Below, piece after piece: positions 1 through 64,000 of a stretch of 64,000 nucleotides of DNA. A program made the position numbers and the translations under genes. The stretch lies in assembly GCA_012646185.1 (NCBI GenBank), contig GCA_012646185.1_4706.1. The stretch is one strand, 5' to 3'. Within the stretch, counting starts at the first letter, position 1. Each line of letters starts with the position of its first letter. Under the pieces are notes generated by a model. It saw only the letters and a list, made by a program, of their open reading frames with translations. It had not been told where the DNA came from and ran no database searches. The DNA is from a phage.

Positions 1-3000
1 CCAGAACCAATTATAACAGAATAACTAGCAGCTGTTACCGTTATAACCGAAATTACTGTTCCGCCAGCTCCTCCCCCAGCGCCAAAAAACGTTTCGCTGT
101 TGGAATAAGCCTGACAGCCACCGCCGCCACCGCCGCCACCGGTTATCGTTACTCTAATCCGTTTTGTTCCTTGTGTTGGGGTGTACGTCCCTGACGATGT
201 GAAAACACGCATATTCAGTAAACGCCCGACATATCCGCTAGAATCGGCTAAACCAAGATCTTTAGCTGCTAACGTGATATTAGCTGTACCATCAAACGGT
301 TTACCGTTAATCGTGCGCGCGGTCTGCAACTTCGTCGCCGTTGCTGCGTTTCCTGATGTGTTCTGGTTTCCCGCGGCGTTAACACCTGGCAGATTGATGT
401 TCGCACTACCATCAAAAGAAACCCCACCAATGGTGCGGGCTGTTTGCAGTTTTGTCGCTGTGGCGGCATTCCCCGTGGTATTTTGGTTTCCTGCGGTGTT
501 AACACCCGGCAGACTGATATTAGCCGTACCATCGAACGCAACACCGCCGATCGTCCTTGCTGTTTGCAGTTTTGTCGCCGTGGCGGCATTACCGGTTGTG
601 CCTTGGTTACCGGTGGTGTTTACCCCAGGTAGGTTGATATTTGCCGTACCGTCAAATGAAACGCCGCCTATCGTTCTTGCCGTTTGCAACTTCGTTGCGG
701 ATGCCGCATTCCCTGTGGTGTTTTGGTTACCTGTTGTATTCACACCTGGGATACTATCCTTAGATGTGTAGATCTGTGCCCATTCCGACCATTTCGCATC
801 GGTTGTATCGCGACGTGAACGTAAATAAGCCGGAGCGTGTGCGCCAGAGGTACCTGACCAACCAACGAGGATTTCACCTTCACCTACCGATGAAGCACCT
901 TTGAGGTGAATAACGTTACCATAGGCGGTTGGGTAGCCGTTACTGTACGCTTCATACATCTGGATACCGGTATTACTACCTTGGGTCGCATTAGCTAACG
1001 CGGTAACACGACCTTTGGAGGCGAGAGCGGTAATACTGAAGCTAATGTCCTTAGTACCGTCAAAGGCGACCCCATTAATCTTCCGTGCTGTTTGGAGTTT
1101 CGTGGCGGTAGCCGCATTACCAGAGGTACTCTGATTACCTGCTTTGTTCACGCCAGGCAAATCAATGTTGGCTGTTCCATCAAAGGACACGCCTCCTATG
1201 GTTCTCGCTGTCTGAAGTTTTGTTGCTGAGCCAGCGTTTCCGGAAGTACCTTGATTACCTGCCGCGTTGACACCTGGTAGGTTAATGCTAGCAGAGCCAT
1301 CAAAAGAAACTCCGCCGATCGTGATCGGTGTTTTCAATTTCGTGGCTGTCGCGGCGTTACCCGTCGTGTTCTGGTTGCCTGTCGCATTAACGCCAGGTAA
1401 TGCGACATCCGCTGTTCCGTCAAAGGCAACGCCACCGATTCTACGTGCAGTTTGTAGTTTGGTTGCACTAGCAGCGTTACCGCTGGTATTCTGGGTGCCA
1501 GCTTTGTTAACACCGGGGAGATCGATGTTAGCAGAACCATCGAAGCTGACGCCACCTATCGTTCTTGCGGTAGCGAGTTTAGCTGCTGTGGCTGCATTAT
1601 TACCCACTTTCAGCCAATCATCCCATGGACCATCCTGGCCGTTCCATGATGCCGTTAAACTACGTACGTAAATATTGCCGGTACGTACAGTGTAACGTTG
1701 CGTTCCACCGAATTGTCCAGCAGGGAGCACTTCAAGGTAACCTGCGGCATTTGCTTCAGGGAAATTGTGGGCGACGTCCGCGTTCGTTGATACTGGTTTA
1801 GACCAAATACCCACAGACGCTTCAACCGGACCGTAGGTATTCAGATTTGCGTCGGTGGGGAGCTGTCCTCGAAAACGCTGGAATAGTGTTGCCGATAACC
1901 GCAACAATGCTTGCATGCTTTCAATGCTAGATTGCTGCAGTAACGTCCGTGCTGTCGGTGTGATCGTCGCTAAATCAACCTTATTCGTATCGGTAAAATA
2001 CGGGAATTTGTTTGCTGATGTTGCTAAACCTGAAAAGGCGGTCAGTAATGCGTTAAGGGGCTGCTTCCCAGCTAACGCATTTGTTACCGTCGTTGCGAAA
2101 TTAGGATCACTTCCTATAGCTCGAGCCAGTTTATTAAGTGTATTTAGCGTCGCTGGAGACGAGTCGATCAACGCCGTGATCGCACGCATCACGAATTCCG
2201 TGTTGGCAATCTGTCGACTGCTGTCGTTCACTACAGCCGTAGGCGCTGCTGGGATACCGGTGAACACAGGGCTATTAAGATCTGCCTTGAGCGCGATGAG
2301 ACGTTTAAGTGCGTCGACATCGACTTTCAGGTTTTCCCATCCGATGAGAGAACCACCGCTGCTGGCATGGTAACGGTTGTACCAGAAGTCACCGTTAACG
2401 CCTAAAAAGAATATTCCCTTCTCTTCGTTTTGCGGGCCGGAACTATTTCGTGACGAGCTGATGTAATTGATTTCAATAAGACCAGTAAACGTCACTCCTG
2501 GGATTATTTTGTTGTCTCCAGCTGACTGTGATACCTGGTAAATCCCCGGGGTTGCGGCTTTAACCCATGTTAAGAATTCTGTTACTCCAGCGGTACCGCT
2601 AAAATTCTTAACGTCGGTAAGTATTGCCCCATAACCGAACATACCGGGTAGAGCCACTCGTCCGCCGGTACGGTCACGAATATCTGTCGCAACAACAGGC
2701 AATTGTTTACGAACGGCATTAACCGCCTTAGGTGTGGCCGATTTTGTCTCGTCGTCGCTATCGGTTTCATTACTTAGAATAGTTAAACCGCGTGTAGCAG
2801 TAGTTGCATCAGGAAGAAATGCGTTATCCAACACCTTAAGCTGTACTGCACTCGTATTACTAACAACGACATGCACCTGACAGTTAAGAACGCTGGTTGC
2901 ACCTTCGGCAGGCGTAGGCTTATATCTTTCTGGCGCACTGCAGACGGCAATCAGAACATCTTGGTCATCGTACAGACCGATCTCACGTACCCAGAACCCA

Positions 3001-3254
3001 CCTTGACCAGCAGGAATAATACCCTCAACGATAATCCTGGTTGTGCTGTCACCATCCGCATGGATATTAGAAACTTCCCCACGATAAACTTCGTGAACAA
3101 GCGCTGTTTGGCTGGCGTTCGGGGTTGGGATCGAGCCGTTACCATCACCAACGGCAAAGTGTGTGATTTTTAGTTTCTCACCGTCGGGAAGTAACGCAGC
3201 GGTGATACGTTCTGCTCCTTTATCGGTAACTACCGTTATATATGCTGTACTCAT
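1..3254 (-). CDS. long tail fiber protein, partial (C-terminus runs off the window start): N-terminal domain, lambda Stf-like conserved region, two blocks of fiber repeats
   Basis: Manual minus-strand translation from ATG at 3254: MSTAYITVVTDKGAERITAALLPDGEKLKITHFAVGDGNGSIPTP. Region 2100-2340 reads DLNSPVFTGIPAAPTAVVNDSSRQIANTEFVMRAITALIDSSPATLNTLNKLARAIGSDPNFAT, closely resembling lambda Stf (DSPALTGTPTAPTA...QIANTAFV...DALNTLNELAAALGNDPDFAT). Repeats read GNAATATKLQTARTINGKPFDGTAN. Frame checked at several points but not end to end. Confidence 0.8.
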   Translation of the reverse strand, partial: MSTAYITVVTDKGAERITAALLPDGEKLKITHFAVGDGNGSIPTPNASQTALVHEVYRGEVSNIHADGDSTTRIIVEGIIPAGQGGFWVREIGLYDDQDVLIAVCSAPERYKPTPAEGATSVLNCQVHVVVSNTSAVQLKVLDNAFLPDATTATRGLTILSNETDSDDETKSATPKAVNAVRKQLPVVATDIRDRTGGRVALPGMFGYGAILTDVKNFSGTAGVTEFLTWVKAATPGIYQVSQSAGDNKIIPGVTFTGLIEINYISSSRNSSGPQNEEKGIFFLGVNGDFWYNRYHASSGGSLIGWENLKVDVDALKRLIALKADLNSPVFTGIPAAPTAVVNDSSRQIANTEFVMRAITALIDSSPATLNTLNKLARAIGSDPNFATTVTNALAGKQPLNALLTAFSGLATSANKFPYFTDTNKVDLATITPTARTLLQQSSIESMQALLRLSATLFQRFRGQLPTDANLNTYGPVEASVGIWSKPVSTNADVAHNFPEANAAGYLEVLPAGQFGGTQRYTVRTGNIYVRSLTASWNGQDGPWDDWLKVGNNAATAAKLATARTIGGVSFDGSANIDLPGVNKAGTQNTSGNAASATKLQTARRIGGVAFDGTADVALPGVNATGNQNTTGNAATATKLKTPITIGGVSFDGSASINLPGVNAAGNQGTSGNAGSATKLQTARTIGGVSFDGTANIDLPGVNKAGNQSTSGNAATATKLQTARKINGVAFDGTKDISFSITALASKGRVTALANATQGSNTGIQMYEAYSNGYPTAYGNVIHLKGASSVGEGEILVGWSGTSGAHAPAYLRSRRDTTDAKWSEWAQIYTSKDSIPGVNTTGNQNTTGNAASATKLQTARTIGGVSFDGTANINLPGVNTTGNQGTTGNAATATKLQTARTIGGVAFDGTANISLPGVNTAGNQNTTGNAATATKLQTARTIGGVSFDGSANINLPGVNAAGNQNTSGNAATATKLQTARTINGKPFDGTANITLAAKDLGLADSSGYVGRLLNMRVFTSSGTYTPTQGTKRIRVTITGGGGGGGGCQAYSNSETFFGAGGGAGGTVISVITVTAASYSVIIGS
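270..770 (-). repeat. tandem ~123-nt (41-aa) tail fiber repeats, distal block (Phage_fiber_2-like: ATKLQTARTIxGVxFDGxANIxLPGVN)
   Basis: Period visible on both strands; the antisense frame stays open, giving the artefactual plus ORF 181..771. Confidence 0.8.
1020..1615 (-). repeat. tandem ~123-nt tail fiber repeats, proximal block
   Basis: Same repeat unit as 270-770, separated from it by a ~250-nt non-repeat insert (780-1000). Confidence 0.8.
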
Positions 3255-3260
3255 GGTGTT

Positions 3261-3788
3261 TTATCCTGGATAAATAGTGATGATATCACCAATGACGGTT
3301 GTGGCACCGGCGTAAAGATGAGCCGGAGATACGTCGTGTTGGTTTGTCACAGTAAGATCCAATCGACCACGCCAAACCATGGAGGTATTCGCGATGGGGA
3401 TAGAAATCTTTTTGGATATATCGTCACGAAAATCAATAACAGTGGCGAGGGTAACCGCATCAAAATCAACGTCGGGGTCAAAGACGAACCCGTATTGATC
3501 TGAAATAGCCCGAATAATCGCATGTATAGTTGTTGTCTCAACGGACTCTAAAACGATTTTTACCGGTATTCCTAAAAATGCCTTCGCGATATCGCGTCGA
3601 GCGTAAACGATAAAACTTTCACCACACCACTTTGTTCCTTCATTTGCTGTGACGATCACTTTTGCCCTGTTAGCACCAGAACTCCCATCCAAGGTTAATG
3701 TAAGATCGGAGTTGCTGAACACGCTACCGTTACGTTGGTTTATCAACGTAATCAGTTCGTCTTTCCATGGCGGGTAAAGTGAACGCAT
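3261..3788 (-). CDS. hypothetical protein (175 aa); N-terminal module shared with products of 7605-8435 and 44535-45986
   Basis: ORF with GGAGGAGGG Shine-Dalgarno before ATG at 3788; shares WKDEL...YxRRDIAKxFxGIP...YGxVFD pattern with two other proteins; sits immediately upstream of the tail fiber. Confidence 0.65.
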   Translation of the reverse strand: MRSLYPPWKDELITLINQRNGSVFSNSDLTLTLDGSSGANRAKVIVTANEGTKWCGESFIVYARRDIAKAFLGIPVKIVLESVETTTIHAIIRAISDQYGFVFDPDVDFDAVTLATVIDFRDDISKKISIPIANTSMVWRGRLDLTVTNQHDVSPAHLYAGATTVIGDIITIYPG

Positions 3789-3994
3789 AAGCGCAACCCT
3801 CCTCCAATAATCAAATTAAAATGTAAAACGCCTCGAAACCGGAGTGCGATTCGAGGTAAGCGTAAACAGTCCAGACGACCACATAAAATTCCGCGCATAT
3901 TGCCCCTCTACCCCGACAAAGCGAGATAGAGGGAGGATAACACTTTGTGCTCTGTGGCACTTCAAAGTTCGTGGGGCGGTAACCGCCCCATCGG

Positions 3995-6900
3995 TTAAAT
4001 TGTTGGTTTTACATCGCGTAATAGGGCAATATAATAGCCTAATCCTCGGAGGATCTCTCCACTCCAGAAACCAAAATACATTCCGTCTCTGCCGAGATTA
4101 GCGCTATCTGGTGCAGGACTCCACCCACCATTCATTACGTCATCAACGGTGTAATGGTTGATGTAGTTCTCAACGATTTCGTTATACGCATTAACAGCAA
4201 CAGAATAACCTTTATCGTTGGGATGTCCGTACAACATTGCTAACGACGCACCCGCCAACCATAATCCTGCCATATGACCAGTAAAATCATTAGGGATAAA
4301 AGCGGGAGGTTTATCCATCGGAAAATCCGTAGGAGATTGATAAGCGTTTTCCTGTTGATACGTAAACAAGAAATCAATCCAATGGCTGATGTAAGTGGTT
4401 AACTTCTCAGGGACGGCTAAACCACGATCGAGCAGTCCAGCATAAAGCCGCACCGCTGAAAAGAAAGCCCTCGGCTGATAACCAGACCATGCCGTCTGAT
4501 CGCCGAAGTGGTACATTGTAAAATCATTAACTTTTGATCCGCTTGGCGCATCCCAACGATCCCACACGTACGCACTTGCCCCCGGCCCTAAAACCCCGAA
4601 TTTCTGATAATACCACTGCTGCGAGTCATACCAGAAATTCACAACATTCTGAATCATGAGGTCACGTCGTTCAGTCGATACGTCCATATCCAGGAAGACC
4701 CATGGATGTTGGTAGCCGGGATAAGGCTGACCACGCCAACTGTCGAACGTCGGTGCGTTAGGGATATAGTTGTTAGAGAACGGAATAATACCCGGAGTAT
4801 AAGGCAACGGATCGAGACGTTGGTTGACAATCGTACAATCGCCAACACGTAATGTTCCCTCCGCCTCAAAGGTTGCTTTTAACGTAAACAGCATGGTATA
4901 TCCGTCATCCGTGGTGTAAGTTGACGGTGGATTGTTGATGGCGTAAAGCTTAAATACCCCTTCAGCGATATCGCTGTCGTCAGGCAAGAACAGAATTTCA
5001 GTTGATCCATCCCCCCACACAGGTGCAGAAGGTTTAGGGTCAGTATCAGCGTGGCCCGGTTGATACCCTGAGAGCCTCCATCCGTTCGCCGAAAGCGTCA
5101 ATGTATTTCTTGCTGTGGTGGCCGGTAGCATATACCACCATCGCCAACCATTTGCATCTTCTACACGAACGTTGTAGTCAATCGACGCGAAATAACTGAC
5201 CTGTCTTACGATCTGTTTTGCGGTTGGATTGAATTCAAATTGCCCGCCTGCCGCAGTAAGCTGCGCTTTTAAGAACAACCCATCCCAGGAATCTTCCGCT
5301 GCTTCGCTGAATTCGGTTGTGATGGCGACATCATCTTTCCAGCCGACTTTATCAGCCGATATCAACACAGAACCTGTAACAGCATCACCGGTTGGTGTTG
5401 AAGCTTCATCAACCGCATCAGCAGGAATCAACGAGCCTATTTTGAAATCCCATCCTTTCGGTTCAGCGCTGGAAGGTAATACCAGCTTGTACGTTTTGGC
5501 GTTCGCTTCGGTTTTGTCCAAAGAAAGCGATAATGAGATCTCAACCGGAATTGCAACACCCGCTGCATCTTTACCGCCGCAGGTTACACGAAGAATTGAA
5601 TCACGATTGACGCGGAACGGAATAGCCTGCTGTTCAAGGTAAATTTGTGCTGAAGATGCTTGAATCACAATCCAACCATCGGTATCACGCGTGATTGTGA
5701 ACGGTGCTTTCGATGGGTATGTATACGTGTAAGCGATACCGTCGGTGTCGTAACGATCGGTTCCTTTTACTTGACGGAAGAACTTATCGTTGGCGTCGAT
5801 ACGGGTATATTCTTCAATCGTAAACAAAGATGCCTTGTACGCTTTCTGATAACGCTCCTGCTGCGTTAAACGATATAAGGTGTAGGCTGCTTCACAAAAC
5901 CACTGTTCAGCGTCTGACGCGTTTCCCATGTAGTCTCTGGTGACCGGTACCTGGATCGGTCGGTTATGCTGACACTCGTTCGTTTTGATAAGGTATCCGC
6001 CATATTCAACAGGAACGCGGGGTGCCCACGCAACCAAATAAGAACCGTTGACGGATTTATCTTTGAGTACGATGGTACCTACTTCATCGTCAGTACACGC
6101 TTCAAGATCGTCCCCGTCAGCACTTACGTAACGTTTTGTGCGTAACGCAACTTTCTCGATAGGGAACACCGTACCCTTTGTATCCCAGTCAATCGTCCCA
6201 TCATCATTGGTTTTGAACACATCGGCGTTCAAATTCTGCCAGCCGAGTTTACCTTCATAGACCTGAACAACAAGATCCATGTATTCCCCGAACGTTGGTG
6301 TACCGTGTGTTATTTTCCCGATACCGTTGGTGAATGTAACCGCTGTGTCATGGAAACCCCCGTGTGTTGGGTAATCGTCTTTTGCAAGAGGATAATGGGC
6401 CAACACCGGTTGCTTACCATTAACGATCCAGTTAGCGATCCAGCGTGTCGGTGTATCCGGTGGTTCAAGGCCTGCGTAGAACGCTTTTATATACGCATCG
6501 AACGATGCCTCTGCTAATGTGAGATAATGCGCTTTAAGCTTGGTATCATCCGTTGTATGGCTGAATATACCCGCACCCAGAATTAACAACGACTGTCCTT
6601 CTGTTGTTGCGTCACCATCCGGTTGTGCTTCCTGTCGTGTTGCTGCAATGAAATGACGGTTGTTTACCATGACCCCGCTTTCATTTAACACGTAATGATC
6701 GGTTTCTGGGTCGGTAAACGTTCCTGTGTTTCGGGTTAAGAATCTTGCATGACCATAACCAACGAAATTAACCGGCGACGCTGTAATCATCCATTTACCG
6801 ATAAGTTGAGCAACATCATTATAACGCTCGGATGCGGTGATTTGTTTCACGTACCAGTCTTTATGGTTAAATGTCCAAAGCAGGAAGTAATAAGTTGTAT

Positions 6901-7591
6901 CGATTTCCATCACTGGGAACGTCGGCGTTAACGGCTCCAGCGTTAAGTAGTTGCTCCAGTCAATCTGTCCGCCAACCACCGATGGGGTAATCTCTAATAA
7001 CTGACACCACTCATAACGGTCCGGTACACTACTGGACGTTGTTGGTAAAGGTAACTTGTATACGCCAGTACGATTCAGATCGAACGCTTTTCTAGCCGAT
7101 CCTAAATCAACATAAATACTCGATGATGCGTTTGCACTATATGCCTCCAAAGCACCTAGCGTTGACCGATACATTGAGATGAACAACGTATCTTTCCAGT
7201 AAGGGTTATCCTTGGTTGGTTCTAAAGCGATTTGTGCAAAAATGCTGTTCTGCGCCCCTAACTGGTATGTTGCATTTAAAGATTCTTCTGTGAAATAACT
7301 TTCTGCAATCGTCAGATGGAACTGCTCGTTCAATAATGCGAGTGCGGCGCGTCCAGTAACATCCTCATTACCGGTTTCTTTTTTCATGATCGCGCCGAAC
7401 GGAAACAATGTCGCGAATGACCGTTTTGGTTTATTAACCGTAACCGTCCCCGTGTATTTTCCAACACCATCAAGTTTTTGACTATCGCCAACAGCAGTGA
7501 CTGCGATACCATCAGCCGGGATATTTGTTTTATTTAGTACATTGAGTTGGTCAACCAGATCCTGCTTATCGTCAGGTAAGAATGTCGCCAT
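3995..7591 (-). CDS. large hypothetical protein (1198 aa), probably virion or tail associated
   Basis: Very long uninterrupted ORF co-oriented with tail fiber genes; no motif recognised by eye. Confidence 0.7.
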   Translation of the reverse strand: MATFLPDDKQDLVDQLNVLNKTNIPADGIAVTAVGDSQKLDGVGKYTGTVTVNKPKRSFATLFPFGAIMKKETGNEDVTGRAALALLNEQFHLTIAESYFTEESLNATYQLGAQNSIFAQIALEPTKDNPYWKDTLFISMYRSTLGALEAYSANASSSIYVDLGSARKAFDLNRTGVYKLPLPTTSSSVPDRYEWCQLLEITPSVVGGQIDWSNYLTLEPLTPTFPVMEIDTTYYFLLWTFNHKDWYVKQITASERYNDVAQLIGKWMITASPVNFVGYGHARFLTRNTGTFTDPETDHYVLNESGVMVNNRHFIAATRQEAQPDGDATTEGQSLLILGAGIFSHTTDDTKLKAHYLTLAEASFDAYIKAFYAGLEPPDTPTRWIANWIVNGKQPVLAHYPLAKDDYPTHGGFHDTAVTFTNGIGKITHGTPTFGEYMDLVVQVYEGKLGWQNLNADVFKTNDDGTIDWDTKGTVFPIEKVALRTKRYVSADGDDLEACTDDEVGTIVLKDKSVNGSYLVAWAPRVPVEYGGYLIKTNECQHNRPIQVPVTRDYMGNASDAEQWFCEAAYTLYRLTQQERYQKAYKASLFTIEEYTRIDANDKFFRQVKGTDRYDTDGIAYTYTYPSKAPFTITRDTDGWIVIQASSAQIYLEQQAIPFRVNRDSILRVTCGGKDAAGVAIPVEISLSLSLDKTEANAKTYKLVLPSSAEPKGWDFKIGSLIPADAVDEASTPTGDAVTGSVLISADKVGWKDDVAITTEFSEAAEDSWDGLFLKAQLTAAGGQFEFNPTAKQIVRQVSYFASIDYNVRVEDANGWRWWYMLPATTARNTLTLSANGWRLSGYQPGHADTDPKPSAPVWGDGSTEILFLPDDSDIAEGVFKLYAINNPPSTYTTDDGYTMLFTLKATFEAEGTLRVGDCTIVNQRLDPLPYTPGIIPFSNNYIPNAPTFDSWRGQPYPGYQHPWVFLDMDVSTERRDLMIQNVVNFWYDSQQWYYQKFGVLGPGASAYVWDRWDAPSGSKVNDFTMYHFGDQTAWSGYQPRAFFSAVRLYAGLLDRGLAVPEKLTTYISHWIDFLFTYQQENAYQSPTDFPMDKPPAFIPNDFTGHMAGLWLAGASLAMLYGHPNDKGYSVAVNAYNEIVENYINHYTVDDVMNGGWSPAPDSANLGRDGMYFGFWSGEILRGLGYYIALLRDVKPTI

Positions 7592-7604
7592 TATTTACTC
7601 CACC

Positions 7605-8435
7605 TTAATCGTAACTAAAATAAAGTTTGCTGCTGACGCCGCTATCGGAATGAGGTTTTAATACCAGAACAGAGCTTCCGAACGACGGAAGTATTGGAAC
7701 ATCTAAATCGTTCGCATCGGCAACTTTTCCATTATAAACGACATTGGCTGTTGTGATGAGTTCCCAAGCTAAGGTATAACTCATTGAAATCAGCGACGAG
7801 GCTAAACGGAATGCATTGTATCCTTCTGGAGTATCTCCAACCGACATCGAACGTATCGCATCTTGCGGCGGTAAATTTAGCTTGATGCCGTAGGTGCTGA
7901 ATGTGTGGAAATCCCCTTGTTTACTATCTTCTGGATAATACGAGGTTAGCGGTTCTCGTACCGTAAACAGTTCGCTAATATCGGTACTTACATCTTTTCG
8001 TGCGAGGAATTGAAACGTACCGTGCCATGATGCCGATGCGTCAGAACGAACGGGAACAGATATGGTTTTCTCGCCGCTTTCAAATTTAACCTGTGACGCT
8101 AACGCTGAAGAATCAAAGATCGTTAAATCGATCTTCAACCCATACTTCTTAAACAGCTGCGTTAAGCAGTCTGCTATCGTCGTCTTATCAGCAACGACAA
8201 TAAAAGGTTGGTGTTTGATAAAGAGCTTATTAATGTCTCGACGTTGAAGATAAACCTGTACGGGGTCTTCGACGTAGTAAACCGATTGTGGTGCGGGGGC
8301 TATAGAAAGGCGTAACCGACCCGATGCACCATACCAGGCTGGCGTTAACGTAACGTCTGACAGGGACAACGGATGCTGGAGATAGGCGTTTATTTTAGAT
8401 AACACTTCCTCCTGCCATGATGCTTCAGGATACAT
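7605..8435 (-). CDS. hypothetical protein (276 aa); third member of the shared N-terminal module family
   Basis: N-terminus ASWQEEVLSKIN...YLQRRDINKLF...YGLKIDLTIFD parallels 3261-3788 and 44535-45986; GAGGT before ATG at 8435. Confidence 0.6.
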   Translation of the reverse strand: MYPEASWQEEVLSKINAYLQHPLSLSDVTLTPAWYGASGRLRLSIAPAPQSVYYVEDPVQVYLQRRDINKLFIKHQPFIVVADKTTIADCLTQLFKKYGLKIDLTIFDSSALASQVKFESGEKTISVPVRSDASASWHGTFQFLARKDVSTDISELFTVREPLTSYYPEDSKQGDFHTFSTYGIKLNLPPQDAIRSMSVGDTPEGYNAFRLASSLISMSYTLAWELITTANVVYNGKVADANDLDVPILPSFGSSVLVLKPHSDSGVSSKLYFSYD

Positions 8436-8493
8436 GCTGACCTCATAGATGATCGTTGATAGGAAAGAAACCTAATTCATACCATGGGAACCT

Positions 8494-8555
8494 CAAAAAA
8501 AAAAAAATAGGAAAATAGGAAAAACGGTGTTCACCCCTAAAAAGGATGAACACCG
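8494..8555 (-). terminator. intrinsic terminator for minus-strand transcript: 9-bp stem hairpin (8525-8555) followed by a T14 run (A14 on plus, 8494-8507)
   Basis: Inverted repeat cggtgttca/tgaacaccg with 13-nt loop, directly after stop of 8576-9154 gene. Confidence 0.6.
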
Positions 8556-8575
8556 CGTACCGTTATATCGAACGA

Positions 8576-9154
8576 TTAGTAAGGAATCAGATCGTTAAGC
8601 TTTTCTTCTTCAATGACAAAGAAGTTGTTCTGGTCGTCTAAATCTGTTAACATGACTTGTCCGACAGTAAAGCACGTACCGCCCTTCTTAGGCATCCATA
8701 CCGGCTCATTCGTTACCTTATCGGGATACCATTTGAAACGATTGGTATCCAAGAAGAACGCTGCTTTGTTCGCTTTATCGGTTGAACGATAGCTAACCAA
8801 TGCAGGCCACTCAATCCAGGTGTTTGTGCATGGTACATGTAAAGGATACCAGGCACGCCAGCGTTTGCCTGGGTTGCTAGGATCAACCCAATACTCGGCA
8901 GTCAATACAGCATCTTTATAGTGTTTCTGCATTAACATTTCGAGCACAAGCTCATTACCTTTTGATGCATCTAAAGTCACTTCAGCCATATAAAGAGATT
9001 TAGGTAATTCAGACTGTTTTGCGGTTGGTGTTACAACGCCGGTAACCAACGGTCTGCTCGGTTTACGTTTCTGTTCTTTCCGACGTGTGTAAAAGAATAG
9101 TCCGACAGATACGGCAACAAGTATAATAAACAACACTACCTTAATCCAATTCAT
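8576..9154 (-). CDS. membrane-anchored hypothetical protein (192 aa, single N-terminal TM helix)
   Basis: N-terminus MNWIKVVLFIILVAVSVGLFFY followed by a basic stretch; 4-nt overlap with upstream gene. Confidence 0.6.
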   Translation of the reverse strand: MNWIKVVLFIILVAVSVGLFFYTRRKEQKRKPSRPLVTGVVTPTAKQSELPKSLYMAEVTLDASKGNELVLEMLMQKHYKDAVLTAEYWVDPSNPGKRWRAWYPLHVPCTNTWIEWPALVSYRSTDKANKAAFFLDTNRFKWYPDKVTNEPVWMPKKGGTCFTVGQVMLTDLDDQNNFFVIEEEKLNDLIPY

Positions 9155-9891
9155 TCGTCAATATCTCCTTCTACAAACAGAGTCAATTTGATTTCAGGGT
9201 CATAGAACATAGTAATCACACCATCTTGCTCTACTGAACGTTGTGCTGTCCATATTAACTGTTCATCCCGAATATCAAATTTATGCCGCTCATCACTCAC
9301 CACGGCTTCCGCATCGACATAGTGATAAATGCCACCTTCAGGATTCTCAATCCAACCACGTACCATCAGACGGTCTTTCTGCTTACGTGTGAAGAATCGA
9401 TACGGATCTTCGCAGGTTCGCCAAACGTCACCGCTCTCGCTTACCAGTTCGTCATACACCTTCGAAAGCTCGTCAGGTACTGGAATCAAAATGTTATCCT
9501 GATAGCCTGACCAGAAACGACGTACGTCTTGTAATAAATCGTCGCTTTGTAGTTTAACCACATGCGTGTGATTCGCAAAATCAGTTTTTGATTCGCTGAA
9601 CCAAAACGCTTTTTCGTTCCCTACAACGACATCGATTCGATCATGTTGAACACAAACCCACCCATAAATCCATCCGTAACCATCAACGTTATATAACGTT
9701 GTTTGGTAACTGACAATATCGATGTCGTCAAACGATGCTAATAAAGCTTTAGCCGCTAGAAGCGGGGAGAAGTTTTTCGATTGCGATGCTTTACGGATGT
9801 CTTCTTTGATGAGTAATTTACCGTGAATTGGATGTTCAATAACAAAACCACAGGAGAGCATGATGCTTCCTTGATAACGTGCTTCTTGCAT
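9151..9891 (-). CDS. hypothetical protein (246 aa)
   Basis: Long ORF, co-oriented, overlaps downstream gene start by 4 nt. Confidence 0.55.
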   Translation of the reverse strand: MQEARYQGSIMLSCGFVIEHPIHGKLLIKEDIRKASQSKNFSPLLAAKALLASFDDIDIVSYQTTLYNVDGYGWIYGWVCVQHDRIDVVVGNEKAFWFSESKTDFANHTHVVKLQSDDLLQDVRRFWSGYQDNILIPVPDELSKVYDELVSESGDVWRTCEDPYRFFTRKQKDRLMVRGWIENPEGGIYHYVDAEAVVSDERHKFDIRDEQLIWTAQRSVEQDGVITMFYDPEIKLTLFVEGDIDE

Positions 9892-9974
9892 TTCTATTCC
9901 TCAAATAAAGATTGTCTTTTACGTGACACGATTACAGTTTTATCAGTTCACAGGTTACCGATTTTCGGTAAGAA

Positions 9975-10505
9975 TTAATTCTGACTTCTCACCTTTTCTA
10001 CCGCTTCAAGAATAGCGTCGTTTAGCCGTTCTCCACGTTCCTCCATTGTCTCATCGCCACTATCTATGTAATTAACGGAATGGATACCCCACGCCCAATA
10101 ACGTGTGTCCATCGACTCTTCTTCCTGGGTAGGATCGTATAATCGACTCGCATTGATGGTCCAGACGTAATCAGCCGACTGTTGTAATAAACATTCACCA
10201 ATAGCGTTTATGTAAGACAGCCCTTCGGTTGTTACCGCAACGATCACGTGCGGGTGCTTACGAACAACTTTTGTGGTTGTTTTCCCATCAACAACCACTT
10301 TACGAGTTACGTTATCGTGTCCTTCGCATGACCACATCGGTGCGATACCAGGCGCGTCCAGTAACGCCCGGCAGGCTGGTAAGATACGTGGTTCGATTTC
10401 ACCTTCTTCGATAGCAGCCCGTGCGCGCTCTTTAAAACGCACCAGTTGTTCTTCAGTGACAACAAAAGAAAACATAATTACTCCTTTCTGGTTCTTCCCC
10501 TCCAC
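9975..10505 (-). CDS. hypothetical protein (176 aa)
   Basis: Long ORF, co-oriented. Confidence 0.55.
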   Translation of the reverse strand: MEGKNQKGVIMFSFVVTEEQLVRFKERARAAIEEGEIEPRILPACRALLDAPGIAPMWSCEGHDNVTRKVVVDGKTTTKVVRKHPHVIVAVTTEGLSYINAIGECLLQQSADYVWTINASRLYDPTQEEESMDTRYWAWGIHSVNYIDSGDETMEERGERLNDAILEAVEKVRSQN

Positions 10506-10546
10506 AGCCTCAGGAAGAGAAGAACCGTTTGCTAAGTTGTTATGTA

Positions 10547-10804
10547 TTAAAATGCATTGATTGGACTGTTCAACGCTTTATCACGGATTTGAATCGCCGC
10601 CAGCATTGCTTTCTGGTACGAATCGTAGGCATCGACAGAAACCGTCATATCAACCAATTCCTTTAATGCGGATTCAGCCGCTTTTACACGGACGCGGAAC
10701 TTGGTGATGGCGTTATCTTTGTTACGATAAACCGTGATGTGGTGCAGCGGTTGAACGTTAGTTTTATTAGTTTTAACGGATTTAGTCGCTTTGATCGTTT
10801 TCAT
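10547..10804 (-). CDS. hypothetical protein (85 aa)
   Basis: ORF with AAGGAAA before ATG at 10804. Confidence 0.45.
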   Translation of the reverse strand: MKTIKATKSVKTNKTNVQPLHHITVYRNKDNAITKFRVRVKAAESALKELVDMTVSVDAYDSYQKAMLAAIQIRDKALNSPINAF

Positions 10805-10848
10805 GATGATTTCCTTCTTTATTAGGATGATTACATTTAGTCAGTTTG

Positions 10849-10883
10849 ACAGCATAAACCCTTCCTGCTTTACGCAGGAAGGG
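10849..10883 (-). terminator. GC hairpin (ccttcctgc/gcaggaagg) followed on minus strand by GTTTATGCTG box
   Basis: Inverted repeat 10859-10868/10874-10883 with 5-nt loop, between stop of 10898-11395 and start of 10547-10804. Confidence 0.45.
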
Positions 10884-10897
10884 CATACGGATTTGTT

Positions 10898-11395
10898 TTA
10901 CGTGTGTCGTCGTTTACCAAAGAAAATGTGGCTATCTACCACGGTGATATTGGTAGCATGTTTTCTGAAATGTTTAGGGCGAAGATGTTTCGCGTTAAAG
11001 AATACGGCTCCTCGTGTTGGGTCGGCTTTATGGTAAGCCGTAATGTCGGTATAACGTAATGTTGCGACCTCTCGTGCTATTGCTCTTGCTCGCTCAAAAG
11101 CAGCACGATCGCGTATGACAATACGCCTTTGTTTTGTCCAGGGGAATTGACCTCTTTGCAGTACGACGTCTTTGACGTTCGTAGGGAATCGGTAGTCCAT
11201 AGATCGATTATGTATTAAAAACGCCACGGAGTATTGCCCTTTTACAGATTCGCCTCTGGCTTCCATATACACAGCACATGCGACGATCTCTTTCCGGCAA
11301 TCGATTCTAGGCCCTGCGTTCACTGATGCTTGACTGAACGGTGTAATAAGCAACATAACAAGCCCTAAAATCAACGTGTGTAAAATACCTTGCAT
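10898..11395 (-). CDS. secreted cell wall hydrolase, SleB/CwlJ-like (Hydrolase_2 family), candidate endolysin
   Basis: Signal-peptide-like N-terminus MQGILHTLILGLVMLLITPFSQASV; motif MEARGESVKGQYSVAFLIHNRS...RFPTNVKDVVLQRGQFPW matches the SleB-type hydrolase signature. Confidence 0.65.
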   Translation of the reverse strand: MQGILHTLILGLVMLLITPFSQASVNAGPRIDCRKEIVACAVYMEARGESVKGQYSVAFLIHNRSMDYRFPTNVKDVVLQRGQFPWTKQRRIVIRDRAAFERARAIAREVATLRYTDITAYHKADPTRGAVFFNAKHLRPKHFRKHATNITVVDSHIFFGKRRHT

Positions 11396-11647
11396 CTTAA
11401 TAACCTCACGATAAGGTGCTGTCCACTGGCGTCTTGATAACGCATCCCGTCATCGGGTTGTTCTATTCAGCGGGCAGCAGGTTAGCGTCAGATGTTTGCC
11501 CGACATCCACGACAGAAATAAACGGTACTGAAATTACGGTCTCCTCTGGTTTGGCAATAAACATAACGTTGGATAACAGAACCCATTTCCCGCATCCAAC
11601 GCGGTAAAGGTGTACATCGTTTGAATTCATATAGTTTCTCAAAGATG

Positions 11648-12016
11648 TTAACCTCTACCGTCAAGCCATAGGTTGTATTTATCCCGAACATACGGATCGC
11701 GATAAATACGTCGATAGACTTGATGTGGTATAAACTTGCAATGTACGAGTTCGTCGCTTAATTTATGCCGTCGCTCCATACCGTTGTGAATACGACGTAT
11801 CTCCCGGATATTAAAGGTTGTTTTATTCAAGAGAATAGACATAATGGCAGATCGATGATCCAGATTAAAGATCGCCATCACGCTTCGTATCTCGCGTAAA
11901 ACAACTTCTCTATCGACAAGGATGCGATTAGTTAACTTAAGATTCTCCGTGATACCCATAACCTTCATCCTCGACACGTCGACACATCGGTAAAAATAAA
12001 CACCAGCTTGTTGCAC
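11648..12016 (-). CDS. hypothetical protein (122 aa)
   Basis: ORF co-oriented; overlaps next ORF. Confidence 0.45.
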   Translation of the reverse strand: MQQAGVYFYRCVDVSRMKVMGITENLKLTNRILVDREVVLREIRSVMAIFNLDHRSAIMSILLNKTTFNIREIRRIHNGMERRHKLSDELVHCKFIPHQVYRRIYRDPYVRDKYNLWLDGRG

Positions 12017-12308
12017 TGAGGATCGCCGTTGCGATGATATTTGCTATATCACTCAGTCGAGCATCGACCTGCCACATAACAAGCATGAAAAGAACGTACG
12101 CGAACCCATACACGACAAACCGTCTGATGTTACGCGTCGACCACGTACAAATATACAAAAGGGGAAGCTGCCCTATAACACAAACGATGGTTCGGATAAC
12201 GTAATAAACGCGTTCCGTCGTTGTTTCAAAATCGATATTCGTTGCAGAAATCCCAATCATTATAAAAGTGAAAATGAAATAGATTTTTGCGTATGTCTTT
12301 AAACTCAT
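11937..12308 (-). CDS. multi-pass membrane protein (123 aa), holin-like candidate
   Basis: Several hydrophobic segments (IYFIFTFIMIGISA, LPLLYICTW, VVYGFAYVLFMLVMW); lies in the lysis-like cluster. Confidence 0.5.
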   Translation of the reverse strand: MSLKTYAKIYFIFTFIMIGISATNIDFETTTERVYYVIRTIVCVIGQLPLLYICTWSTRNIRRFVVYGFAYVLFMLVMWQVDARLSDIANIIATAILSATSWCLFLPMCRRVEDEGYGYHGES

Positions 12309-12324
12309 GGCTTTTCCCGATCGT

Positions 12325-12519
12325 TTATTTGTGTTTTCCTACATTCCTCAACAAGGTAACGATAACGAATACCGCTATCATCAAGAAGACGAACCATAAC
12401 CCTACGTTAATTCGGGCAGCAGGTTCATCGACCATGAAGAACATCATCCCACAAAACCCAATGACCATCCATGCTAGAACCATCCCCGTTAATCCCCGTA
12501 GTAGCATATGTCCCATCAT
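12325..12519 (-). CDS. small two-TM membrane protein (~64 aa from revised start)
   Basis: Start moved to ATG at 12519 (MMGHMLL), preceded by GAAGGAG; hydrophobic segments LTGMVLAWMVIGFCGMMFF and LWFVFLMIAVFVIVTLL. Confidence 0.5.
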   Translation of the reverse strand: MMGHMLLRGLTGMVLAWMVIGFCGMMFFMVDEPAARINVGLWFVFLMIAVFVIVTLLRNVGKHK

Positions 12520-12692
12520 GAACTCCTTCCTACTTTTTCTGATAAAGCGATGATTCAAATTTTAGAAACACCGCTAACGCGAGTGCGATTAATAACGCAC
12601 GTACCCACATACCTCCTTGACAACTGTTGTACAACATAAAGACCAGAGCAATGCCGCCCATATGCAGGCGGCACTTATCGAACAATGTTGGT

Positions 12693-12920
12693 TTATACAT
12701 AAGAGATTAAACGTTGAATGATTTTTACTTTGCCTTTACCTGGACCTTTCTTGCGGCGATTCAACAGACGGATACTGTTTCCAGTTACGGTGTCGCCATC
12801 ATAATCAGCCTGGAACTGTGATAAAAAAGCAGGTTGTATCTGATCGACACCAGGATTGCTGTGGAAAGGATTGAGGCTTAAAAGAGGGTTAGCTGGAATC
12901 ATCGTATTGTCCTTACTCAA
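12693..12920 (-). CDS. hypothetical protein (75 aa)
   Basis: Short ORF, co-oriented; weak support. Confidence 0.35.
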   Translation of the reverse strand: MSKDNTMIPANPLLSLNPFHSNPGVDQIQPAFLSQFQADYDGDTVTGNSIRLLNRRKKGPGKGKVKIIQRLISYV

Positions 12921-13271
12921 TTATTTACCCAGATAGAGATATTCACCGCCCTGAACAACACCGGTTGCTGGATCAACAAGTATACGAACCCGCGCGTAGG
13001 TCTTGAAAGAGGGGTTGAAAACTTCGAAGTCTGCCACTTTCAATTTCACGCTGGGGTTGGTAGGGTTCTTAACTCCAGGGAGTTCTTTCGGGGTACCGAA
13101 ATCAACACCGCATTCTTCAAGGTCTGCTGGCGTCATGCTCTCCATGGCCATGTAGATTGCTTTTGCTTTATCGTAAACTTCTGGGCTATCCAGCAATCCA
13201 GCCTGCGCTGAACCGACAACACTACCGAACAGAATAGCAACAGCAACAAACAATTTAGTTAACGTTTTCAT
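12921..13271 (-). CDS. small secreted protein (116 aa)
   Basis: Signal-peptide-like N-terminus MKTLTKLFVAVAILFGSVVGSAQA; no lipobox cysteine. Confidence 0.55.
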   Translation of the reverse strand: MKTLTKLFVAVAILFGSVVGSAQAGLLDSPEVYDKAKAIYMAMESMTPADLEECGVDFGTPKELPGVKNPTNPSVKLKVADFEVFNPSFKTYARVRILVDPATGVVQGGEYLYLGK

Positions 13272-13307
13272 GATATTTTCCTCGAAAGTAAAATGTTACA
13301 ATACCTA

Positions 13308-13730
13308 TTAACGTACGGCCGCTACGCTGTTAGCGCATGCCTGAATATCATCGGTATTTACGATGATGGTTTCGTTAAACGCACGAATACGCGCACGACG
13401 TGCTTCTTTAAGGCTGGCGATTGCGCTAGCAGCTTGATCTGTATTCGCAAGGCTAATAACCGGGATCAAACGCATGTCAGGACTGCAGATATTCAATGCT
13501 TGGTATACACGTCCATTGATTCCTACGGTATCAGACATCGGATAGTGCGCACGGCATTGAAATTGACCCATGACAACAAGCGAACGATCGGAGATACCAA
13601 TTTGATAACGCCCGTCTTCGCTGTAGGCGTAGCAGTTATTCCCACGAGCCATCCAGTTAGCCTGTGCTTGCGTGCTAACAAAAGCCAGAGTGGTAACGAT
13701 AGCGAATACGATATTTTTGAACAGTTTCAT
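13308..13730 (-). CDS. small secreted protein (140 aa)
   Basis: Signal-peptide-like N-terminus MKLFKNIVFAIVTTLAFVSTQAQA; AAGGA before ATG. Confidence 0.55.
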   Translation of the reverse strand: MKLFKNIVFAIVTTLAFVSTQAQANWMARGNNCYAYSEDGRYQIGISDRSLVVMGQFQCRAHYPMSDTVGINGRVYQALNICSPDMRLIPVISLANTDQAASAIASLKEARRARIRAFNETIIVNTDDIQACANSVAAVR

Positions 13731-13788
13731 GATAAAGATCCTTATTGAAATAAAATCGGTATAAAGGCCCCCATTTAGGGGGACCTGA

Positions 13789-14106
13789 TTAGTTTGCGCG
13801 TAAGAAATGACCCAGAACCGTTACGATTGGAAACAGCCCTGTAACAGTATCATCGCCCGAAAACATCATCATTGTTCCGTTAACGGTGATGAAACGGATG
13901 TCGGTTGCGGACCCATCGATAGCGACAAAACGCATCGAGTTCGGTGGAAGGTCCTCAACCACTTCCACGAGATACTCGCGATTATCAAAGGCTTCTTTAA
14001 CACGACGCATGAAACGAATCAATGTTCCTTCCGCGTCGGCTTCCAAATGACCTAAGATATCGCGATTATTACGACTAGCAAATACAGCCATTTTAAACAT
14101 ACACAT
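13789..14106 (-). CDS. hypothetical protein (105 aa)
   Basis: ORF with AAAAGGA before ATG at 14106; conserved 20-mer about 70 nt upstream. Confidence 0.5.
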   Translation of the reverse strand: MCMFKMAVFASRNNRDILGHLEADAEGTLIRFMRRVKEAFDNREYLVEVVEDLPPNSMRFVAIDGSATDIRFITVNGTMMMFSGDDTVTGLFPIVTVLGHFLRAN

Positions 14107-14176
14107 CTTGACATCCTTTTATATTGGATTGATTGCTAATAGTTCAAGGTGAAGCTGATTACTGCATTGCTTCACC

Positions 14177-14196
14177 TAAGTAATATAGCCGTGAAA
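14177..14196 (-). promoter_or_regulatory. conserved 20-mer taagtaatatagccgtgaaa (minus-sense TTTCACGGCTATATTACTTA), candidate early promoter element
   Basis: Identical 20-mer recurs at 42189-42208; both are intergenic and upstream of minus-strand genes; contains TATATTAC. Confidence 0.4.
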
Positions 14197-14214
14197 ATTA
14201 ATGTATTAACCTAT

Positions 14215-15171
14215 TCACGCTTTTGCTAAGTAGGGTTGGATCTCATTAATCCGTTTAACCACAACCTCAGGGAAAAGTTTGAGTATTTCATCAGGTGGTA
14301 TCGCACCTTCTGTCCAACGATAACGTTCAACCATCTCAATGCGTGGACTCCCTCCGACGTCAGCGATACGAAAGATACAGGCGATGCCTAAATCGAAACA
14401 TACGCTGTAAATATCTTCCGTACCTCCTTTATCTGCAAGTATTTTCGCAAAATGCTCGTTATCCGGAAGAATGGCTAAATTACGGATACACCAAACATTA
14501 TCCCCCATTTCTTCAAGTTTTGGGTAGGTTAAAGTGTGCCCGTATTGTGTTAACCATCGATGATTTTCTAGGTAGAAGTCCTTATCTCCGGGTCGATAAC
14601 CCCGTAACACCGCCGTGTAGAAGAGATTGGGCATATCGAGCAGTTCTTGAATCGTTGGACCCGTATGCTCCCAAAGACAGATTTGTTTACGGTCTATATC
14701 GTAATCTGTGACGTTACTCACCTCCCAACTTATCGTAAGTTCGTCAACAACATGCCAACCTAAAGCCTGTTCACCACCAAGCAGATTAACAATGGCTGTT
14801 ATTTCATACTTGTCAAATACACCTAAATTACGCGGCGGCTGCATCGTACGTAATGGCTCCCACAGCACACTGTAATCATAGAGCAAATGACGACATAAAC
14901 TTTTTGTTAGGGGTGTCTGTTCAGTGAACAGTGGAAGAATCACTGTATCTAATAACGGGCGTAACGGATGATCATTCGGTGGTAACGGGGCAGCCAGCCG
15001 ACCTCCTTCTTTGGGGTAATCGAGACCAAACCCGTAACGCTCCGAAATGAGTGCAATCAGCACTTTTGCTACGCGGTTACGTAGCATGCGATGGATATCA
15101 TCACTGTAACTGAATTTCGGTTTATTACCGCAAACGAAGGTGAAGTATCTGGGCGTTAGCACAGCCATCAT
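14215..15171 (-). CDS. hypothetical protein (318 aa)
   Basis: Long ORF, co-oriented. Confidence 0.6.
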   Translation of the reverse strand: MMAVLTPRYFTFVCGNKPKFSYSDDIHRMLRNRVAKVLIALISERYGFGLDYPKEGGRLAAPLPPNDHPLRPLLDTVILPLFTEQTPLTKSLCRHLLYDYSVLWEPLRTMQPPRNLGVFDKYEITAIVNLLGGEQALGWHVVDELTISWEVSNVTDYDIDRKQICLWEHTGPTIQELLDMPNLFYTAVLRGYRPGDKDFYLENHRWLTQYGHTLTYPKLEEMGDNVWCIRNLAILPDNEHFAKILADKGGTEDIYSVCFDLGIACIFRIADVGGSPRIEMVERYRWTEGAIPPDEILKLFPEVVVKRINEIQPYLAKA

Positions 15172-15178
15172 CTTTCCC

Positions 15179-15625
15179 TCAATCTAAATAGTACGTGATG
15201 GATAGGTCTTTTCCATCGAATACAATATCCGTGCAGTCATGGATGGTCGGTAATACCATTTTTGCTGCTATTGGGACGTATGCCTGCAGTTCCATGAAGT
15301 TATTCATACGGAACGCGCGACGTACCATCAGCGGTGTTAGTGTAAACGTTACGCTGACGTTACCGCTTGGGAGCAGGTGCATTATCGCATGCCCATGATC
15401 GCACCAACAATGGTTTTCGATCCATCCGGTGTAAATCAGAATGTCTTTATCTTCGTCGTAATAAGCAATGCCGGTCTGCTTTAAGTGGCTGGTAAATCGA
15501 GAGGCTTGCTCGTAGCCCGCACGCAACATTCGAGCAACCAGTCGAGTATTGTTAGCGATTCGATTCTGTTCGTTGGTTTTTGTGGTTTTGAAAATTTCGA
15601 TACGTTCTGCTTTTGTAATTTGCAT
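15179..15625 (-). CDS. hypothetical protein (148 aa)
   Basis: ORF, co-oriented, 7-nt gap to next gene. Confidence 0.55.
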   Translation of the reverse strand: MQITKAERIEIFKTTKTNEQNRIANNTRLVARMLRAGYEQASRFTSHLKQTGIAYYDEDKDILIYTGWIENHCWCDHGHAIMHLLPSGNVSVTFTLTPLMVRRAFRMNNFMELQAYVPIAAKMVLPTIHDCTDIVFDGKDLSITYYLD

Positions 15626-15703
15626 GATTACTGTCCTTTTGAAATATGTTTAGATAAGGAGGATTTACCGGGTATTAAAAAGTTATTTGGTGTGTAATGT
15701 TTT

Positions 15704-16303
15704 TTACTTAGGTTCCAGTGTTGGTCCGAACAACCAGAATGTCAGACGCTGGTAAACCTGTTCGATGACTGCGGCTTCTGTTTGCTCTTCTAGTGCTTTC
15801 CCTTTCTTATGTTGTATTTCTGGCGGGATGTCGCCGTTGTAAACATACCCTGCTGAGAAGTCCCACGCCAGCCGTTTACCGAAAGTAGGTAAGAACACCT
15901 CTTCGAATCGGAACGCTTTCGAATTCCAATGCAACAGCTGATCGGATTCAACATGTAAAGCTTTATTACGTTTGCTTGGCATGTTTCCGAAGTACTGAAC
16001 GATAGCTGATTTCATAACCTGATCTGCGAAGTCTTTGGCTTCGGCCTCATCGAGGGGAGGCAGACGATGTGATAGATTCAGCTTGCGTTGTTCAACATCG
16101 ATCTTACGCATCGCTTTAATCAAATCACTAGGAACGATTTTACCCTTATGGCCTTCCTGTCGGTGTATGAAACACCCCTGGAATAACACGCAAAGTTCTT
16201 GAGGCGCGCTACTTTCCATTCGTCCGTAAGCAACGATCACCGAACGACGACGATCAATAACTTCGCGGATAAACCGCGGCTCAGTAATACTCACCACTGT
16301 CAT
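15704..16303 (-). CDS. hypothetical protein (199 aa)
   Basis: ORF, co-oriented. Confidence 0.55.
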   Translation of the reverse strand: MTVVSITEPRFIREVIDRRRSVIVAYGRMESSAPQELCVLFQGCFIHRQEGHKGKIVPSDLIKAMRKIDVEQRKLNLSHRLPPLDEAEAKDFADQVMKSAIVQYFGNMPSKRNKALHVESDQLLHWNSKAFRFEEVFLPTFGKRLAWDFSAGYVYNGDIPPEIQHKKGKALEEQTEAAVIEQVYQRLTFWLFGPTLEPK

Positions 16304-16347
16304 TTAAAGCCCTCTTTATCTTTTTCCATTTCTCTTTACATAACCAC

Positions 16348-17073
16348 TTAAGACGTTGCCATCTTATCTTCCAGAGACTTCTTCGGTAAACCATGGATAA
16401 CTCCTTCCGGGGTTAAGAACACACAGTCTGGATTCTGCGTTCGTGAACGGTCATCTGGGCTGTTCAACGAAAACAACAACGCAGAAATACCTTTTGTCCG
16501 ATTTAACGTTGCGACGATCACATCAAGCTGCCGTAGCGCATCCGATACGGTTCGATGAGGAACGATTCGCGACTGTTTGAAGCTGGCTAACCGCCAAGTC
16601 TCGAACAAACAACGCAGTTTAAACACGTCGGACGGAATAGCTGTAGATCCCTGTTCGATGACCTCAACCCGATCAGCTTCAGGATAACCTACAGCAACCG
16701 CACTAAAGTGTCTTACCCCATTATGAAAATCATCGATAGACGCTTCAGCGTATTTACATACCGTACCAGAAACGACCATCACTTTTGCTAAACCGCGATA
16801 ATTGATCGTTAACGGAATACGAAATACGCGTAAAGCATGTTCCGGATTTAATGAGACGTCATTCACTTTCGCAGATACCAGCGCACCTCGTTCATATCGA
16901 GCTTTGAACGGCAGCCCATTATAAACGGGGTTGATTACAACGCCCCCTGGGGAGGCGTTAGCATTAAGATGAGTGTTAAGCCAATCGGATACTTCCTGTC
17001 TGCTGGTTACGATTAACATAAAACGGTCCTCCATTTCTTTTCCTTCATTCATGGCGCATATCTTCCAAATCAT
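16348..17073 (-). CDS. hypothetical protein (241 aa)
   Basis: ORF, co-oriented; overlaps upstream gene end. Confidence 0.55.
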   Translation of the reverse strand: MIWKICAMNEGKEMEDRFMLIVTSRQEVSDWLNTHLNANASPGGVVINPVYNGLPFKARYERGALVSAKVNDVSLNPEHALRVFRIPLTINYRGLAKVMVVSGTVCKYAEASIDDFHNGVRHFSAVAVGYPEADRVEVIEQGSTAIPSDVFKLRCLFETWRLASFKQSRIVPHRTVSDALRQLDVIVATLNRTKGISALLFSLNSPDDRSRTQNPDCVFLTPEGVIHGLPKKSLEDKMATS

Positions 17074-17695
17074 CCTTTTGTTTTGTAAATTCTGATTGCT
17101 TGCGATAAACCTCCCATGAGTCGTATATACCGTAAAAGTTCAAATGGCGTGCATTTAAGTTCACGGTGAATTCTTCCACAGAGGCAAAATCCGAACGAAG
17201 CATCGAATGGAAGGTGTCATCTCCAGTGCAGCCTCCGTATCCTTCACCCTGATAGACCAAAAGCTGGTGGGGTTGGATACGTGCGGCAACCAACGCAGCT
17301 TGTGGTTCGTCGTAAGGTGGCCATGACAGTAGAATAACGTCGTACTGTGAAAGATCGATGTTTGTGTAGTCGGCTTGCTGAATGTCCTCGATAAACGGGT
17401 GGGGATGTAATTCCGTATCGTAAGCGGTAATGTCCTCAACACCAAGTTTACGCAACACATAGGTCAGGTAACCTGTCCCACAACCCAGGTCAGCAACACG
17501 TCGCCCGTAACAGATGTTTGCTAACTGGAGCGCGGTATCCATGGTTAACAACGACCATCCGATGTGTTGGGTATATTCTTCACGGACAATCCATTGTTGA
17601 TGGTGCGTCATCGGTTCTAAGATAGCAGCAAGCTGCTGGTACGGCAACGGCATTTTGGTTTCGCCTTGCGTGAGTAATGCGATAACATCGTTCAT
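17045..17695 (-). CDS. SAM-dependent methyltransferase (class I fold), substrate unknown
   Basis: Motif I VADLGCGTGYLTY and a downstream LLSWPPYDE segment resembling the (D/N/S)PPY box; start set at ATG 17695 (MNDV) with AAAGGA SD; the track start at 17728 lies in a hairpin loop. Confidence 0.55.
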   Translation of the reverse strand: MNDVIALLTQGETKMPLPYQQLAAILEPMTHHQQWIVREEYTQHIGWSLLTMDTALQLANICYGRRVADLGCGTGYLTYVLRKLGVEDITAYDTELHPHPFIEDIQQADYTNIDLSQYDVILLSWPPYDEPQAALVAARIQPHQLLVYQGEGYGGCTGDDTFHSMLRSDFASVEEFTVNLNARHLNFYGIYDSWEVYRKQSEFTKQKDDLEDMRHE

Positions 17696-17710
17696 TTTGT
17701 TTCCTTTTAT

Positions 17711-17738
17711 CGGCATAAGCCCTCCCATGTCGGGAGGG
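17711..17738 (-). promoter_or_regulatory. GC hairpin CCCTCCC/GGGAGGG followed on minus strand by CTTATGCCG box
   Basis: Arms 17720-17726 and 17732-17738; same box as at 32318-32326. Confidence 0.4.
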
Positions 17739-17743
17739 TACGA

Positions 17744-18172
17744 TTATTCATTTTCAATAACTTTAAGATTCGGTGTACCGAGCGTTTTCTTCACCAACGC
17801 CTCAGCGACGCGTTTCTCGATGAAATCGGTCGCATTGCTTCCGTCTATCGTACGCATATCACCACGGAAATTGTTGAAGACCATAAACAAGTCACAACCG
17901 TCGATAGGTATCGCAAGATCATAACTGACTTGTGATGCGGTGAAATGGACACCCACGACAACGGCGGGAACGAATTTAACTGCTGTGTTATCTCCTTCTT
18001 CCCCGGTTCCGAACGGAAGCTCAACACGATCACCGATAGAGAACTGTGTGACATCATTAATCGCGTGAGTTAATGCAATTCGTTGCATGTTAGCGATATT
18101 TTCATTATTCGCATCACAAGGTAGATCCAGGACTTCTTCCAACGTGAAGAATTTACGATCGAACCAGCTCAT
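17744..18172 (-). CDS. hypothetical protein (142 aa)
   Basis: ORF, co-oriented, 1-nt gap to GNAT gene. Confidence 0.5.
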   Translation of the reverse strand: MSWFDRKFFTLEEVLDLPCDANNENIANMQRIALTHAINDVTQFSIGDRVELPFGTGEEGDNTAVKFVPAVVVGVHFTASQVSYDLAIPIDGCDLFMVFNNFRGDMRTIDGSNATDFIEKRVAEALVKKTLGTPNLKVIENE

Positions 18173-18173
18173 G

Positions 18174-18707
18174 TTAAGCTCCTTTGTGTTTTACGGACGA
18201 TGTTAACCAGGACGATCTTACCGTGAAACCCTCAGACTCATAGAACGCCTGGGCTTCATCATTGTCGGCGCGAACATCCAGACCGATAGAATGACCACCG
18301 CATTGGTAAGCGATGTTACGTGCTTCGTTCATCAAGGCATGGCCGATCCCGCGTCCGCGATATTCGGGTTTTACAATAATCGATGTAACGTCATAAATGC
18401 CCATATGGCTCTCTGTATTCACTTCCAAGAGACCTACCGGCATCGAAGCGATAGCATCGATCATAACGACCAACATTGCAGTGTCTGGTAAACGCTTTTC
18501 TAATTCTAAAGCATCGTACTCGCGTTTTAAATCGGGGATATTCTCAAACATAAACGTGGTAGCCCATGCCTCTGATTCTACATCGTCGAGAATACGGTAC
18601 AGCTCACGAATCTGTCGTTTATGCGGGTAAAGGTGTGGATCGGCAGCCGTTGAGGCGATAACGCAATAGAACGGCCTTTCATTAATAACTACTGTTTTGA
18701 TGCTCAT
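18174..18707 (-). CDS. GNAT family N-acetyltransferase
   Basis: Acetyl-CoA binding motif IVKPEYRGRGIGHALMNEA followed by FYESEGF. Confidence 0.7.
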   Translation of the reverse strand: MSIKTVVINERPFYCVIASTAADPHLYPHKRQIRELYRILDDVESEAWATTFMFENIPDLKREYDALELEKRLPDTAMLVVMIDAIASMPVGLLEVNTESHMGIYDVTSIIVKPEYRGRGIGHALMNEARNIAYQCGGHSIGLDVRADNDEAQAFYESEGFTVRSSWLTSSVKHKGA

Positions 18708-19210
18708 GCTAAAATTCCTTCATTACCTAACAGTCGGTTACGATGACGTCGGTACATTTGACAAAGTGTTGTGATTTGATAATGTTTGTTGTAACGCACC
18801 TCGATACGTTTTTGCACCTCTTTCCATGGAAGTTTATCGTATTGCCGATAACGATGGATTTCATTTAACATACGAAGACGAGTAGGATCGGTGTTCTTTA
18901 TCGTCGTGAGCTTCACGCGTTGGTATCCACGCTGTAGTCCCGATTCGGAATACGTGACGTCAAACTCATCCTGAATGATGGTAATGATCTCCCGCCACCG
19001 ACGGTTCTCGCCATCACGTAAATGGACAACCCGCGATAAGATATCGTTCCGATTACGATGACTCAGTTTAATGTTAAGCATTGAAGCAATCGCGCTAATT
19101 GCTCTCTGACTCCGTCCTAACGCTTCACCTATTTCTTTCGATGTCATGACGCCCGCGTTTCGGCGTATGAATGCGATTTCGGTTGTTGTGTATTCTTTAC
19201 CTGCTGCCAT
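18704..19210 (-). CDS. HTH DNA-binding protein, tandem paralog 6 of 6
   Basis: Two HTH-like segments (TTTEIAFIRRNAG...SKEIGEALGRSQRAISAIASML) and the family C-terminal W...Y pattern. Confidence 0.6.
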   Translation of the reverse strand: MAAGKEYTTTEIAFIRRNAGVMTSKEIGEALGRSQRAISAIASMLNIKLSHRNRNDILSRVVHLRDGENRRWREIITIIQDEFDVTYSESGLQRGYQRVKLTTIKNTDPTRLRMLNEIHRYRQYDKLPWKEVQKRIEVRYNKHYQITTLCQMYRRHRNRLLGNEGILA

Positions 19211-19674
19211 TTCTTACCACGTGTGTTATAATAGTAACGCTGACAAAGATGTGTGTGACGATACTCCCGTTTGAACTCGACGCTGATAATGCGAGCAACT
19301 TCTCTCCAGTTAACTCCTTCATGCCGAAGTGCTGTAATACGGTCTGAAATTTTGCACCATTCATCTGGATCGTATCGTCGTAGCTTGAGTCGTCGTATTA
19401 CAGAGGCGACACTCGCTCTCGATCGGCCAAGATGATTTGACAGTTGTTTAACCGAGTATCTGTGGATATTGTCACGAATATAGGAAATCTCGTTGTCCGT
19501 ATATGCCTCATTGGTTCTCGACGAAGGGAACAGCATATACAACTTATTCTTAATCGCGCTTTCTGTGCGTTGAAATACAGAAGCCAGCTCACTAACCGGT
19601 GGTCTGGGTATCTGGTCCGCGTAATTCTCGAGGCGTGAGAGTTCCTCATCTGTCCAGCGACGGTATTTGCGCAT
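19144..19674 (-). CDS. HTH DNA-binding protein, tandem paralog 5 of 6
   Basis: Start moved to MRKYRRWTDEELSRL; second HTH SVKQLSNHLGRSRASVASVIRRLKL; C-terminal VNWREVARIISVEF. Confidence 0.6.
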   Translation of the reverse strand: MRKYRRWTDEELSRLENYADQIPRPPVSELASVFQRTESAIKNKLYMLFPSSRTNEAYTDNEISYIRDNIHRYSVKQLSNHLGRSRASVASVIRRLKLRRYDPDEWCKISDRITALRHEGVNWREVARIISVEFKREYRHTHLCQRYYYNTRGKKWQQVKNTQQPKSHSYAETRAS

Positions 19675-20149
19675 AGGCAGCTCCTTTGTTTTTCGTGTAG
19701 TAGCACCAACGTTGATACAACGCGTGTTTATTCGTTGTAATCCCAAATTTAACAACAACGTCGTAGGTAATAACATCCCAATTTTGGGTGACGTTAAGTC
19801 GTTCCGCGATAAACGCGATAATCGCTTCCCGTTCTTGCTTTGTTAACGCACGACGAATTCCATTAAGCCGTATAAACTGACGAACCGAGTCATACGAACG
19901 GTTTAAATCAAACGCAATCTCCCGCAGCGATCTTTGTTTGATTACCGACTTGATGTACGCACGTTCTTCTTCCGTATACGGCCGATGCTTTTGACGTTGA
20001 CGTATTCCCAAGCGACCCAGACACGCGTCGATGCTGGCGCGTGTTCGTCCTGTCCGTTGTGCGATTTCATCAATCGTCATCGATGTGTTTAAGTACAGAT
20101 GCGTGACGTCTTTCAGCTCGTCGTCACGCCACGGTTGAGATCGTCTCAT
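19646..20149 (-). CDS. HTH DNA-binding protein, tandem paralog 4 of 6
   Basis: WRDDELKD...MTIDEIAQRTGRTRASIDACLGRLGI and a second HTH SLREIAFDLNRSYDSVRQFIRLNGI. Confidence 0.6.
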   Translation of the reverse strand: MRRSQPWRDDELKDVTHLYLNTSMTIDEIAQRTGRTRASIDACLGRLGIRQRQKHRPYTEEERAYIKSVIKQRSLREIAFDLNRSYDSVRQFIRLNGIRRALTKQEREAIIAFIAERLNVTQNWDVITYDVVVKFGITTNKHALYQRWCYYTKNKGAAYAQIPSLDR

Positions 20150-20627
20150 CTTGGACCCCTCTTTTCTTTCTATGATGCCACCAACGCTGATAGACAGCTT
20201 GCTTCGTACGTGTTATACCGAAATGCGCATTAACTCGTTCAGCAATGTGGTGCCAATCCTGTGTTTCTTCTAACAATGTATCAACGAAGGCTATGAAGAT
20301 CTTAGTATCATCCTCGCTTAACCGCTTGAAACCATGACGGTGTGCTATCGTTCTAATACTGTTTGGATCCCTGTTTAAATCGCGTGCGAGCTGTTTATAA
20401 CTTTTGTGTTTGCAGTGTGCTCTGATATATTCCAACTCATCGACGCTGAAACGTTTATGCGGTTTACGACGTTCAACATTTAAGTATATCAACCTCGATT
20501 TAATTGCACCGTACGTTGTTTCCATGATTTCTGCGATTTCACGGATTTTTAATTTCGGGTGACGATAGTACAATTCCAGCAACTGTTCATCATCCTTACG
20601 ATTCCATCGTCGTATTGGAGGTTTCAC
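20124..20627 (-). CDS. HTH DNA-binding protein, tandem paralog 3 of 6
   Basis: WNRKDDEQLLELYY...IREIAEIMETTYGAIKSRLIYL and SYKQLARDLNRDPNSIRTIAHRHGF. Confidence 0.6.
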   Translation of the reverse strand: MKPPIRRWNRKDDEQLLELYYRHPKLKIREIAEIMETTYGAIKSRLIYLNVERRKPHKRFSVDELEYIRAHCKHKSYKQLARDLNRDPNSIRTIAHRHGFKRLSEDDTKIFIAFVDTLLEETQDWHHIAERVNAHFGITRTKQAVYQRWWHHRKKRGVQDETISTVA

Positions 20628-20640
20628 AACGAGATTTCTC

Positions 20641-21108
20641 CTATTCTGCGCGTTTTAATGCTTGAGTGTAGTAGAGGCTATGAACACCGCTTAACGTGTA
20701 ATGGGTGTTAAATTCGTTATTGATGATATTCCGTATTCTCTCCCAGGTGTTATTCTCTTTTCTAAGGGTGTGTATTCGATAATAAATCATCTCTCGACGT
20801 TGTGCTTTGCACGCGACAATGCCATAACGGTAGCAGAGTTTAGCGATTGCGTCCACGCTACGATTGAACATCGCTGCAGCTTCTTTTACGCTGTGCGTCT
20901 TGAGATAATCGGCTAACATCACGCGTTCTTCGAAACAACAATAGCGGTGACGTGACATGAGTTTCCAGCGCTTGCGATTACGGTTAATTCGACCTTGAAC
21001 AGAGCCTTCTGTTCGGTCAAGCCGTGCCGCAATCTCTTGCATTGGGATACCGTTTCGGTACAGGGTAATCAATACCGCATCTTCTTCGGGTGTCCAGTCC
21101 TTGACCAT
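20641..21108 (-). CDS. HTH DNA-binding protein, tandem paralog 2 of 6
   Basis: WTPEEDAVLITLY...MQEIAARLDRTEGSVQGRINRNRKRW and SVKEAAAMFNRSVDAIAKLCYRYGI. Confidence 0.6.
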   Translation of the reverse strand: MVKDWTPEEDAVLITLYRNGIPMQEIAARLDRTEGSVQGRINRNRKRWKLMSRHRYCCFEERVMLADYLKTHSVKEAAAMFNRSVDAIAKLCYRYGIVACKAQRREMIYYRIHTLRKENNTWERIRNIINNEFNTHYTLSGVHSLYYTQALKRAE

Positions 21109-21120
21109 AGTGCCACCCCA

Positions 21121-23784
<2,664 letters not shown>

Positions 23785-23891
23785 GTTGTCGTTTCCTCCA
23801 TACGAAACCAAAAAATTGTCAAAATGTACATCAGCATAACGCCCGTGCCCACCCGCGATGGGAGGGACACAGGCAATACGCTTTTATTTCG

Positions 23892-24500
23892 TCAAGACTT
23901 CACAACACATTCGACTTCGTCGTTCATATAAGCTTCGTATAACGACAGCACTTCCTTCATTTTAATTTCAGGTAACGCGACGGAACGAATCGCTTTCAGG
24001 ATATTCCGTGTTTGATGGTGTTTAACCTTCGCTTCACGTAGTTTACAGAATTGACGAATACAGGTATTAACCTTACCGCCTTCAGCACGTTCGAGGGCGA
24101 CATGCAGTTTCAGGTCAAGTAATACTTCCGTGAGTTCCTGGGTGGCAGGATCGTTACGAATAAGCCGCACCGTCCGTTCATCCGGATTCAGCATCTCGAG
24201 GAACTGAAGCTTGATCTGTTCAGGTACGGGTTTCGTGTTCATCATGATGGCATCAAGCTGTTCCTTAACACCCGGCTCATTAAACACGTAACGTTCGATG
24301 TTTACGACGTGTGCTTTTCCTGACTCGCCGTAAACCGCCATCGCACGATAGTCATCAAACAACACAGCATACAACAAATCCTGTTCCGGTCCGATGGTAC
24401 CATCGATGAGCTTCGGCGCGTGCTTCTTCAGGAAGCCATAGCGAATCGCCTCATCCGGCATGATCGTCCACGCATTAACGGGCTGCTTTACGAGTTCCAT
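23892..24500 (-). CDS. hypothetical protein (~202 aa)
   Basis: Start moved to ATG 24500 (MELVKQ) with GAGGTG SD. Confidence 0.55.
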   Translation of the reverse strand: MELVKQPVNAWTIMPDEAIRYGFLKKHAPKLIDGTIGPEQDLLYAVLFDDYRAMAVYGESGKAHVVNIERYVFNEPGVKEQLDAIMMNTKPVPEQIKLQFLEMLNPDERTVRLIRNDPATQELTEVLLDLKLHVALERAEGGKVNTCIRQFCKLREAKVKHHQTRNILKAIRSVALPEIKMKEVLSLYEAYMNDEVECVVKS

Positions 24501-24768
24501 GTAACACCTCATCAAGATTATCACTTACACCTGGCGGTACCACGATACCGGTACGAATCACAGCAGCAACTTCCTGCATGCCTTTACCCTTCAACGCATA
24601 GGTTTCATGTACCGTATTACGTCGCGTCGTTAACCCAACAAATTTACATACGACCATGTTGTTTTCTGAAAGGTAGGCGGTGTCGAGTTCACCGTGCAAC
24701 AATTCTTTCTCTTTGGTATCAATACCCAATAACGCAATTTGATAAGCAGAAAGTTTCCAATAGCGCAT
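24475..24768 (-). CDS. hypothetical protein (~97 aa), overlaps both neighbours
   Basis: ORF bridging two genes in a different frame; weak support. Confidence 0.35.
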   Translation of the reverse strand: MRYWKLSAYQIALLGIDTKEKELLHGELDTAYLSENNMVVCKFVGLTTRRNTVHETYALKGKGMQEVAAVIRTGIVVPPGVSDNLDEVLHGTRKAAR

Positions 24769-24784
24769 GTTATCACCCAAACTG

Positions 24785-25201
24785 TTAAGAAGCATCCTGT
24801 TTAATGTTGATGAGTATTTCCGTTCGAACCGGATTAGTCAGCACAGCACGCATGCGTTCAAGCATCATTGGGTTATCCGTAACCACCACATCGGCGTAAC
24901 ACAATGGATGACTTTCGAATGCTTCGGTGTCACTTACTAACAGAACACCCATCACATTTACGTATTGCGGTATGCGTCCACGGATGCGCTGCCACAGGTC
25001 ATGAGTAAGGTCTTCGTTTTCTAATGCGACCACGACGACAGGACTGATATTTACCGGGAAACGCGGATGCACCGTGCGGCGAAAGGTTACCCAGCTTTCG
25101 ACGTGGGATAATGCAAGTTCGAGAGAACAGCACTTTGGAGAAATCTGTATGTTTATTTGCTGAATCAATGAAAGGGGGTTTTGTACAGTCGCTTCAGCCA
25201 T
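24785..25201 (-). CDS. hypothetical protein (138 aa)
   Basis: ORF, co-oriented, abuts next gene. Confidence 0.5.
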   Translation of the reverse strand: MAEATVQNPLSLIQQINIQISPKCCSLELALSHVESWVTFRRTVHPRFPVNISPVVVVALENEDLTHDLWQRIRGRIPQYVNVMGVLLVSDTEAFESHPLCYADVVVTDNPMMLERMRAVLTNPVRTEILINIKQDAS

Positions 25202-26179
25202 TTACTTTTTCCTGAAAATTAATGTTGGTAAGCCGTTTCTTACAGCATAATACAACACTAAGAGGTTAATCTTGCCTGCGGATACCGTAAGCATTTTACG
25301 ACGACGTGGTAAACTAACCGGTACGGTAGATGCCATCGTTGCGCTGTTCTTGAACGTTTGGGAATAACGTCGCAGCGACGCTTCACCTAACAATGGAAGG
25401 AACAGATCCTCGGTAAGAATATCATCGCAGATATACGTAATCGCAAGTAACGGCGGATTCCACTCGTTCAGGAACTCGAAAATCTCGTTTGCAATACCCA
25501 GCGCGTTATTGGGAAGCGGAACCTCACGAACGTATTTCTGATTGCCTTTATCCAGCAGGATTCTTGACATACAGTAATCGTGGATTATACCCGCAACATC
25601 ATCCGCTGTTTCTGCGCTCTGCATCAACGCCTGTGCTTCTTCCCAGGTCAGTTGACGTTTTGTTTCGTAGTAGGTTGGTTTCAAAACCGCGTAAAAATCG
25701 TGGATTAAGCGACCAACGTCCCCACGGGTTTTCTCTGCCAACGCGATTGCGTACGCTTTCTTCTCCGCATCCGTTAAGATCTGATTACGCCACAGCTCGT
25801 ATTCGTCTAACAGCTCGGTGTATTTGGCTGTCCATTCAGAGGAAAGATAATAACCAATACTGTCAATCAACGCATGCGTTAAAACACCCAGACGCTCGCG
25901 TCTTGGATCGACCGACGGCTCATAGACGAAAGGCAGCTTCGGTTTTTCAAAGCCGCTGGCTACAACGGTATCTGAAAAAGCGTTAGCGAAAACACCCATC
26001 GGTTTCCACGACGTAAGGAGATCCTGATATAGCATTGGATGAACGTTATTAATCGCTGTGAGTTTATCATCGAAAAGACTCACGCTTGGATGTTCGGCAT
26101 TCGCGAGCTCAAAATAAATTCTTTCGAGCAACGCCTTTACCGCATCGCGTGTCTTATCGATTGGGCCAACAGAAGCCAT
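25202..26179 (-). CDS. hypothetical protein (325 aa)
   Basis: Long ORF, co-oriented. Confidence 0.6.
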   Translation of the reverse strand: MASVGPIDKTRDAVKALLERIYFELANAEHPSVSLFDDKLTAINNVHPMLYQDLLTSWKPMGVFANAFSDTVVASGFEKPKLPFVYEPSVDPRRERLGVLTHALIDSIGYYLSSEWTAKYTELLDEYELWRNQILTDAEKKAYAIALAEKTRGDVGRLIHDFYAVLKPTYYETKRQLTWEEAQALMQSAETADDVAGIIHDYCMSRILLDKGNQKYVREVPLPNNALGIANEIFEFLNEWNPPLLAITYICDDILTEDLFLPLLGEASLRRYSQTFKNSATMASTVPVSLPRRRKMLTVSAGKINLLVLYYAVRNGLPTLIFRKK

Positions 26180-26193
26180 GTAAATTATCCTCG

Positions 26194-26460
26194 TTAAAAA
26201 GTACCCATGATCGATAGGGCAATATGGTCTTTGTTCGCACGCGCTTGTAACGACATATCAAGACCGCTTTTCTTAATATGCCAACGTGCCACCAGTTCCG
26301 GTTGGTCAACGGAATACAGCCCTTCTCGATGTTGATTCAACCATTTAGCAATTGGATGCAATTTATCAGGATCGACCACACCCAATTCCAACCCACCGGG
26401 TGTTAATGGTTTAGAATAAAAGTCAAGTGCGTTCCGTAAAAAGTCATCCTCGATGCTCAT
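26194..26460 (-). CDS. hypothetical protein (88 aa)
   Basis: ORF; its ATG overlaps the stop of the small upstream ORF (ATGA). Confidence 0.5.
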   Translation of the reverse strand: MSIEDDFLRNALDFYSKPLTPGGLELGVVDPDKLHPIAKWLNQHREGLYSVDQPELVARWHIKKSGLDMSLQARANKDHIALSIMGTF

Positions 26461-26573
26461 CGTAGCATACCTGCCATGCCAATTACGGCAAACAGTACGC
26501 CGACGGCGCTATACGCAAGCAGCGCTTTAGCAACCCAAGATTTTATTTCCGTAAGCTCGTCATTATTCACCAT
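26457..26573 (-). CDS. small single-TM membrane protein (38 aa), not in the ORF track
   Basis: Manually translated MVNNDELTEIKSWVAKALLAYSAVGVLFAVIGMAGMLR; GAGGTG SD 4 nt before ATG at 26573; stop TGA overlaps ATG of 26194-26460. Confidence 0.4.
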   Translation of the reverse strand: MVNNDELTEIKSWVAKALLAYSAVGVLFAVIGMAGMLR

Positions 26574-26652
26574 GTTTCACCTCGTTCGGTTGTTGTCTGA
26601 TCTCATACCTTTACTTAAGCGTGTATCCCCGCCATTAAGACGGGGTGCTTAT

Positions 26653-27027
26653 TCACCAGAGACGATTACCTTCCTCGTCCCACCAAGCAATCGCTCGTGT
26701 CGACTCGAATGTGTTAGGGCGTAATGTCATACCCTTGCGGTCAACGATTAACCGCAACTCAGTACCGAACCACTCAATCGAGATAAACAAACCCTTCCGA
26801 ATGATTGCTTGATAACCTGATAACCGCTCAAAGAGTCGTTGAAAAATCTCATCATGTTCGCACGACACTAATGCTTCTGAATAGCGTCGCATCGCTTTTG
26901 CATCGCTAGGTAAGCGTGTTTTACAGTCCCACCATAACACAGCGTACATCAATGCGGCATTACGCAATCGTAACGATTGAACTGGCGTTAGTTGTCGTCC
27001 TTCAACATCATCGATAATAACGTACAT
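26653..27027 (-). CDS. hypothetical protein (124 aa)
   Basis: ORF, co-oriented. Confidence 0.5.
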   Translation of the reverse strand: MYVIIDDVEGRQLTPVQSLRLRNAALMYAVLWWDCKTRLPSDAKAMRRYSEALVSCEHDEIFQRLFERLSGYQAIIRKGLFISIEWFGTELRLIVDRKGMTLRPNTFESTRAIAWWDEEGNRLW

Positions 27028-27033
27028 TGCGTT

Positions 27034-27288
27034 TTATTCCGCGTTTGTTTCCTTAACATGGACACATTCCGCATCGATAGTCACACCGGTAGAACGATGG
27101 GTCTCGCTGGTAGAATCAAATCCGCTGTTGAACAACATGGCGAACGTGTTATTATCCATACGAGCAAAGGTCTCCGCAATACGATCGGGATGAAAATCGG
27201 TGCGGTTGATGGTCGATTTCACAAAAACTCCTATAAACAATTTAATTATTGGTATTAAGATTAAAGCAGGATCTGCGGACAGCAGCAT
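27034..27288 (-). CDS. hypothetical protein (84 aa)
   Basis: Fills gap between neighbours; overlaps next gene by 28 nt. Confidence 0.35.
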   Translation of the reverse strand: MLLSADPALILIPIIKLFIGVFVKSTINRTDFHPDRIAETFARMDNNTFAMLFNSGFDSTSETHRSTGVTIDAECVHVKETNAE

Positions 27289-27746
27289 GATTCGTAACCA
27301 CCTTCATGGGGTAACGTATTGCTGGTGTCAGGCCAAACAAGCTGAATACCTGCAACTTTTTTACCATAACGAGCGAAAGCCGATATCGCATACACTTCGT
27401 TGAAGGAGTCGATATCCTCAATTTCGCGCACGTCAAGACGCAAGGTTTCACCCGTACCCTTCAAAGTCAGATTGCCATCGAACGCGCCTAACGGGATGGT
27501 CTTTGCCTTCACCATGAAGTTACCCAGTTTGTTGATTGCTGAACCAAGGGCAGGGCAGTAACCGGATACGAAGATTTCCGGCATTCCGTGTTCGGTTAGA
27601 CCAACAGTATACATAAAGCCAGGCTCGTCGCTTCCCTCATCAGGAGCGACACTGATAATAGCCCATTGCTTTTTCTCGATATATTCTTCGATAAAATCGT
27701 CCAGTTTTGAAAAATTGTTTTCATTAAGCTTAACTGTGTTACTCAT
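27261..27746 (-). CDS. hypothetical protein (161 aa)
   Basis: ORF, co-oriented. Confidence 0.5.
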   Translation of the reverse strand: MSNTVKLNENNFSKLDDFIEEYIEKKQWAIISVAPDEGSDEPGFMYTVGLTEHGMPEIFVSGYCPALGSAINKLGNFMVKAKTIPLGAFDGNLTLKGTGETLRLDVREIEDIDSFNEVYAISAFARYGKKVAGIQLVWPDTSNTLPHEGGYESCCCPQILL

Positions 27747-28032
27747 GTTCTTTATCCTTTAATGCGTTTTCTAACCAGCGGACATAACTTTCACGATAAA
27801 GGTGAATGTGCCTTTTACCGTCGCGAAAGTTAGGGTCAATAAGATGAATCGCAGCATGGGTTGAAGTCATCGCATGCTGTAAATGTTTTCGTGTTAATCG
27901 CCCAAGTTTTACCCAACGTTGAATATACCGTGCGTCTGCCGCTAAACAGGTACGTTCATCGATGAAAGGTACCAATACCTGAACGATACTACCGTAATAC
28001 ACCATCGAACTGTTGAACATCTGCGTCTCCAT
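27739..28032 (-). CDS. hypothetical protein (97 aa)
   Basis: ORF, co-oriented, 8-nt overlap. Confidence 0.45.
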   Translation of the reverse strand: METQMFNSSMVYYGSIVQVLVPFIDERTCLAADARYIQRWVKLGRLTRKHLQHAMTSTHAAIHLIDPNFRDGKRHIHLYRESYVRWLENALKDKEHE

Positions 28033-28050
28033 GCAAATGGATGGGGCGGA

Positions 28051-28359
28051 TTAGTGAAGAATTACCGTTTGCGATCCGTTCTCGTATTCGGTAAGTAGCT
28101 CGTCGTACCGACGATCGACAGCCTTGATCGCATTATCGATCTCTGTCATGTCTGATGCAACAGATCGTTTCGCTTCCAGTCGATATACTAACGCATCACG
28201 CATACCCTCGGCTGCAGCGAGTTCGCAAGTTGCTTGATGTTTATTATCCGAAAAGACGAAGAATGGTTTGTTCTCTTCATCAGCCAAGAAGTAGTTACGA
28301 ATCTCAACCAACCTTTCATCTGGAACCAGTTCACAATTGTTTTCGTTCATTTTCATCAT
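28051..28359 (-). CDS. hypothetical protein (102 aa)
   Basis: ORF, co-oriented. Confidence 0.45.
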   Translation of the reverse strand: MMKMNENNCELVPDERLVEIRNYFLADEENKPFFVFSDNKHQATCELAAAEGMRDALVYRLEAKRSVASDMTEIDNAIKAVDRRYDELLTEYENGSQTVILH

Positions 28360-28364
28360 CTCTC

Positions 28365-28697
28365 TTAAAGTTTTAACGTATTGACGCCGCTTATAAAGGC
28401 GTTGATTTCATTGTCGATGTTACCGGTTTGCTCGATAATCTTCTCCACCATCAATCTTGGTTTGTTATAAGCGATACTTACAGCATCGGGACCATTCCCA
28501 TACATGCTCGCCACGTAAATTCGAAGTTCTTTTAAACGATCAAGTAACAACTGCGTGATTTCCAGAACTTCTTCTGTAGCGGTCTGTACGTTGCATTCGC
28601 GTAACTTGTGCTCTAACAGCGAAGTCGCAGCATCGAGCATGGATGTGTATTTACGATAGTTATAAATATCAATTATAGCTGTCTGATTCATATACAC
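28365..28697 (-). CDS. hypothetical protein (110 aa)
   Basis: ORF, co-oriented. Confidence 0.45.
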   Translation of the reverse strand: MYMNQTAIIDIYNYRKYTSMLDAATSLLEHKLRECNVQTATEEVLEITQLLLDRLKELRIYVASMYGNGPDAVSIAYNKPRLMVEKIIEQTGNIDNEINAFISGVNTLKL

Positions 28698-28702
28698 GTT
28701 GT

Positions 28703-29071
28703 TTATTTATCGGGGTCTGGAAAATAGTAAAATCGCCAATGCAACATAGAGATCGCATTTCTTATTCGATTCGCACGAACACGGCGTCCGAGAAAGGACT
28801 TATAGCAAGAATCGCAATCCATAAACAACTCATGGCTCGATTTCATCAGAACCACGATATCTCTTATATACGAATTGCAGTACTCGATAAACGGGTCTGT
28901 ATCGTACGTATATTTCCTCGCACTACCTATCCCCAACTCTCTATTTAACTCACGACAATTTATCATGAGCTTCACATAACGGATAAGCCGAACGAAGTCA
29001 CGTAAATTACGATTAAACCAATATCGATACCAAAATGACTGTATACTCCGAACAGTTCTATTTAACTTCAT
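28703..29071 (-). CDS. hypothetical protein (122 aa)
   Basis: ORF, co-oriented. Confidence 0.45.
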   Translation of the reverse strand: MKLNRTVRSIQSFWYRYWFNRNLRDFVRLIRYVKLMINCRELNRELGIGSARKYTYDTDPFIEYCNSYIRDIVVLMKSSHELFMDCDSCYKSFLGRRVRANRIRNAISMLHWRFYYFPDPDK

Positions 29072-29702
29072 TGATACCTTCTATTAGTTGTACAGCAACT
29101 TCTTTTTCGGTGCTATAAAAGAACTTGCGGTGGAACTGAACAAGAAGCTTTTCGAATTTACATTGAACGATCTTTTTGCGTTCGATGTGACCCAGGGAGA
29201 GCAAAGCACCCATGCAACGTACCGCTTGTTCGAGAACCTGTTTCGCGGTATCGTGATCGTCCGGTAACGGTAAATCTTCCTCGTCATCTTTAGCGATAAG
29301 ACGTCTAATGATGTTATCGATACGTATCTCATCACCGTTAATGAAAGCGCCTTTCTCCCATTCATCAAATCGTTGATGGATTCGACGTTGTAAGTTGGCT
29401 CTGTCTTCCATTAACTCTTTCAACTGGCTTTCTAAGCGGGATACGGTACGGCGGTCGGTATCAGTGAAGTTTTCCGATTCTTTGTACCACCAATCATTAC
29501 GTGCTTGTAAATCATTAATGCGAGAAATCGTCCGACGACACTCGTTAACAAACGCATCACCGTTCGATAGCTCCGTACCGAAATAGCATTTGTATTTATA
29601 ACGCATAACACGGATTAAACGTTTCGTTAGAAAACCTTGTTTCTCCAGTTTCTTCTTCAGTTGGGTGTATTTCTCTTCTTTTGTTTCCGCGATATCTTTC
29701 AT
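29058..29702 (-). CDS. hypothetical protein (214 aa), charged and helical in character
   Basis: ORF, co-oriented; K/E/R-rich. Confidence 0.5.
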   Translation of the reverse strand: MKDIAETKEEKYTQLKKKLEKQGFLTKRLIRVMRYKYKCYFGTELSNGDAFVNECRRTISRINDLQARNDWWYKESENFTDTDRRTVSRLESQLKELMEDRANLQRRIHQRFDEWEKGAFINGDEIRIDNIIRRLIAKDDEEDLPLPDDHDTAKQVLEQAVRCMGALLSLGHIERKKIVQCKFEKLLVQFHRKFFYSTEKEVAVQLIEGINEVK

Positions 29703-30049
29703 GCCATATTCTCCGTTATATGCTTTAAACTGTTGCGTATGCTTTTCAATCGATGGTTAAATCCGGAACGGTAACATTTCCGTACAACCCATGGCGCTCG
29801 CGCTTTATTCGCCTGATGAAGCTGTTCATTCACCTGCGACGCTATACGTAAACGCTCTAATAAAGACCTCAACCGAACGACAACCAACGGCTGTTCTTTC
29901 ACCTTCTCTAGTTTGAGTAAAGAGTCAATATGAAACTTTATATCGATAATCTGATTCCTGTTTTTGCGGTACTGATGAATATACCAGCATCGACGAAAAT
30001 AGGTGATGCTAAGCATAGGGTGGATCCTCTTCAACGCTATCTCCAACAA
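29699..30049 (-). CDS. hypothetical protein (116 aa)
   Basis: ORF, 4-nt overlap with neighbour. Confidence 0.45.
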   Translation of the reverse strand: MLEIALKRIHPMLSITYFRRCWYIHQYRKNRNQIIDIKFHIDSLLKLEKVKEQPLVVVRLRSLLERLRIASQVNEQLHQANKARAPWVVRKCYRSGFNHRLKSIRNSLKHITENMA

Positions 30050-30234
30050 TACATCGGATTAGGTGCTTTATGGCATTTATAAATACCTACTTTCTTCTGT
30101 CTACCTTTACCTGGGCCTCGTTTAACGCGTTTGTTATAAACACGACCCAAATATCGAGTGGCGATACATCGGGATGAATACACCGGGTCGATATATTCTA
30201 GCGTACCTGCTTCTGTCACTTCGAGACATTGCAT
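30037..30234 (-). CDS. hypothetical small basic protein (65 aa)
   Basis: Short ORF; weak support. Confidence 0.35.
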   Translation of the reverse strand: MQCLEVTEAGTLEYIDPVYSSRCIATRYLGRVYNKRVKRGPGKGRQKKVGIYKCHKAPNPMYCWR

Positions 30235-30260
30235 GCGTAACCTCTCTTTCCTCTAAAAAG

Positions 30261-30467
30261 TCAGTCTAACATAAGCCACGGCATCGCTTTCGCGATAGAA
30301 TCCACCGCAGCATTTGCGATCTTCCGTTCAGTCGTTGGTACCACATGCGCCACGAACCGTTTTCCTTTATTGCAACCTTTCTTGTGTTTTCCTTTGACTA
30401 AACGAACACCAATCATGTCGTTGATAACATGATTTAGTATATGGCGCTGTAGAGAATTAATCATCAC
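30261..30467 (-). CDS. hypothetical small basic protein (68 aa)
   Basis: Short ORF; weak support. Confidence 0.35.
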   Translation of the reverse strand: MMINSLQRHILNHVINDMIGVRLVKGKHKKGCNKGKRFVAHVVPTTERKIANAAVDSIAKAMPWLMLD

Positions 30468-30633
30468 TTTTACTCCAGGCAGAGAAGATTCTCGGTTTTA
30501 GTTCTATCTGTCCGCATATCCAGGTGTATCTCCATTTACCTTTACGAGGACCTTTCTTATTTTTAACACCTATCAGAATACGATAGGGATATGACCAAGC
30601 CATTCTAAACTCCTAAAATAAATCTCGATATTC

Positions 30634-30927
30634 TTAATGCAGTTGCTTCTTAAAACCTAATTTAAGAAGCGTCATTCTCTTGTCGATGGTATCTAATGCT
30701 TCCAGCAAGGATTTACGCTGCTCCTTTGTAAGCGTATCGACGCGTAGACGTTCGTTAATTTCCGCTTTAAGCTGTATAGGAAGGGTTTGTGTAAGTATGC
30801 TATCAGCCTCCATCTCGTAACTATTTTTCGGTGTGGGTAATGCTTCAGTAACACCAGTGAGATAAAAACCGATAGTGGTTACTCGTTCATCCATTGCTTC
30901 TAGCAGTTCAGAACTTACTTCATCCAC
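30634..30927 (-). CDS. hypothetical protein (~98 aa)
   Basis: Start set at GTG 30927 preceded by GGAGG; the track start at 30960 lies inside hairpin 30945-30962. Confidence 0.45.
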   Translation of the reverse strand: MDEVSSELLEAMDERVTTIGFYLTGVTEALPTPKNSYEMEADSILTQTLPIQLKAEINERLRVDTLTKEQRKSLLEALDTIDKRMTLLKLGFKKQLH

Positions 30928-30974
30928 GATAGTCCTCCGTATTAGGGTGGGCGTACCCACCCTCAGTTGTTAAT

Positions 30975-31994
30975 TTACACCGCCACCTTAGCCTTGATAG
31001 CGGGATGTGATTGATATCCAACAAACACAAAGTCTTCGTAACAGTAATCCGTAATACTTTCCGGTTTACGTACGATTGTTAGCTTCGGTAATGGGTACGG
31101 CTCACGGCTGAGCTGCTCTTTAACCTGTTCGAAGTGGTTGTGATAGATGTGGCAATCTCCACCCGTCCACACGAACTCACCAACGTCCATATTCAGCTGT
31201 TGGGCAAGCATATGCGTCAGCAGTGAATATGATGCGATGTTAAAGGGAGTCCCTAAAACTGTGTCCTGTGATCTTGCGAGTAGCATGCATGATAAGGCGC
31301 GTGTCGGTACGCTGTGTGTATTCAACCAAAGTTCCGTTTCACTGTGTCGTACATCATCCGTAACCCACTGGGTTCTTAACACATCGTTGCGTTGAACATA
31401 ATCAACGCGTTCATCGATAGTGAGTTCGTGAGTGTAGAACTGATAGAAACTGTGGCATGCTGACAGCGCCATATCGTCTAAATCACCAACGTTCCATGCG
31501 CTAACGATGATCCGTCGAGAATCAGGATCTTCTTTGAGTTGACGCATCACGTTTGCGATTTGGTCGTGGTGTTTAACATACAAGAGATGTTTGACCATAC
31601 CGGCGTCAACAACACCGCAATACTCATAACCACGTTGCATCAAAGTACGGGTACGTTCTGTATCATGCGGAACAACCACTTTGTAGTCAATCCATTCTCG
31701 CCATTGTCTGCCGTAAATCGGTCCTAGATTCCCTTCCTTATCAGCCCATTCATTCCAGATACGAACACCGTTATCTTGAAGATAAGCAACGTTCGTATCA
31801 CCATTAAGAAACCAGAGCAGTTCGTGGATAACGCTCTTAAGGTGAATCTTCTTGGTGGTTACCAGCGGGAATCCTTTCTTCAAGTCAAAACGCATTTGAC
31901 GTCCGAATACGGAACGGGTTCCGGTACCTGTGCGGTCGGCCTTATCGCGACCATTATCCATGATGTCTTGCAAAAGGTCCAAATACTGTTTCAT
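30975..31994 (-). CDS. thyA: thymidylate synthase (ThyA family) carrying two in-frame insertions
   Basis: Near-identical blocks to E. coli ThyA: [63 protein letters not shown] (catalytic Cys present), [41 protein letters not shown]; 339 aa versus ~264. Confidence 0.85.
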
Positions 31995-32194
31995 TTTAAT
32001 CCTCTAAGTGTTTCAAGTAGTTCCTGAAATTTATAACGATATTTAGGATTGCTTAACGTGTAGCAGCAGCCATGTACCACGTTATACGCGTAATCAACTT
32101 GTAAACCACGAACCTTCGGATCCAATGATAGATTCAACGGCGCATCATCAAAAATCCACGCTTCAATGTTCTTCTTGGATTCCTTCGTTAACAT
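31991..32194 (-). CDS. hypothetical protein (67 aa)
   Basis: Short ORF, 4-nt overlap with thyA. Confidence 0.4.
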
Positions 32195-32317
32195 CGTTTT
32201 TCACCTCGTCGTAAAAGTAAATAGAGTTTTGTCGAGACGCCCTAATTACTTACAACGTCGGTTCTCCCGGCTTCAGAGAATTCTTAAAATCCGTTAGTTT
32301 TGATAGATAGGGTAAGA

Positions 32318-32347
32318 CGGCATAAGAGCCTCCCATTACGGGAGGCT
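32318..32347 (-). promoter_or_regulatory. GC hairpin (agcctccc/gggaggct) followed on minus strand by CTTATGCCG box
   Basis: Arms 32327-32334 and 32340-32347; box identical to that at 17711-17719. Confidence 0.4.
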
Positions 32348-32359
32348 TCATTAATCGGC

Positions 32360-32908
32360 TTATTTCACAAGAACAGCGAATTCGAGAACATAAATAGCTT
32401 CATCGTCCATCGGATTTGTTGTGGTATAACCAGCGAAGCAATAGCCCATATCCACGATAAACTCGCTAAGTTTATCGATGACTGATGCCCCGATACGATC
32501 GTCAACAGACAGGCGACATTTACGGGTTATGTTTTGCCCGCGAGGAACGCCAGCTAACACGGATAGGAAATGTACGATCCGGTTATTGGTTGCGAACTGC
32601 ATGTAATCATCGTAGTACTTAAGGTCTTTCATCGCAGACTCTACCGTCATACGACGACCAGGTGACACATACTCAGAATAAGAATAAGCTGCGATCGTAC
32701 GACGATCTTCAGTAAGGTAAGTATTCCCTTCGGGATGATAACTCTCGACTGTTCCGTCTTCATGGGTGACGGTCACAACAGGTGCGCCGTACTCATCGCG
32801 ACCGAAATCAATTTTACATTTATCCGAAAGCGGTAGAACCGTACAAGGCTTTGCACTGTTCTCATCAGGGAGATCGTAACCACTCATCATTTTCAAGAAC
32901 ATAGACAT
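32360..32908 (-). CDS. hypothetical protein (182 aa), tandem paralog A
   Basis: Shares MSxFxKxM...D.N.AKP.T...F.RD..G.P...THED...TIAAYSYS pattern with 32993-33526. Confidence 0.55.
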   Translation of the reverse strand: MSMFLKMMSGYDLPDENSAKPCTVLPLSDKCKIDFGRDEYGAPVVTVTHEDGTVESYHPEGNTYLTEDRRTIAAYSYSEYVSPGRRMTVESAMKDLKYYDDYMQFATNNRIVHFLSVLAGVPRGQNITRKCRLSVDDRIGASVIDKLSEFIVDMGYCFAGYTTTNPMDDEAIYVLEFAVLVK

Positions 32909-32992
32909 AATAGAACCTCATGATAATAGATAATAGAAATGATAGATAGTACAACAAATTGAGGGGTATTATCCCACCCCTCGTAGGGATTA

Positions 32993-33526
32993 CTACTTAA
33001 CGATCGCGATGATTTTGCCACCCGCACCGGCGTAATATGCCGTTAACTTACCAGTAAACAACTCTTGTAAAAGACGATTTACGTTACTAACAAAATTAGG
33101 ATTGTCCGATTTTACAAAATCGATGTTTCGCGTTTGTTTTATATCACGATCGATTAAACGGATTTCCAACAACGCACAAATAAGGCGATCGTCGAGTTTA
33201 CCACTCGCATCCAGCACTTCCCCATACTTCGTAGCACGGACGTCCGCATACATACGGTCAACATCATCCTTCCCAAAACCACAGGAATAGGCATACGTTG
33301 CGATGGTGTTACCATTGTCCATCACATAAACGTTACCACCTGGGTAATCGATAAATCGTTGATCCTTATCACCATGAGTGACGAACTCCAGTGTCGGTCT
33401 ACCTAGTGAATCACGATTGAATTCGATAGTTGTCAAACGGTCAGGCACCACATGTAACGTAAACGGTTTTGCATTGTTACGATCGCTAGTATCGCAGTTA
33501 CCCATTACTTTTACGATAACACTCAT
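32993..33526 (-). CDS. hypothetical protein (177 aa), tandem paralog B
   Basis: Paralog of 32360-32908; AAGGAA before ATG. Confidence 0.55.
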   Translation of the reverse strand: MSVIVKVMGNCDTSDRNNAKPFTLHVVPDRLTTIEFNRDSLGRPTLEFVTHGDKDQRFIDYPGGNVYVMDNGNTIATYAYSCGFGKDDVDRMYADVRATKYGEVLDASGKLDDRLICALLEIRLIDRDIKQTRNIDFVKSDNPNFVSNVNRLLQELFTGKLTAYYAGAGGKIIAIVK

Positions 33527-33600
33527 GTTTTATTCCTTAGTAGTCCTAGTAGTAGTATTGAGGAATTTCACCTCATTAGATAGTCTATTTTGGTAATGTT

Positions 33601-33900
33601 TTACTGAAACAAGACATTAAATTCGACAAGATACCCATCGGATCTATCGCCCCGATAACGGTTGCAGAAAACACCGAATTTCATCAAGAACTCACATAGC
33701 TCTTCGGCTTTGTATAACGGAATACGATTTTCGTCGAGCAGAGGGCAACTATGGCTAACCCGCTCCGACGAATCAACGCAACACAAATAAAGAAGGAACC
33801 GAACAATAGCTCGGTTCTTAGTAAAGCTCTCGAATTCACCCACAGTTCTGAACTCATCGAGGAGCTTTGTCGTTTTCTTCAATCGTTCACGATCGAGCAT
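33601..33900 (-). CDS. hypothetical protein (99 aa)
   Basis: ORF with TGAGGT before ATG at 33900. Confidence 0.45.
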   Translation of the reverse strand: MLDRERLKKTTKLLDEFRTVGEFESFTKNRAIVRFLLYLCCVDSSERVSHSCPLLDENRIPLYKAEELCEFLMKFGVFCNRYRGDRSDGYLVEFNVLFQ

Positions 33901-33913
33901 GTTAACCTCAATA

Positions 33914-33954
33914 CGAACATAACCCTCCTCCTTCCCTTACGGGTTGGAGGAGGG
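33914..33954 (-). promoter_or_regulatory. extended GC hairpin (ccctcctcc/ggaggaggg with inner ccc/ggg stem) followed on minus strand by TTATGTTCG
   Basis: Inverted repeat 33923-33931/33946-33954; the following ATG is out of frame with the downstream gene. Confidence 0.4.
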
Positions 33955-33963
33955 GATATACTG

Positions 33964-34278
33964 TTATTCTGTTTTCGGTGTTGAACCGTTCTTCTTGAAG
34001 TCGGATTCGTATTTCACGTTAGAATCGAGAACCTCACGAACGGTTTTATCTGTACAACCACGGGCGACGTATGCATTAAGATCGTCGCGTAATTTACGCA
34101 TCGTTGTTTTATCCGCATCAGAAACATCTGACTTGGTAAGACGGAATGCAATTGCATCACGAACTTTATTCAGCGTTGCTGGATTATTACGCTGCTCTGC
34201 AAATACCGCTTTGATGAATGTACCGCTATCTTTCGAAGCGATGGCTGCATCAAGAATTTCAATATGCTTTTCAGACAT
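33964..34278 (-). CDS. hypothetical protein (104 aa)
   Basis: ORF, co-oriented. Confidence 0.45.
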   Translation of the reverse strand: MSEKHIEILDAAIASKDSGTFIKAVFAEQRNNPATLNKVRDAIAFRLTKSDVSDADKTTMRKLRDDLNAYVARGCTDKTVREVLDSNVKYESDFKKNGSTPKTE

Positions 34279-34329
34279 CTTCTTTCCTTTAATAAACGAT
34301 CATCGTCATATTCATTGCGCAGGATGCTA

Positions 34330-35655
34330 TCACTTCAAAAGCTTAGACACCGCCATGCTTCGCGCCATCGCAACGTCATACGCATCCATGATCGCGTCAC
34401 CGATAGCGGTATGACGGATCAACGGAATACCCATATCTGGATACTCTTTGGTGCCTAAGATGGATACCGGTTTGTCTTGATACGCGGCAACCATCGAACG
34501 AATATCCTGAACCTGGTTATAACGGCAGATTGGTTTGAAGCCCGCTTTACGGAACCAATGCTCTAATTGCGGCCAATCTGTTTCACCACGAGCAAGATAA
34601 TAGAAGGTATCTTTACCGTAGTATTCGGTCATTTTGTCACGAATACTGTTGACGAACGCATTTACTTCGGCGATGGCTTCTTTATAACCCATTGCCTTAC
34701 AATGTTGAAAACAATAGTCGCGCGCTTCCTTTGGTGCTTTGGTTTGCCACCATTCTACTGTTGATTCACTGATACGACCACCGTCAGCGATTTGACCATG
34801 AACGTCAGGGAAGATATCTATACGCGGACCGTTAACAATGGATTCTGGATTAGCCAGATCGAAGAACACGATACCGATTTCCAGCAATACTCCATTCTTT
34901 TCCAGACTAAGGTTTTCAACATCTAAACAAAATGCGGGCTTCTCTACCGCTAACGGCTCGAACGAATGGTTGCTGGTATCCGATTCGGTTTTAAGTTCGA
35001 CGACAGCCGGATCGGTATCCGTAGGTTTCAGTTCTACTACAGCATCATCGAGTCCCGATAACGAAAAATAGTCTTCGAAGAAATCGGATATCGTCATACC
35101 ATGCAAATTGATATCGCAATCTTCCAACCATTGCTTCAACTGGTGCTCACCGGCATGAATCGCTAAACGGCACGGTCCGGAACGATCATCTAGCGCTGCA
35201 TCGATCCAGAAGAAAGCGCGTATAAGTAAGTAAGGATTATACTCCGCGATGATTTCTTGGCTAGCCGAGAAATCGTACACCATTAGTTGTATTATTCCCT
35301 TACGCGTGTTATACGGATCAACTTTCAATCGACGCACTATTTCTTCTACGAATTCCAACGCGCGCGTGTACGAGGTGGACCCACCTTGTTCATACGAACA
35401 TATACCCGTCAAAAGTTCCTTATAGGACGCATATGGAACCATAGGCGATAATTTGTACGACAGTTCAGTATTGTAATTATCGCATAATTTCTTCGGGGCG
35501 ATAGCATCCTGTATCGCTGTAATAAACGCCGGTCCATCAATATCAAACAACCATCCTTGACGCCGGTATGCAGTGTACCGTAATAACGCACCGATAACTG
35601 CCTGGGGCGGTGTATATTCTTTCCCGTTAATTTCAAACAGTAGTTTGCTCATCAT
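34330..35655 (-). CDS. protein with C-terminal DEDDh 3'-5' exonuclease domain (DnaQ/RNase T-like) and unknown N-terminal domain
   Basis: Exo I-like FCLDVENLSL, central YYLARGETDW, Exo III-like HTAIGDAIMDAYDV in the C-terminal ~190 aa. Confidence 0.6.
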   Translation of the reverse strand: MMSKLLFEINGKEYTPPQAVIGALLRYTAYRRQGWLFDIDGPAFITAIQDAIAPKKLCDNYNTELSYKLSPMVPYASYKELLTGICSYEQGGSTSYTRALEFVEEIVRRLKVDPYNTRKGIIQLMVYDFSASQEIIAEYNPYLLIRAFFWIDAALDDRSGPCRLAIHAGEHQLKQWLEDCDINLHGMTISDFFEDYFSLSGLDDAVVELKPTDTDPAVVELKTESDTSNHSFEPLAVEKPAFCLDVENLSLEKNGVLLEIGIVFFDLANPESIVNGPRIDIFPDVHGQIADGGRISESTVEWWQTKAPKEARDYCFQHCKAMGYKEAIAEVNAFVNSIRDKMTEYYGKDTFYYLARGETDWPQLEHWFRKAGFKPICRYNQVQDIRSMVAAYQDKPVSILGTKEYPDMGIPLIRHTAIGDAIMDAYDVAMARSMAVSKLLK

Positions 35656-35667
35656 AACACCTTTTCA

Positions 35668-36003
35668 TTATTCTGGTTTATCTGTTGTCAGGCCGAGTCC
35701 GGTCAATATCACGTAATCATACCACGCTTTTACTTCTGCTTTCGCTTCATCTAAACTGAATGCGTTGATGTGCGGAAACTCATCGTTGACTGGGAAAGGT
35801 AAATCGCAGTCGTAGCTTGTATCGTCTTTCCAACCTTTCCATTCGATCGTTAGGGAACCAAAAACGGTCTCAGCGACAACATGATTATAGCGACAGTTTT
35901 CACACGGTGCGTGCTCTTCCGACCACACAAGCTCATGCTGCGCTAAAAGTTGTTGTACAACCGATAATGGTTGCTCTTCATTAAGTTCGATACTGTCTAT
36001 CAT
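35668..36003 (-). CDS. hypothetical protein (111 aa)
   Basis: ORF, co-oriented. Confidence 0.45.
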   Translation of the reverse strand: MIDSIELNEEQPLSVVQQLLAQHELVWSEEHAPCENCRYNHVVAETVFGSLTIEWKGWKDDTSYDCDLPFPVNDEFPHINAFSLDEAKAEVKAWYDYVILTGLGLTTDKPE

Positions 36004-36596
36004 CGCATACCCTCCTTTTCCTTATCGTAATCGCTGCAAATATTGACAAACGCAGTATTATCAGACAGCGTGGCGACCATCTGACGGATTGCGACCAATG
36101 GTTCAAGTTTAGGATTGATTGATTCACCGGTCAACGCGCTTATTGCTCGTGTGATCTCAACCAAATCAACGTTCGGGTCTTTGTCATCAATAATGAGTAA
36201 ACTCTTCGCCGGTTTCTGACGACGTTTGATGATCAACAAATACGTGATGAGGTTCTCACGCCAAGCATCAGAATCCAGATTGCGTATCAGGGTTAACGCG
36301 CGACGCTCTTCCGCCCATGATGGTTTCTCACGGATAACAGGCATGTAAGATAATTGCTCAGCAAGCCCTTTCAAACTGACACGGTTGGTGCCACCGGGAT
36401 GCTCACTAATCCGCAACATCTCGGTTAACAGACGGACATAGGCGGCTGTTGTCGAAACACCCCTCAGCGGCAGGAACACATTATGTCCTGGAACCCCATC
36501 GTGACTCAGCGGTGCGATATACGCCATGAATCGCCGAATATCATCATCGGTCTGTTCTCCAGCAACGAACTTAAACGCTTCACGTAAAACGCTCAC
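36000..36596 (-). CDS. hypothetical protein (198 aa)
   Basis: ORF, 4-nt overlap. Confidence 0.5.
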   Translation of the reverse strand: MSVLREAFKFVAGEQTDDDIRRFMAYIAPLSHDGVPGHNVFLPLRGVSTTAAYVRLLTEMLRISEHPGGTNRVSLKGLAEQLSYMPVIREKPSWAEERRALTLIRNLDSDAWRENLITYLLIIKRRQKPAKSLLIIDDKDPNVDLVEITRAISALTGESINPKLEPLVAIRQMVATLSDNTAFVNICSDYDKEKEGMR

Positions 36597-36882
36597 TATG
36601 AAGTCTCCTTAATGTTTCTTGCATGCGTAGTCTCTTCGGCAGAAATAGACGTTTGTATAGATCGATTAACAGATAACGCATAACGGAAGCAACCACCAGG
36701 TATTCGCCTTCGGCTTCCGAGTAGCGTATCATGTTAATCGGATAGTTCAAATAAGAATAAGAAAAGAGATCATCGTTGGTGAGGTGATGATCTTCAAGAT
36801 ACTGACGAAACAATTCTGCTAAGGCATCGTACTCCATTCCGTAGTAACACAACGATACCTGTCTTACCGACAGTCGTTTCAT
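36580..36882 (-). CDS. hypothetical protein (100 aa)
   Basis: ORF, overlaps neighbours. Confidence 0.4.
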   Translation of the reverse strand: MKRLSVRQVSLCYYGMEYDALAELFRQYLEDHHLTNDDLFSYSYLNYPINMIRYSEAEGEYLVVASVMRYLLIDLYKRLFLPKRLRMQETLRRLHSERFT

Positions 36883-37721
36883 GCTGGGTTACCTTTTAGT
36901 TTTCCGCGTATCATGTCAACAACGCGTGAGGGATCAGAAATAACATTGGCGATAAGATGATCGATAGGTAGGTCGAGAATGATATTCTTCAGCTGGAAAG
37001 CCGTATCTTTACGACGCACGCCATAGAACACACCATCTTTAAACACAACCTCGTACGAAATGGGGAGCTGGCTAATAACCGTGTTAGCGTAATCACCCAA
37101 CCACATCGACCCCGCCATCAGATGCGCACAAACCGCATGACTAATACGCACATCTTTGTTCTTCCGGCTAACGTCTTTGGTTTTCGACATGGTGACCAGA
37201 AGCTCGCTGATCTTACTCAACATATCGTCGTATACCCCAAAGAACTTAATCAGTTGTCGGGCACCTAACGATATATATGTTTCCCGTGGTAAGACACAAC
37301 ACACCTGCGGTAACGTTCCAACCCCATAAACACAACTGTGTGGCGATAATGGGAGCAAATCAGCAACCGCGTTTTTGATGTTGTTATACTCAACGATATC
37401 ATTGAACGGTGAAAGGCCTTTCGTAATCGGTTTATCAATCGCCACATCGAACTCCGCGAACGTCCATGCTGCTTTACGTGGTTCCGCTTTCTGGTACGGT
37501 GGAGCCAGTACCGCGACAACGCGAAGCCGATGTTCATGGGTATCACGCAGCTTAAGTTGGATACCCTCATCGTCACCCTCACGCACAAGTGAGTAGCGGC
37601 TTGCGCAGTCATCACATACCACCGTTGGTTCGTGTTGACCGTATGCTGCAAGCATCGGTTTACTAAGATCTTTATCACAGTGTTTACAGCGATGATCCTG
37701 TTCCTGATAACTAATTTTCAC
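36879..37721 (-). CDS. hypothetical protein with N-terminal Cys4 zinc-ribbon (280 aa)
   Basis: CKHCDKD...VVCDDCASRY near N-terminus. Confidence 0.55.
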   Translation of the reverse strand: MKISYQEQDHRCKHCDKDLSKPMLAAYGQHEPTVVCDDCASRYSLVREGDDEGIQLKLRDTHEHRLRVVAVLAPPYQKAEPRKAAWTFAEFDVAIDKPITKGLSPFNDIVEYNNIKNAVADLLPLSPHSCVYGVGTLPQVCCVLPRETYISLGARQLIKFFGVYDDMLSKISELLVTMSKTKDVSRKNKDVRISHAVCAHLMAGSMWLGDYANTVISQLPISYEVVFKDGVFYGVRRKDTAFQLKNIILDLPIDHLIANVISDPSRVVDMIRGKLKGNPA

Positions 37722-37736
37722 ACCGAGACCCCTTTG

Positions 37737-38693
37737 TTAATGCAAGACACGATCTGCTGGAATTATCGAAGCATTGCTGTCGGACAGATTCGTCGCTTTA
37801 CGATCAGGACTGAATCGACGAGCGTTCTCTTCATGGTAGTTGACAGGGTTATCCTGTTTTAACAGTTCCATTGCCTCATCAAACGTTAGTTCCCGAAATC
37901 CTCTTGGATAGAGGAACAGGGGTTCATCAACATCCAGCCCTTTAACAAACCCGTGCGACAACCAGACACTACCATCAGCACTGTAAAGAACCGGCTCAAC
38001 GTCATAATCCAAGACGTATTGATACCAATAATTAAACAGTTGAGCAATCCACCGATTACGTAATAAGTAATCGATCGTAACCGCACTACGCACGCTGTGG
38101 CACCAGCCGATCTTACCATCAACTTTCTGCAGCAACGTACCCTCATTTGCTTGATGAATAACCGCATTAAATAACCACGCGAGATCGGTTGCGAAAAGTG
38201 CGGCTTCTTGAATATCGCTAATGTAACGCATGGGTATCGTCAGATGCGTGCGGTAATGTGACATTGCCTCTTCGTAGTTGTCTCCTTCGATGCAGAGAGT
38301 CCCGTTTGGCGACAGATGTCCCTGATTCAACGACTGACCAATATAAAGATCAGCGATCGCGTTAATATATTCGACGGTGCCCAAGGTTAACTCAGACATA
38401 AAACAATCGACATCAACAGCCATCGATGTGCTGGAAACAAACGGATTGGTTGGGCGAGTTGTATTAGAGAAAATAATCGACCAAATCGCTTCGTGTTTTT
38501 CATCCGATGGCAAAAACGAAATATGGCGTTCTGCGCTATTATCGACAACAAATACCTTAACGGTTTTCAAACAGCTAGTACAAACATAGCACGTGTTCGG
38601 CAACGGCATATCCGAAAACATATCGTAACGAATCGATGCCAACGAAATGTCATGTCCGCAATGAGGGCATGTCGTATCAATAAGCGTTTTCAT
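37737..38693 (-). CDS. hypothetical protein with N-terminal Cys4 zinc-ribbon (318 aa)
   Basis: TCPHCGHD...CYVCTSCLKT near N-terminus. Confidence 0.55.
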   Translation of the reverse strand: MKTLIDTTCPHCGHDISLASIRYDMFSDMPLPNTCYVCTSCLKTVKVFVVDNSAERHISFLPSDEKHEAIWSIIFSNTTRPTNPFVSSTSMAVDVDCFMSELTLGTVEYINAIADLYIGQSLNQGHLSPNGTLCIEGDNYEEAMSHYRTHLTIPMRYISDIQEAALFATDLAWLFNAVIHQANEGTLLQKVDGKIGWCHSVRSAVTIDYLLRNRWIAQLFNYWYQYVLDYDVEPVLYSADGSVWLSHGFVKGLDVDEPLFLYPRGFRELTFDEAMELLKQDNPVNYHEENARRFSPDRKATNLSDSNASIIPADRVLH

Positions 38694-38923
38694 TATTGAA
38701 TTCCTTTTGATAAGAATAACTGAATATCGGTAAACTGTTCTTCAGGAACATCGTCAGCAGCCGTTAGAACCTTAGAGCCATGTTCATTGAGGTAAGCTTC
38801 CCGTAGACAACGATGACGTCGATTGGCTTCCTGGAACTCAGTGTCCGTCATGTAAACCAGCGTAAACTTCGAACGTTTATTCGGATTGTATCTCTTATTA
38901 CGTTTCTTTGGTTTCTTCGCCAT
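38693..38923 (-). CDS. small basic protein (~76 aa)
   Basis: Start moved to ATG 38923 (MAKKPKKRNKRYNPNKRSK) with GAGG SD; the track start lies in hairpin 38938-38961. Confidence 0.4.
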   Translation of the reverse strand: MAKKPKKRNKRYNPNKRSKFTLVYMTDTEFQEANRRHRCLREAYLNEHGSKVLTAADDVPEEQFTDIQLFLSKGIQ

Positions 38924-38937
38924 AATAGCCTCGTGAA

Positions 38938-38961
38938 GGTGGATGGGCACACCCATCCACC
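38938..38961 (-). terminator. 10-bp GC hairpin ggtggatggg/cccatccacc with 4-nt loop
   Basis: Perfect inverted repeat between stop of 38987-39493 and start of 38693-38923. Confidence 0.45.
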
Positions 38962-38986
38962 TTCCTCCATGTTAAAGTGCGTTCAT

Positions 38987-39493
38987 TTATTCAGGTGTAC
39001 GTACGGTACGCGTGTTGGGATCAACCATTGCTGGCACACCCGCTGGACATTTACGGACATCGATCCGCATCTCCGGCTCGATCGGACGAACGCGATACGT
39101 TTTGCCGTCATCGGTTAACACCGAAATGGTCAACGCTTGGTTCAATTCACTAACGAAGCTCACCAAACGCTGTTGTCCGCCCTTCGACCAGAAGTTAAGA
39201 TCGGTTTCTCCATTGAAATAACTGATTCCATCAGCGGTTCCAATCGTGATTTTAACGATACCTGGATAGTCACGAAGAAGAGGTGCCTGATAACCTTCAT
39301 CTTCCGTATCCAGTTTTACCCACGCGCCTCCCGTAGACAAGCAGTTAACTTCCAAGGCGGTTGGTGCACTGACTTCTGCTGATGACCAGGTATACATCGT
39401 GCCTAGTTTAGCGTGTCCAGTTTCCAGTTCGCTATAATCCCAAGCATGTGCTGAAGCCGCAATAAACAAAGTCGCAAGAAACAACTTTTTCAT
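38987..39493 (-). CDS. secreted protein (168 aa)
   Basis: Signal-peptide-like N-terminus MKKLFLATLFIAASAHA. Confidence 0.5.
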   Translation of the reverse strand: MKKLFLATLFIAASAHAWDYSELETGHAKLGTMYTWSSAEVSAPTALEVNCLSTGGAWVKLDTEDEGYQAPLLRDYPGIVKITIGTADGISYFNGETDLNFWSKGGQQRLVSFVSELNQALTISVLTDDGKTYRVRPIEPEMRIDVRKCPAGVPAMVDPNTRTVRTPE

Positions 39494-39547
39494 TCTTTCG
39501 ATTCCTATTAAAAGTGACCGATTTCTGTGGTCGAGATTGCTAATAAA

Positions 39548-40009
39548 TTAATTCCGGTTTTGTTTCCGTATTGCACGGTTACGTTTACGTTCTTGGTCTT
39601 TGACTGTACCAAGAAACTTCTTTAATTCTGACGGTTCGAGCGTACCCTCACGTACCACACCGTTTTGTTCGATATGGTACGACCAATAACCAACTTCAGC
39701 CGTTAAGGATAACGTTGTCGGTTGTTCGTCAGGTAACGATCGGGGTGAGAAAATAAAGAGTAATTCAAAAGGCGTTTCTCGGCTGATGGTGGGGCGGATA
39801 CTCACATCAAGTCCCTCCCATCGCTGAGGTTTAAATATTCCTCCGGCGGCGATGATTGTCTCCGAGCGCTGGTCTACAAGCTCAGCTAATTCACGATCAT
39901 CGTTGAAATAAATATCGTGAAGGATATCCGTATCGATAAAAAACCCGCGATCCGAATCGTGACGAACAATGGAATTCTTCATTCTAACGCCTTTATTGTT
40001 TGTTTTCAT
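39548..40009 (-). CDS. hypothetical protein (153 aa)
   Basis: ORF, co-oriented. Confidence 0.5.
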   Translation of the reverse strand: MKTNNKGVRMKNSIVRHDSDRGFFIDTDILHDIYFNDDRELAELVDQRSETIIAAGGIFKPQRWEGLDVSIRPTISRETPFELLFIFSPRSLPDEQPTTLSLTAEVGYWSYHIEQNGVVREGTLEPSELKKFLGTVKDQERKRNRAIRKQNRN

Positions 40010-40056
40010 GTCCTATACGAACATGAAAAACCGTTAATTTTTACCGTAGTCGTGTG

Positions 40057-40332
40057 TTAAAAATCCACGCCGCGACCCGTCATCGACGAAGGAACCGCGC
40101 GATAATAGAAGTAGATGTAATGGTCACGATGGCTAAAACAGTTTTTGCAAGCATAGAACTCTCCAGATCCAATGAATGATTTAATACGTGTAACTTGAGG
40201 GTGTCGTGTGAGTAACGCCTGTAGAACGATTTCCATTTGGTGTGCGCTCAAACCAGGTCGAGCTGCAACATGATAATGAAGCTCCTTAAGAAATCGCTTC
40301 CAGGGGTCAGGTTGTGTCGATGATCGAGACAT
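40057..40332 (-). CDS. hypothetical protein (91 aa)
   Basis: ORF with AAGGAGATAAAG before ATG at 40332. Confidence 0.4.
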   Translation of the reverse strand: MSRSSTQPDPWKRFLKELHYHVAARPGLSAHQMEIVLQALLTRHPQVTRIKSFIGSGEFYACKNCFSHRDHYIYFYYRAVPSSMTGRGVDF

Positions 40333-40357
40333 CTTTATCTCCTTAACGGGTGCTGGT

Positions 40358-40388
40358 AACGCAGCATAAACCCTCCCCGAAGGGAGGG
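40358..40388 (-). promoter_or_regulatory. GC hairpin CCCTCCC-TTCG-GGGAGGG followed on minus strand by TTTATGCTGCG box
   Basis: Arms 40371-40377 and 40382-40388 with a TTCG loop in minus sense; directly after stop of phosphatase gene; the ATG begins only a 10-codon ORF. Confidence 0.45.
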
Positions 40389-40398
40389 CGGTTAACGT

Positions 40399-40956
40399 TT
40401 ACTCCATCCATACTTCTTCGTCGTAATGATTTTCTATCGCATTACGCCAAAAACGTACGGTGTCCAAACTAATCGGTGCGTAAAAGTGTTGGTCAACGCC
40501 GACGTTAAGTCCGTTGGCCTTCGCTAACATACAGCGATGAATATGACCGAATAAATTAAAGTAGCCTGGGTTTCTTTCGCTGGGCTTATGGCATAGCCAG
40601 TAGGATTCGTCATTGCTAATCGGCAATACCAGCGGGTGCTCATAAACAGCAGCAAACCCCATACCGAGCAGTTTATCACGCCACGCTTCGAAGCTTAATC
40701 CTGTCGCTTTGTATGCGTCTTCGTCCCAATTCCCCATTACCAATTGAACCTGGATATCAGAACGAATGGCTTCCACGAACTCGAACTTACCCCAATCACC
40801 TAAATGCCATAACACACTGTTCTTTGGAAGGTTGTTGATGGCTTTCAGCATATGCTGGTTCATATCGGCGACGCTTGCGAACGGACGGCGTGAATACGTC
40901 CATGTACGCTCGCTATCAAAATGGGTATCCGACATAAAGAAGATGGGTGGGGTCAT
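40399..40956 (-). CDS. calcineurin-like metallophosphatase (Ser/Thr phosphatase or ApaH-like)
   Basis: Motifs in order: FMSDTHFD (DxH), HLGDWGKF (GD), VMGNWDED (GNHD/E-like), FGHIHR (GH). Confidence 0.7.
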   Translation of the reverse strand: MTPPIFFMSDTHFDSERTWTYSRRPFASVADMNQHMLKAINNLPKNSVLWHLGDWGKFEFVEAIRSDIQVQLVMGNWDEDAYKATGLSFEAWRDKLLGMGFAAVYEHPLVLPISNDESYWLCHKPSERNPGYFNLFGHIHRCMLAKANGLNVGVDQHFYAPISLDTVRFWRNAIENHYDEEVWME

Positions 40957-41435
40957 TGATTTAATTGCTCCAGAAATGCGCGACCCGATTTACTTGCTTT
41001 TAAATGCTGTTCTGCGGAAGTAAGCAGAAGATCGGTTGGCGTATATGCAGCGCTACCTTTCCACGCTGTTTTCAGTTTACCCTTTTCGATACTGAACTGA
41101 ATCAGTTGTTGGGTACCGAAGTTAAGCGTGTTCGTCGCGGCGCTAAATACACCGCCCATCATGCTGTAACCAAAGACTTTCACGTTTTCCGTGTAGAAGT
41201 CGTTATCGATCAATTTGTTCTGGAGCTCGAGTTGGTCGGACGGCAGCAATCCCCCATCAAAGACGCTTAAAATACCAGCCAGGCGATACATGCTCACCTT
41301 TCCTGAAACGCCCACCACGTAGTTGCCGTACAGGGTTTCTTCCAGTTTAGCAACAACGGTGCGATCGTCGGAGGTTTTCATCGAAACCTCAATACCATCA
41401 CCAACTTCTGTTAACGTTAAATCAACGATACTCAT
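40953..41435 (-). CDS. hypothetical protein (160 aa)
   Basis: ORF, 4-nt overlap with phosphatase gene. Confidence 0.5.
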   Translation of the reverse strand: MSIVDLTLTEVGDGIEVSMKTSDDRTVVAKLEETLYGNYVVGVSGKVSMYRLAGILSVFDGGLLPSDQLELQNKLIDNDFYTENVKVFGYSMMGGVFSAATNTLNFGTQQLIQFSIEKGKLKTAWKGSAAYTPTDLLLTSAEQHLKASKSGRAFLEQLNQ

Positions 41436-41456
41436 TCATTATTCTCCGCTTTCATG

Positions 41457-42143
41457 TTAACACATGATTTCACCATGTTTCTTTTCAACATACGTATAAA
41501 CGTCATCCAAATAAGCAATGAGTTTATCACGATCCGCACAGAGCGATTTAATCACCGCAATCTCTTTCATATAAAGCTGCTGACCTAACGCCGGATACGT
41601 AATCCATGCGTAGCCGTCAGGCGCAAATTTAGAAATAAGATAATCAGCGGTTTCCTGTAATGCGAACTCTTTACTCATCTGGCCGTAACGATGTTCGATT
41701 GCACGGATACCAAAACGTTCGTTATCAAGACGACCCATATCCGCCAAACGAAGCACCTGAGAAGCAACCGAGCTACGTGGACCAGAGTACGAGGCACGAT
41801 GTTCAGCAATAAGTACGCGTATCTCCTCGATGTCCTCCGGTGTGAAAATATGCTGCTCGTTACGAAGCAGGATAACCGATGCACGAATACCCCCGATAAG
41901 GTGGTGGTATGTTCTGTTTTCGTGGCAAGCGATATCATGCATAAAAGCAGCGGTTAATAGACGACGACGTTCCGTGGGTCTGATGATCCCAACCACATCA
42001 GCAAGTTCATTTGCCAGTTCAACAACAGCAAGCACATGTTCTTCTTGATGTGCAAGATCGTTCTTCCGAATATTTTCAATTACTTCAGCGCGTGTTTCCT
42101 GAGATAAGAAATTTAAACAATCCAACGAATATAAAGATTTCAT
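41457..42143 (-). CDS. HD-domain phosphohydrolase-like protein
   Basis: HEEHVLAVVELA ... AAFMHDIACHE ... histidine and aspartate pattern typical of HD domain. Confidence 0.55.
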   Translation of the reverse strand: MKSLYSLDCLNFLSQETRAEVIENIRKNDLAHQEEHVLAVVELANELADVVGIIRPTERRRLLTAAFMHDIACHENRTYHHLIGGIRASVILLRNEQHIFTPEDIEEIRVLIAEHRASYSGPRSSVASQVLRLADMGRLDNERFGIRAIEHRYGQMSKEFALQETADYLISKFAPDGYAWITYPALGQQLYMKEIAVIKSLCADRDKLIAYLDDVYTYVEKKHGEIMC

Positions 42144-42188
42144 CGCACGTACCTCTTTGAATCTATTAATAAATTTTCTTTACTCACG

Positions 42189-42208
42189 TAAGTAATATAG
42201 CCGTGAAA
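42189..42208 (-). promoter_or_regulatory. second copy of conserved 20-mer taagtaatatagccgtgaaa, about 46 nt upstream of ATG at 42143
   Basis: Exact 20/20 identity with 14177-14196; lies in the divergent intergenic region. Confidence 0.4.
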
Positions 42209-42303
42209 GGATTTGTGTTGGTCCGTCTCGATGCCCATCGTATTTTATGGATTGTCGAATGACGTCATTTTAAGGGACATCCCCGGCCTCCTCCCCAGGA
42301 AAG

Positions 42304-44433
42304 GTGTGGGGAGGAGTTTTTATCATACATTCTATTAAATCGAGCGCGATTATGTTGGATAGAATCAATCGTTTAATGAACCGAATAACGGTTAAAAATC
42401 AGAGTAACAACACCGTGCATATCGGGGGTATCGATGCCTGGCGTCTTTCAGATGACATTCAGCGAATATGGGGTACCTCCCGATTTATGAAACATATGTT
42501 TCGTAATTTCTCTTCTAGTGGACTCAGTCTCCACAACTTTTACCTTCCCGATTTCGTTTATATTCTCGAAACGATCATCGAAGCAAAGAATACCCGTAGC
42601 AACAAACGCATGCTGAAACACCTTATTGAGGTACTGCTACAGGAAACCTGGCTGCAAAATACCACAATCGAGCAACCTGCAATCCTCGATAAAGCACGCA
42701 TGAACAAAATGCTAACGCTCTCTTTGTTCGATTATCAAGATGAGTTTATCGACATCTATAACCGTAACGTACCTAAATACCGACTGAAAGGATACGTGTG
42801 CGCGATGGGTGCTGGTGCGGGTAAAACAATCACCGCATTGGCTTTAAGCGCCGCAATGAACGTCGACGTATTTGTGGTCTGCTGTCCTAAGAACACCATG
42901 CGTTCAGCATGGCAATCCGATGTAAACAAAGCCATCGTTGACCCCGCAACAGAAACCGCGTTCTGGTCAGACACAATGCCACCATCACAGCTGCAGAAAA
43001 GCGATAAGTATTATTTTCTGCATTACGAATCGATGGGTTTATTAAACGATGTAATGATCAAGCATAAACGCACAGCGAAGCGCGTTCTTATTGTTGTTGA
43101 CGAAAGCCATAACTTCAACGACAAGAACAGCCAACGTTCCCAACGACTGGTTGATCTTGTACAGACAATGCGTCAAACCATGAATGCGGATGTGCACGTC
43201 TTGTTTATGTCGGGTACGCCTGTTAAACAAATGGGTTCTGAGATGATCCCCTGTTTAGGTTGTATCGACCCGATGTTCCAAGGACAGGTGGTCGATAGCT
43301 TCAAATCAATTTACGGTTTAACCAGCAGTCGCGCTAACGATATCCTCAGACATCGTCTTGGGTTCATGATGCATGTCGTACCTAAAGAGGCTTATCGTAA
43401 AACCCGTCCGGAAGTTCAGGACGTTTACGTGAAGCTCCCTAACGGTAGCGATTATACCATCTCAAGTATCCGCGACGACATGGCGGTATTTGTACGCGAT
43501 CGGGCGAAGTATTACAAGGATAACTGGGGGCATTACAGAAAGATTTTTGATGACGCCTTGGACTACTATCGTAAGACTATTCGTACCGATGGTGAACGTA
43601 AAGAGCTATCTCGATACGAATCGATTGTTACTCGTTTCCAGAAAGGTTACGATCCCGTCAGAGACAAAGAAGATGCGATGTTCTGCAATACGTTTGAAAA
43701 ACGAGCGATCATGCCGGTTCTTCCTTCCGATTTAAGGATCGCTTTCAAAGACGCCAAGAGCGTCATCAAGTACGTTGGGTTGAAAATTCAGGGTGAAGCG
43801 TTAGCGCGCGTTCTCGGTGCAGCCCGCATTCGGTGTCATGTCGACATGGTGGAGTACATCGACTTCGAAGGGTACATCAACAACGCTGAAGCCAAAGTGT
43901 TGATCTTCACGTCGTACGTTCAGGTGGTTGAGCGCGTCGACAACCTGCTTCGTGATGCGGGTTTCTTACCGGAACCCATTTACGGGAAGACCAACAAAAA
44001 CATCAACCAAATACTTGCTCGTCTACGCGATGATCCTGACAGCGGTCCCGCTATTGCAACATTTGATAGCTTAGCTGAAGGGGTTCCGATGCTGATGTGT
44101 AATGTCGGCCTTTTCCTGAACAACCCGTGGCGTTCATCCGATGAAATCCAAGCCATCAGCCGTCTCGATCGCGTAGGACAAACGCAGCCTGTTCGGATTT
44201 ATCGTTTCATGTTGGATACAGGAAGCGAGGGTAACGTTTCTACACGTAGCCACGAAATCATGGAGTTAAGTCGACAGCTTGTTGAAGAAATCACGGGTGT
44301 CAAATATGTTGTGAACAAGCAAGATGATGTTAACTTGCAAGAAACGTTGGCAATGGAAGGATACGACCAATACGTTACCGTAAACACCACGGAATACGAT
44401 ATTAAACCACGACCTGCGTTCTTGGAATGGTGA
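42304..44433 (+). CDS. superfamily 2 DNA/RNA helicase (DExH box)
   Basis: Walker A CAMGAGAGKTITAL, motif II VVDESHNF, motif III FMSGTPV, helicase C-terminal region; true start may be ATG at 42352. Confidence 0.7.
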   Translation: MWGGVFIIHSIKSSAIMLDRINRLMNRITVKNQSNNTVHIGGIDAWRLSDDIQRIWGTSRFMKHMFRNFSSSGLSLHNFYLPDFVYILETIIEAKNTRSNKRMLKHLIEVLLQETWLQNTTIEQPAILDKARMNKMLTLSLFDYQDEFIDIYNRNVPKYRLKGYVCAMGAGAGKTITALALSAAMNVDVFVVCCPKNTMRSAWQSDVNKAIVDPATETAFWSDTMPPSQLQKSDKYYFLHYESMGLLNDVMIKHKRTAKRVLIVVDESHNFNDKNSQRSQRLVDLVQTMRQTMNADVHVLFMSGTPVKQMGSEMIPCLGCIDPMFQGQVVDSFKSIYGLTSSRANDILRHRLGFMMHVVPKEAYRKTRPEVQDVYVKLPNGSDYTISSIRDDMAVFVRDRAKYYKDNWGHYRKIFDDALDYYRKTIRTDGERKELSRYESIVTRFQKGYDPVRDKEDAMFCNTFEKRAIMPVLPSDLRIAFKDAKSVIKYVGLKIQGEALARVLGAARIRCHVDMVEYIDFEGYINNAEAKVLIFTSYVQVVERVDNLLRDAGFLPEPIYGKTNKNINQILARLRDDPDSGPAIATFDSLAEGVPMLMCNVGLFLNNPWRSSDEIQAISRLDRVGQTQPVRIYRFMLDTGSEGNVSTRSHEIMELSRQLVEEITGVKYVVNKQDDVNLQETLAMEGYDQYVTVNTTEYDIKPRPAFLEW

Positions 44434-44438
44434 TTAAG

Positions 44439-44475
44439 AAGCTCTGCATGATGTCAGGCAGAGCTTTATACTTGC
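44439..44475 (+). terminator. intrinsic terminator after helicase gene: 9-bp hairpin aagctctgc/gcagagctt followed by TTATACTT
   Basis: Perfect inverted repeat 44439-44447/44458-44466 starting 6 nt after the stop codon. Confidence 0.5.
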
Positions 44476-44534
44476 ATTTGTTGCAACAATCGTATGACGT
44501 ATACGCGTTGTACTTATTTAATAAGGCAGAATAA

Positions 44535-45986
44535 ATGAAACTTAAACAAAGCTGGAAAGACGAACTTCTCGCGTTAGTAAATAGCAAAAACAGCTTACAG
44601 CTGACATTAGCCGACGTAAAATTTGAACTAACTGAACCGGTAAGCGAAGTGCCCGGAACGGTTGTCGTTACGATCAAACCGAACGATGATAGCCGTTACT
44701 TTAACGAGCAGTCTCTGACCTACATCCGTCGAGACATCGCTAAAAACTTCACCGGGATCCCGTTACGGGTTATCGTTAAAAATGATACCGCCGTAAGGGA
44801 TATCATCAATACGATTGCTGAACGTTACGGATTGGTATTTGACACAACCATCGACTTCCTCGAATCCGAGCTGAATAAGCAGATTACGTTCGAAGACACC
44901 GGTATTAAAGACATTACGGTTCCGGTTGCAAACACGTCTTATGTTTGGGCTGGTAATCTTCAGTTCAATATCGCTAACGATACGTTGAGCTTGATTACGA
45001 TCATCAAGCAAACCAATCTTACGAATCTGGTTTATCTGGATGGTGTTGAATCTAACACATCGGGTTCGTTACTATTAGCAACGACCTCGGTTATCGGCGA
45101 AAACGGAAATGCCGAAACAACTGAAGGTGTCCTTGACGCCGCGTACTTCCAGAATATCCTGAACGTCATGGTTCGTTATGGTGATATTACCAGCGAACAA
45201 ATGCAACAAGCAATGCAGACAATTAACGGAAGCGAAGACGCTCGTAGAGTAGAGGTGCGGTCATACGGTGACGCCGAATTACTGGTAACCACCAAGAAAG
45301 ATTGGGTTATCGGTAGCCTTAAGGGTGCTATGGTTGTTGGTCACGCTTCACCTAAACCAATCCAATACGTTCTTAAAACAAAAGGCGGCACCATTATATT
45401 GTCATTAGATGGTTGGACAAATGTCAATATCGATTGGGGTGATGGGAATAAGACGACGCAGGACTCAGGCGATAATGAATATCAGCACAATTATGCGGAC
45501 ACTACAGAACGTACGATCGTCGCTACGGGTACCCCTACCAACGTTGGAGATACAGACGTACAGCAAAGCTTCACCGGTGGTAACATCACTGAAATCGTTG
45601 ACTGGAACAACGGATTACCTAAGGCCCCATCATTACTTGCAGCGAACAGTTTAACTAAGGTTCCCGATTATATCCCGGCATACTGGACATCGTTAGAAGG
45701 TATGTTTACGCGATGCAGCGCTATTAACGACGTGAACATCACCAAATGGAACACCCGCAACGTTACTTCAATGAAGGACCTCTTCTACGGTTGCGCTACG
45801 TTCAACCAACCGATCGGTTCGTGGGATGTTTCGTCTGTTAAGAATGCAGACAATATGTTGTCTGGGTGCTTCGCGTTCAATCAGGATCTGAGTGGTTGGA
45901 CATTCCCGGCAGGCACTTCACACATCAACTACGACGCCATGACCGCCGCATGGCAGGCTGGTTATAAACCACACTTCACCGAGTAA
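44535..45986 (+). CDS. two-domain protein: shared N-terminal module plus C-terminal DUF285/BspA-like repeats; candidate fiber or adhesin
   Basis: N-terminus parallels 3261-3788 and 7605-8435; C-terminus has repeats MFTRCSAINDVNITKWNTRNVTSMKDLFYGCATFNQPIGSWDVSSVKNADNMLSGCFAFNQDLSGW. Confidence 0.65.
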   Translation: MKLKQSWKDELLALVNSKNSLQLTLADVKFELTEPVSEVPGTVVVTIKPNDDSRYFNEQSLTYIRRDIAKNFTGIPLRVIVKNDTAVRDIINTIAERYGLVFDTTIDFLESELNKQITFEDTGIKDITVPVANTSYVWAGNLQFNIANDTLSLITIIKQTNLTNLVYLDGVESNTSGSLLLATTSVIGENGNAETTEGVLDAAYFQNILNVMVRYGDITSEQMQQAMQTINGSEDARRVEVRSYGDAELLVTTKKDWVIGSLKGAMVVGHASPKPIQYVLKTKGGTIILSLDGWTNVNIDWGDGNKTTQDSGDNEYQHNYADTTERTIVATGTPTNVGDTDVQQSFTGGNITEIVDWNNGLPKAPSLLAANSLTKVPDYIPAYWTSLEGMFTRCSAINDVNITKWNTRNVTSMKDLFYGCATFNQPIGSWDVSSVKNADNMLSGCFAFNQDLSGWTFPAGTSHINYDAMTAAWQAGYKPHFTE

Positions 45987-46044
45987 AAAAAAAAAAAAAT
46001 AGATAGCATATCTTCCTCCCTACCCATAACGGGCGGGGAGGAAG
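45985..46044. terminator. bidirectional terminator at convergent junction: A15 run (45985-45999) plus extended GC hairpin (46012-46044)
   Basis: cttcctccc/gggaggaag arms with inner ccc/ggg stem; T15 in minus sense follows the hairpin after stop of 46062-46400. Confidence 0.55.
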
Positions 46045-46061
46045 GTTTATGTCAATTTAAC

Positions 46062-46400
46062 TTAGAACCAGAGTTCTTTCATGAAGTAGGCTTCCATATC
46101 GTAGATAAGCCACTCGTCAGGGATTTCTAAAGGATCGTCTTCGGTTAAGGTCAGCATGTGCAGGGCGAACGCACGCTTAATATCGTTCAGCAGTTTCTCG
46201 TCGTCGTAACCTTCGGGTAGTTTACGGTCTACCAGCTGGGTTTGTTTATAGACGTCGCGGAATGCTTCAGGGCTGTGTTTGTCCATCGGAAATTGTTCAG
46301 CAGCCTGAACCATAGAAAGCGTCCAGCTTACAACATTGTAACGCTCACCATTAATTTCACTGAACTGATCATCGATTAAACAGATTTGTTGTACGTTCAT
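46062..46400 (-). CDS. hypothetical protein (112 aa)
   Basis: ORF, last gene of the long minus-strand block. Confidence 0.5.
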   Translation of the reverse strand: MNVQQICLIDDQFSEINGERYNVVSWTLSMVQAAEQFPMDKHSPEAFRDVYKQTQLVDRKLPEGYDDEKLLNDIKRAFALHMLTLTEDDPLEIPDEWLIYDMEAYFMKELWF

Positions 46401-47290
46401 TCATTTTCTCCATTCTTATCTTGGTCGCAATCACACTCTTCGACGTCTTTCTTACTTAAACGTAAGACACCGAGTGCGGCATGCTTGAGTTCTTGCAACG
46501 CGCTTTTCAGCTGACCTTCTTCATCGAAATCAAAATACTTCTCGTTGTAGCTTAATGCTGGAATCATATTTACGAGAGGTTCGATGGCGGGCATCAGCAT
46601 TTCAATGACGACCTTAGGATCAACAAAGCGTTCAAACCCTTCAGGAAGTTTGCTCGCTACAACCTTATCGTTTTTGATGTAGAATTTGTTCTTGAACAGA
46701 TCGTCAAGAATAGCGTTCTCTTCATCCGTACGTTTTGCGTGAGGACGATCGATCATCTGTACAAACACACCATTCAACGCTTCAGGCAACGTCGGATTTT
46801 CACGAAGATAAGTTCCAGCCGGAATTTCAATATCGATCTTCGTCCACTCAACAACCTGGTGGTCTCGTGTGTAGATGACGTCAACTTCCCACGCCAGGCC
46901 ATCAGCGCTTTCTACGGTGTAACGTGTTTTCGCCTGGCCTTCAGGAGCCATGCGTTCGATCGCGTCAAACATCTCGACTGGAATTTCGACTTCGCTTTCC
47001 GTTGCATCACCTGGACCACGATACACCTTCGTGGTCATGATGTATTTCGGCTCTTCGTTATCGATCTGGATCGCACGTGCGCGCACCTGACCTTTCACAC
47101 CACCAACGGCTGTGTTATCAAACAACCATTGATGTTGCACCATATGTTCGATTTTTGATGCGACTTGACGAAGACGTTCAACACCGTCTTCAGCCAGTTT
47201 ACCAAAGAAGACCAGCTCACGTTCCTGCTGTGTCTCACCACTTAACATCATTAAATTGGCGATTTGTTTCACGCCTCTTACTTGTGACAT
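46397..47290 (-). CDS. hypothetical protein (297 aa)
   Basis: ORF, 4-nt overlap. Confidence 0.55.
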   Translation of the reverse strand: MSQVRGVKQIANLMMLSGETQQERELVFFGKLAEDGVERLRQVASKIEHMVQHQWLFDNTAVGGVKGQVRARAIQIDNEEPKYIMTTKVYRGPGDATESEVEIPVEMFDAIERMAPEGQAKTRYTVESADGLAWEVDVIYTRDHQVVEWTKIDIEIPAGTYLRENPTLPEALNGVFVQMIDRPHAKRTDEENAILDDLFKNKFYIKNDKVVASKLPEGFERFVDPKVVIEMLMPAIEPLVNMIPALSYNEKYFDFDEEGQLKSALQELKHAALGVLRLSKKDVEECDCDQDKNGENE

Positions 47291-47358
47291 ACATGCTCCG
47301 GTTATAAGGGCCTACATCGAGGCCCCTCATTGATTTTTGATTCCACCAAACGCTATCG

Positions 47359-48933
47359 TTACAATTCAAAATCTTCATCGATAACACGCTGGGTAAGCAC
47401 TTTGTCGCTGAAGAACTCCACCTTGCGCTGATGGTATTTACGGTGCGCTTCGATAGAAGTACATACCAGATACCAGAACGTTGGCGTCATTCCTTCAAAC
47501 TTCCCTTTCAGCTGACGCAGTCGCCCCAACACCTGAATGTTGCCGGTTCGTGACCCCATCGCTAACGTCATGAACGTCATCACCAAGTCAGGGAGGTCGA
47601 TACCTGTACCTGCCGATTTCACCGTCGTAACGCTAATATCGTTATCCAGCAAGACCATGAAATCTTCTTCAGCAGTATAAGGACCGATCTCTAGCTCAGG
47701 AATACGCTCACTGAGATAGTGCGACAACGACTTACACATATCAACGGTTGCACAATACACCAGCATCTTCATGCCTTCCTGATACTGGTTCATGAAACCT
47801 TTGATGATAACGGTATAGATGAAGTTAAAATACGCGAGTTTGAGTTGCTTGTTCTTCATGATAGACTGTTCGAATATCGTGTGTGAATAAGCTCCGCCAA
47901 ACCCTTTGTATCTGACTTTATCTGTACTGCGTAGTCGATATGTTACCGCATTTACCGCAATATATTTCTTGTATTCGCCTTTTGCATAACGGGCTTCTTT
48001 CGGATACATCAAATACAACATCTGTTCGATAAACGGATCATCGGACACCGCCGTTGCCGACAGATAAATGATTTCCGGAATACTGGCGTAACACTTGACC
48101 TTAAACAAGAAATGCAATGCTTCGTGACACTCGTCATGAATCAGCAAACCTATGCCGGTCTTTTCCCAAAACTCAGCGGGATGAAAGGCATATGGCGCAA
48201 CGCAGTTATTCTTCTCGTAGTCCGCAATATAACGTTGGAACATGTTCAAGGAGAACAATGCGATTTTGAAGTCGAGCTCACCTTGTTCAACCAAGGTTTG
48301 AAACTCCAGCATGCTGTAACGAGGAATGTCGGGATGTGGTGGATCCTCCTTAGCGTTCCCGCGTATCTCAATAACGTCCCCTGGTTCCATCCCGAAGAAG
48401 TTCAGCAGTGAGCTTCGCCAACCTGGCATGTATCTCGGCGACAGAATGATACCCGTCCGTACACCACGTCGGAAGGTAATCTCCTGCGACATGGCCGTTT
48501 TTCCTGACCCCGTTTGAGCGGTGTTTAGGCTCATTCTGAAGGGGGTATCCTTACCCCCGTCCATGTACTCCAACCATTCTTGCTGATCTTGACGCCATGG
48601 AAACTTCCATTTCTTTACGAACTCCACTTCTTTACCTGGTACCGGATCGTGATAGACGATTTCCAACCACTCTTTTCGTATCCCTCGGGAAAAGATAAAA
48701 TCCAAAAACGATTTCAACTGTTCACGGAGTAAGTATACCTCGCTATAATCGCTTCTCGCCGCGGCATACGTGTTTATGGTATCGGTAACCATTCTCCGTG
48801 TACGAGGGTCACGCCGTTTCCTCAGATGCAAACAACGGTCTCGAAGGTAATGGCCTATCAAATGGGCAAATCGAAGTCCGTATCCGCTCAGCCTCATGCC
48901 ATGCGAGAAGACGTCGATACGAGCTAACTTCAT
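47359..48933 (-). CDS. superfamily 2 helicase (DExH box)
   Basis: Walker A TAQTGSGKTAMS, motif II LLIHDECHE, SAT motif YLSATAV, motif VI QVLGRLRQ. Confidence 0.65.
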   Translation of the reverse strand: MKLARIDVFSHGMRLSGYGLRFAHLIGHYLRDRCLHLRKRRDPRTRRMVTDTINTYAAARSDYSEVYLLREQLKSFLDFIFSRGIRKEWLEIVYHDPVPGKEVEFVKKWKFPWRQDQQEWLEYMDGGKDTPFRMSLNTAQTGSGKTAMSQEITFRRGVRTGIILSPRYMPGWRSSLLNFFGMEPGDVIEIRGNAKEDPPHPDIPRYSMLEFQTLVEQGELDFKIALFSLNMFQRYIADYEKNNCVAPYAFHPAEFWEKTGIGLLIHDECHEALHFLFKVKCYASIPEIIYLSATAVSDDPFIEQMLYLMYPKEARYAKGEYKKYIAVNAVTYRLRSTDKVRYKGFGGAYSHTIFEQSIMKNKQLKLAYFNFIYTVIIKGFMNQYQEGMKMLVYCATVDMCKSLSHYLSERIPELEIGPYTAEEDFMVLLDNDISVTTVKSAGTGIDLPDLVMTFMTLAMGSRTGNIQVLGRLRQLKGKFEGMTPTFWYLVCTSIEAHRKYHQRKVEFFSDKVLTQRVIDEDFEL

Positions 48934-50936
48934 AACGTGATTACATCCTCCGGTTTAGGTTCTTTACGCGGTAACAGCATGTAGTCGATCGGATGATCTG
49001 GCTTCATGGTTGGGATATAACTGTTCGGGTTTTGGAACGCATCCAGTTGCTCTTGGTGAGCGAACTTCATACTCAAGGAGCGCATGTTCATGTTCTTCTT
49101 GAAGGTACTGAAGTATCGTGTTGTTCCCTGTTTCGGCATGCGATAATCTTTCGTGTGCGGCGAACGAATCATGCTGGCGTAGAGAATAACATCGAGATGC
49201 GAAAGGTTCATTCGCAGACGCTGAGCGCACAGACGATGCCAATAGTACAGCACGTTTGCAACTTCTTCCGGCGTTGCTTCGTCTTCCGAGAGGAATCCGG
49301 CACTGAAAGAACCTTTCCCGAATTTGAACTCACGTTCGATTTCTTTTGCGTATTCCATCATGTTTTTGTGGATTAACGGCATCTGGAATAACGTACGTGA
49401 ATTGTCCCAATGTTTCAAGTCGAAAATCACAATCCCGTCAGGCGTCACTTCCCAGCTATGGCGTTTAAGATAACGGATAAACGCTTTACTCGGTACAACA
49501 GGACGACCGCAGAAATCGAAATTGACTTTGAGCTTACGATAGCTTTCATCTTTCCTGTCGTAAATCTCCATATCGCAAAGCGTCATGTTGAACAGACGCT
49601 GTGGTATCAGCGAACTGATTTCTTCCGCTTCGGCTACGTCGTACAACATGTTAGCAAGACCTAACTTCATCTTAATCAACACGTGTTTACCTTTCAGCTC
49701 ACGTGCGAGTTTGATGTCGTTCATGTTCTGGCTGTAGCGAAGGATATGCTGATATTCCGGTGGGATTGGTGCTGTAGAGACCGTTGACGAACCATCGTGG
49801 TGTTTGGTAGAAAGAATGTTCTGCGTTACCTGTTGCGAGCAGGTACGCGCTGCACCATCGCCGACATTATCAGTCAATGCGAAGTTATGACTTAATTCAC
49901 CGTAACACGTTGTACATACCCCAGCAGGATCGGGATGATGACAATAGTTAACGGAGCGCATGCGTACCGTCGTGCCGATCAATTCTTTCATGTGTGGTTG
50001 TATCGCTACCAACGAACCGTCGTCACGAATAATGAATCGACCGTGGAAACCACGCAGGTCGGTCTCATCGCGGATTGGCATCGGGATGGTCTCTTTACTA
50101 CCACAATCACCAGGATGAAGTCGTTGTACAACCGCTGTCGCTATCTGAAGTTCACGACCGAAATATTCAGACTTTTTAATCTGCTCTTTGTTGAACAGCA
50201 ACGATTTCGCCGCAGAACGACTTTCTTTCAAGCTGTCAGGAAGAGAGATCAAACCGGCTGCGTACGACCGCATTACCGGATCGCGGAATATCTCGGAGTT
50301 AATATCAGTCAAGAATCCACGCATCCCAATACACTGTAGCACCTGCCCAATCGAAACGTGTTCGGTTCTTACCGCACGTGCGATAGGGTTTGCATGTAAC
50401 GTTTTATCGGTGCTCAGTACCTTCGTCAGTTTCTTGTATGCGCTTTCAATGCCTTCGCGGGTGGGTTCCGCTTCGGCGATGATTTTCTTAACTTCGGGGT
50501 GTACAGTAATCTGATAAAAATCATCCGCGCAAATCGTTGTTACGTATTCCTCCAACGCATACGTAAAGAAGTTATATACATTGTTAAACATATCGAACAG
50601 TGCTTTCCAGAGAACCTCACGATTCTCTTGTGGATAAGCATACATGCATTGACGATACGCTGCGCTTTGCAACGCAACCGATGAACCCGCTGTGAACTTG
50701 CGTTTATCGACCAGGTTCTCTTTTGTCAATGGTGTCTCAGGATACATGCGATGTACAGACCAGTGCATGTAACTAAAGAAAATGCGTCGCGCACGTAATT
50801 CATGAACGCCATCGTCCATCTCGATATATACACGGTCATTAGGCTGTGCCCATTCGAACACCTCATCAACCGGCCAATGCATAAGCTCGCGTGCCCTCAC
50901 ACGACGTTTCGTGGTGGTTGTCTGTGTTGTAATCAT
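48930..50936 (-). CDS. RNA polymerase beta-prime-like subunit (C-terminal-type fragment of a split phage multisubunit RNAP)
   Basis: RSVNYCHHPDPAGVCTTCYG (nt ~49900-49945) parallels E. coli beta-prime SVVSCDTDFGVCAHCYG; following GDGAARTCSQQVTQNILSTKHHDG parallels the trigger-loop start [28 protein letters not shown]. Confidence 0.7.
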   Translation of the reverse strand: MITTQTTTTKRRVRARELMHWPVDEVFEWAQPNDRVYIEMDDGVHELRARRIFFSYMHWSVHRMYPETPLTKENLVDKRKFTAGSSVALQSAAYRQCMYAYPQENREVLWKALFDMFNNVYNFFTYALEEYVTTICADDFYQITVHPEVKKIIAEAEPTREGIESAYKKLTKVLSTDKTLHANPIARAVRTEHVSIGQVLQCIGMRGFLTDINSEIFRDPVMRSYAAGLISLPDSLKESRSAAKSLLFNKEQIKKSEYFGRELQIATAVVQRLHPGDCGSKETIPMPIRDETDLRGFHGRFIIRDDGSLVAIQPHMKELIGTTVRMRSVNYCHHPDPAGVCTTCYGELSHNFALTDNVGDGAARTCSQQVTQNILSTKHHDGSSTVSTAPIPPEYQHILRYSQNMNDIKLARELKGKHVLIKMKLGLANMLYDVAEAEEISSLIPQRLFNMTLCDMEIYDRKDESYRKLKVNFDFCGRPVVPSKAFIRYLKRHSWEVTPDGIVIFDLKHWDNSRTLFQMPLIHKNMMEYAKEIEREFKFGKGSFSAGFLSEDEATPEEVANVLYYWHRLCAQRLRMNLSHLDVILYASMIRSPHTKDYRMPKQGTTRYFSTFKKNMNMRSLSMKFAHQEQLDAFQNPNSYIPTMKPDHPIDYMLLPRKEPKPEDVITL

Positions 50937-51081
50937 TATTACTTTCCGATTTAAATGGTTTTATCATACGGTTTACCAATTCCGTTGGAATTTACTATCA
51001 TCATGATAGCATCGGGAATCCCTTCTCTTAGGTTATGTAGGTGTTAATATATCTCCACTGCCGGAGTAAAAGTCGGCAACA

Positions 51082-51567
51082 TTACCCGGCTTTCTGTCGT
51101 AGAGCGTACGGATCCATAGCGTCTGATATATCCGAAACAACCGTGAGAATGAAGCCCTTTATCTGTCTCACTTCGGTCACACGCAATCCTTTATCGTTAC
51201 GGTATACGTTTTCTTCACCAACCAACTTTGGTCGGATAACATAAACGCCATCAACATACGGGAATGTCGAATACGGATAAACACCAATAGAAATGATGTT
51301 TGGATAATCGCCTCGAAGGTCGCGTCCGAACTTATCAACTCGACCATAAATCGTTCCATCCGCACCTTCCACCTCAATGAGATCATTTCGAATATCCTGA
51401 AATAGCTGTTCTAAGGTGTCGGCGGGGTACGCGTATGCGACGCCTAACGCACGATCCTCGATCGTTTTGACATTGAATCCGTTAAGCCAAACAATCCGTT
51501 CATTCGCCCATGTTTCTTCATATACCGTTAACCCATCGCCGTATATGTTGGCGTGTGCTATCTCCAT
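51082..51567 (-). CDS. hypothetical protein (161 aa)
   Basis: ORF with GAGGAAATGAGATT before ATG. Confidence 0.5.
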   Translation of the reverse strand: MEIAHANIYGDGLTVYEETWANERIVWLNGFNVKTIEDRALGVAYAYPADTLEQLFQDIRNDLIEVEGADGTIYGRVDKFGRDLRGDYPNIISIGVYPYSTFPYVDGVYVIRPKLVGEENVYRNDKGLRVTEVRQIKGFILTVVSDISDAMDPYALRQKAG

Positions 51568-51668
51568 AATCTCATTTCCTCTTCTACGTAGAAATAGATG
51601 ACATGTTGGATATACGTTGCCTTTGCATATATTGCTTTATTTCCGTCAGAAATAACGGAAAATAAAAA

Positions 51669-51711
51669 CAACGACATAATTCCCTCCCACCTCCACATGG
51701 GAGAGGGAGGG
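51669..51711 (-). promoter_or_regulatory. extended GC hairpin CCCTCCC/GGGAGGG (inner ctcc/ggag stem) followed on minus strand by AATTATGTCGTTG
   Basis: Arms 51682-51688 and 51705-51711; directly after stop of 51725-52087. Confidence 0.4.
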
Positions 51712-51724
51712 TTATTCGTGTTTA

Positions 51725-52087
51725 TTATTCTACGCTGTCTTCTTCCGTATCTTCCTCTTCAGAACCATCGAATGTTTTCATTGTGACGGTGGTATCCCAG
51801 TTAGCCGCGTAATCGGCCATCGCTTCACGCAGCGCTTCTTCACCAGCATCACCAGCCAGGTCAAGTACAACCAAACCTTGTGCGACGTTTTGAGCAACGG
51901 TATCAATAACGGTTGCATCTTCTTCAAAACTACGTACGGGTTCAATGGTACCTACATCAACAGCATAGTTCGTGGTTGCTGTAAACACGGCGACTTGTAG
52001 CGCATTGCTATCTTCATCATGCAGTGCTGCTTCAATACCGATTGGACGAGCCAGTTCTTGCAGTGTTAATTTGCGAATTAAGTTCAT
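51725..52087 (-). CDS. small acidic protein (120 aa); paralog of 52586-52996 product
   Basis: Shares AQGLVVLDLAGDAGEEAL versus ARGLMLLELFGEQGRTEL segment; acidic C-terminus EEEDTEEDSVE. Confidence 0.5.
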   Translation of the reverse strand: MNLIRKLTLQELARPIGIEAALHDEDSNALQVAVFTATTNYAVDVGTIEPVRSFEEDATVIDTVAQNVAQGLVVLDLAGDAGEEALREAMADYAANWDTTVTMKTFDGSEEEDTEEDSVE

Positions 52088-52119
52088 TATGTTTTCCTCA
52101 GGTGAATGTTAGCAATCGT

Positions 52120-52467
52120 TTAAAACTTTAAAACTTTTTCGATACGATGGTTGACGAGTTCATTGAACGACTCTTCAGCTTGTTCGATGATTTCATCAAC
52201 GTCGATATCTAATTGTTGGGGTTGGATAACATGCTCTTTCATGGTTTCCAGCCAGTATTCGGCTTTAATCATGACGTTAGCGACGTGTTCGACCTGGCTG
52301 CGTATGTCGACGATCTGGCAGTCAGGATTGTTAATATCGATGATGTGTCCGTGGTGGTTGATAAAACCTAGCTTATTTGATGCCCTTACCGCATCGCGGG
52401 TAAGTTCTTGCAAGATTAAATTATTAACGTAGTTCACTGCTACGGAACGATTTTCGTTATCACTCAT
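52120..52467 (-). CDS. hypothetical protein (~115 aa)
   Basis: Start moved to ATG 52467 (MSDNENR) with AAAGAGG SD. Confidence 0.5.
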   Translation of the reverse strand: MSDNENRSVAVNYVNNLILQELTRDAVRASNKLGFINHHGHIIDINNPDCQIVDIRSQVEHVANVMIKAEYWLETMKEHVIQPQQLDIDVDEIIEQAEESFNELVNHRIEKVLKF

Positions 52468-52530
52468 ACCAGGGATCCTCTTTAAGTCATCACATTCTAG
52501 TGTTAAGCAGTTAAAATAAACCGTTCCTTT

Positions 52531-52574
52531 TATCAGCATAAACATCCTCCTCCCACCACATGGGCAGGAGGAGG
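52531..52574 (-). promoter_or_regulatory. GC hairpin (cctcctcc/ggaggagg) followed on minus strand by TTTATGCTGAT box
   Basis: Inverted repeat 52546-52553/52567-52574; box about 80 nt upstream of the SD-supported start at 52467. Confidence 0.4.
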
Positions 52575-52585
52575 CGTAATATGCA

Positions 52586-52996
52586 TCAGAAAGGAGGACG
52601 ATCTTTAAATTCTAGCAACGTGTCTTCGAAGCAAGCGATAAGTTCAGACTGCAATTCGGTACGGCCTTGTTCACCGAAGAGTTCCAGCAACATTAACCCC
52701 CGAGCGGTCTTCGTAGCAACCTCTTCGCAGATGCGGAGATCGTGAACTTCATCATCGCCGACATCTTTACGTAACTGCGCTGCAATGGGCTTAAGATTGC
52801 CGTTTTCATCGTGTTCGTCACGAAATGCATCATAAGCCGCATCGATGTTCGCGATCCGTGTCAACCCTTCAGAATCCCGCCAGTCTCGATATAATCCAAG
52901 AAGACGGTTATGATTCTTCGTTTTGACGTTCGGTGCCGGAAGGTTGCGCAACAGATGTGGTGTAATCATTGCTATCACGCTATCCGAATGATCCAT
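52586..52996 (-). CDS. small protein (136 aa); paralog of 51725-52087 product
   Basis: See 51725-52087. Confidence 0.5.
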   Translation of the reverse strand: MDHSDSVIAMITPHLLRNLPAPNVKTKNHNRLLGLYRDWRDSEGLTRIANIDAAYDAFRDEHDENGNLKPIAAQLRKDVGDDEVHDLRICEEVATKTARGLMLLELFGEQGRTELQSELIACFEDTLLEFKDRPPF

Positions 52997-53007
52997 CGTA
53001 TACCTCG

Positions 53008-55176
53008 TTAGCTTTCGCAGTCATCTGCGTCGATGATTTGTCCGCCAGCAACGTTCAGTTGATGATACAGAATCCTCAACGCACGGTTGCCGCCAATGGG
53101 ATACTTCTCGAAGTTGGTTGCAATAGGAATCGCTGACGGTTTATCGGTCGCATAGATGCTTTCAGTGATGCTATCCACCTGTTTTGGATTGTTCGCATAA
53201 TCCATAAAGACGCTCGCGAACCATCCGCCAGCAAAGGCGGTAACTTCGCGATGTTCAGATTCACCACAGTAACGAGTTGGTTGCTCTTTACCCGGAGAAC
53301 TGTATTTATCGCTATTACTGAGTTTCGACGGTAGTCCATGCGCTTGCAGTTTAGGGATGCCCACCGCTGACCAGTCGTTCGCCGTCTTCTCCAACATCAT
53401 GATGTACGTGTCACCGATCGCAATATCGTTCTTGGTTGTCCGCCACTGCCCAGAACGCCCACGATACCGTACAGGACCTTTCTTCAACGGGAACTCACGA
53501 ATCAGATTCTCCATACGTTCTGAACCTGCTGCGATACTGTCTGTCGGGATATAAACTTCCGTACCGTGGCGTTGTACGTACCGTAAATGATCCCATTTAT
53601 CCTCATCCGTGATACAGTATTTTTCAACAACCTGTTCCACGAATTCAGGACTGACGATATAGTAGTAGCGCATCAGTGTGTTCCAAGCGGTCTCCAGATC
53701 GCCTGCATCCATCACCGGTTTCAGTTCACGCATGATCTGATCACCAACGCCGTTGATGTAAGGTGCGTTAACACGACTTAAACTCATCCTTTTGATTACC
53801 GTACTATCGTCGAACATGAAGTCCGCAACGTTACCCCATTGGTCAACCGGCATTTCATCGTCTTCCATGATGTCGGTTACGACGAATTTATCACCCGCCA
53901 TACCGGTGAATTTAAACCCGATACCTGGAACAACGTCGTACGTGTACGTGATGGTCACACGCCAATCATCGAGATTCTCTTTACGATAATCGCGGGTCGG
54001 TAACACATGACGTAGCTGTCCGTTGGGATTGCGGATATCAATACCGTGTTCAGCATCAGCCAGGTTCAACCACCACATCACCGTTTGATGATGACGTATC
54101 GGCGTACCAACGCGTTCACGTTCGTACTTACGAACAGCATCCTGAATTCGGGTGTAAAGCAAACCAATCGCGTTCTCGTATTTCAGGAATTGACGATACG
54201 GAGGACGCATCTTCTCTTCCATCATAATCGCACGCTCGCGGGCTTGACGTCCAGAACGACGATGCCGGTCGCTGACAACATCGATATCCGTTACACGCGC
54301 ATTCGGTTCCGCGTAAGTGAGGTCGTCGTAAACATAATCCACGCGCTGAAGATTACACGTCATCATGTCAACAACGCTGAGGATAGGATCGATTTCGCGT
54401 GTTGCTGCAAGTAACCCATCCTTACGAATACGCTCACCGTTCTCGGGTATTGCTTGATATACCTCATCGTCACCGTAGAGATTGATTGGGTATCGTGATT
54501 TACCTGATGTGATCGTCCGCTTCTCAATGCCGGTACTGGTGAAATGCTTCAATACACCACGACGGGCAACACCACCATCCTCGATACACTGATAGAAGCT
54601 ACCGAAACACACTTTGCAATCGCGACCGTAACCCCACTCGCGCGTTTCTTGATTGATCGCTGGGCTTTCCATCAAACGAGAATATCGCGGTACGATCTGG
54701 CCTCGACGAAGGGAATGGAACAAGTTGGTTGGTCGAAAACGGAAACCGTACTGCTGATGCATGATGTGATGCTCAGGCACTTCAAGCAAGCGTAGCTCGT
54801 GACGGTTACCATCCTCTTGGTTTTCATACAGCACGTAATGCATCGTGTTTGTTTTGATGCTGTTTGCTGTATGCCCCGGTTGGAAACGTGGGATGATATC
54901 TATGATGCGAGATTCGACTGGAAACTCTACTGACCACGTGTTCTGTCCGTACTGGTATTCGATCCCCGTCGTCAGTCGGGACGGTTTCGCATCTTTGATA
55001 ACCAACGCTTGGCTAAGATGTCCACCAAACATCGCAGCGCGCTGTGCTGAGTTATAATGCAGTAGCCCGTTAAGTCCAGTCCCTACGCCAGTATACTCCT
55101 GTTTAATGGGAATGATTTTACCTTCAGCGATTGCCTGCTTCACAGATTCATAAAGAGGTTTTTCTTTATAATGCAT
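53008..55176 (-). CDS. RNA polymerase beta-like subunit (C-terminal-type fragment of a split phage multisubunit RNAP)
   Basis: [40 protein letters not shown] parallels E. coli beta [56 protein letters not shown] parallels [45 protein letters not shown] parallels [28 protein letters not shown], with matching spacing. Start moved to ATG 55176 with AGGAAG SD. Confidence 0.75.
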   Translation of the reverse strand: [722 protein letters not shown]

Positions 55177-55206
55177 AGGACTTCCTATTATCGAATTGAG
55201 GTACGT

Positions 55207-55561
55207 CATGTCTAACACGCCCCTGAACGACTTTCTTAAGACAAACCCCGATGACCTCATCCACGATCTTGATTTCAGGAACGTTGTTGAGATGCATCTG
55301 GAATATTTCAAAAATGCCGGACTGGTCTCTACGATAGACATACCACCCGAACGCGCCTACGAATTCGATGGTAACTTTTATGGATTGTGTCGTGTTCTGC
55401 TCGGCGAGGGTAGCGAACCAATGCACTGGATAACCATGAGACTCAATGGTTATCGCGACCCTACGGAATACACCGCCGATGTTCTAACCATGAAGATTGT
55501 CGATACAAGCGCAATCAACACATTAAAACAACAGTACCGCACAATCCACTACAGCGCTTAA
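55207..55561 (+). CDS. hypothetical protein (~118 aa), lone plus-strand gene inside the minus block
   Basis: ATG at 55207 preceded by GAGGT; followed by hairpin 55567-55595; could be spurious. Confidence 0.35.
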
Positions 55562-55566
55562 GATAA

Positions 55567-55606
55567 CCCTCCCACAGCGTAAAGCGTAGGGAGGGCATTT
55601 ATGCCG
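55567..55606. terminator. GC hairpin CCCTCCC/GGGAGGG (15-nt loop) followed on plus strand by CATTTATGCCG
   Basis: Arms 55567-55573 and 55589-55595 between convergent ORFs 55207-55561 (+) and 55627-56907 (-). Confidence 0.45.
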
Positions 55607-55626
55607 TCGTTCGATGACTTAATACA

Positions 55627-56907
55627 TCAGAAACGATTCACAGTACGTCCTGTCCACGCGCTCAGGATGTTGTTACGTTCCATCTCAGCCCGACGACGTA
55701 AACCGTTTGGCGACTGCGGTGCTTGCGGCATCCCCCATCCAGCCGGTTGCATACCCATGCCCGGCCAAGCAGCGTTATTGAACATCGTACCGTTACGTTC
55801 CGCAACACGGTTCATCAGCGCATCAAACGTGCTATTACCTGCCGGTTGGTTACCGCCGCTTTCCCACTGATTAGGTTGGACAGGTGCGGTTTTACCCAAC
55901 AGGTTATCGATCACACTGCCTGTTGAAGCAGGACGCGGTTGCATACCTTCATGTGCAGCTGCTGATGGATTTGGCTTAACCGTCGGCTGTGGACGACTGT
56001 TCAGCGTTACACCCATGTTGTATTTCGCTGGCGGAATCTGACCACGATGTTGATTGATCGGTTCAAAATCCTCAACCCAGGTAACATCACAGTAGCCGTT
56101 CTCTTTACCGTCGTACTTATCACCAAACAGTTTGATGAGATTGTTCAGCGGTTCCATCAGCTTAGCGAAGCTGTGGATAAGACAATCGAAATACGGAGCA
56201 TGAGGATCGCTTGACCCAGCGTTGTACGTTTCACTTACCTCACCCGCGTGCGGGATAACGTACTCAACCAGGTTTCTCAGCATGTTAAGATCTTTCTTGG
56301 AAATCTCAACACCACACCAGTACGTTTTCTTATCTTTCGTGCTGATGTGTTCTTCTTCCATGAACGGGAAAGTAACGACCGCAACGCGGGTCATCTTCTT
56401 ACCCATGTAGGTTGCGCCGGTACGACGAAGATAAATTTTGGACAGCGTATACGGTGTGTCGCGTTTCAGCCAAACGGTGACCAGTTTGCCCAGGGTCGTT
56501 AGTGTTTTATCGCTGGCGTCCGCAAGGATGTTGAAGAACTCTTTTTGCTTCGGTCCGAAACGTTTTGCTTCTTTAGGATTGATTGCGGTTTCAACCATCC
56601 AAATCAGCATGGAGCATAGCGTGGCGTTAAAACGAACAACCATCGCACGACGCAGGAACTGAAGTACTTCCGATTCGCCGTTCATCACGTCTTCACTTAG
56701 CGGATGGAACAGCACACGTTCAGCCAGCTGATTTCCGGTACGAACTTCAGAAACCGGCATCAGCAACGGCATGCTTTCCACGGTAGCGGCAACTGCAACA
56801 ACTTTACCATCCCCATCCGTAAAACGATATTCTAATTCGTGGGCGTCATTCTCAAAATAGTTAACGCTCTGTAGTGCTTTGCGATAAGCTTCGATAAGCT
56901 TCGACAT
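55627..56907 (-). CDS. hypothetical protein (426 aa) with low-complexity P/Q/G/N/M-rich C-terminal region
   Basis: C-terminal ~120 aa rich in Pro, Gln, Gly, Asn, Met (GMQPAGWGMPQAPQSPNG). Confidence 0.55.
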   Translation of the reverse strand: MSKLIEAYRKALQSVNYFENDAHELEYRFTDGDGKVVAVAATVESMPLLMPVSEVRTGNQLAERVLFHPLSEDVMNGESEVLQFLRRAMVVRFNATLCSMLIWMVETAINPKEAKRFGPKQKEFFNILADASDKTLTTLGKLVTVWLKRDTPYTLSKIYLRRTGATYMGKKMTRVAVVTFPFMEEEHISTKDKKTYWCGVEISKKDLNMLRNLVEYVIPHAGEVSETYNAGSSDPHAPYFDCLIHSFAKLMEPLNNLIKLFGDKYDGKENGYCDVTWVEDFEPINQHRGQIPPAKYNMGVTLNSRPQPTVKPNPSAAAHEGMQPRPASTGSVIDNLLGKTAPVQPNQWESGGNQPAGNSTFDALMNRVAERNGTMFNNAAWPGMGMQPAGWGMPQAPQSPNGLRRRAEMERNNILSAWTGRTVNRF

Positions 56908-56962
56908 ATTGTATTTCCTTTTCTTTACGTCAACGGTCCCCCTACAACAGGGGACCTATGGA

Positions 56963-58549
56963 TTAGAAGTTGCCTTTGGTAGTTACCGCATCCACCAGGT
57001 TAAACAAATCAACGCTCAGCTTATACACCTCCTGCTGGCTACGGTTGAGCAGCGGGCTGTATGCAGATGGGTTGATGTTCGGCATGGTGTACGGAATCGG
57101 TGCAGAACCGTCAACGCTGATCTTGAACTGGCTGTCCAGGAACAGGTTAATCGCGCCGCTCACCATAACCGCATTCGGGTTGTTGCCCAACATGGAGGGT
57201 AGGATATTGGTAATCATGTCAGAACGCATTTGTTCAGCAGCACGGTTACAATCGTATCCTTTAATGAACGGTACTGCGTCGGTAACCGCAACCGCCCACT
57301 GACCAGGCATGATACCGAGTTCTGGGTGACCATGGTTGTCAGCAATGAAACGGAACGATTCCAACATGCGGTATGTCATCGCAGCAGGCATCATTGCAGC
57401 AAGCGATGAGCAATACAGCGTTGGATAATCGATCACGTCCCAGCTCTGACTATCGGTCGGCATCCAACCAAACTCGGTGGTTGCTGATGTACCACGACGA
57501 GCTTCCACATACGGGAATAACGTTAAGACATCACGGATATGTTCACCGAACATCCGTTTCATGTCCGCCCAACTCAGGCTGCCGCTGAACGCGAATCCTT
57601 CATCACGCATAATCGCACCGAATACCGGATGCGCAACCAACGGTTCTTCGCGAACAGCTTGAGCGGCTTCTACGTAAATATCCTCGTTCTCTGCGCTACC
57701 TGGATGAGACCCGCTTTCGTACGTCTGACGAATAGCCCCAACATTATCGAAGGCTTTTCTTAGATAAATGGTTGGGATGTTCGTATCGGCACTAGCGGGT
57801 TTGATTTTCTCTGTTGCGAAACACATTGCTGCTTCCACACCACGGAAAACCGGTTCCGGTTGCGGTGGATAGGATGTACGATGAACCACATCAGCGTAGG
57901 CGGGATCGAACTGTTGCATTACGTTCTGCATGGCTGGGTCCATGAACTGGTTATCAAAACCACCATTGCCCACCCAACGCGCTGTTGATGCATAGGTCAG
58001 CGTATCCTGAACACGAGTACTGAACTGAACATCACGATTAACCGGGTCGTATGCGCCGGTCAACAGGTTCGTTGCGTCCATCGGGGTTGCACGAACGATT
58101 TGCTTACCGAACATATCCGTTGTGGTTGTTTCGGTTACCTGGATTACGTTCGTGAAGAAGAACACCAGTTCGTTCGGCAGATCGATAGCGCGCGTTGTAA
58201 ACGCATCGAGGCTTACAGAATGGTCGGTGTATCCAGAAATGTAATGGACACGCTTGGTTCCTGGTGCGAGGGTCAAGGATTCTTCTACCGCCATCATGAA
58301 ATGGAAACGACGTGTGCCCCAACCATTCGCAATCTCCGAAACCCCCTCAGGTTCTGCAGACTGCTGCAACAAACCGGTTGCAAGCTTATTGATTGCTGAT
58401 GGTGTTGTTGCCGTACCGAACTTCGTCGTGTTAATGAAGTCTTCGATGCTACGCATGCTATCTGCGTGGAATCGTAGTGGGCGACGTTGTACGTTGTTGT
58501 ACGGTGCGGTTTCAACCATCAGTATTTCACGAACATTCATCGGGATCAT
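56963..58549 (-). CDS. hypothetical protein (528 aa)
   Basis: Long ORF, co-oriented, 1-nt gap to upstream gene. Confidence 0.6.
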   Translation of the reverse strand: MIPMNVREILMVETAPYNNVQRRPLRFHADSMRSIEDFINTTKFGTATTPSAINKLATGLLQQSAEPEGVSEIANGWGTRRFHFMMAVEESLTLAPGTKRVHYISGYTDHSVSLDAFTTRAIDLPNELVFFFTNVIQVTETTTTDMFGKQIVRATPMDATNLLTGAYDPVNRDVQFSTRVQDTLTYASTARWVGNGGFDNQFMDPAMQNVMQQFDPAYADVVHRTSYPPQPEPVFRGVEAAMCFATEKIKPASADTNIPTIYLRKAFDNVGAIRQTYESGSHPGSAENEDIYVEAAQAVREEPLVAHPVFGAIMRDEGFAFSGSLSWADMKRMFGEHIRDVLTLFPYVEARRGTSATTEFGWMPTDSQSWDVIDYPTLYCSSLAAMMPAAMTYRMLESFRFIADNHGHPELGIMPGQWAVAVTDAVPFIKGYDCNRAAEQMRSDMITNILPSMLGNNPNAVMVSGAINLFLDSQFKISVDGSAPIPYTMPNINPSAYSPLLNRSQQEVYKLSVDLFNLVDAVTTKGNF

Positions 58550-58550
58550 T

Positions 58551-60137
58551 TTATTTTTTTCCTCTTAAATTTACTACGTGTTCATTTAATCGAACAACTA
58601 ATTGCACAAGCTGCTGACGGATATCTGCTGGACAAAGCATCAATCCTTTACGGTCAGCTGGGACTTTCTCAAGGATTTCCGGGCCTGCTGCTGAAACATC
58701 CCAGTCCCATTCACAAAACGCATCGGCCACCATGTTAATACCGACAACCGGTAAAGTTGTACGTTCATCTTCATACATGGCGTGTGGATACAATTTATTG
58801 ACAGTAATGATCTCCTGTGGTTTTAATTGGTGGATAATCTGATAAACATCGTCGCGTTTGACCTGGATACCTACGGTCAGCGCTGCCAGTTGAGGAAAAC
58901 CCCAATGGTCTAATAAGCAAGCTGCAATCGCTAACGCTTTTGCTTGATGCACGGCTTCAATCGGTGCCAGACTTCTCGCCGGAAGATGGCTATCAAGCAA
59001 CCATTGTGCCAGTGCTCGGCATCCACGGTTGATTGGTTTTAACTCAACGGTGTCATCATGTTTAGCGTACGTGTATCCGTCGTAACGTTTTGCGATACGC
59101 GCATACATGTCTTCAACTTTACCGTAAGGTGCCGTTTCGTCGACGTCGTGCAACACACGTTCCATCTGGGTAAGATACGCGATATCAAGAATGAGTACAC
59201 GCGGTGAACGTTTATCTTTCACCATCAACGCATCAATCACGCCTTGACTGTCTTCATCTTGCGCGTTCCCTCGTGGGGTTTTCTCACGAATCGGTCCGCT
59301 GAAACGTCGTTCCGTACAAAGGTTATTCACATAGCTAAAGATCAGTGTTACCAGATGCGTACAACTCACCAACACCCCATCTTTAACGACAGGCTGTACG
59401 GCTTGGTCCAAGTCGCGTACGGCGAGACGGCGGACGATGGCTTGTGAACGCAACCAGCCGGGCACTTTCTCCGTCGACATGTAATCCACGGTCATCGACA
59501 GCGTGATCTTTTTATCACCCGTCTGTGCGCGGATATAGTCTTCCAGTCGGTCGTAAGCGGCGATATCGTGAATGCGTGTTTTATACATCAACGACATAGC
59601 CACTTCTTCTTTACGAACCGTTCCGTACGTTTTCCCTGCGTCAATCAGAAACTCTGCCCAAATCGGCACCATCAGACGGACGTAGATCGCTAACGCCGTT
59701 AACTCAACGTAATCATTTCGTAAATAGGTTTTCTCAGGAATATCATCCTCACCTAATGTTGTTTTCATGTCCGGCGGTAATTTTACCCAACCCGGGGTAT
59801 TACACAACGCCAGAATCTCTTCGTACACAACCGGTTTGTAAATTTCACCAACAGCGCGACTCAACTCCTCCATTTGTTGTTGTGGAGCAATGTAGTTATC
59901 CATCGCTTCACGTGCTTTAACGAACCCTTCGAAGATGTCGTCAATTCGACGTGGGTTCTTTTGTTCTATCCAGGCGAGATACTTGTTAATCTCCCGCATC
60001 TGATTGCTAGCCATATCCCCATCAATCTTGATGTAACCCTGACCTGAAAATTCCACAGTACGTCCATCACGGTGTTTGATGAGATAGTGATCCAGCTTTT
60101 CTTTTCCTTGCGTCGTAATGACGGGCACTATGTGCAT
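58551..60137 (-). CDS. hypothetical protein (~528 aa)
   Basis: Start moved to ATG 60137 (MHIVPV) with AAGAGG SD. Confidence 0.6.
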   Translation of the reverse strand: MHIVPVITTQGKEKLDHYLIKHRDGRTVEFSGQGYIKIDGDMASNQMREINKYLAWIEQKNPRRIDDIFEGFVKAREAMDNYIAPQQQMEELSRAVGEIYKPVVYEEILALCNTPGWVKLPPDMKTTLGEDDIPEKTYLRNDYVELTALAIYVRLMVPIWAEFLIDAGKTYGTVRKEEVAMSLMYKTRIHDIAAYDRLEDYIRAQTGDKKITLSMTVDYMSTEKVPGWLRSQAIVRRLAVRDLDQAVQPVVKDGVLVSCTHLVTLIFSYVNNLCTERRFSGPIREKTPRGNAQDEDSQGVIDALMVKDKRSPRVLILDIAYLTQMERVLHDVDETAPYGKVEDMYARIAKRYDGYTYAKHDDTVELKPINRGCRALAQWLLDSHLPARSLAPIEAVHQAKALAIAACLLDHWGFPQLAALTVGIQVKRDDVYQIIHQLKPQEIITVNKLYPHAMYEDERTTLPVVGINMVADAFCEWDWDVSAAGPEILEKVPADRKGLMLCPADIRQQLVQLVVRLNEHVVNLRGKK

Positions 60138-60194
60138 AACAACCTCTTTTCGCGGTTCCCTGTTAAAACGTCTTCTGTGACGTCTACCACAAAG

Positions 60195-60210
60195 GTAATA
60201 TAAGCGTGAA
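60195..60210 (-). promoter_or_regulatory. variant of the conserved promoter-like element (gtaatataagcgtgaa), about 58 nt upstream of ATG at 60137
   Basis: Matches the 20-mer at 14177 and 42189 at 14 of 16 positions; minus-sense reads TTCACGCTTATATTAC. Confidence 0.3.
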
Positions 60211-60341
60211 TAATTTTGGATTCCGGCTGAGTTATCGCTCAGCATGCAAGGCATCCCGCCGAAGCGAGACACCTTGCACTAACGGAAAATATTCGCGTTA
60301 CCTTCTGAATCGAAGACTCAGAATGCGATGCTAAAGCGTTA

Positions 60342-61130
60342 TTAGAACGCTAAGCCATCAAAGGCTATGGACGGATCGTCGTCGTCATTTGCGCTTGGCG
60401 CATCCCAACGGGTATCAGGGGCCGCTGAAGCCGAACTTGATGCGTTAGAGTTACCGTTGTACTGGCCATTACCAGCATTACGGTTACCGCCGCCGTTGTT
60501 ATTGTTACGGTTATAGCTATTGTTGCCATTACTTACGCTACGGCTTTCACCGTCGAAATTGGTTGCGAGGATGCTCGGCAACACTGCGCGATGAATACGT
60601 ACAAATTCCAACGCACAAAGCGGAGAAACAACCCCGATCTGTAAAGGTTGCCCAGACTCATCAACCAGAGCGTGGAAACGCGGCGGCTTGAATACGAATT
60701 GGATGTTCGGTTTTTGGTACGCTGTTACAGCGATATATACCGAACCATCATCGTTCTTACCAACCCATGTTGTACTTTCGGTAATCTGTTTCTTCTTACC
60801 TGGGTTATTGCGATCGTCGATAACCTTTTCGTTCTTCATCGCAAAACGTTGGCCTGGTTTACCCTTAGCAACCTGCTCGAGGATCGCAAGCAGGTTATAG
60901 AACGCGTATGAACTCATGCGCGCCCAAATGCTTTCAGCGCGACCCTGCTGGTCTTTACGACCGGTGTAAACCGTGATACGCGGTTGATTCTTAGCAACGC
61001 TAATTTTCAATGAGGGGATTGAATTACCGCCCTCAACCTTTTCGTCCGCCCACAGTTTCCAGTTGTTGTCGTCATACGCTGTAGGAATAATGTTTCCTTG
61101 TGGTTTACTGCCCGAATTCCAATTGCTCAT
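60342..61130 (-). CDS. putative single-stranded DNA-binding protein (SSB-like architecture)
   Basis: Globular N-terminal part, then Asn/Gly-rich linker (NRNNNNGGGNRNAGNGQYNGNSN) and acidic C-terminal tip DDDDPSIAFDGLAF, reminiscent of SSB tails ending DDDIPF. Confidence 0.45.
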   Translation of the reverse strand: MSNWNSGSKPQGNIIPTAYDDNNWKLWADEKVEGGNSIPSLKISVAKNQPRITVYTGRKDQQGRAESIWARMSSYAFYNLLAILEQVAKGKPGQRFAMKNEKVIDDRNNPGKKKQITESTTWVGKNDDGSVYIAVTAYQKPNIQFVFKPPRFHALVDESGQPLQIGVVSPLCALEFVRIHRAVLPSILATNFDGESRSVSNGNNSYNRNNNNGGGNRNAGNGQYNGNSNASSSASAAPDTRWDAPSANDDDDPSIAFDGLAF

Positions 61131-61203
61131 TTTCAGCCTCGTTACGTAGTGTGAATCAATTTCTGGTTCAGATGATAGTCAATATTAGTTAAAAATTACA
61201 GCC

Positions 61204-62037
61204 TCAGCGGAACATGTCCAACAGAAAACGTTTTGCGAAGGGGTCACGTAACTGGTTGACACCAAAGCGTGTACGGTCTTCTGTTGTTAATGGATTCCAT
61301 TGACTCTGTTTCGCAAGATCTAACAGCATCCTTTTTATTTTCACCGGCCCACTGTTGAACTGTACGGCTTGGTCACCGAACGTTCCCAACGTCATCTTTG
61401 TAAATGGAAGATTCGCAACCTCTGGACGATCCCCACCAGTAAGTTTGGTCGACCACTGATGTTTTCGTTTCAAGGTTCCAGTATGGCTTTCTACCAAAAT
61501 AAGTTCACCAAAACCGGTTCTTGCCAACAAGTCAGAAACATAGTGCGTGGTGATATACGATGTCTTGGTTATCGTGGGTAATTTACAATCCATCGATTCG
61601 ATATTAGGGAGTCGATCTACAGACGCCATCAACCCACGATAAAGTGTAGCGAGTCCTTTTTGTTTTTCGGTGTGTGGCTCCTTATGTATAGCGTGCGGAT
61701 AAACACGCTTTATTGACGCATAGGTTGGCGCATATATCCGCAAACGAATATGGGGAACGAGTTCATTCACCAACTGCCTTAGCTGCAGTAACTCGTTTTG
61801 AAAATCCCCTGTTATCATCGATAACGGTAATTTATGTTGTTCAACGTCTTCAAAGCTTTCAACGAAATTGCGTGCTAAAGTACGCAGGTTGAACAACCAA
61901 TCCATCGGTGTTTCTGGCTGTTGCTGTACTGCTGATAGTGTTGCTGACGTCCCTACCGATAAAGGATAATCACCTAACGTGCGGGCGTACATATTGCTCA
62001 TACCCCACAACTCCTTCTTATCATGGCAACGTATCAA
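61204..62037 (-). CDS. hypothetical protein (277 aa)
   Basis: ORF, overlaps downstream nuclease gene by 17 nt. Confidence 0.5.
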   Translation of the reverse strand: MIRCHDKKELWGMSNMYARTLGDYPLSVGTSATLSAVQQQPETPMDWLFNLRTLARNFVESFEDVEQHKLPLSMITGDFQNELLQLRQLVNELVPHIRLRIYAPTYASIKRVYPHAIHKEPHTEKQKGLATLYRGLMASVDRLPNIESMDCKLPTITKTSYITTHYVSDLLARTGFGELILVESHTGTLKRKHQWSTKLTGGDRPEVANLPFTKMTLGTFGDQAVQFNSGPVKIKRMLLDLAKQSQWNPLTTEDRTRFGVNQLRDPFAKRFLLDMFR

Positions 62038-63163
62038 GCCAAGCAGAAACCTTTAAGGCATCAACGTTCGGGTATTTATTACGAATGCGTTCGACCAACA
62101 AACGCTTAACGTTGTCCTTTGTCAAGTCCCCACCTTTCTCGATAACGTTATTGACAAAACTGTTCTTTAATAGCGACTGGTTGTTCTTGGCATCCGTTTT
62201 AATTGACCAGACAAAACCTGGATACAAAGAAGGGATAGAACGAAACGTTTTCGCCGCATCGTCTTCCTTATCGCAGCGTATTCGGATATGATCACCCTTC
62301 TTCAATGGAGCCAATTCCCGTTCCAACACACGGACAATTTCATCTCCAACAAGACCATGCAGTTTTATCGTCTTGTAGACATCTGCTTTCTTGTTTTCAA
62401 CAAATTCCCACTGGTCGTTAAACGTTTCCGTTAACATATAACGGAGATACCCTTTTGGACCTTCTTCACCGTGCGCCAAGCGACCGAACGAACCGCCAAC
62501 CATGATACGTCCTTTCTGGGATTGTAAGTGGATGTGCCCGCTCACGACCCACCCTTGGGTCTTCTCCACCATTGCGTTATACGCATCGCTGCTATGAACA
62601 CATGTTGCTTTTAACGCTTCTGGTGGAAGCTGATATTCAAACGCGCCATGCATCAGAATGAAGTCCGGCGATCCCTTCTCATCAATAAGTCGGTTCACAG
62701 CCGACAACGTCACATCCGGATCGTGGCTGTAGTTATCTGGAAGATAGAGCACTTTTAAACCAAAGTCTTCATCAACCATGCAGAGATCATCGTAATAACG
62801 AACTTTCGCTCCTATCTCCATGACCTCGTTCTGTTCAACGAACCACTGGCTTTGCTTCTGGTCGTGTAAATTGGTACCCTCAAGAAAGATCAACGTAATA
62901 TCGTGTTTTCTTGCATACCGTAACAACCAGGTGCCCCAGGCACGAACAGCAACCACGTCACTCGTCACAAACGTCGTGATACGATCGAAGACATCACCGC
63001 TGAACGTAATCACATCAAGCAGCGCAGGATCTTCTTTTGTAATGTAATAACGCAGTTGGCTAATCAGGTTTACTGTCGGTGTTTGACGATGGATAAAGTG
63101 AATATCCGACAAATTGATTCCACGTAATACCCCAGGCGTTTTATTTCGACTGAAGTCTCGCAT
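62021..63163 (-). CDS. calcineurin-like metallophosphoesterase, Mre11/SbcD-like nuclease candidate
   Basis: Motifs in order: LSDIHFIH (DxH), FSGDVFDR (GDxxD), LEGTNLHD (GNHD-like), ILMHGAFE (H), VSGHIHLQ (GHxH). Confidence 0.55.
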   Translation of the reverse strand: MRDFSRNKTPGVLRGINLSDIHFIHRQTPTVNLISQLRYYITKEDPALLDVITFSGDVFDRITTFVTSDVVAVRAWGTWLLRYARKHDITLIFLEGTNLHDQKQSQWFVEQNEVMEIGAKVRYYDDLCMVDEDFGLKVLYLPDNYSHDPDVTLSAVNRLIDEKGSPDFILMHGAFEYQLPPEALKATCVHSSDAYNAMVEKTQGWVVSGHIHLQSQKGRIMVGGSFGRLAHGEEGPKGYLRYMLTETFNDQWEFVENKKADVYKTIKLHGLVGDEIVRVLERELAPLKKGDHIRIRCDKEDDAAKTFRSIPSLYPGFVWSIKTDAKNNQSLLKNSFVNNVIEKGGDLTKDNVKRLLVERIRNKYPNVDALKVSAWLDTLP

Positions 63164-63945
63164 CAGAATTCCTCTAGGTTGCTGCTGCTAATAGTCCCCG
63201 TCGTAGACGGCATGTTTCTACTACCCACCGACGCAGTTGTTGAAGAGGTTCTGGCTAGATTCAATCCATTTAATAACCCACGCTCTTTTACCGTACGACG
63301 TGAACCATCACGAACATCGTAAAGGGGTACGTTATAATGGTCAAAAATCCGAAGCCATTGCACGTAATCAGCAACAACATGGTCTTTGCTTTCATTCGGG
63401 GCAAAGCGATCAAGCTGATGGTCGACGTAAGCTTTAGCGCTTTCAGGATTGAAGTTATACTGTCGACGTGCTTTGTCCACCATCGCGAGGAAACATGTGT
63501 TGGGGTCACGATTGATGTATGAACGTGTCCGGATAAAGATAGCCGGTACCGTAAACAGAACCTTGTTGTTATTCCCATCAGCAACGATGTTAACCGCACG
63601 ATGCGGTTGGCCTGCTATCTTACACCAATCGTGAACAATGGTGCTATTACTCAGCATCTCCGCGTATTCAGGATCCTGCGAAAACATTCCTGCGAACGGA
63701 TACAAGAAATGTTTAACGAACAGCGATTCAGGCAGGATGTTGGGACGCGTCATCTCCTGTAAACCTTTTCGTAGAAGCTCGCTATTGTCTACCAGCTCCT
63801 GCCACATGTCCGGTCGTGTTTTCGGGATGGACGGATCCTGAGCGCGGCGAATGCGCTCTTCCTCATTTACAACCACTACCCCAGCCGGATACCCCAATAA
63901 ATCCGTTCCTTCGCTAACGTTGCTGTTAGTTTGGCGCGCCTTCAT
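63163..63945 (-). CDS. hypothetical protein (260 aa)
   Basis: ORF, 1-nt overlap with nuclease gene. Confidence 0.5.
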   Translation of the reverse strand: MKARQTNSNVSEGTDLLGYPAGVVVVNEEERIRRAQDPSIPKTRPDMWQELVDNSELLRKGLQEMTRPNILPESLFVKHFLYPFAGMFSQDPEYAEMLSNSTIVHDWCKIAGQPHRAVNIVADGNNNKVLFTVPAIFIRTRSYINRDPNTCFLAMVDKARRQYNFNPESAKAYVDHQLDRFAPNESKDHVVADYVQWLRIFDHYNVPLYDVRDGSRRTVKERGLLNGLNLARTSSTTASVGSRNMPSTTGTISSSNLEEF

Positions 63946-64000
63946 TTACTTCCTCCTGCCACTTGATAAAATTACCACGCTCGGATCGCAGAACACCGCC

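Follow-up and report, generated by a model that had tools for sequence, protein, structure and literature searches.

Two adjacent genes in a nucleus-forming jumbo phage, gpA and gpB, are each preceded by a short AT-rich region with direct repeats. What are these repeats for? The original prediction was that the two genes encode related proteins, that the repeats could be operator sites for co-regulation of the pair, and that a ggggt/acccc hairpin accompanies one set of repeats. Both genes, the repeats, and the hairpin are present at their predicted positions in the window (the whole stretch of 64,000 nucleotides that we analyzed). Protein alignment also bears out the relationship: gpA and gpB are 40% identical across their N-terminal 81 amino acids (BLASTP, E = 8e-14).

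The window is from a Goslar-like chimallivirus, a nucleus-forming jumbo phage of E. coli (94.8% nucleotide identity to Goslar), and the locus lies in a variable region that is bounded by the capsid latch gene and thyA (Table 1). The latch is gp146 of Goslar, with 55 copies (Table S4 of bioRxiv 10.64898/2026.04.21.720040); we assigned GenBank gp numbers to that table from the order of the YP accessions and the masses. The gp146 homologue is the upstream limit of the variable array. The array in the window then has a 99-aa gene with just the family's C-terminal domain (C-domain), gpB, a stem-loop, gpA, and a terminator-like hairpin. The 99-aa gene adjoins the region that was originally described (32360-33600) and lies outside it, so the "pair" was incomplete. 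Every gene with the N-terminal domain (N-domain) has a similar 5' unit: a stable stem-loop, a G-poor stretch of ACTAC / TACTATCTAT repeats, a good Shine-Dalgarno sequence, and about 80 strongly conserved initial codons. In our reading, gpA and gpB would be members of a tandem array of self-contained cassettes.

Table 1. Features of the array and its surroundings, in minus-strand order.
Feature	Position	Strand	Description
gp146 homologue (Goslar capsid 'latch', 104 aa)	33964..34278	-	context gene; ORF; 95% identity to the L005 orthologue
GC-rich stem-loop CCCTCCTCCAACCCGTAAGGGAAGGAGGAGGG	33923..33954	-	32 nt, GTAA loop, then TTATG; member of a dispersed hairpin (terminator) family
TATG, candidate phiKZ-type late start (T-3 A T G+1)	33918..33921	-	directly after the hairpin; 17 nt upstream of the ATG of the 99-aa gene
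99-aa ORF, C-domain-only family member	33601..33900	-	homologous to gpA residues ~91-182
Upstream module TAAAACATTACC-N13-TATCTAATGAGGTGAAATTCCTC	33560..33603	-	TTACC box (33592-33600) and small stem-loop (33560-33574)
gpB leader AAT-ACTACTACTAGGACTACTAAGG-AATAAAAC	33527..33559	-	ACTACTACTAGGACTACTAAGG at 33556-33535 (minus sense); (TAC)3, then ACTACTA(A)GG x2; the second copy bears the Shine-Dalgarno AAGGA
gpB (177 aa), Goslar gp144 homologue	32993..33526	-	intact ORF; conserved N-terminal beta domain and fast-evolving C-terminal part
gpB-gpA stem-loop GAGGGGT-GGGATAAT-ACCCCTC, then AATTTGTTGT	32961..32982	-	inverted repeat; -14.7 kcal/mol, z = -2.1
gpA leader	32909..32960	-	32-nt G-free run TACTATCTATCATTTCTATTATCTATTATCAT (32951-32920), Shine-Dalgarno GAGG (32919-32916), 8-nt spacer
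gpA (182 aa), Goslar gp143 homologue	32360..32908	-	intact ORF; N-terminal 7-strand beta domain (residues 1-76) and helix-rich alpha/beta C-domain
Terminator-like stem-loop GAAGCCTCCC-GTAA-TGGGAGGCTC (32349-32326), then TTATGCCG (32325-32318)	32318..32349	-	closes the array

What gpA and gpB have in common is an all-beta N-terminal domain of about 80 amino acids; in the family alignment, their C-terminal halves align weakly. The 99-aa ORF aligns with the family's C-domain in the same alignment, and its similarity to gpA has E = 5e-6 in the window or E = 1e-11 for the orthologues from L006 and L007 (BLASTP; these names refer to related phage genomes). HMM searches find exactly three family members in Goslar, and the counterpart of the 99-aa ORF is an unannotated ORF on the minus strand at 134263-134595 (E = 1e-23). 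Intact orthologues of this ORF are found in L002, L005, L006, L007, L017, and L018. In gpB, the N-domain has dN/dS of 0.01-0.04, and pN is 0.37-0.40 in the C-domain vs. 0.03-0.07 in the N-domain.

Relatives of these proteins are found in phages of Erwinia, Pseudomonas, Proteus, Salmonella, and Acinetobacter. gpB has weak matches to the profiles of PHROG 10337 (E = 2.6e-7) and PHROG 10807 (E = 1.5e-5), as does gpA (E ~5e-3 for both), and stand-alone N-domain relatives reach E = 1e-11 to 1e-12. These matches are to the N-domains of gpA, gpB, and their relatives, with the C-domains lying outside the profiles, and both PHROGs are phage families without an attached function. We found no match to known protein families, DNA-binding or otherwise, for gpA, gpB, or the adjacent genes that we scanned. 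The AlphaFold2 model of gpA (mean pLDDT 79.4) has no match in the PDB, and a structural search of BFVD found just uncharacterized proteins, of which those named by organism are from jumbo phages. In the literature, we found nothing relevant on Goslar gp143 and gp144 or on the ACUAC leader.

We also considered if gp143 and gp144 might be structural or packaged proteins of the virion. Peptides of both proteins were detected in Goslar preparations (3 and 2 peptides, respectively), at an estimated 1-10 copies. In the same table, dTMP kinase, RNase HI, SbcC, and ligase are at similar levels, and the nvRNAP subunits and DNA polymerase are at lower levels. We rejected this idea, as gp143 and gp144 are detected at the level of non-structural enzymes, with no specific enrichment.

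The repeats in the leaders are short: a tandem 7-mer (CTATTAT, twice), (TAC)3, and two copies of ACTACTA(A)GG. Within-window statistics alone leave them unconvincing, as their frequency is not above chance (observed vs. expected counts are 3 vs. 1.18 for ACTATCTA, 3 vs. 0.95 for TACTACTA, and 7 vs. 6.57 for TATCTAT). We consider the repeats to be real features because they are conserved in other genomes. The spacer between gpB and gpA (32909-32992) is 87-98% identical to its relatives, as compared to 64-69% for the flanking coding sequences and 44-47% for third codon positions, and the synonymous divergence of the adjacent N-domains is 0.67-0.78. Since the spacer is so similar where the neighboring synonymous sites are saturated, the leader sequence is under selection. 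The core of the gpA leader does not vary across 9 genomes. One of them is L016, with a protein of just 36% identity; by hand count, the 43-nt leader of L016 is ~84% identical, with no indel. The gpB leader hardly changes among relatives that have 67-73% protein identity to gpB of the window; it contains 3 or 4 copies of TAC depending on the genome.

Are the two leaders related to each other? The gpA leader in the window does not contain an exact ACTAC (it carries TACTATC), so what ties the two leaders together is a set of intermediate forms, seen in L016 and in Erwinia phage AH06. In both of these genomes, the two versions are fused (CACTACTATCTACTACTAAGG in AH06). This part of the original prediction holds: the upstream repeats are related, non-random, and conserved cis-elements, and a single leader motif underlies both.

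This motif goes with the gene family. Of 20 family genes, 12 have ACTACTA in the 60 nt before the start, vs. 0 of 251 other Goslar genes (P = 4.9e-16, Fisher exact test) and 0 of 52 neighboring ORFs (P = 8.2e-9). Distant phages of Erwinia, Pseudomonas, and Acinetobacter are represented among the family genes with ACTACTA, as are uncultivated viral contigs. (A back-translated search with a narrower N-domain alignment, A7, gave 8 viral and 7 metagenome loci.) In most family genes, the repeats lie within the 20-30 nt directly 5' of the Shine-Dalgarno sequence; outside of the Goslar-like arrays, most copies of ACTAC are at -17 to -31, adjoining a Shine-Dalgarno sequence at about -12. The leader accompanies the family both in chimalliviruses and in a 45-kb Acinetobacter myophage, which have differing transcription machineries.

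Goslar has the leader and the upstream module at this locus only, and no other intergenic region in the window or in the Goslar genome has the leader repeats. The motif search that the original prediction called for found conservation in related and very distant genomes and no copies in other intergenic regions of the window or Goslar. The prediction was to be given up if the repeats were both unconserved and absent from other promoters, and they are conserved. The shorter ACTAC is upstream of 12 of 251 other Goslar genes, which we estimate is about the chance level, so it is not a general enhancer in Goslar. In other viral contigs, portal-like and capsid-like genes have this leader as well, which fits a generic signal at the level of the ribosome. 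A reverse search with an exact 15-mer from the leader found 23 sites, of which 1 was at a family gene; by a rough estimate this is about the number expected by chance, so this search had little power.

The leaders seem to be linear. The gpA leader is free of G on the sense strand only, the length of this run ranks 3rd among 255 upstream regions of Goslar genes, and folding prediction indicates that it is unstructured. Given 13 diverse sequences of the leader and the gene start, RNAalifold predicted 0 consensus pairs, and we rejected a conserved RNA structure across this region. On either strand of 32150-34350, no Rfam 15 family matched with E ≤ 1.

The hairpins are a separate matter. By its sequence, the ggggt/acccc hairpin is a terminator- or attenuator-like stem-loop between gpB and gpA, separate from any operator. 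It resembles an intrinsic terminator in having a GC-rich stem-loop and then a T-rich tract, and is annotated as a putative terminator in Goslar. Its stem has G4/C4 in the window and G5/C5 in all of the relatives, a compensatory double indel that preserves the stem, and equivalent hairpins precede the other cassettes. The stem-loop that closes the array is conserved in relatives and is a terminator according to the Goslar annotation (a 63-nt segment with this stem-loop has -19.5 kcal/mol and z = -3.5); the TTATGCCG after it is an enriched intergenic motif. The 32-nt hairpin upstream of the 99-aa gene belongs to a dispersed family with at least 10 full or partial copies in Goslar, including partial ones at both ends of the record. 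One copy (27746-27777) is annotated in Goslar as a putative terminator. These 32-nt hairpins are unrelated to the leader and the upstream module.

The units also mark where the array changes. Across 11 Goslar-like genomes, the array has 1, 2, or 3 N-domain genes: one in L016; two in the window, Goslar, and L005; and three in L002, L003, L006, L007, L017, and L018, with two different third paralogues. Conservation along the array has a sawtooth profile, with 90-100% identity in the leader and the 5' coding end and 32-48% identity at the 3' ends of genes, including that of gpB. The locus is mosaic: between the window and L002, gpA is 94% identical, but gpB is only 65% identical. The junctions for changes in array size fall at the hairpin and the TAC motif, and insertions, deletions, and replacements are bounded by the units. 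For example, a 200-aa gene in L002 has the hairpin and TTACTACT on either side, and the genomes with two genes carry the matching fused junction. The repeats that are shared between cassettes within a genome are only 5-9 nt, and as regards mechanism, microhomologies of this length at the junctions are suggestive. Cassettes of different genomes have almost the same leader and 5' coding end, and those within a genome share short repeats, so we propose that this part of the cassette could supply homology for the gain, loss, or swap of cassettes.

This arrangement resembles the PeSL (promoter-early stem-loop) cassettes of T4-type phages (Arbiol et al. 2010, PMC2839356; Comeau et al. 2014, PMC4122927). 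PeSLs and the units at this locus share an upstream stop codon, a polyG/polyC stem-loop, an AT-rich stretch, a Shine-Dalgarno sequence, and a start codon. Both flank non-essential genes of no known function in a variable region, and both bound insertions, deletions, and replacements between related genomes. However, PeSLs contain a strong σ70-like early promoter (-35 and -10 boxes and an AT-rich upstream region), which the units lack, and PeSLs are dispersed, with many copies in hyperplastic regions, whereas the units are confined to one array and one gene family. Also unlike PeSLs, conservation at this locus reaches ~60-100 nt into the coding sequence.

If the units lack σ70-like promoters, how might the array be transcribed? 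Transcription in phiKZ, the model chimallivirus, is independent of the host's RNA polymerase and relies on the phage's own RNA polymerases (PMC4666361). Promoters of the phiKZ type include early (TATATTAC-type), middle, and late promoters (PMC4666361, PMC7598289); the late consensus is T-3ATG+1, and the middle motif is AAanTTACc, centered at about -24 (PMC4666361). The window likewise has early-type motifs (TTTCACGGCTATATTACTTA), a TTACC box upstream of the array, and TATG immediately after terminator hairpins. These candidate motifs adjoin the TACTA repeats rather than lying within them. The TATG after the 32-nt hairpin could drive the entire array; TTATGC(C/T)G following a hairpin shows an enrichment of 5- to 13-fold in Goslar's intergenic DNA, and the arrangement of a hairpin and TATG is conserved in relatives, as well as in L016, L023, and L034.

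The upstream module is a candidate promoter plus a 5' stem-loop. In all of the genomes that we examined, it lies in front of whichever N-domain gene comes first in the array, and it is conserved whichever paralogue comes next, with divergence starting right after its hairpin (alignment A5, 10 genomes). Of these 10 genomes, 7 conserve the TTACC of the box (AACATTACC), and the distance from the box to the hairpin is fixed in 9; L016 retains the hairpin, with a different loop and better pairing. AACATTACC sits 22 nt before an ATG/G and resembles the phiKZ middle motif, and the module resembles the skeleton of Goslar's early promoters (TTTCAG-N6-ATTACC). The box AAnnTTACC is weakly enriched genome-wide and not clearly so in intergenic DNA, so we rejected it as a general middle promoter and kept it as a candidate for the upstream module only. 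Two other ideas were discarded: a host σ70 promoter in the gpA leader (TTGTTG-N16-TATTAT, found by eye) fails a consensus scan, and a class of fused start sites and Shine-Dalgarno sequences ("ATGAGG") is not apparent, as no GAGG preceded by AT is among the common contexts before Goslar starts.

Overall, we give slightly better than even credence to the view that the repeats are an unstructured, G-poor leader element of the mRNA that acts at translation initiation and also provides homology for the gain and loss of cassettes. The motif would lie inside the mRNA. We infer action at the level of RNA because the gpA leader lacks G on just the sense strand and has no predicted structure, diverse leaders have no consensus pairing, and the motif is kept in phages with different RNA polymerases; the effect on translation, the position of the transcription start, and recombination at the repeats are likewise inferred parts of the model. 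The repeats might be a linear, single-stranded element such as a standby or enhancer site for the ribosome, which would leave the ribosome-binding site accessible on a transcript that otherwise has strong hairpins at intervals. (Those between genes could be terminators, attenuators, or RNA-stabilizing ends.) Alternatively, the leader could be a site for a host factor that is common to the γ-proteobacteria. AU-rich unstructured 5' leaders, such as epsilon from T7 gene 10 or omega from TMV, are enhancers of translation in E. coli that act via ribosomal protein S1. The leaders at this locus are similarly G-poor and single-stranded 5' of the Shine-Dalgarno sequence, with (U/C)UAC-like direct repeats and no predicted structure. 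Generic AU-rich enhancers are not tied to a gene family, whereas ACUAC/UACUAUCUAU is conserved with one family across distant phages. As an aside, a generic need for an open AU-rich leader offers no obvious explanation for the retention of this exact sequence over such a distance.

The original reading, that the repeats are operator or promoter elements in the DNA that are bound by a regulator or a phage RNA polymerase and co-regulate the paralogues, now seems quite improbable. It would account for the repeats being conserved and common to the paralogues, and the similarity of AACATTACC and the upstream module to middle and early promoter motifs would fit as well, as would the 7-fold enrichment of ACATTACC in Goslar's intergenic DNA. 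However, the promoter-like box is in the upstream module, outside the TACTA repeats. Operators are not what the repeats look like, either: the repeats are direct, with no dyad symmetry; there are no other intergenic copies in the window or Goslar; none of the neighboring genes that we scanned matched any known family, whether DNA-binding or not; and in most family genes the repeats abut the Shine-Dalgarno sequence. Also, the gpA leader is strand-asymmetric, and the repeats are kept in phages with unrelated transcription systems. In several lineages, just ~30-35 nt separate the preceding hairpin from the ATG. A consensus scan of 32150-34350 found no σ70-like sites on the gene strand, and the region is depleted of such sites (1 vs. 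5.3 expected). If instead the hairpin and leader are kept mainly as homology for cassette exchange, much like PeSLs, and have no specific role in expression, then the variable array size, the sawtooth profile, the mosaic alleles, the indels that are bounded by units, and the PeSL-like anatomy would all be explained. We consider this rather improbable as the whole story: selection for future recombination is a weak force, and the repeats that are shared within a genome are very short. Nor would it explain why single-copy family genes of distant phages retain ACTACTA by the Shine-Dalgarno sequence, or why the length to the ATG is strictly conserved.

Another reading is that ACUAC repeats are a specific regulatory site in the RNA that is recognized by a dedicated factor, for example the N-domain protein itself (translational autoregulation) or a host toxin that cuts mRNA. 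Toxins of the PemK/Kid type cut at UAC, and those of the ChpBK type cut at ACY. Either factor would couple expression of the cassette to a signal. Motif and gene family go together even in very distant phages, the motif has retained its sequence, beyond mere base composition, against a background of saturated synonymous sites, and the fast-evolving C-domains hint at an arms-race type of function. But the N-domain is strongly acidic (by hand count, net charge is about -7 for residues 1-82 of gpA and about -5 for the stand-alone protein P0130), a charge that would be odd for an RNA-binding domain; elsewhere, unrelated genes have the same leader; and we found no structure or covariation in the leader and no similarity of the family's proteins to defense-related or RNA-binding proteins. 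We view this as very unlikely. Finally, the repeats might be functionless by-products, that is, slippage-prone low-complexity remnants of tandem duplication. (TAC)n varies from 3 to 4 copies, and the repeats, which are short, show no enrichment within the window, as expected under this scenario. The conservation data largely refute it: the leader changes several-fold more slowly than the synonymous sites beside it, and lineages with 30-40% protein identity still have it. We find this the hardest of the alternatives to believe.

A more speculative proposal, which we consider unlikely, is that the ACUAC leader is a new sequence-specific cis-regulatory RNA element that travels with a widespread phage protein module, the ~77-aa N-domain (PHROG 10337/10807). 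It would be recognized by a dedicated partner (the protein itself, a conserved host factor, or a host toxin that cuts mRNA) and would switch these fast-diversifying accessory cassettes on under a particular condition, such as a host defense response.

The proteins form a two-domain family in which the N-terminal module is constrained and the C-terminal modules change fast. This pattern is typical of host-interaction proteins, so the family is a candidate for functional screens. The locus also has the ingredients for shuffling cassettes, namely units of a stem-loop and a leader, a conserved 5' end of the gene, and hypervariable 3' ends. PeSL-like shuffling can apparently operate in a phage family that, judging from phiKZ, does not rely on host promoters. 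The mRNAs of nucleus-forming jumbo phages must exit the phage nucleus to be translated, and to our knowledge, almost nothing is known about how these phages control expression post-transcriptionally. A leader motif that is under selection and precedes one accessory family in phages of E. coli, Erwinia, Pseudomonas, and Acinetobacter would be a concrete handle on this control, and one that can be tested with reporters.

At the nucleotide level, the region with the gene pair (31900-34000) shares 94.8% identity with Escherichia phage vB_EcoM_Goslar, which is a nucleus-forming jumbo phage of the Chimalliviridae. The two genes, gpA and gpB, are homologous to Goslar gp143 and gp144. As the original prediction stated, they encode related proteins: residues 1-81 are 40% identical (E = 8e-14, BLASTP). 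Beyond these N-terminal residues, the family alignment is weak, with few common Arg, Phe, and Gly columns. Goslar-like genomes (about 235-250 kb) are also present as contigs in many isolate assemblies that are labelled Salmonella enterica, E. coli, Shigella flexneri, or Enterobacter hormaechei, which suggests that these phages were carried along in the cultures (in a carrier state or as contamination).

Genes, repeats, stem-loops, and candidate start sites in the window
Feature	Position	Strand	Remarks
gp146 homologue	33964-34278		upstream boundary of the array
32-nt GC-rich stem-loop CCCTCCTCCAACCCGTAAGGGAAGGAGGAGGG	33923-33954		GTAA loop; precedes the 99-aa gene
TATG	33918-33921		candidate start
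99-aa ORF	33601-33900	minus	directly upstream of gpB; homologous to the C-terminal half of gpA
(TAC)3	33547-33557		
ACTACTACTAGGACTACTAAGG	33556-33535	minus	repeat before gpB
gpB	32993-33526	minus	177 aa, annotated as hypothetical
gpB-gpA stem-loop GAGGGGT/ACCCCTC	32961-32982		-14.7 kcal/mol, z = -2.1
TACTATCTATCATTTCTATTATCTATTATCAT	32951-32920	minus	repeat before gpA
gpA	32360-32908	minus	182 aa, annotated as hypothetical
Gap between gpA and the 67-aa gene beside thyA	32195-32359		165 bp
Array-closing stem-loop	32326-32349		GTAA loop; the 63-nt segment containing it folds at -19.5 kcal/mol, z = -3.5
TTATGC(C/T)G	4438, 10850, 17711, 23832, 25243, 32318, 40362, 52534	minus	
TTATGC(C/T)G	5964, 9281, 11763, 55599	plus	
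TATATTAC	14180-14187, 42192-42199, 60195-60202	minus	in (A-rich)TTTCACGGCTATATTACTTA(N)GTGA; longer context seen at the first two sites

The two repeats that were reported upstream of these genes are exact. They are short and not enriched over chance in the window: there are 3 hits for ACTATCTA (1.2 expected), 3 for TACTACTA (0.95 expected), and 7 for TATCTAT (6.6 expected). The window alone is therefore unconvincing, and the case for the repeats rests on comparative evidence.

We took the array locus, with its tandem cassettes (99-aa gene, gpB, gpA), from ten Goslar-like genomes (nine from assemblies, plus the Goslar record). The 84-nt spacer between gpB and gpA is 87-98% identical to that of relatives in which the gpA or gpB coding sequence is 64-69% identical and third codon positions are just 44-47% identical. 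Sliding-window identity forms a sawtooth. Each leader (the repeat-rich stretch between the hairpin and the ATG, including the Shine-Dalgarno sequence, or SD) and the first 60-100 nt or so of its gene are 90-100% identical; identity then drops until, at the 3' end of gpB, it is 32-48% (effectively no homology), and climbs again at the next hairpin and leader. Because synonymous divergence in the adjacent, well-conserved N-domains is saturated (0.67-0.78, with dN/dS of 0.01-0.14), the identity of the leaders is not just due to recent transfer, and the repeats are under selection. In protein sequence, the C-domains evolve 5-10 times faster than these N-domains (pN of gpB: 0.37-0.40 vs. 0.03-0.07). 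The single N-domain gene of the relative L016 encodes a protein with just 36% identity to gpA, yet the 43-nt stretch that runs from TACTA to its ATG matches the window at about 84% of positions (hand count) and has no indel.

The original prediction proposed that the repeats are operator sites that co-regulate the pair. In the complete genome of Goslar, a short-word BLAST search with the region found no other copies of either leader or of the module upstream of the array, and the sole dispersed element of the region is the 32-nt hairpin. ACTACT occurs 9 times in Goslar's intergenic DNA, with 4 of these in the gpB leader, and TACTAYCTA occurs only in the gpA leader. Also, the repeats are direct, without palindromy. 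The observation was correct; the operator interpretation is not supported. The ggggt/acccc hairpin is indeed present, although not as part of an operator. It is stable and, by sequence, matches the consensus for intrinsic terminators (8 pairs and then AATTTGTTGT), and its counterpart in Goslar is annotated as a putative terminator. The window's stem is G4/C4, and that of all the relatives is G5/C5; this compensatory double indel keeps the pairing. This hairpin is therefore terminator-like punctuation between genes.

Similar leaders precede N-domain genes in very distant phages. The leader 5' of the ATG is CAATACTACTACTAGGACTACTAAGGAATAAAAC in the window (gpB), TTTAACTACTACTCTTAACTACTAAGGAATGACTA in Erwinia phage RAY (gp198), GCTACACTACTACTACTAGAAAGGTAATAACG in Pseudomonas phage Viktualia, GGCTCACTACTACTAGAAGGTAAATGAA in Pseudomonas phage Phabio, GAGCATACTACTACTACCATTAGGATAACTACC in Erwinia phage pEa_SNUABM_37, CCCACTACTATCTACTACTAAGGAAATACC in Erwinia phage AH06, and CAACTACAACTAGGACTTAAATT in the 45-kb Acinetobacter phage WCHABP12, and several uncultivated viral and metagenome contigs have similar ones. 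In AH06 and L016 (CACTACTATCTATCAAC...), the (ACT)n of the gpB type is joined to the TATCTAT of the gpA type, so the two repeats are variants of one motif. Of 20 family genes, 12 have ACTACTA in the 60 nt before the start, whereas none of 251 other genes of Goslar (Fisher p = 4.9e-16) and none of 52 ORFs that neighbour family genes in the same loci (p = 8.2e-9) do. Similarly, 9/20 family leaders have at least two copies of ACTAC (vs. 0/251). Outside of the Goslar-like arrays, the ACTAC copies are, with two exceptions, at -17 to -31, immediately 5' of the SD near -12. A stem-loop whose sequence is lineage-specific usually ends 0-8 nt 5' of the motif (by eye).

We also searched in reverse, for ACTACTACTAAGGAA-N3-9-ATG in IMG/VR. 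This test has little power, because the 23 sites found are, by a rough estimate, near chance for a collection of this size. Thirteen of the 23 have an ORF of at least 72 aa (11 distinct by count); only one is an N-domain gene, and by eye the rest include genes that resemble those for portal, capsid, and MazG proteins. The motif is thus not exclusive to the family, which favours a generic signal at the level of the ribosome over a family-specific protein-binding site. One viral contig (L025/L048, IMGVR_UViG_3300000333_000045) has GGTTCAAATCCTTGTACGGAGACCA about 40 nt 5' of its N-domain gene, upstream of the leader. This resembles a tRNA gene's T-arm and acceptor end, so a tRNA appears to sit immediately 5' of this family member.

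Where might transcription begin? All ten aligned genomes have the same module of about 55 nt before the array's first N-domain gene, whichever paralogue that is (GTTTCAGTAAAACATTACC-N13-TATCT-N-ATGAGG-loop-CCTCA), and divergence starts directly after its hairpin, at the TAC motif. (L016 retains this hairpin with another loop and better pairing.) A TTACC box 22 nt 5' of the G in ATGAGG, whose genome-wide enrichment is weak, resembles the middle-promoter motif of phiKZ, AAanTTACc, which is centred near -24 (PMC4666361, PMC7598289). We consider this module to be a candidate promoter with a 5' stem-loop. A second candidate start is the TATG just after the 32-nt hairpin, which would give a transcript over the 99-aa gene, gpB, and gpA. 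Short-word BLAST found this hairpin, in full or in part, at no fewer than 10 places in Goslar (27746, 48107, 71990, 61012, 97886, 4156, 49783, 174274, 1-25, and 237246-237277), including near-complete or partial copies at both ends of the linear record, and TTATG usually comes next.

Three motifs other than the leader repeats are truly enriched in Goslar's intergenic DNA. One is a hairpin with TTTATGCCGT, which resembles the late start of phiKZ, T-3ATG+1 (PMC4666361, PMC7598289). TTATGC(C/T)G is 5- to 13-fold enriched, often straight after a GC-rich hairpin, and a hairpin with TTTTATGCC is also found in other viral and metagenome contigs (L023 and L034); TTATGC(C/T)G is a candidate late start site that is fused to terminators. 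Another, A-rich sequence with TTTCACGGCTATATTACTTA, is early-promoter-like and near the phiKZ early consensus, with six intergenic copies in Goslar, one of them upstream of the chimallin gene. (A-rich)TTTCACGGCTATATTACTTA(N)GTGA looks like this phage's consensus for early promoters, for the virion RNA polymerase. The third is ACATTACC. Sigma-70-type promoter-like sites are depleted in 32150-34350 (1 vs. 5.3 +/- 3.0 in shuffles), which is consistent with a phage that does without the host's RNA polymerase.

The family's proteins have an N-domain of about 80 aa and a C-domain of about 95 aa, and one gene is C-domain-only. The 99-aa ORF matches gpA with E = 5e-6 in the window and 1e-11 for orthologues in relatives. 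Comparing the family profile to all Goslar ORFs gave exactly three members: gp143, gp144, and an unannotated minus-strand ORF (134263-134595 in MK327938; E = 1e-23), which is the counterpart of the 99-aa gene. Because this ORF matches the family HMM and is conserved in at least six relatives, Goslar's "gp145", which is annotated on the overlapping plus strand (134413-134640), is probably a mis-call.

No functional lead came from family or structure libraries. The family's proteins had no significant match in Pfam or NCBIfam, only weak matches to PHROG 10337/10807 (both without known function), and best E values of just 0.13 in a sequence search of PDB and 0.03 with Foldseek against PDB. The AlphaFold2 model of gpA (mean pLDDT 79.4) has a seven-strand beta N-domain (residues 1-76) and a helix-rich alpha/beta C-domain; in a viral structure library, all of the matches were uncharacterised proteins (from Erwinia phage MadMel and Pseudomonas phages Phabio and 201phi2-1, among those named). 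A sensitive profile search found 160 representative clusters, and nearly all of these matched only in the N-domain of about 77 aa, from the first residue or close to it. Many of these relatives stand alone (72-100 aa), while others continue into unrelated C-terminal sequence (up to about 480 aa). In Acinetobacter myophages of about 45 kb (Obolenskvirus), the N-domain is a stand-alone gene downstream of those for terminase, portal, and head morphogenesis. The mass-spectrometry table for Goslar virions lists 3 peptides for gp143 (an estimated 4.5-10.5 copies) and 2 for gp144 (1.1-2.6 copies). In the same table, the estimates are similar for dTMP kinase, RNase HI, SbcC, and DNA ligase, and lower for nvRNAP subunits and DNA polymerase. 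The peptides show that both proteins are expressed and no more than that; they are not evidence that the two are virion components.

The array varies between genomes. Whereas L016 has one N-domain gene, the window, Goslar, and L005 have two, and six relatives have three; the third is a paralogue of 200-201 aa in L002, L003, L006, and L007, or a different one of 181 aa in L017 and L018. On the upstream side is the homologue of gp146, which a recent structure of the Goslar virion identified as the capsid "latch" protein, with 55 copies (bioRxiv 10.64898/2026.04.21.720040, Table S4). On the other side, from gpA to the small gene next to thyA, relatives have a DUF7448 gene (287-294 aa), and most have a 109-aa gene as well. 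The window and Goslar have just the 165-bp gap, which is a deletion relative to the relatives; in the window, about 70 nt 3' of the hairpin are still present in it. The locus is also mosaic: compared to L002, gpA is 94% identical and gpB is 65% identical, which would put recombination junctions in or close to the conserved spacer. In three-gene genomes, the extra gene has a hairpin and (A/T)TTACTACT on both flanks (the two in L002 are CCTCGTTACTACT and CTTCATTACTACT), while two-gene genomes, including the window, have the fused junction CCTCAATACTACTACTAGG, and L016 has CCTCACTACTATCTATC. (TAC)n has 3 or 4 copies across genomes (4 in Goslar and L002). These flanks and junctions fit the gain and loss of cassettes by recombination at short repeats, with microhomologies of 5-9 nt that fall short of proof.

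We prefer a reading at the level of RNA, because these phages differ in their transcription machinery. The genome of the model chimallivirus phiKZ is transcribed by the phage's own multisubunit RNA polymerases (PMC4666361, PMC7598289). The 45-kb myophage presumably depends on the host's polymerase, and what it has in common with the chimalliviruses is the gamma-proteobacterial ribosome. The gpA leader is free of G on the sense strand only, and its 32-nt G-free run is the third longest among 255 Goslar upstream regions (median 12, 95th percentile 25). It is predicted to be fully unstructured between the hairpin and the SD. We found no consensus pairing in 13 diverse leaders, no Rfam match for the region, and no account of such a leader in the literature. 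Autoregulation by RNA binding is disfavoured because the N-domain is strongly acidic, with a net charge (counted from the sequences) of about -7 for residues 1-82 of gpA and about -5 for the stand-alone protein P0130.

The nearest described system is the PeSL of T4-type phages, which comprises a stop codon, a polyG/polyC stem-loop, an AT-rich promoter, an SD, and a start codon; these units border ORFans in hyperplastic regions and bring about modular shuffling (PMC2839356, PMC4122927). The array's units share this anatomy and evolutionary behaviour, but they lack a sigma-70 promoter and are not dispersed, so we class them as PeSL-like in how they work and outside the PeSL family. Overall, the repeats are a selected leader element that is common to the cassettes of a small, fast-diversifying family of accessory genes and that also precedes relatives in very distant phages. 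Most likely, this element acts in translation initiation on a hairpin-punctuated transcript, and as a side role, the repeats may serve as homology for recombination.

Follow-up and report, generated by a model that had tools for sequence, protein, structure and literature searches.

We describe here a two-domain protein encoded in a 64,000-nucleotide stretch of phage DNA (assembly GCA_012646185.1, contig GCA_012646185.1_4706.1; hereafter the window), in which a putative DEDDh 3'-5' exonuclease of the DexA family follows an N-terminal domain that exists in two deeply diverged classes. Recombination breakpoints that coincide exactly with the domain boundary indicate that the two classes have been exchanged between phages about 95% identical in the rest of their DNA. 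As the best explanation of these data, in which we have moderate confidence, we propose a DexA-like exonuclease equipped with an exchangeable protein-binding adaptor. The enzyme half is already known through the annotation of Escherichia phage vB_EcoM_Goslar; for the orphan, dimorphic and exchangeable N-terminal domain no description was found in the literature searched. In phages, hot spots of this kind are usually found where a protein meets the host or a competitor; the domain is thus a candidate determinant of host interaction or counter-defence in nucleus-forming jumbo phages.

The gene occupies positions 34330..35655 on the minus strand as one unbroken open reading frame of 441 aa. Translation probably starts at the second ATG (35652), which would give a product of 440 aa; this codon is favoured by its better spacing from the ribosome-binding site and by the homologues, which begin MSKLL. 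The Shine-Dalgarno-like element in question, AAAGGTG, was read from the sequence at 35658..35664 (minus strand), 5 nt ahead of the second ATG and 2 nt ahead of the first. The source phage is Goslar-like, the window being collinear with the genome of Goslar (NC_048170), a nucleus-forming jumbo phage, over ~62 kb at 94-96% DNA identity. The positional orthologue of the protein is Goslar gp147 (YP_009820832.1, HOV27_gp147; 409 aa), which is named '3'-5' exoribonuclease' in RefSeq and hypothetical in GenBank. Both proteins lie in a collinear genome and share the two-domain architecture and the junction VEKPAFCLDVEN; they differ in the N-terminal domain, which in gp147 is of class B, spans 204 aa against 236 aa, has no detectable DNA similarity to that of the window and is followed by a much shorter linker. 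The literature search returned no paper discussing gp147, and the CRISPRi-ART and nucleus-interactome papers contain nothing on it. The complete E. coli genomes searched gave no match, and the nine neighbouring ORFs gave zero Pfam matches and include no polymerase.

The identity of the C-terminal domain (aa 237-441, ~205 aa; 34330..34947, minus strand) was established by profile searches. A sequence-only reading of the window had noticed Exo I (DVE) and Exo III (H-x4-D) motifs and proposed a DEDDh exonuclease domain of ~190 aa fused to an unfamiliar N-terminal domain of ~250 aa. The domain search that it recommended bears out the fusion and the two-part layout, with the lengths corrected to ~205 and ~236 aa, respectively. 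PF16473, the Rv2179c-like 3'-5' exoribonuclease domain, matches aa 243-425 (E=1.4e-16; 61.2 bits against a cut-off of 27), the alignment spanning profile positions 4-170 of 177 (167/177 covered), and PHROG 255, 'exonuclease', matches with E=1.2e-27; the N-terminal part is without a Pfam, NCBIfam or PADLOC match. Since a single-sequence search of the PDB merely grazed T4 DexA (E=0.097), we constructed a profile from seven sequences: the window and Goslar copies, one metagenomic homologue sharing 48% identity, and four phage homologues that are more remote, at 24-27% (Salmonella SA002, Stenotrophomonas Moby, Xanthomonas X1 and Hafnia Enc34). This profile reached T4 DexA (8KEL) with E=8.9e-26 across the whole domain, profile positions 3-201 aligning with DexA 3-208 and Exo I, II and III in register.

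The alignment assigns a counterpart to each of the DexA catalytic residues D7/E9/D119/H186/D191 (PMC12153337). Exo I, D245-V-E247 (34915..34923, minus strand), aligns with D7/E9; the Exo II aspartate D360, within GETDWP (34576..34578, minus strand), aligns with D119; and Exo III, H415-TAIG-D420 (34396..34413, minus strand), whose H-x4-D pattern defines the DEDDh subtype, aligns with H186/D191. The catalytic acidic residues, on which the earlier assignment turned, are therefore present on proper alignment, with all five DEDDh residues in register with DexA. These five residues are invariant in the seven-sequence phage alignment and are kept in all 24 close homologues except one, P0014, which carries an apparent frameshift within the exonuclease domain and may hint at a dispensable gene. 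Judged from these alignments, the domain is a bona fide DEDDh exonuclease domain of the DexA family, and it is predicted to be catalytically intact.

T4 DexA (exodeoxyribonuclease A; PDB 8KEL/8KEN) belongs to the same Pfam family and differs from the window protein in being a single domain of 227 aa without an N-terminal extension. Goslar-like phages are not known to use 5hmC DNA. DexA has extra loops that were tied to a dimer-tetramer switch and to 5hmC recognition (PMC12153337). Its second-closest structural homologue is the epsilon subunit of DNA polymerase III (PMC12153337), and with DnaQ/epsilon the window protein shares the DEDDh catalytic constellation; it is, however, neither fused nor adjacent to a polymerase, and a Pfam scan at E<=1 returned no DnaQ/RNase_T family. 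A proofreading role, which had been one suggestion of the sequence-only reading, is not supported, the domain being of the stand-alone DexA/Rv2179c family and the protein showing no link to a polymerase.

A second suggestion was an RNA-processing function. According to this explanation the protein would be a 3'-5' exoribonuclease that trims or degrades RNA of the host or the phage in the infected cell's cytoplasm, with the N-terminal domain as a tether to an RNA-handling partner. The Pfam description of PF16473 presents its founding member, Mycobacterium tuberculosis Rv2179c, as an exoribonuclease, gp147 bears the corresponding RefSeq name, and nucleus-forming phages face mRNA export and turnover as central problems (PMC11077065). 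Rv2179c, a bacterial single-domain protein with reported activity on RNA, is however ranked as more distant than DexA because no Rv2179c entry was reached in the PDB profile search at E<=0.01, where the DNA exonuclease T4 DexA was the only solved structure reached (E=9e-26). The phage homologues are moreover annotated as dexA-like, and 'exoribonuclease' for gp147 is only a name carried over from the Pfam family. We consider an RNA-directed enzyme unlikely.

The N-terminal part of ~236 aa consists of ~200-212 folded residues and an acidic linker. For the folded domain of class A (aa 1-~212; 35020..35655, minus strand) the structure prediction that had been called for was run with AF2 and gave pLDDT values mostly of 80-95 over aa 1-212, with a pTM of 0.77 for the domain-only model. 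The predicted fold opens with a beta-hairpin at the N-terminus (aa 7-14) and is otherwise made up of about ten helices and two short strands, so that alpha-helix predominates. The linker (aa ~213-236; 34948..35019, minus strand) is predicted to be disordered as far as residue 240, has pLDDT <50 and contains an imperfect duplication, AVVELKPTDTD/AVVELKTESDT; the linker of class B is much shorter. Residues 201-236 together have a net charge of about -7. The folded core is mildly acidic as well, with a net charge of -7 in the window protein and -12 in Goslar. On account of this acidic charge, direct nucleic-acid binding by the domain seems unlikely and protein binding is favoured. The earlier proposal of a targeting domain is reasonable as a hypothesis. 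For the exonuclease domain AF2 gave pLDDT <50 and an unusable model, because the alignment was too invariant, and contacts between the two domains consequently cannot be judged.

The N-terminal domain is an orphan, with no sequence relative outside Goslar-like phages. It gave no Pfam match even at E<=10; the whole protein gave no NCBIfam or PADLOC match at E<=0.1, and the PADLOC defence models at this threshold matched neither the window protein nor Goslar gp147. With the N-terminal domain as query, only its own family came back, both from 5.8e9 proteins searched by word index and from 1.84e9 representatives scanned in full with HMMER. Scanning with the domain alignment found nothing in IMG/VR and the GTDB genomes and only three more contigs in the JGI metagenomes, all of jumbo-phage size (209-249 kb). 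No paralogue of the domain was detected by hmmsearch over 134 kb (window and Goslar), and no structural relative in the PDB; among viral predicted structures (BFVD) the only credible match was the N-terminal domain of Goslar gp147 itself (probability 0.99, 17% identity). The protein, genome and metagenome searches thus agree with the earlier view that the domain is phage-specific, and confine it to Goslar-like phages. A more distant homologue, P0004, has the exonuclease domain without the N-terminal domain, from which it follows that the putative adaptor is an addition specific to Goslar-like phages and that it is not needed for catalysis. The alternative of a split gene in P0004, with the upstream ORF as a separate N-terminal-domain gene, was rejected, since that ORF is unrelated.

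Over their full lengths the window protein and Goslar gp147 share 53% identity, a figure that combines ~92-94% in the exonuclease domain with ~21-23% in a barely alignable N-terminal domain. A search with gp147 returned 24 cluster representatives; the Goslar-like contigs that carry them reach 217-250 kb in some cases. The representatives fall into two classes, with about 10 clusters at 90% identity in one and about 14 in the other: class A, that of the window, with 433-441 aa, and class B, that of Goslar, with 409 aa. Between the classes the identity is 21% in the N-terminal domain and 92% in the exonuclease domain, against 74% (minimum 56%) and 95% within class A and 87% and 95% within class B. 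An hhalign comparison of the two N-terminal domains gave a collinear alignment of residues 5-197 with residues 3-187 (P=6e-5), with which the BFVD match to the Goslar domain agrees, and on this basis the two classes are homologous. The positions L5, I9, K12, E13, G41, Y78, R109, T117, K119, Q123, P141 and F148 are invariant in both.

The limits of the replaced segment were analysed at the DNA level with nine homologous loci and three more from metagenomes. The ~95% match of the window to Goslar ends at 34949 and restarts at 35664, so that 714 bp in the window stand in place of 650 bp in Goslar. No other replacement inside a gene occurs in the window, the tail-fibre repeats excepted. The downstream boundary (34949..34951) is the point at which similarity to all four class-B loci resumes, at codon ~236 and just before VEKPAF. 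The two domains meet at a conserved junction of the form (A/T)-V-E|K. The upstream boundary (35664..35675), again the same for all four class-B loci, covers the stop codon of the gp148 orthologue together with the spacer between the two genes. The other two breaks between the window and Goslar are clean gene-sized indels.

The domain boundary is also reused for exchange within class A. In L004, a class-A locus, the DNA identity to the window is 53-59% around 35400-35530 and returns sharply to 95% at 34952. Across 13 loci the similarity of the flank is discordant with that of the N-terminal domain: L004 has an upstream flank at 96% and N-terminal-domain DNA at 73%; the class-B loci L001, L010 and L011 have upstream flanks at ~96% and no detectable similarity in the N-terminal-domain DNA; and the class-A loci L007 and L021 have upstream flanks at ~81% with N-terminal-domain DNA at 83-84%. 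The N-terminal-domain class of a phage therefore disagrees with the phylogeny of its flanks.

Selection was estimated by the Nei-Gojobori method (NG86) on seven class-A and four class-B loci, with sliding windows of 30 codons. In class A the N-terminal domain has a dN of 0.20 and a dS of 0.59-0.61 (dN/dS 0.33-0.34), against 0.027 and 0.44-0.48 (dN/dS 0.06) in the exonuclease domain; in class B the corresponding values are 0.097 and 0.33 (dN/dS 0.29) against 0.043 and 0.31 (dN/dS 0.14), while the nine neighbouring genes range from 0.07 to 0.22 in dN/dS. The protein sequence of the N-terminal domain changes about seven times faster than that of the exonuclease domain. The dN/dS of class A peaks at codons 46-75 (0.62) and in the linker (0.76-0.97, the highest local value). 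Positive selection was looked for and not found, no 30-codon window lying above a dN/dS of 1 (maximum 0.97, in the linker). The N-terminal domain is functional, constrained and under purifying selection.

The deep dimorphism, the recurrent exchange at the boundary and the raised rate of protein change suggest the pattern of a host-facing or competitor-facing interface, but ordinary mosaicism together with weak constraint could yield the same pattern without an arms race. The N-terminal domain would in that case be a weakly constrained accessory part, for example an oligomerisation or solubility scaffold on a nucleotide-salvage nuclease, and the two classes would descend from past recombination with a diverged relative, with breakpoints at the domain boundary since recombinants that disrupt the frame or a domain would be lost. 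A dN/dS below 1 throughout is compatible with such an origin, as are whole-gene indels elsewhere in the window and neighbours that are patchily divergent too (orf99 at 58-99%, gp144 and gp152 at 75-98%); an added oligomerisation domain is also plausible given that DexA function depends on its quaternary state (PMC12153337). The contrast of 21% with 92% identity inside one ORF nevertheless goes far beyond any neighbour (minimum 58%), both classes are common, and no donor lineage outside Goslar-like phages was found among 15 billion proteins. The sub-allele swaps of class A, moreover, recur at the same boundary, and the tail fibre aside this is the sole segment replaced in 62 kb. We regard mosaicism as a serious rival, though a rather improbable one; if the domain were only a weakly constrained scaffold, the gene would be an ordinary case of domain-boundary mosaicism.

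The adaptor explanation, which we prefer, can be outlined as follows. By homology, the C-terminal module would remove nucleotides from free 3' ends by two-metal catalysis at D245, E247, D360 and D420, with H415 as the general base, and its likeliest substrates would be DNA ends or oligonucleotides, as for DexA. DexA acts in the scavenging of host DNA and in resection during recombination. A flexible acidic linker would join the nuclease to the helical, lineage-specific N-terminal module, which may serve as a protein-binding adaptor setting where, or on which partner, the nuclease acts. Two ancient adaptor classes and several sub-alleles would circulate, exchanged by recombination at the domain boundary. 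The exchange of adaptors among phages otherwise ~95% identical suggests that the partner may be variable, encoded by the host or by a competitor, or that the domain may be pressed to escape recognition, in either case as part of an arms race. According to an earlier report, Goslar breaks down host DNA at least in part (PMC10541120).

[quoted passage not shown] The same preprint estimates 39/59/92 copies of gp147 per virion, a level similar to that of the PF12699 internal proteins gp54-57 and above that of the packaged vRNAP subunits at 8-21 copies (bioRxiv 10.64898/2026.04.21.720040). On this explanation, gp147 and its relatives could be injected effectors, loaded into the capsid and delivered together with the genome. 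The exonuclease would then act within minutes of the onset of infection, inside the early-infection vesicle or close to it, and the N-terminal domain would serve for packaging or as a host-facing surface. The genomic setting is in keeping with a virion protein: the window orthologue of gp146 (33964..34278, same strand) lies 51 bp downstream of the exonuclease ORF, gp146 being the capsid penton 'latch' protein, and the neighbouring gene products gp157, gp158 and gp161-163 are likewise in the virion list (bioRxiv 10.64898/2026.04.21.720040). The same Table S4, however, includes chimallin (~126), PhuZ (~170), ChmC (~78) and thymidylate synthase (~20), and many E. coli proteins appear in the accompanying peptide list (bioRxiv 10.64898/2026.04.21.720040); contamination at the level seen for gp147 is therefore plausible. 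The authors of the preprint leave gp147 without comment (bioRxiv 10.64898/2026.04.21.720040), a Pfam scan of the window protein showed no match to PF12699, and no other internal-protein signature was seen; the data furthermore concern a class-B orthologue and not the class-A protein of the window. Delivery with the virion is accordingly possible but doubtful in our opinion. If the association of the Goslar orthologue holds, the protein would be among the poorly understood ones delivered at the very start of infection.

The hypervariable internal proteins of T4, such as IPI*, are injected from the virion and act against host defences. The window protein resembles them, by analogy, in its possible virion association (through the Goslar orthologue) and in its strong variation between close relatives, and differs in having no sequence or fold relation to them and in the conserved enzyme domain attached. 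Carried further, this analogy leads to a virion-delivered nuclease effector, the N-terminal domain of which would be a variable 'specificity head' that docks on a polymorphic component of host defence or of a competing phage, or that escapes sensing by the host, with its alleles kept by frequency-dependent selection. We hold this combination to be quite unlikely; if true, it would represent a logic of an enzyme with a swappable targeting module undescribed for early infection by chimalliviruses. As to the form of the protein in the virion sample, the gp147 peptides listed include DQIDPITPEEIK and ...GNK from the N-terminal domain and DIFPDVHGQIADGGR and EAIAEVNEFINTIR from the exonuclease domain, at similar intensities (bioRxiv 10.64898/2026.04.21.720040). 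This presence of both domains fits an injected two-domain effector, and on the same listed peptides the candidate role of the N-terminal domain as a packaging propeptide that is subsequently discarded was rejected.

Within the linker of the class-A exonuclease protein, residues ~206-227 (window ~34975..35040, minus strand) form a duplication, the imperfect tandem repeat AVVELKPTDTD / AVVELKTESDT, and the homologous protein P0021 lacks the 7 residues located immediately ahead of it. In the metagenomic contig OGZS01000006.1 (locus L019, 238 kb) the N-domain DNA is 98.4% identical to that of the window while the upstream flank reaches only 93.8%, and this closer relationship of the N-domain gives a further hint of local exchange. 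By these identities L019 is closely related to the window but is not its source. Apart from the N-domain region, the window diverges strongly from Goslar in one segment, the tail-fibre gene at 1..1990 (orthologous to Goslar gp090), which shows a DNA identity of only 63-89% to Goslar and contains internal repeats that cross-match one another. The same type of comparison located two gene-sized differences, at window positions 15657..15704 and 21444: the window lacks 386 bp that Goslar carries in its gp108 region, and it also lacks gp120 (711 bp).

The class-B homologue P0014 is shortened to 360 aa, and its exonuclease domain runs out of register past about residue 300 and ends early; the longest contig in its cluster spans 247 kb. 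P0014 may possibly represent a frameshift or pseudogene, or else an assembly error. If the disruption is real, the exonuclease gene would be dispensable in the phage that carries it. NCBI lists the 228 homologues grouped in the P0013 cluster, as well as P0022, as proteins of E. coli or Salmonella enterica, and these sequences originate from draft bacterial assemblies with Goslar-like contigs of 45-245 kb. A search of 5,426 complete E. coli genomes gave no match.

The neighbourhood of the exonuclease gene was also analysed. On the minus strand, 51 bp 3' of the exonuclease gene, lies a 104-aa ORF (33964..34278) orthologous to Goslar gp146; in a 2026 cryo-EM preprint (bioRxiv 10.64898/2026.04.21.720040) gp146 is assigned as the 'latch' protein of the capsid penton, and the model contains 55 copies of it. 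The identity of the ORF across the loci compared is 92-98%, with a dN/dS of 0.10. Another minus-strand ORF of 99 aa (window 33601..33900, equivalent to Goslar 134413..134640) is called as a gene in the homologous loci L004, L006, L008 and L011 and has a dN/dS of 0.15; at this position the Goslar RefSeq record carries gp145 annotated on the opposite strand, which is probably a strand mis-annotation. Orthologues of Goslar gp157, gp158 and gp161-163 lie at roughly 40.7-47 kb in the window, and these products are among those of the gene block included in the mass spectrometry table of the Goslar virion, in which the metallophosphoesterase gp157 is estimated at ~75 copies and gp158 at ~926 copies (bioRxiv 10.64898/2026.04.21.720040).

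More distant homologues of the exonuclease gene are found in other surroundings. The locus L017 (1..7730), which provides the context of the distant homologue P0004, encodes an exonuclease without the N-domain; after it come an AcrVA2-like gene (PF26125) and a thymidylate synthase gene that a GIY-YIG/I-TevI-like homing endonuclease interrupts. This arrangement of an exonuclease and an interrupted thymidylate synthase is reminiscent of T4, in which DexA assists intron homing. In Stenotrophomonas phage Moby (L014) and Xanthomonas phage X1 (L015) a very large ADP-ribosyltransferase gene is located directly upstream of the dexA homologue.

Follow-up and report, generated by a model that had tools for sequence, protein, structure and literature searches.

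Adjacent early genes of a Goslar-like jumbo phage encode two proteins with predicted N-terminal zinc ribbons

A Cys4 zinc ribbon has two CxxC or CPxC knuckles, roughly 15-30 residues from each other, whose beta-hairpins pack into a small three-stranded sheet. In generic ribbons, such as those of LysW/ArgW, RpoP/RPABC4 and the TFIIB N-terminus, the two knuckles are spaced by 20-25 residues. Regulators of the TFIIB, TFIIS, Ogr/Delta and Mu Com type commonly carry an N-terminal zinc ribbon; TFIIB joins its ribbon to cyclin folds, and in TFIIS domain III the ribbon is C-terminal and bears an acidic DE hairpin. Mu Com, P2 Ogr/Delta and Rac Lar are early phage proteins of 50-90 amino acids, built as a single domain around a Cys4 ribbon.

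Here we describe two adjacent genes, A and B, in a 64,000-nucleotide stretch of phage DNA (GenBank assembly GCA_012646185.1, contig GCA_012646185.1_4706.1; hereafter the window). Like the generic ribbons, the N-termini of A and B have two knuckles at this distance within ~50-60 residues that are predicted to be rich in beta-hairpins, and their best, non-significant matches are such proteins. Unlike them, the A and B ribbons are N-terminal modules of proteins of 280-318 amino acids whose remainder is unclassified. The likeness to the Com, Ogr/Delta and Lar proteins, which give weak sub-threshold matches and are exceeded 4-5 times in length by A and B, is limited to the cysteine knuckles. With the T7 gp4 and DnaG primases, A and B share an N-terminal putative zinc module followed by a domain of ~220-250 residues, as well as being phage-encoded near genes of DNA metabolism; they differ in having neither the TOPRIM signature (conserved Glu, DxD) nor a link to a helicase domain, and in not being conserved across the viral family.

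At the nucleotide level the window is 96.4% identical to its relative Goslar, an E. coli jumbo phage that forms a nucleus. A is the orthologue of Goslar gp151 (Goslar_00151; QBO63944.1 / YP_009820836.1; 97.9% amino-acid identity) and B that of gp152 (Goslar_00152; QBO63945.1 / YP_009820837.1; 98.4%), with equal length, position and neighbours and only a few substitutions. GenBank labels both Goslar proteins 'hypothetical protein', and no function for either was found there or in papers queried with their accessions, locus tags and gp numbers; the literature search found no genome-wide Goslar fitness screen either. Since A and B match no known family, the gp151 and gp152 orthologues in the window count as well-documented phage proteins to which no function can be assigned.

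The gene string and its putative zinc ribbons

The first-pass annotation had pointed to neighbouring reading frames at 36879-37721 and 37737-38693 that each begin with a C-x2-C...C-x2-C pattern. Both are indeed present, on the minus strand, and belong to a close-packed string (gp153, B, A, gp150, gp149 and gp148) in which stop and start codons overlap or nearly abut:

38693-38956, minus strand: small basic protein, gp153 orthologue; open reading frame of 87 amino acids, pI 9.6
37737-38693, minus strand: protein B (gp152); open reading frame with ATG start, 318 amino acids, pI 4.9
38508-38693, minus strand: putative zinc-ribbon domain of B, residues 1-62, supported by invariant cysteines and model segment
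Within 38571-38669, minus strand: B codons for C9, C12, C38 and C41, read from the sequence
37722-37736, minus strand: 15-nt spacer between B and A, with a Shine-Dalgarno-like AAGGGG inside, read from the sequence
36879-37721, minus strand: protein A (gp151); open reading frame with GTG start, 280 amino acids, pI 8.1
37572-37721, minus strand: putative zinc-ribbon domain of A, residues 1-50, supported by invariant cysteines and model segment
Within 37605-37688, minus strand: A codons for C12, C15, C36 and C39, read from the sequence
36580-36882, minus strand: gp150, downstream of A, overlapping stop/start codons
36000-36596, minus strand: gp149, downstream of gp150, overlapping stop/start codons
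35668-36003, minus strand: gp148, downstream of gp149, overlapping stop/start codons

A small basic protein gene had been said to follow the pair. The gene exists, but it follows in plus-strand coordinates only; in transcriptional order it lies directly upstream of B, and its stop codon shares one base with the B start. A possible start at Met12 would shorten its product to 76 amino acids. The first 32 residues have a pI of 11.2, and the N-terminal motif PKKRNK[RK]YNP[NH]KR is kept in a metagenomic sister clade (alignment; tblastn to L017 and L019), which is the sole other clade carrying these genes and has them in the identical order gp153-like, B, A. The spacer between B and A measures 14-16 nt in all relatives, the sister clade included (gene coordinates in L002, L003, L017 and L019). 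This clade also retains gp149 downstream of A, with a dUTPase/dCTP-deaminase gene in place of gp150, and has an AcrVA2-like gene a few kb downstream. Enzymes encoded in the neighbourhood comprise an exonuclease, an HD hydrolase, a metallophosphoesterase, a SNF2 helicase and a thymidylate synthase.

The motif reads C12-x2-C15-x20-C36-x2-C39 in A and C9-x2-C12-x25-C38-x2-C41 in B, the first knuckle of B being C9-P-H-C12. Among the 223 open reading frames of at least 60 amino acids in the six frames of the window, CxxC-x(8-40)-CxxC occurs in A and B only, and composition-preserving shuffles placed it inside the first 50 residues about 1-2 times per 10,000 for each protein. All eight motif cysteines, four per protein, are invariant in every aligned full-length homologue, down to the 23-25% identity of the sister clade; those of A are kept, for instance, in P0016-P0018 (25% identity). 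Cysteines outside the motif (130, 141, 142 and 198 in A; 35, 97, 134 and 198 in B) are not conserved. The first-pass proposal of zinc ribbons, which a lack of cysteine conservation in homologues would have overturned, thus withstands its own check. It could be argued that a chance arrangement of cysteines in unremarkable or non-functional reading frames was picked up, for which the only point is the absence of family matches. The invariance of the motif cysteines, but not of the others, at 23-25% identity, a shuffle probability of ~1e-4 per protein, purifying selection, and the detection of both mRNA and peptides speak against it. The conservation and expression data already refute this explanation, to which we give practically no credence.

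Structure prediction had been suggested as a check. AlphaFold2 gave pLDDT values of ~53-81 for residues 1-62 of B, the only segment of that model with beta strands, and of ~51-74 for residues 1-50 of A, where beta structure is likewise predicted. These segments are the sole parts of moderate confidence in either model, whose mean pLDDT is poor (42 for B, 44 for A, obtained with shallow alignments before the sister-clade sequences were joined). Foldseek searches of the PDB with both models and of BFVD with A gave nothing with E <0.1. The best match of B was the zinc-ribbon protein LysW (probability 0.57), and A matched a 54-amino-acid zinc ribbon of an RNA polymerase subunit in BFVD (probability 0.72); neither was significant (E values of the LysW and polymerase-subunit matches, 0.17 and 1.0). 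No curated zinc-ribbon model of Pfam or NCBIfam scored above threshold, the best E values of 0.003-0.2 being scattered over many Zn_ribbon families, and all sub-threshold matches in the ribbon region were to families of this kind. The invariance of the four cysteines across two clades, the beta-rich N-termini, weak matches that are exclusively to zinc ribbons, and the improbability of the pattern by chance together support the view that A and B each carry an N-terminal Cys4 zinc-ribbon-like module of ~50-60 residues with a predicted zinc site, much as first proposed. The net charge of the ribbons, -5 to +1, is neutral to slightly acidic and not basic.

When the two N-termini were compared with each other, hhalign gave a weak match over residues 1-45 only (E 4e-5, probability 69.5%), from which a common origin of the ribbons appears possible. 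BLASTP found no match between A and B, and with hhalign coverage ending at residue 45 a duplication of the whole gene was not demonstrated.

Restricted distribution and allelic mosaicism

With the A profile only, HMMER was run exhaustively over 1.84 billion representatives and returned 2 clusters: that of the Goslar-like phages and a single distant protein. With tblastn, A and B found Goslar only among 50,697 phage records. Word-indexed, IMG/VR, metagenome, GTDB and INPHARED searches agreed with this narrow distribution, the GTDB genomes giving no match. In these searches, members of both families turned up in Goslar-like phages and the one metagenomic sister clade (~25% identity) and nowhere else. 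No gp151 or gp152 entry was matched in the 72-gene core tables of chimalliviruses, and A and B are not core genes of the Chimalliviridae. A search with gp149 for positional homologues in cultured relatives likewise returned Goslar only, and in Erwinia phage Yoloswag, the closest carrier of the metallophosphoesterase, the locus is not syntenic according to the annotation table.

The dN/dS ratio was 0.07-0.17 for A and 0.03-0.13 for B where dS was measurable; judged by these ratios, both genes evolve under purifying selection. Relative L015 shows 99% identity for B and 90% for A, while in relatives L002 and L016 the values are 58-60% for B and 90-91% for A. At least three deep alleles of B exist (99/90, 76 and 58-60% identity) amid neighbouring genes that are mostly 84-98% identical, and they are exchanged as a whole-gene cassette. 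In a comparison of all genes of the block, A proved to be average and not an unusually slow evolver, the outliers being B and the neighbouring exonuclease gene gp147. The mosaicism of gp147 is like that of B, so that B is not alone in being swapped as a cassette. Along its entire length the divergent B allele is saturated at synonymous sites; the pattern of B therefore reflects old allelic divergence and recombination, and positive selection on B was not demonstrable. The alleles of A and B reassort independently among Goslar-like genomes, a weak argument against an A-B interface in tight co-evolution.

These patterns bear on the idea that the proteins are inhibitors serving anti-defence or host takeover, with B in particular neutralising a variable host or defence protein and its allelic divergence recording an arms race. 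Early expression, the lineage-restricted accessory distribution, the exchange of deep B alleles among otherwise similar genomes, the acidity of B in both clades (pI 4.8-5.3) and the AcrVA2-like gene of the sister clade would all fit. However, neither PADLOC nor any anti-defence family gave a significant match, the Lar match reached merely E 0.064 in one sister-clade protein, and the low dN/dS of B where dS could be measured, the saturation of its divergent alleles and the equal mosaicism of gp147 all weaken the arms-race argument. We regard this explanation as unlikely, albeit worth keeping in mind.

The C-terminal regions and the search for enzymatic or nucleic-acid-binding domains

Beyond the ribbons, A continues as an alpha/beta region and B as an acidic, mostly helical one with a net charge of -10 to -18 in both clades; the two regions differ from each other and match no described family. 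B has an invariant RFSPDR motif, an invariant C-terminal Leu-His and an invariant His11 in its CPHC knuckle that is not followed by a His-Asn-His pattern. The alignment of A lacks DxD and any invariant Asp, and outside the ribbon it has no invariant His either, although such lists of invariant residues rest on effectively two clades and have little power.

None of the window proteins, alignment members or sister-clade proteins matched an entry of Pfam, PHROGs, NCBIfam or PADLOC significantly, and PDB sequence profiles gave nothing for A or B. Weak matches recurred between A and DUF7590 (E about 0.01) and between B and GpA_ATPase (E 0.003); both were far below threshold and were rejected. The first-pass annotation had mentioned primases, transcription factors and some nucleases as typical bearers of such ribbons and had proposed a search for primase or TFIIS-like folds; none of these roles could be upheld. 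Toprim, DnaG, AEP and PriCT were without a Pfam match to A or B even at E up to 1, a limit at which no TFIIS-like or nuclease domain was detected either; neither TFIIS_C nor TFIIB matched, and the ribbon of A and B is N-terminal; HNH and other nuclease families gave no match in Pfam, PHROGs or NCBIfam. Against residues 1-271 of T7 gp4, hhalign returned probabilities of 1% for A and 0.4% for B. Because the AlphaFold models are poor, either C-terminal region may still hold an unrecognised enzymatic fold.

In outline, A resembles a T7 gp4 primase fragment (Cys4 ribbon plus a domain of ~220 residues), and it could be imagined as a fold-divergent priming or replication-initiation factor that would provide, for the Goslar lineage at least, a primase activity. 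Chimalliviruses are reported to 'lack identifiable ... primases' (PMC13648698). The neighbourhood holds enzymes of nucleotide metabolism and DNA. The similarity in architecture is superficial, however. The family and hhalign searches above speak against a primase, as do the lack of an invariant Asp and of DxD in A, and the absence of A and B from all other chimalliviruses and from the matched entries of the core tables. TOPRIM and AEP folds, moreover, would usually be predicted with confidence, which the A and B models are not. We consider a cryptic primase most improbable.

Regulators directed at nucleic acids, in which the ribbon would contact RNA polymerase, DNA or mRNA in the manner of TFIIB, TFIIS, Ogr/Delta or Mu Com and tune early-to-late expression or translation, find some basis in a weak Zn_ribbon_Com match (E 0.005, in 2 of 8 members), in further weak matches to Ogr_Delta, Brz and the 54-amino-acid RNA polymerase subunit ribbon, and in the adjacent gp153, whose strongly basic, conserved N-terminus could bind nucleic acid. 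Yet these matches are far under the family thresholds and are spread among numerous zinc-ribbon families that are unrelated to one another. The charge of the ribbons is neutral to acidic, B as a whole is strongly acidic, and the family searches detected no helix-turn-helix or other DNA-binding domain in A or B. Such a role seems improbable to us.

Early expression and the proposed role of the module

Published expression and virion data, which were measured on the Goslar proteins and not on the exact window genome, place the gene string inside an early-class region of ~50 genes that is transcribed normally when nucleus formation is blocked. On ChmA knockdown relative to control, log2 fold changes were +0.29 to +0.65 for gp151 and +0.25 to +0.51 for gp152 transcripts (bioRxiv 10.1101/2023.09.20.558163, Supplementary Table 2); the whole gp106-gp159 block behaved alike, and structural genes changed by -4 to -7 (bioRxiv 10.1101/2023.09.20.558163). 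On these Goslar data gp151 and gp152 belong to the early class (virion RNA polymerase, EPI-vesicle stage) and are independent of the nucleus. TMT proteomics of infected cells detected 4-6 peptides of gp151 and 9 of gp152, at levels that ChmC knockdown left roughly unchanged (ratios 0.73-1.13), which is the behaviour described for early proteins by the authors (bioRxiv 10.1101/2023.09.22.559000). In the virion, 1-2 peptides were found, corresponding to an estimated 0.2-3 copies per virion (bioRxiv 10.64898/2026.04.21.720040, Table S4). As this level equals that of the DNA polymerase and terminase in the same table, gp151 and gp152 are not virion components.

Taken with the lack of an enzyme domain, the lack of an invariant Asp or His outside the ribbon of A, and the charge of the ribbons and of B, we infer that A and B are probably, though far from certainly, non-catalytic binding proteins that form a lineage-specific early accessory module. 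That they are a module is suggested by the overlapping stop and start codons, the conserved spacer of ~15 nt and the kept order of gp153-like, B and A. As accessory proteins, A and B would act early in infection, in what is assumed to be the cytoplasm, and would be neither primases, TFIIS-like factors nor nucleases. The zinc ribbon would probably be a compact, rigid element for docking or structural support that faces a protein partner rather than nucleic acid, and B, A and perhaps gp153 may work jointly. A milder proposal than that of a primase, and a more likely one, is that gp153, B and A could be a novel early module of three proteins that puts a host factor out of action before the phage nucleus is built.

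Goslar is the E. coli model of the heavily studied nucleus-forming jumbo phages, and most early genes have no assigned function. The present analysis documents gp151 and gp152 as real, early proteins with predicted zinc ribbons, tied to a conserved basic partner gene, with B existing as deep allelic cassettes. It also removes, as tempting but unsupported, the lead that they might supply the missing chimallivirus primase. A and B are otherwise ordinary phage dark matter, and they are reasonable candidates for knockdown and pull-down screens of the vulnerable stage before the phage nucleus.

Two adjacent proteins with N-terminal Cys4 motifs

Goslar, a member of the Chimalliviridae, is a jumbo phage that forms a nucleus. 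Positions 36000-40000 of the window matched Escherichia phage vB_EcoM_Goslar (MK327938, 237 kb) over their full length at 96.4% nucleotide identity. The three genes at the centre of this analysis are:

36879-37721, minus strand: A, 280 aa, orthologue of Goslar_00151 (gp151; 97.9% aa identity), annotated 'hypothetical protein'
37737-38693, minus strand: B, 318 aa, orthologue of Goslar_00152 (gp152; 98.4% aa identity), annotated 'hypothetical protein'
38693-38956, minus strand: gp153 orthologue, 87 aa, pI 9.6 (first 32 residues pI 11.2)

The C-x2-C...C-x2-C motifs noticed at both N-termini in the first-pass annotation were borne out: A contains C12-x2-C15-x20-C36-x2-C39 and B contains C9-P-H-C12-x25-C38-x2-C41, with an additional cysteine at position 35. 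The six frames of the 64-kb window together hold 223 ORFs of 60 aa or more, and of these only the two neighbours contain CxxC-x(8-40)-CxxC; in 200,000 shuffles per protein the pattern arose inside the first 50 residues at frequencies of 1.8e-4 (A) and 9.5e-5 (B). The Cys4 observation is therefore real and not due to chance. The small basic protein that had been placed after this pair also exists, but its place in transcription is upstream of B, the genes being on the minus strand.

Conservation across two clades and tests of family membership

A word-indexed search of 5.8 billion proteins returned close relatives only, in six clusters for A (at least 86% identity) and nine for B (identity down to 58%). 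Running the A profile exhaustively through HMMER against 1.84 billion representatives brought in a single distant protein, P0016 (E 2e-19; 28% identity across the BLASTP-aligned part). P0016 belongs to a metagenomic sister clade, and the contigs of its relatives P0017 and P0018 retain the Goslar gene order: an SNF2 helicase on the opposite strand, an HD hydrolase, a gp158-like gene, a metallophosphoesterase and small ORFs. In the sister clade these are followed by a gp153-like gene, the B homologue (342-348 aa), the A homologue (271-272 aa), a dUTPase/dCTP-deaminase, a gp149-like gene and, further on, an Rv2179c-type exonuclease. The dUTPase/dCTP-deaminase (10813-11307 in contig L017, 9780-10274 in L019) lies between A and gp149, in the slot held by gp150 in Goslar-like phages, and an AcrVA2-like gene (PF26125) is located ∼5 kb further downstream.

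Between the clades, identity is 24-25% for A and 23-24% for B. The four ligand cysteines of each protein are nevertheless invariant in every full-length sequence aligned, while the non-ligand cysteines all vary; the ribbons thus withstand the objection, raised beforehand, that their cysteines might not be conserved in homologues. In B, an RFSPDR motif and a C-terminal Leu-His are invariant as well. In one 3.5-kb contig (L007, Logan ERR13298120; 2-764 and 2089-2651) the B homologue is cut by a stop into two ORFs and the gp149 homologue is likewise split, the result either of errors (assembly or frameshift) or of a module that is decaying in this genome. A tblastn search of 50,697 phage records found A and B in none other than Goslar, and the published tables of the 72-gene chimallivirus core yielded no matching entry for gp151 or gp152.

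Pfam, PHROGs, NCBIfam and PADLOC gave nothing significant for the window proteins, any alignment member or the sister-clade proteins, and profile searches of all PDB sequences gave no match for A or B. The suggested primase, transcription factor and nuclease classes are thus unsupported. The zinc-ribbon reading itself gained support from the invariant Cys4, from weak matches of the N-terminal segments to assorted zinc-ribbon families, and from AlphaFold2 models (input alignments of Goslar-like sequences; mean pLDDT 42 for B and 44 for A) in which only the N-terminal 50-60 residues reached pLDDT ∼50-80, with predicted beta strands. Foldseek returned no significant match for either model; locally, B came closest to LysW (probability 0.57) and A to a 54-aa RNAP subunit (probability 0.72), both of them small zinc-ribbon proteins and neither match significant. 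A weak alignment joins the two N-termini (hhalign E 4e-5, probability 69.5%); neither BLASTP nor hhalign aligned the proteins beyond them.

According to a recent preprint, chimalliviruses are without an identifiable primase (PMC13648698), so a primase would have been of interest here. A shares its outline with the T7 gp4 primase fragment (residues 1-271), but neither protein shows a profile likeness to that fragment (hhalign probability 1% for A, 0.4% for B), and A has neither an invariant Asp nor a DxD in the two-clade alignment. No evidence in this analysis supports the primase reading, and we regard a cryptic primase as very improbable. A role of A or B as nucleic-acid regulator is unlikely too: the ribbon segments carry net charges of -5 to +1 and the rest of B -10 to -18 in both clades, seemingly unlike nucleic-acid-binding ribbons.

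A conserved gene string with exchanged alleles

The gp153 stop and the B ATG overlap by one base, and the 15-nt B-A spacer, which includes AAGGGG, measures 14-16 nt across all relatives including the sister clade. The A stop overlaps the gp150 start (ATGA), gp150 and gp149 overlap by 17 nt, and gp149 and gp148 overlap through another ATGA. The sister clade also keeps the basic N-terminal PKKRNK[RK]YNP[NH]KR motif of gp153. Judged from these overlaps, the steady spacer and the retained motif, gp153-B-A is a conserved and probably translationally coupled unit, whose products may act together. The annotated start of the 87-aa gp153 orthologue (window 38923-38956) may be too far upstream: the gene call in the Goslar-like contig L002 and the sister-clade homologue begin at the Met12 equivalent (MAKKPKKRNKRYNP / MTKAPKKRNKKYNP), and GAGG precedes the Met12 ATG by 5 nt. 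Initiation there would place the motif at the extreme N-terminus. The adjacent gp154 orthologue (38987-39493, minus strand, 168 aa; 43-44% conserved in the sister clade) starts with MKKLFLATLFIAASAHA, which resembles a cleavable signal peptide and thus suggests that a nucleus-forming phage encodes an exported or periplasmic protein in its early block.

Pairwise Nei-Gojobori dN/dS against five Goslar-like contigs, where dS was measurable, was 0.07-0.17 for A and 0.03-0.13 for B. Among Goslar-like genomes, most neighbouring genes are 84-98% identical and A is 86-91% identical, whereas B is 99%, 90%, 76% or 58-60% identical depending on the genome. The 58-60% alleles are saturated at synonymous sites over the entire gene (pS 0.63-1.0), against a dS of 0.2-0.6 in flanking genes, so B consists of old allelic cassettes swapped through recombination. 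With such saturation, the allele pattern does not demonstrate positive selection on B. Constraint in B is strongest at residues 201-240. The Goslar-like contig L015 has a nearly identical B allele and a different A allele, which means that the two reassort independently. There, A (8001-8840), gp148 and gp150 are 90-93% identical to the window (dS 0.23-0.38) and the remaining flanking genes, including gp149, 97-99% (dS 0.03-0.16); this indicates patchy recombination in this stretch, with breakpoints on or close to the B/A boundary and also between gp147 and gp148. The gp147 orthologue, an Rv2179c-like 3'-5' exonuclease (34330-35655, minus strand), is mosaic as B is, with 40% and 52% identity in L002 and L013, where its neighbours reach 87-97%. 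Since the exonuclease domain occurs within a much shorter sister-clade protein (177-244 aa), the N-terminal 240 residues of gp147 look like an extra domain that can be swapped. No gene of the block has diverged further between the clades than A and B (∼24% versus 37-61% for most neighbours).

Early expression and a possible accessory role

ChmA knockdown arrests Goslar infection at the membrane-vesicle stage; in that RNA-seq experiment, log2 fold changes were +0.55, +0.65 and +0.29 for gp151 and +0.51, +0.47 and +0.25 for gp152, while structural genes fell by 4-7 log2 units (bioRxiv 10.1101/2023.09.20.558163). The entire gp106-gp159 block responds in the same way. TMT proteomics of infected cells detected 9 peptides of gp152 and 4-6 of gp151, and on ChmC knockdown both remained at 0.73-1.13 of control, typical for early proteins according to the authors (bioRxiv 10.1101/2023.09.22.559000). 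Purified virions contained traces of gp151 and gp152 (2 and 1 peptides, ∼1.2-2.8 and 0.2-0.5 copies; bioRxiv 10.64898/2026.04.21.720040, Table S4). DNA polymerase and terminase occur at the same level, so neither gp151 nor gp152 is a virion component. The Goslar virion structure preprint describes gp146 (33964-34278) as the capsid 'latch' protein and gp158 (40953-41435) as a very abundant virion protein (estimated ∼600-1450 copies); both nonetheless lie inside the early ChmA-independent block, with log2 fold changes of +0.1 to +0.9. Positions 31000-43000 of the window contain fewer sigma-70-like promoter matches than shuffles would give (11 versus 24.7 ± 4.9 expected), which fits a region not transcribed by host RNA polymerase.

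A and B are thus genuine, early-expressed, non-virion, lineage-restricted proteins that combine conserved N-terminal Cys4 zinc-ribbon-like modules with unclassified C-terminal regions, within a conserved coupled gene string. The novelty is modest, as a domain type already known is carried by two unclassified phage protein families. We infer that A and B would be non-catalytic accessory proteins active early, possibly cooperating with gp153, in which the zinc ribbon would serve a docking or structural role. The most attractive specific version of this accessory reading, a tentative one that we nevertheless place ahead of a nucleic-acid regulator or a cryptic primase, is that B may inhibit a host factor or a host defence.

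Follow-up and report, generated by a model that had tools for sequence, protein, structure and literature searches.

The DNA analysed here is a 64,000-nt stretch of the phage contig GCA_012646185.1_4706.1, which we refer to as the window. Over 94% of the segment 34000–46500, the sequence is 96% identical to that of Escherichia phage vB_EcoM_Goslar. This jumbo phage of 237 kb (Goslarvirus, Chimalliviridae) forms a nucleus and has its own multisubunit RNA polymerases. The minus strand carries nearly all genes of the window, and PHROG matches identified two beta-type subunits of phage RNA polymerase (RNAP), at 48930–50936 (E = 1e-169) and 53008–55341 (E = 2e-180). With these two matches, the window phage encodes multisubunit RNAPs of the phiKZ type. 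Matches to sigma70-like promoters were depleted in the window (24 vs 36.2 ± 5.4 in shuffles), and classical terminators consisting of a hairpin and a T-run showed no enrichment (18 vs 17.8 in shuffles). Both results are consistent with a phage whose genes are transcribed by enzymes of its own. A phiKZ-like early promoter, TATATTAC-N4-GTGA, was found in the window; Rfam and tRNA scans of the window returned no matches. A third Goslar-like genome was available as the IMG/VR contig IMGVR_UViG_3300011560_000001 (237,533 bp), which overlaps the window at ~90–95% identity. Our literature search found no published start-site or end-site transcript map for Goslar.

The focal element lies on the minus strand at 40358–40388, 11 nt past the stop codon of a phosphoesterase gene (40399–40956) and 35 nt upstream of the next start codon. 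It is a predicted terminator consisting of the hairpin CCCTCCC-TTCG-GGGAGGG, a single T, and the box TTATGCTG, with a folding energy of −16.6 kcal/mol. The stem at 40371–40384 was the sole site to pass the scan for T-run terminators, and it did so barely. An earlier note on this DNA had listed nine sites with the same build, and re-reading the sequence located all nine at the given positions and strands. At each of them, TTATG is preceded by a gap of 0–4 nt and by a hairpin whose 5′ arm is rich in C/T and whose 3′ arm is rich in G/A. One correction applies to the plus-sense site given as 46012–46050, which is present, with the interval ending one base before the G. Scanning detected five additional elements with this architecture, raising the number in the window to 14. 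RNA folding, which the earlier note had named as a check, yielded a stable single hairpin at all sites, with energies between −14.7 and −26 kcal/mol.

Most of the elements are on the minus strand. Predicted terminators were located at 10849–10883 (CCCTTCCTGC-GTAAA-GCAGGAAGGG + T + TTATGCTG; −24.9 kcal/mol), 17711–17738 (CCCTCCC-GACAT-GGGAGGG + C + TTATGCCG), 32318–32347 (AGCCTCCC-GTAAT-GGGAGGCT + C + TTATGCCG), and 33914–33954 (a long CCTCCTCC/GGAGGAGG hairpin + TTATGTTCG; −25.2 kcal/mol). Two more were found at 51669–51711 (CCCTCCCTCTCC...GGAGGTGGGAGGG + AA + TTATGTCG; −21.5 kcal/mol) and 52531–52574 (CCTCCTCCTGCC...GGTGGGAGGAGG + ATGT + TTATGCTG; −23.3 kcal/mol). The Goslar counterpart of 51669–51711 has CTATG at the box position. 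At 17711–17738, the ATG of the box shares the frame of the following gene, and in Goslar this ATG is the annotated start of that gene. Three of the newly added elements have the same orientation. The predicted terminator at 23832–23874 has CCCTCCC/GGGTGGG as the core of a long hairpin and continues with G + TTATGCTG (−24.7 kcal/mol). The predicted variant at 13757–13786 (GGTCCCCC-TAAAT-GGGGGCC + T + TTATACCG) has A in place of the G, and a weaker predicted variant occupies 47300–47325 (GGGCCT-CGATGT-AGGCCC + TTATAACC).

The element at 46002–46054 is situated between convergent genes and is predicted to terminate transcription in both directions. Its hairpin (46012–46044; −26 kcal/mol) ends with GTTTATGTCA in the plus reading, and with ATATGCTATC followed by a T15 run in the minus reading. 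The predicted plus-strand terminator at 55567–55606 (CCCTCCC...GGGAGGG + CAT + TTATGCCG) is also at a convergent gene end, and it retains the full box with no co-directional gene downstream. The two remaining additions are on the plus strand. At 44441–44474, a predicted terminator follows the helicase gene (GCTCTGC...GCAGAGC + T + TTATACTTG), and its tail reads TTTATACTTG. The hairpin and tail at 42288–42328 (CTCCTCCCCA/TGGGGAGGAG + TTTTTATCATAC) are atypical, being placed in a divergent region 5′ of the helicase gene without a co-directional upstream gene. This element is 100% conserved in both relatives (Goslar and the IMG/VR contig), and it may be a terminator within a 5′-UTR or one that blocks antisense transcription. 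The Goslar GenBank record labels three of the hairpins of the window (32318–32347, 42288–42328, and 44441–44474) "putative transcriptional terminator"; the focal one carries no label.

The association between hairpin and box exceeded chance. TTATG with a strong hairpin 0–5 nt before it occurred nine times in the window, as compared to 1.02 ± 1.00 (maximum 5) in 200 shuffles. TTATGYYG occurred 22 times (10.3 ± 3.2 expected), and the hairpin-linked copies make up this excess; thus, boxes that lack a hairpin show no enrichment. A covariance model was dropped, because a MAFFT alignment of 12 sites left the arms out of register owing to the variable stem, loop, and spacer lengths. It was replaced by a custom hairpin-plus-box scan with shuffles; a scan for perfect stems misses sites with G–U pairs or internal loops. 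Across the whole Goslar genome, about 35 hairpin-plus-box sites were found. CCCTCCC, TTATGCC, and TATGCCG were the top-enriched 7-mers of the Goslar intergenic regions.

The placement of the elements relative to genes was also non-random. A co-directional stop codon lies 3–35 nt before the start of 14 of the 15 hairpin-plus-tail readings, which comprise the 14 elements and the minus-strand reading of 46012–46044. The zone up to 70 nt downstream of a co-directional stop covers only ~5% of the strand positions, and the binomial test of this placement, run for 13 of 14, gave P ~3e-16. The elements in the window are therefore located after genes, in intergenic positions, and are oriented with the upstream gene. 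Greedy longest-ORF calls over-extend starts and had mislabelled three sites as coding, so stop codons and the annotation of Goslar served to assess the context.

Arms of the CCYCC/GGRGG type were present in 10 of the 14 elements. The other four use different GC stems, as do some phiKZ terminators. When the 14 elements were aligned, with TTAT itself as the selection criterion, the consensus was yTTATG-C-Y-G. The four positions after TTAT were occupied by G (10/14), C (9/14), Y (14/14), and G (9/14). TATG is hence present in 10 boxes, and its G is changed to A or C in four.

Comparison of the window with Goslar and the IMG/VR relative showed stem substitutions that keep the pairing. At 10849–10883, the changes relative to Goslar were in the loop only, and the IMG/VR contig displayed a compensatory U–A to C–G replacement and a U–A to U–G replacement at this site. 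At 23832–23874, a G–U pair in the window corresponds to G–C in Goslar. The changes at the other sites were confined to loops. All three box substitutions among the Goslar-like genomes were C/T swaps at the degenerate Y (CTG/CCG). The sequence data thus establish the common architecture, the position past stop codons on the transcribed strand, the statistical excess, and pair-preserving changes among three Goslar-like genomes.

This architecture has a counterpart in experimentally mapped transcript ends. For phiKZ, 133 termination sites were mapped by ONT-cappable-seq (Putzeys et al. 2024, Microlife, PMC10914365), and 61 mapped terminators share the motif 5′-BCCYCCCCHWWDGGGRRGGBYTTATKYYGT-3′ (PMC10914365). 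Motif A of phage 201phi2-1, present in 59 terminators, was reported to have a strong likeness to the phiKZ motif (PMC11512511). Eight 201phi2-1 terminators, most of them with conserved motifs, were active in a two-reporter trap in uninfected Pseudomonas (PMC11512511). The published 30-nt phiKZ pattern matched window positions 32317–32346 with two mismatches (0.00 expected), and its 3′ half, with no more than one mismatch allowed, matched four window sites (0.18 expected). The remaining window sites differ from the phiKZ pattern in stem, loop, or spacer length only. The focal hairpin at 40358–40388 is identical, base for base, to the hairpin of the phiKZ terminators T057 and T067; the T057 row reads GCCCTCCCTTCGGGGAGGGCTTTATGTTGT and the focal site reads GCCCTCCCTTCGGGGAGGGTTTATGCTGC.

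The bioRxiv supplement of the phiKZ study gives the sequence from −60 to +40 for each termination site and 50 bp upstream of each start site. From its termination-site table, 21 motif-bearing rows were parsed. In these rows, the phiKZ 3′ ends fell 0–7 nt (median 5) past the first T of TTAT and 5–9 nt past the stem; on their own, 3′ ends from ONT-cappable-seq do not distinguish termination from processing.

The motifs of phiKZ and 201phi2-1 are similar to the window elements in several respects. In both, (B)(Y)TTAT(K)YYG(T) comes after a stem-loop with a C-rich and a G-rich arm, and the loop is frequently of the UUCG or GUAA type. The motifs lie after genes and are oriented with transcription, with bidirectional versions at convergent ends. 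The phages concerned also have their own virion and non-virion RNAPs (vRNAP and nvRNAP). In contrast to phiKZ and 201phi2-1, the window phage is Goslarvirus-like, its host is E. coli, and its proteins are weakly similar to those of phiKZ. The stems and spacers in the window vary more in length than those in phiKZ. The position after TTAT is G, A, or C in the window elements, whereas it is G or T in the phiKZ consensus. The A-rich upstream complement (ACATAA) is common in phiKZ and mostly absent in the window. Furthermore, the phiKZ 3′ ends were mapped during infection, while the window elements are predicted from sequence.

By analogy with these mapped sites, the elements are very probably factor-independent (intrinsic-type) terminators, of a type that is conserved among phiKZ-like jumbo phages. 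The earlier note had read the hairpin as a terminator, and this part of its proposal gains support from the agreement of the architecture with the consensus of the 61 mapped phiKZ sites and its resemblance to the 201phi2-1 motif. The terminator class is already known from phiKZ and 201phi2-1, and the window elements would extend it to a Goslar-like E. coli phage. For the window phage, we infer RNA 3′-end formation at the motif from these two relatives.

The proposed mechanism would start with the phage-encoded multisubunit RNAPs reading through the stop codon, upon which the nascent RNA would form a GC-rich hairpin of 7–15 bp. The polymerase would next transcribe a short tail of conserved sequence, (Y)UUAUG(C)YG, and the transcript would be released with its 3′ end within or just past this tail. 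The conserved tail would thereby substitute for the long U-tract of ordinary bacterial terminators, its specific bases presumably acting as a pause and release signal. The bacterial elemental pause has the consensus G−10 Y−1 G+1, and the Y-then-G step 5–9 nt past the G-rich stem resembles it. In the long co-directional gene arrays, the elements may delimit or attenuate transcription units, and they may work in both directions at convergent gene ends.

The window elements share with bacterial intrinsic terminators a GC-rich hairpin near the 3′ end of the upstream gene. For the relatives, the likeness extends to the 3′ end 5–9 nt past the stem and to termination by host RNAP in the reporter. However, bacterial intrinsic terminators carry a U-tract of 7–9 nt, whereas the window elements have the U-poor conserved UUAUGCYG instead. 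The T-run scan of the window did not reveal a run of at least 5–8 U directly after the stem as a feature of these elements. The tail contains 2–3 U only, and hence the classical model of hairpin plus U-tract fails to explain the release. As the hosts differ and the tail is constant, the tail is probably suited to the phage polymerases.

The earlier note had gone further and proposed a terminator fused to a TATG-type transcription start. On such a reading, the hairpin would stop the upstream transcripts, and the nvRNAP would start at the G of the adjacent TATG, producing leaders of 20–130 nt. The note named a TATG late-promoter motif for phiKZ-like phage RNAPs, and correctly so: the late promoter of the phiKZ nvRNAP is 5′-TATG-3′ with G as +1, and every position is needed (Yakunina et al. 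2015, PMC4666361). The structure shows GP123 bound to TATG on the non-template strand (PMC12809450). Most window boxes contain this promoter core, the G being kept in 10 of 14, and Goslar encodes a GP123 homologue (Goslar_00039, 24% identity), which lies outside the window. The two RNAP genes of the window were considered for this role, and neither qualifies. At several sites, the distance from box to start codon is 19–50 nt, leaving little space for another promoter; these short leaders are also compatible with simple read-through of partial terminators.

The mapped phiKZ start sites argue against the fused start. All start sites were read, and none of the 149 was on a hairpin-adjacent TATG; the RNA ends that map within the box are 3′ and not 5′ ends. 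In four cases (P049, P075, P054, and P139), a phiKZ late start site does follow a terminator box by no more than 20 nt, but these starts use a second TATG 5–20 nt downstream. Starts 25–40 nt past the box belong to the early (P017, P028, P099), the middle (P023), and the late or unclassed (P006, P016, P041, P078, P143) sets. In contrast to the window elements, the model late promoter P119L (P063) is AT-rich upstream and has no hairpin, which also holds for most late promoters.

The context of the boxes pointed in the same direction. Boxes are kept at the convergent ends of the window (46047 and 55599), where there is no gene for a promoter to serve. Goslar has further convergent boxes at 27745, 71989, 200267, 224380, and 232605, and one at the genome end (237278). 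None of these full boxes has a co-directional gene downstream. In phiKZ, TTATGYYGT is present on either side of the bidirectional terminators. Unlike the phiKZ late promoter, the window box tolerates the loss of the G (A or C in 4/14), which is likewise A or T in 6 of the 21 phiKZ elements. Hairpin-less copies were not above chance, as described above, and the distance from box to next start codon in Goslar ranged from 17 to 246 nt without preferred spacing. One comparison favoured the fused start: YYG was kept at 15 of 20 tandem and 3 of 10 convergent Goslar sites, a marginal difference (P = 0.045, Fisher). A separate role of YYG in serving downstream genes was considered on this basis and set aside, being contradicted by the YYGT on both sides of the bidirectional phiKZ terminators. 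Despite this marginal difference, the convergent boxes, the variable G, and the lack of preferred spacing make the terminator–promoter fusion improbable. For the window phage, what counts against the promoter reading is analogy and context.

A link between the promoter and the terminator may still exist at the level of the polymerase. Five of the 14 residues of the GP123 pocket (F151, K158, H331, S334, and Q466) were invariant in phiKZ, Goslar, and EL, which exceeds expectation (P = 0.003). In these phages, TATG/CATA ranks with the tetranucleotides that are most strongly depleted, which was not so in the E. coli sample. The TATG pocket of the GP123-type beta-like subunit, or an equivalent polymerase contact, might capture the TATG of the tail in elongation, right after hairpin formation, and lead to a pause, a U-poor release, and perhaps a restart. 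We regard this as a speculative idea with a rather small chance of being correct. If true, promoter and terminator would share one recognition module, and this would account for one conserved box in phages of different hosts and for TATG being depleted throughout the genome. Against it, the complex that is transcribing has an incomplete pocket according to the structural paper (PMC12809450), and the 201phi2-1 terminators function with the host polymerase.

The mapped 3′ ends would fit processing as well as termination. The elements could be signals for RNA 3′-end stability, processing, or export, made by cleavage or bound by a phage protein, and serving exonuclease protection or nuclear export. 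The tail is sequence-specific, not merely U-rich, and is kept across Pseudomonas, Escherichia, and Erwinia phages, and Chimalliviridae need to export mRNA from the phage nucleus. However, the 201phi2-1 terminators cut the expression of the downstream reporter in uninfected cells, without phage factors. The eCLIP of ChmC gave no motif, with binding near start codons and not at 3′ ends, and 3′ ends 5–9 nt past a GC stem correspond to the geometry of intrinsic termination. We therefore consider such a 3′-end element quite unlikely, and termination remains the preferred reading.

A translation signal was also weighed, in which GGGAGG acts as a Shine–Dalgarno (SD) sequence, the box ATG starts a leader peptide or a gene, and the hairpin masks the ribosome binding site. 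The GGGAGGG-N4–5-ATG spacing is ideal for initiation, and the box ATG is annotated as the start of three Goslar genes. In agreement with the earlier note, however, the ATG is usually not a gene start. At seven sites it opens ORFs of 3–39 codons with unrelated sequences, at two it is in the frame of the next gene, and at a convergent site it opens a spurious antisense ORF. SD-supported starts do lie downstream of the box, as had been claimed, but at distances of 19–127 nt rather than 20–80 nt. The box is present at convergent ends too, its G is not invariant in the window, and T is permitted at this position in phiKZ. The Erwinia phage Ea35-70 offered a further contrast. Its TTATGCCG box follows GC hairpins of reversed arm polarity, with the 3′ arm CCCTCTCC, which has no SD sequence. 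As the box stays the same despite the reversed arms, conservation does not reside in the SD-like GGGAGGG. This supports the view of the earlier note that the element is a transcription signal and not a ribosome binding site, and makes a role in translation very unlikely.

DNA-level repeated extragenic palindromes (REP-like, mobile, or protein-binding cruciforms) are hardly credible as an explanation: the elements are intergenic, repeated, and palindromic, with one 29-nt version identical at four Goslar sites, but they are strictly oriented to the upstream gene (the two orientations were not equally frequent when tested against the flanking genes), the asymmetric tail is on the transcript side only, the stems differ between copies with the pairing kept, and neither terminal repeats nor target duplications are present. 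Promoters of the N4 virion RNAP resemble the elements in being short DNA hairpins near a phage-polymerase signal. They serve a single-subunit RNAP, have stems of 5–7 bp and loops of 3 nt, and three of them lie upstream of early genes. This candidate was set aside, because the window hairpins follow genes and the polymerases are multisubunit.

If the elements are terminators, as we propose, their sites provide a ready map of predicted transcription-unit ends for Goslar-like phages, Goslar being a main E. coli model among nucleus-forming phages. The map also flags probable mis-called start codons in Goslar, where the box ATG was taken as the gene start. With the terminator motif and the phiKZ-like early promoter both found in the window, phiKZ transcription signals appear to carry over to a distant relative with another host. 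This points to transcription signals that evolve together with the polymerases of the phage and not with that of the host. The wider interest lies in the reason why phages of different hosts use a specific U-poor tail (UUAUGCYG) in place of a U-tract. This feature could surprise a specialist, unlike the rest of the element.

The distribution of the box among relatives was assessed in 50-kb samples. Hairpins followed by TTAT occurred 18 times in phiKZ, 9 times in Ea35-70, 4 times in EL, twice in SPN3US, and not at all in AR9. The box was rare in the SPN3US and EL samples, where the tails were U-richer, and it is thus common to some lineages of the family, not to all. In the IMG/VR scan, the total number of matches was about that expected by chance for a 14-base pattern, and the informative signal is the clustering on jumbo-sized contigs. 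An exact 16-mer of the motif occurred 2–4 times per contig on such contigs of 172–315 kb. Those with the box after GC hairpins are presumably phiKZ-like Pseudomonas genomes.

Tetranucleotide frequencies were computed as observed/expected ratios under a second-order Markov model for the whole window and the Goslar genome. TATG/CATA, the core of the phiKZ late promoter, ranked among the most under-represented tetranucleotides (Goslar: 0.70, rank 3–4 of 256). Ratios obtained from 50-kb samples were 0.62 for SPN3US, 0.67 for EL, 0.76 for both phiKZ and Ea35-70, 0.79 for AR9 (rank 27), and 0.92 for E. coli K-12 (rank 83). Within the Goslar genes, TATG was short on both strands, having ratios of 0.68 (sense) and 0.58 (antisense). 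This depletion possibly reflects avoidance of a polymerase signal, E. coli K-12 being the single non-phage control. Matches to sigma70-type promoters were depleted at 30001–50000 of the window (24 vs 36.2 ± 5.4 in shuffled sequence). Either selection against host-polymerase promoters or composition effects would fit this deficit.

A promoter-like motif, tTTTCACGGCTATATTACtTAnGTGA, was found on the minus strand at 14158–14203, 42170–42215, and 60173–60218. It is conserved, with copies at no fewer than eight Goslar sites, and ATATTAC is enriched 8.6-fold in the Goslar upstream regions. The published TSS table for phiKZ yielded the core and spacing TATATTAC-N4-GTGA for the early promoters of the virion RNAP, which are identical in the window motif. 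These sites are probably the early promoters of the window phage.

For the terminators, a 29-nt hairpin, TCCTCCTTCCCTTACGGGTTGGAGGAGGG, was identical at four Goslar sites (27745, 71989, 134584, and 237278). The window element at 33914–33954 (minus strand) is the window's copy of one of these sites, its inner stem differing by a symmetric change (AA/AA vs TT/TT). The shared hairpin and the symmetric stem changes suggest that terminators have undergone copying or gene conversion. The bidirectional hairpin at 46012–46044 is flanked by a run of 15 A (45989–46003), which directly follows the stop codon at the end of plus-strand gene 44535–45986; the Goslar counterpart has 11 A. Read on the minus strand, the run becomes a T15 tract 12 nt past the hairpin. 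Therefore, the minus-direction terminator combines an ATATG tail with a long U-run.

Strong GC hairpins lacking the TTAT box lie just past co-directional stop codons on the minus strand at 3904–3933, 8525–8555, 30945–30962, 32961–32982, 38935–38964, 56935–56956, and 60246–60277, with tails such as GCAATATGCG, TTTTTCCTATTTTCC, and AATTTGTTGT. These hairpins make up a second, heterogeneous group of probable terminators. A second small hairpin, TTTCCGTTATTTCTGACGGAAA (51640–51661, minus strand), was located 8 nt downstream of the 51669–51711 terminator box, within the mini-ORF that starts at the ATG of this box.

Three Goslar genes in GenBank (Goslar_00111, Goslar_00167, and Goslar_00183, one of 31 codons) are annotated to start at a terminator-box ATG; the window box ATGs concerned lie at 17714–17716 and 51675–51677. 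These starts are probably mis-calls, presumably caused by the SD-like GGGAGGG arm. The metagenomic contig IMGVR_UViG_3300011560_000001 (237,533 bp) is Goslar-like and differs from both Goslar and the window, providing a useful third sequence for comparing intergenic signals.
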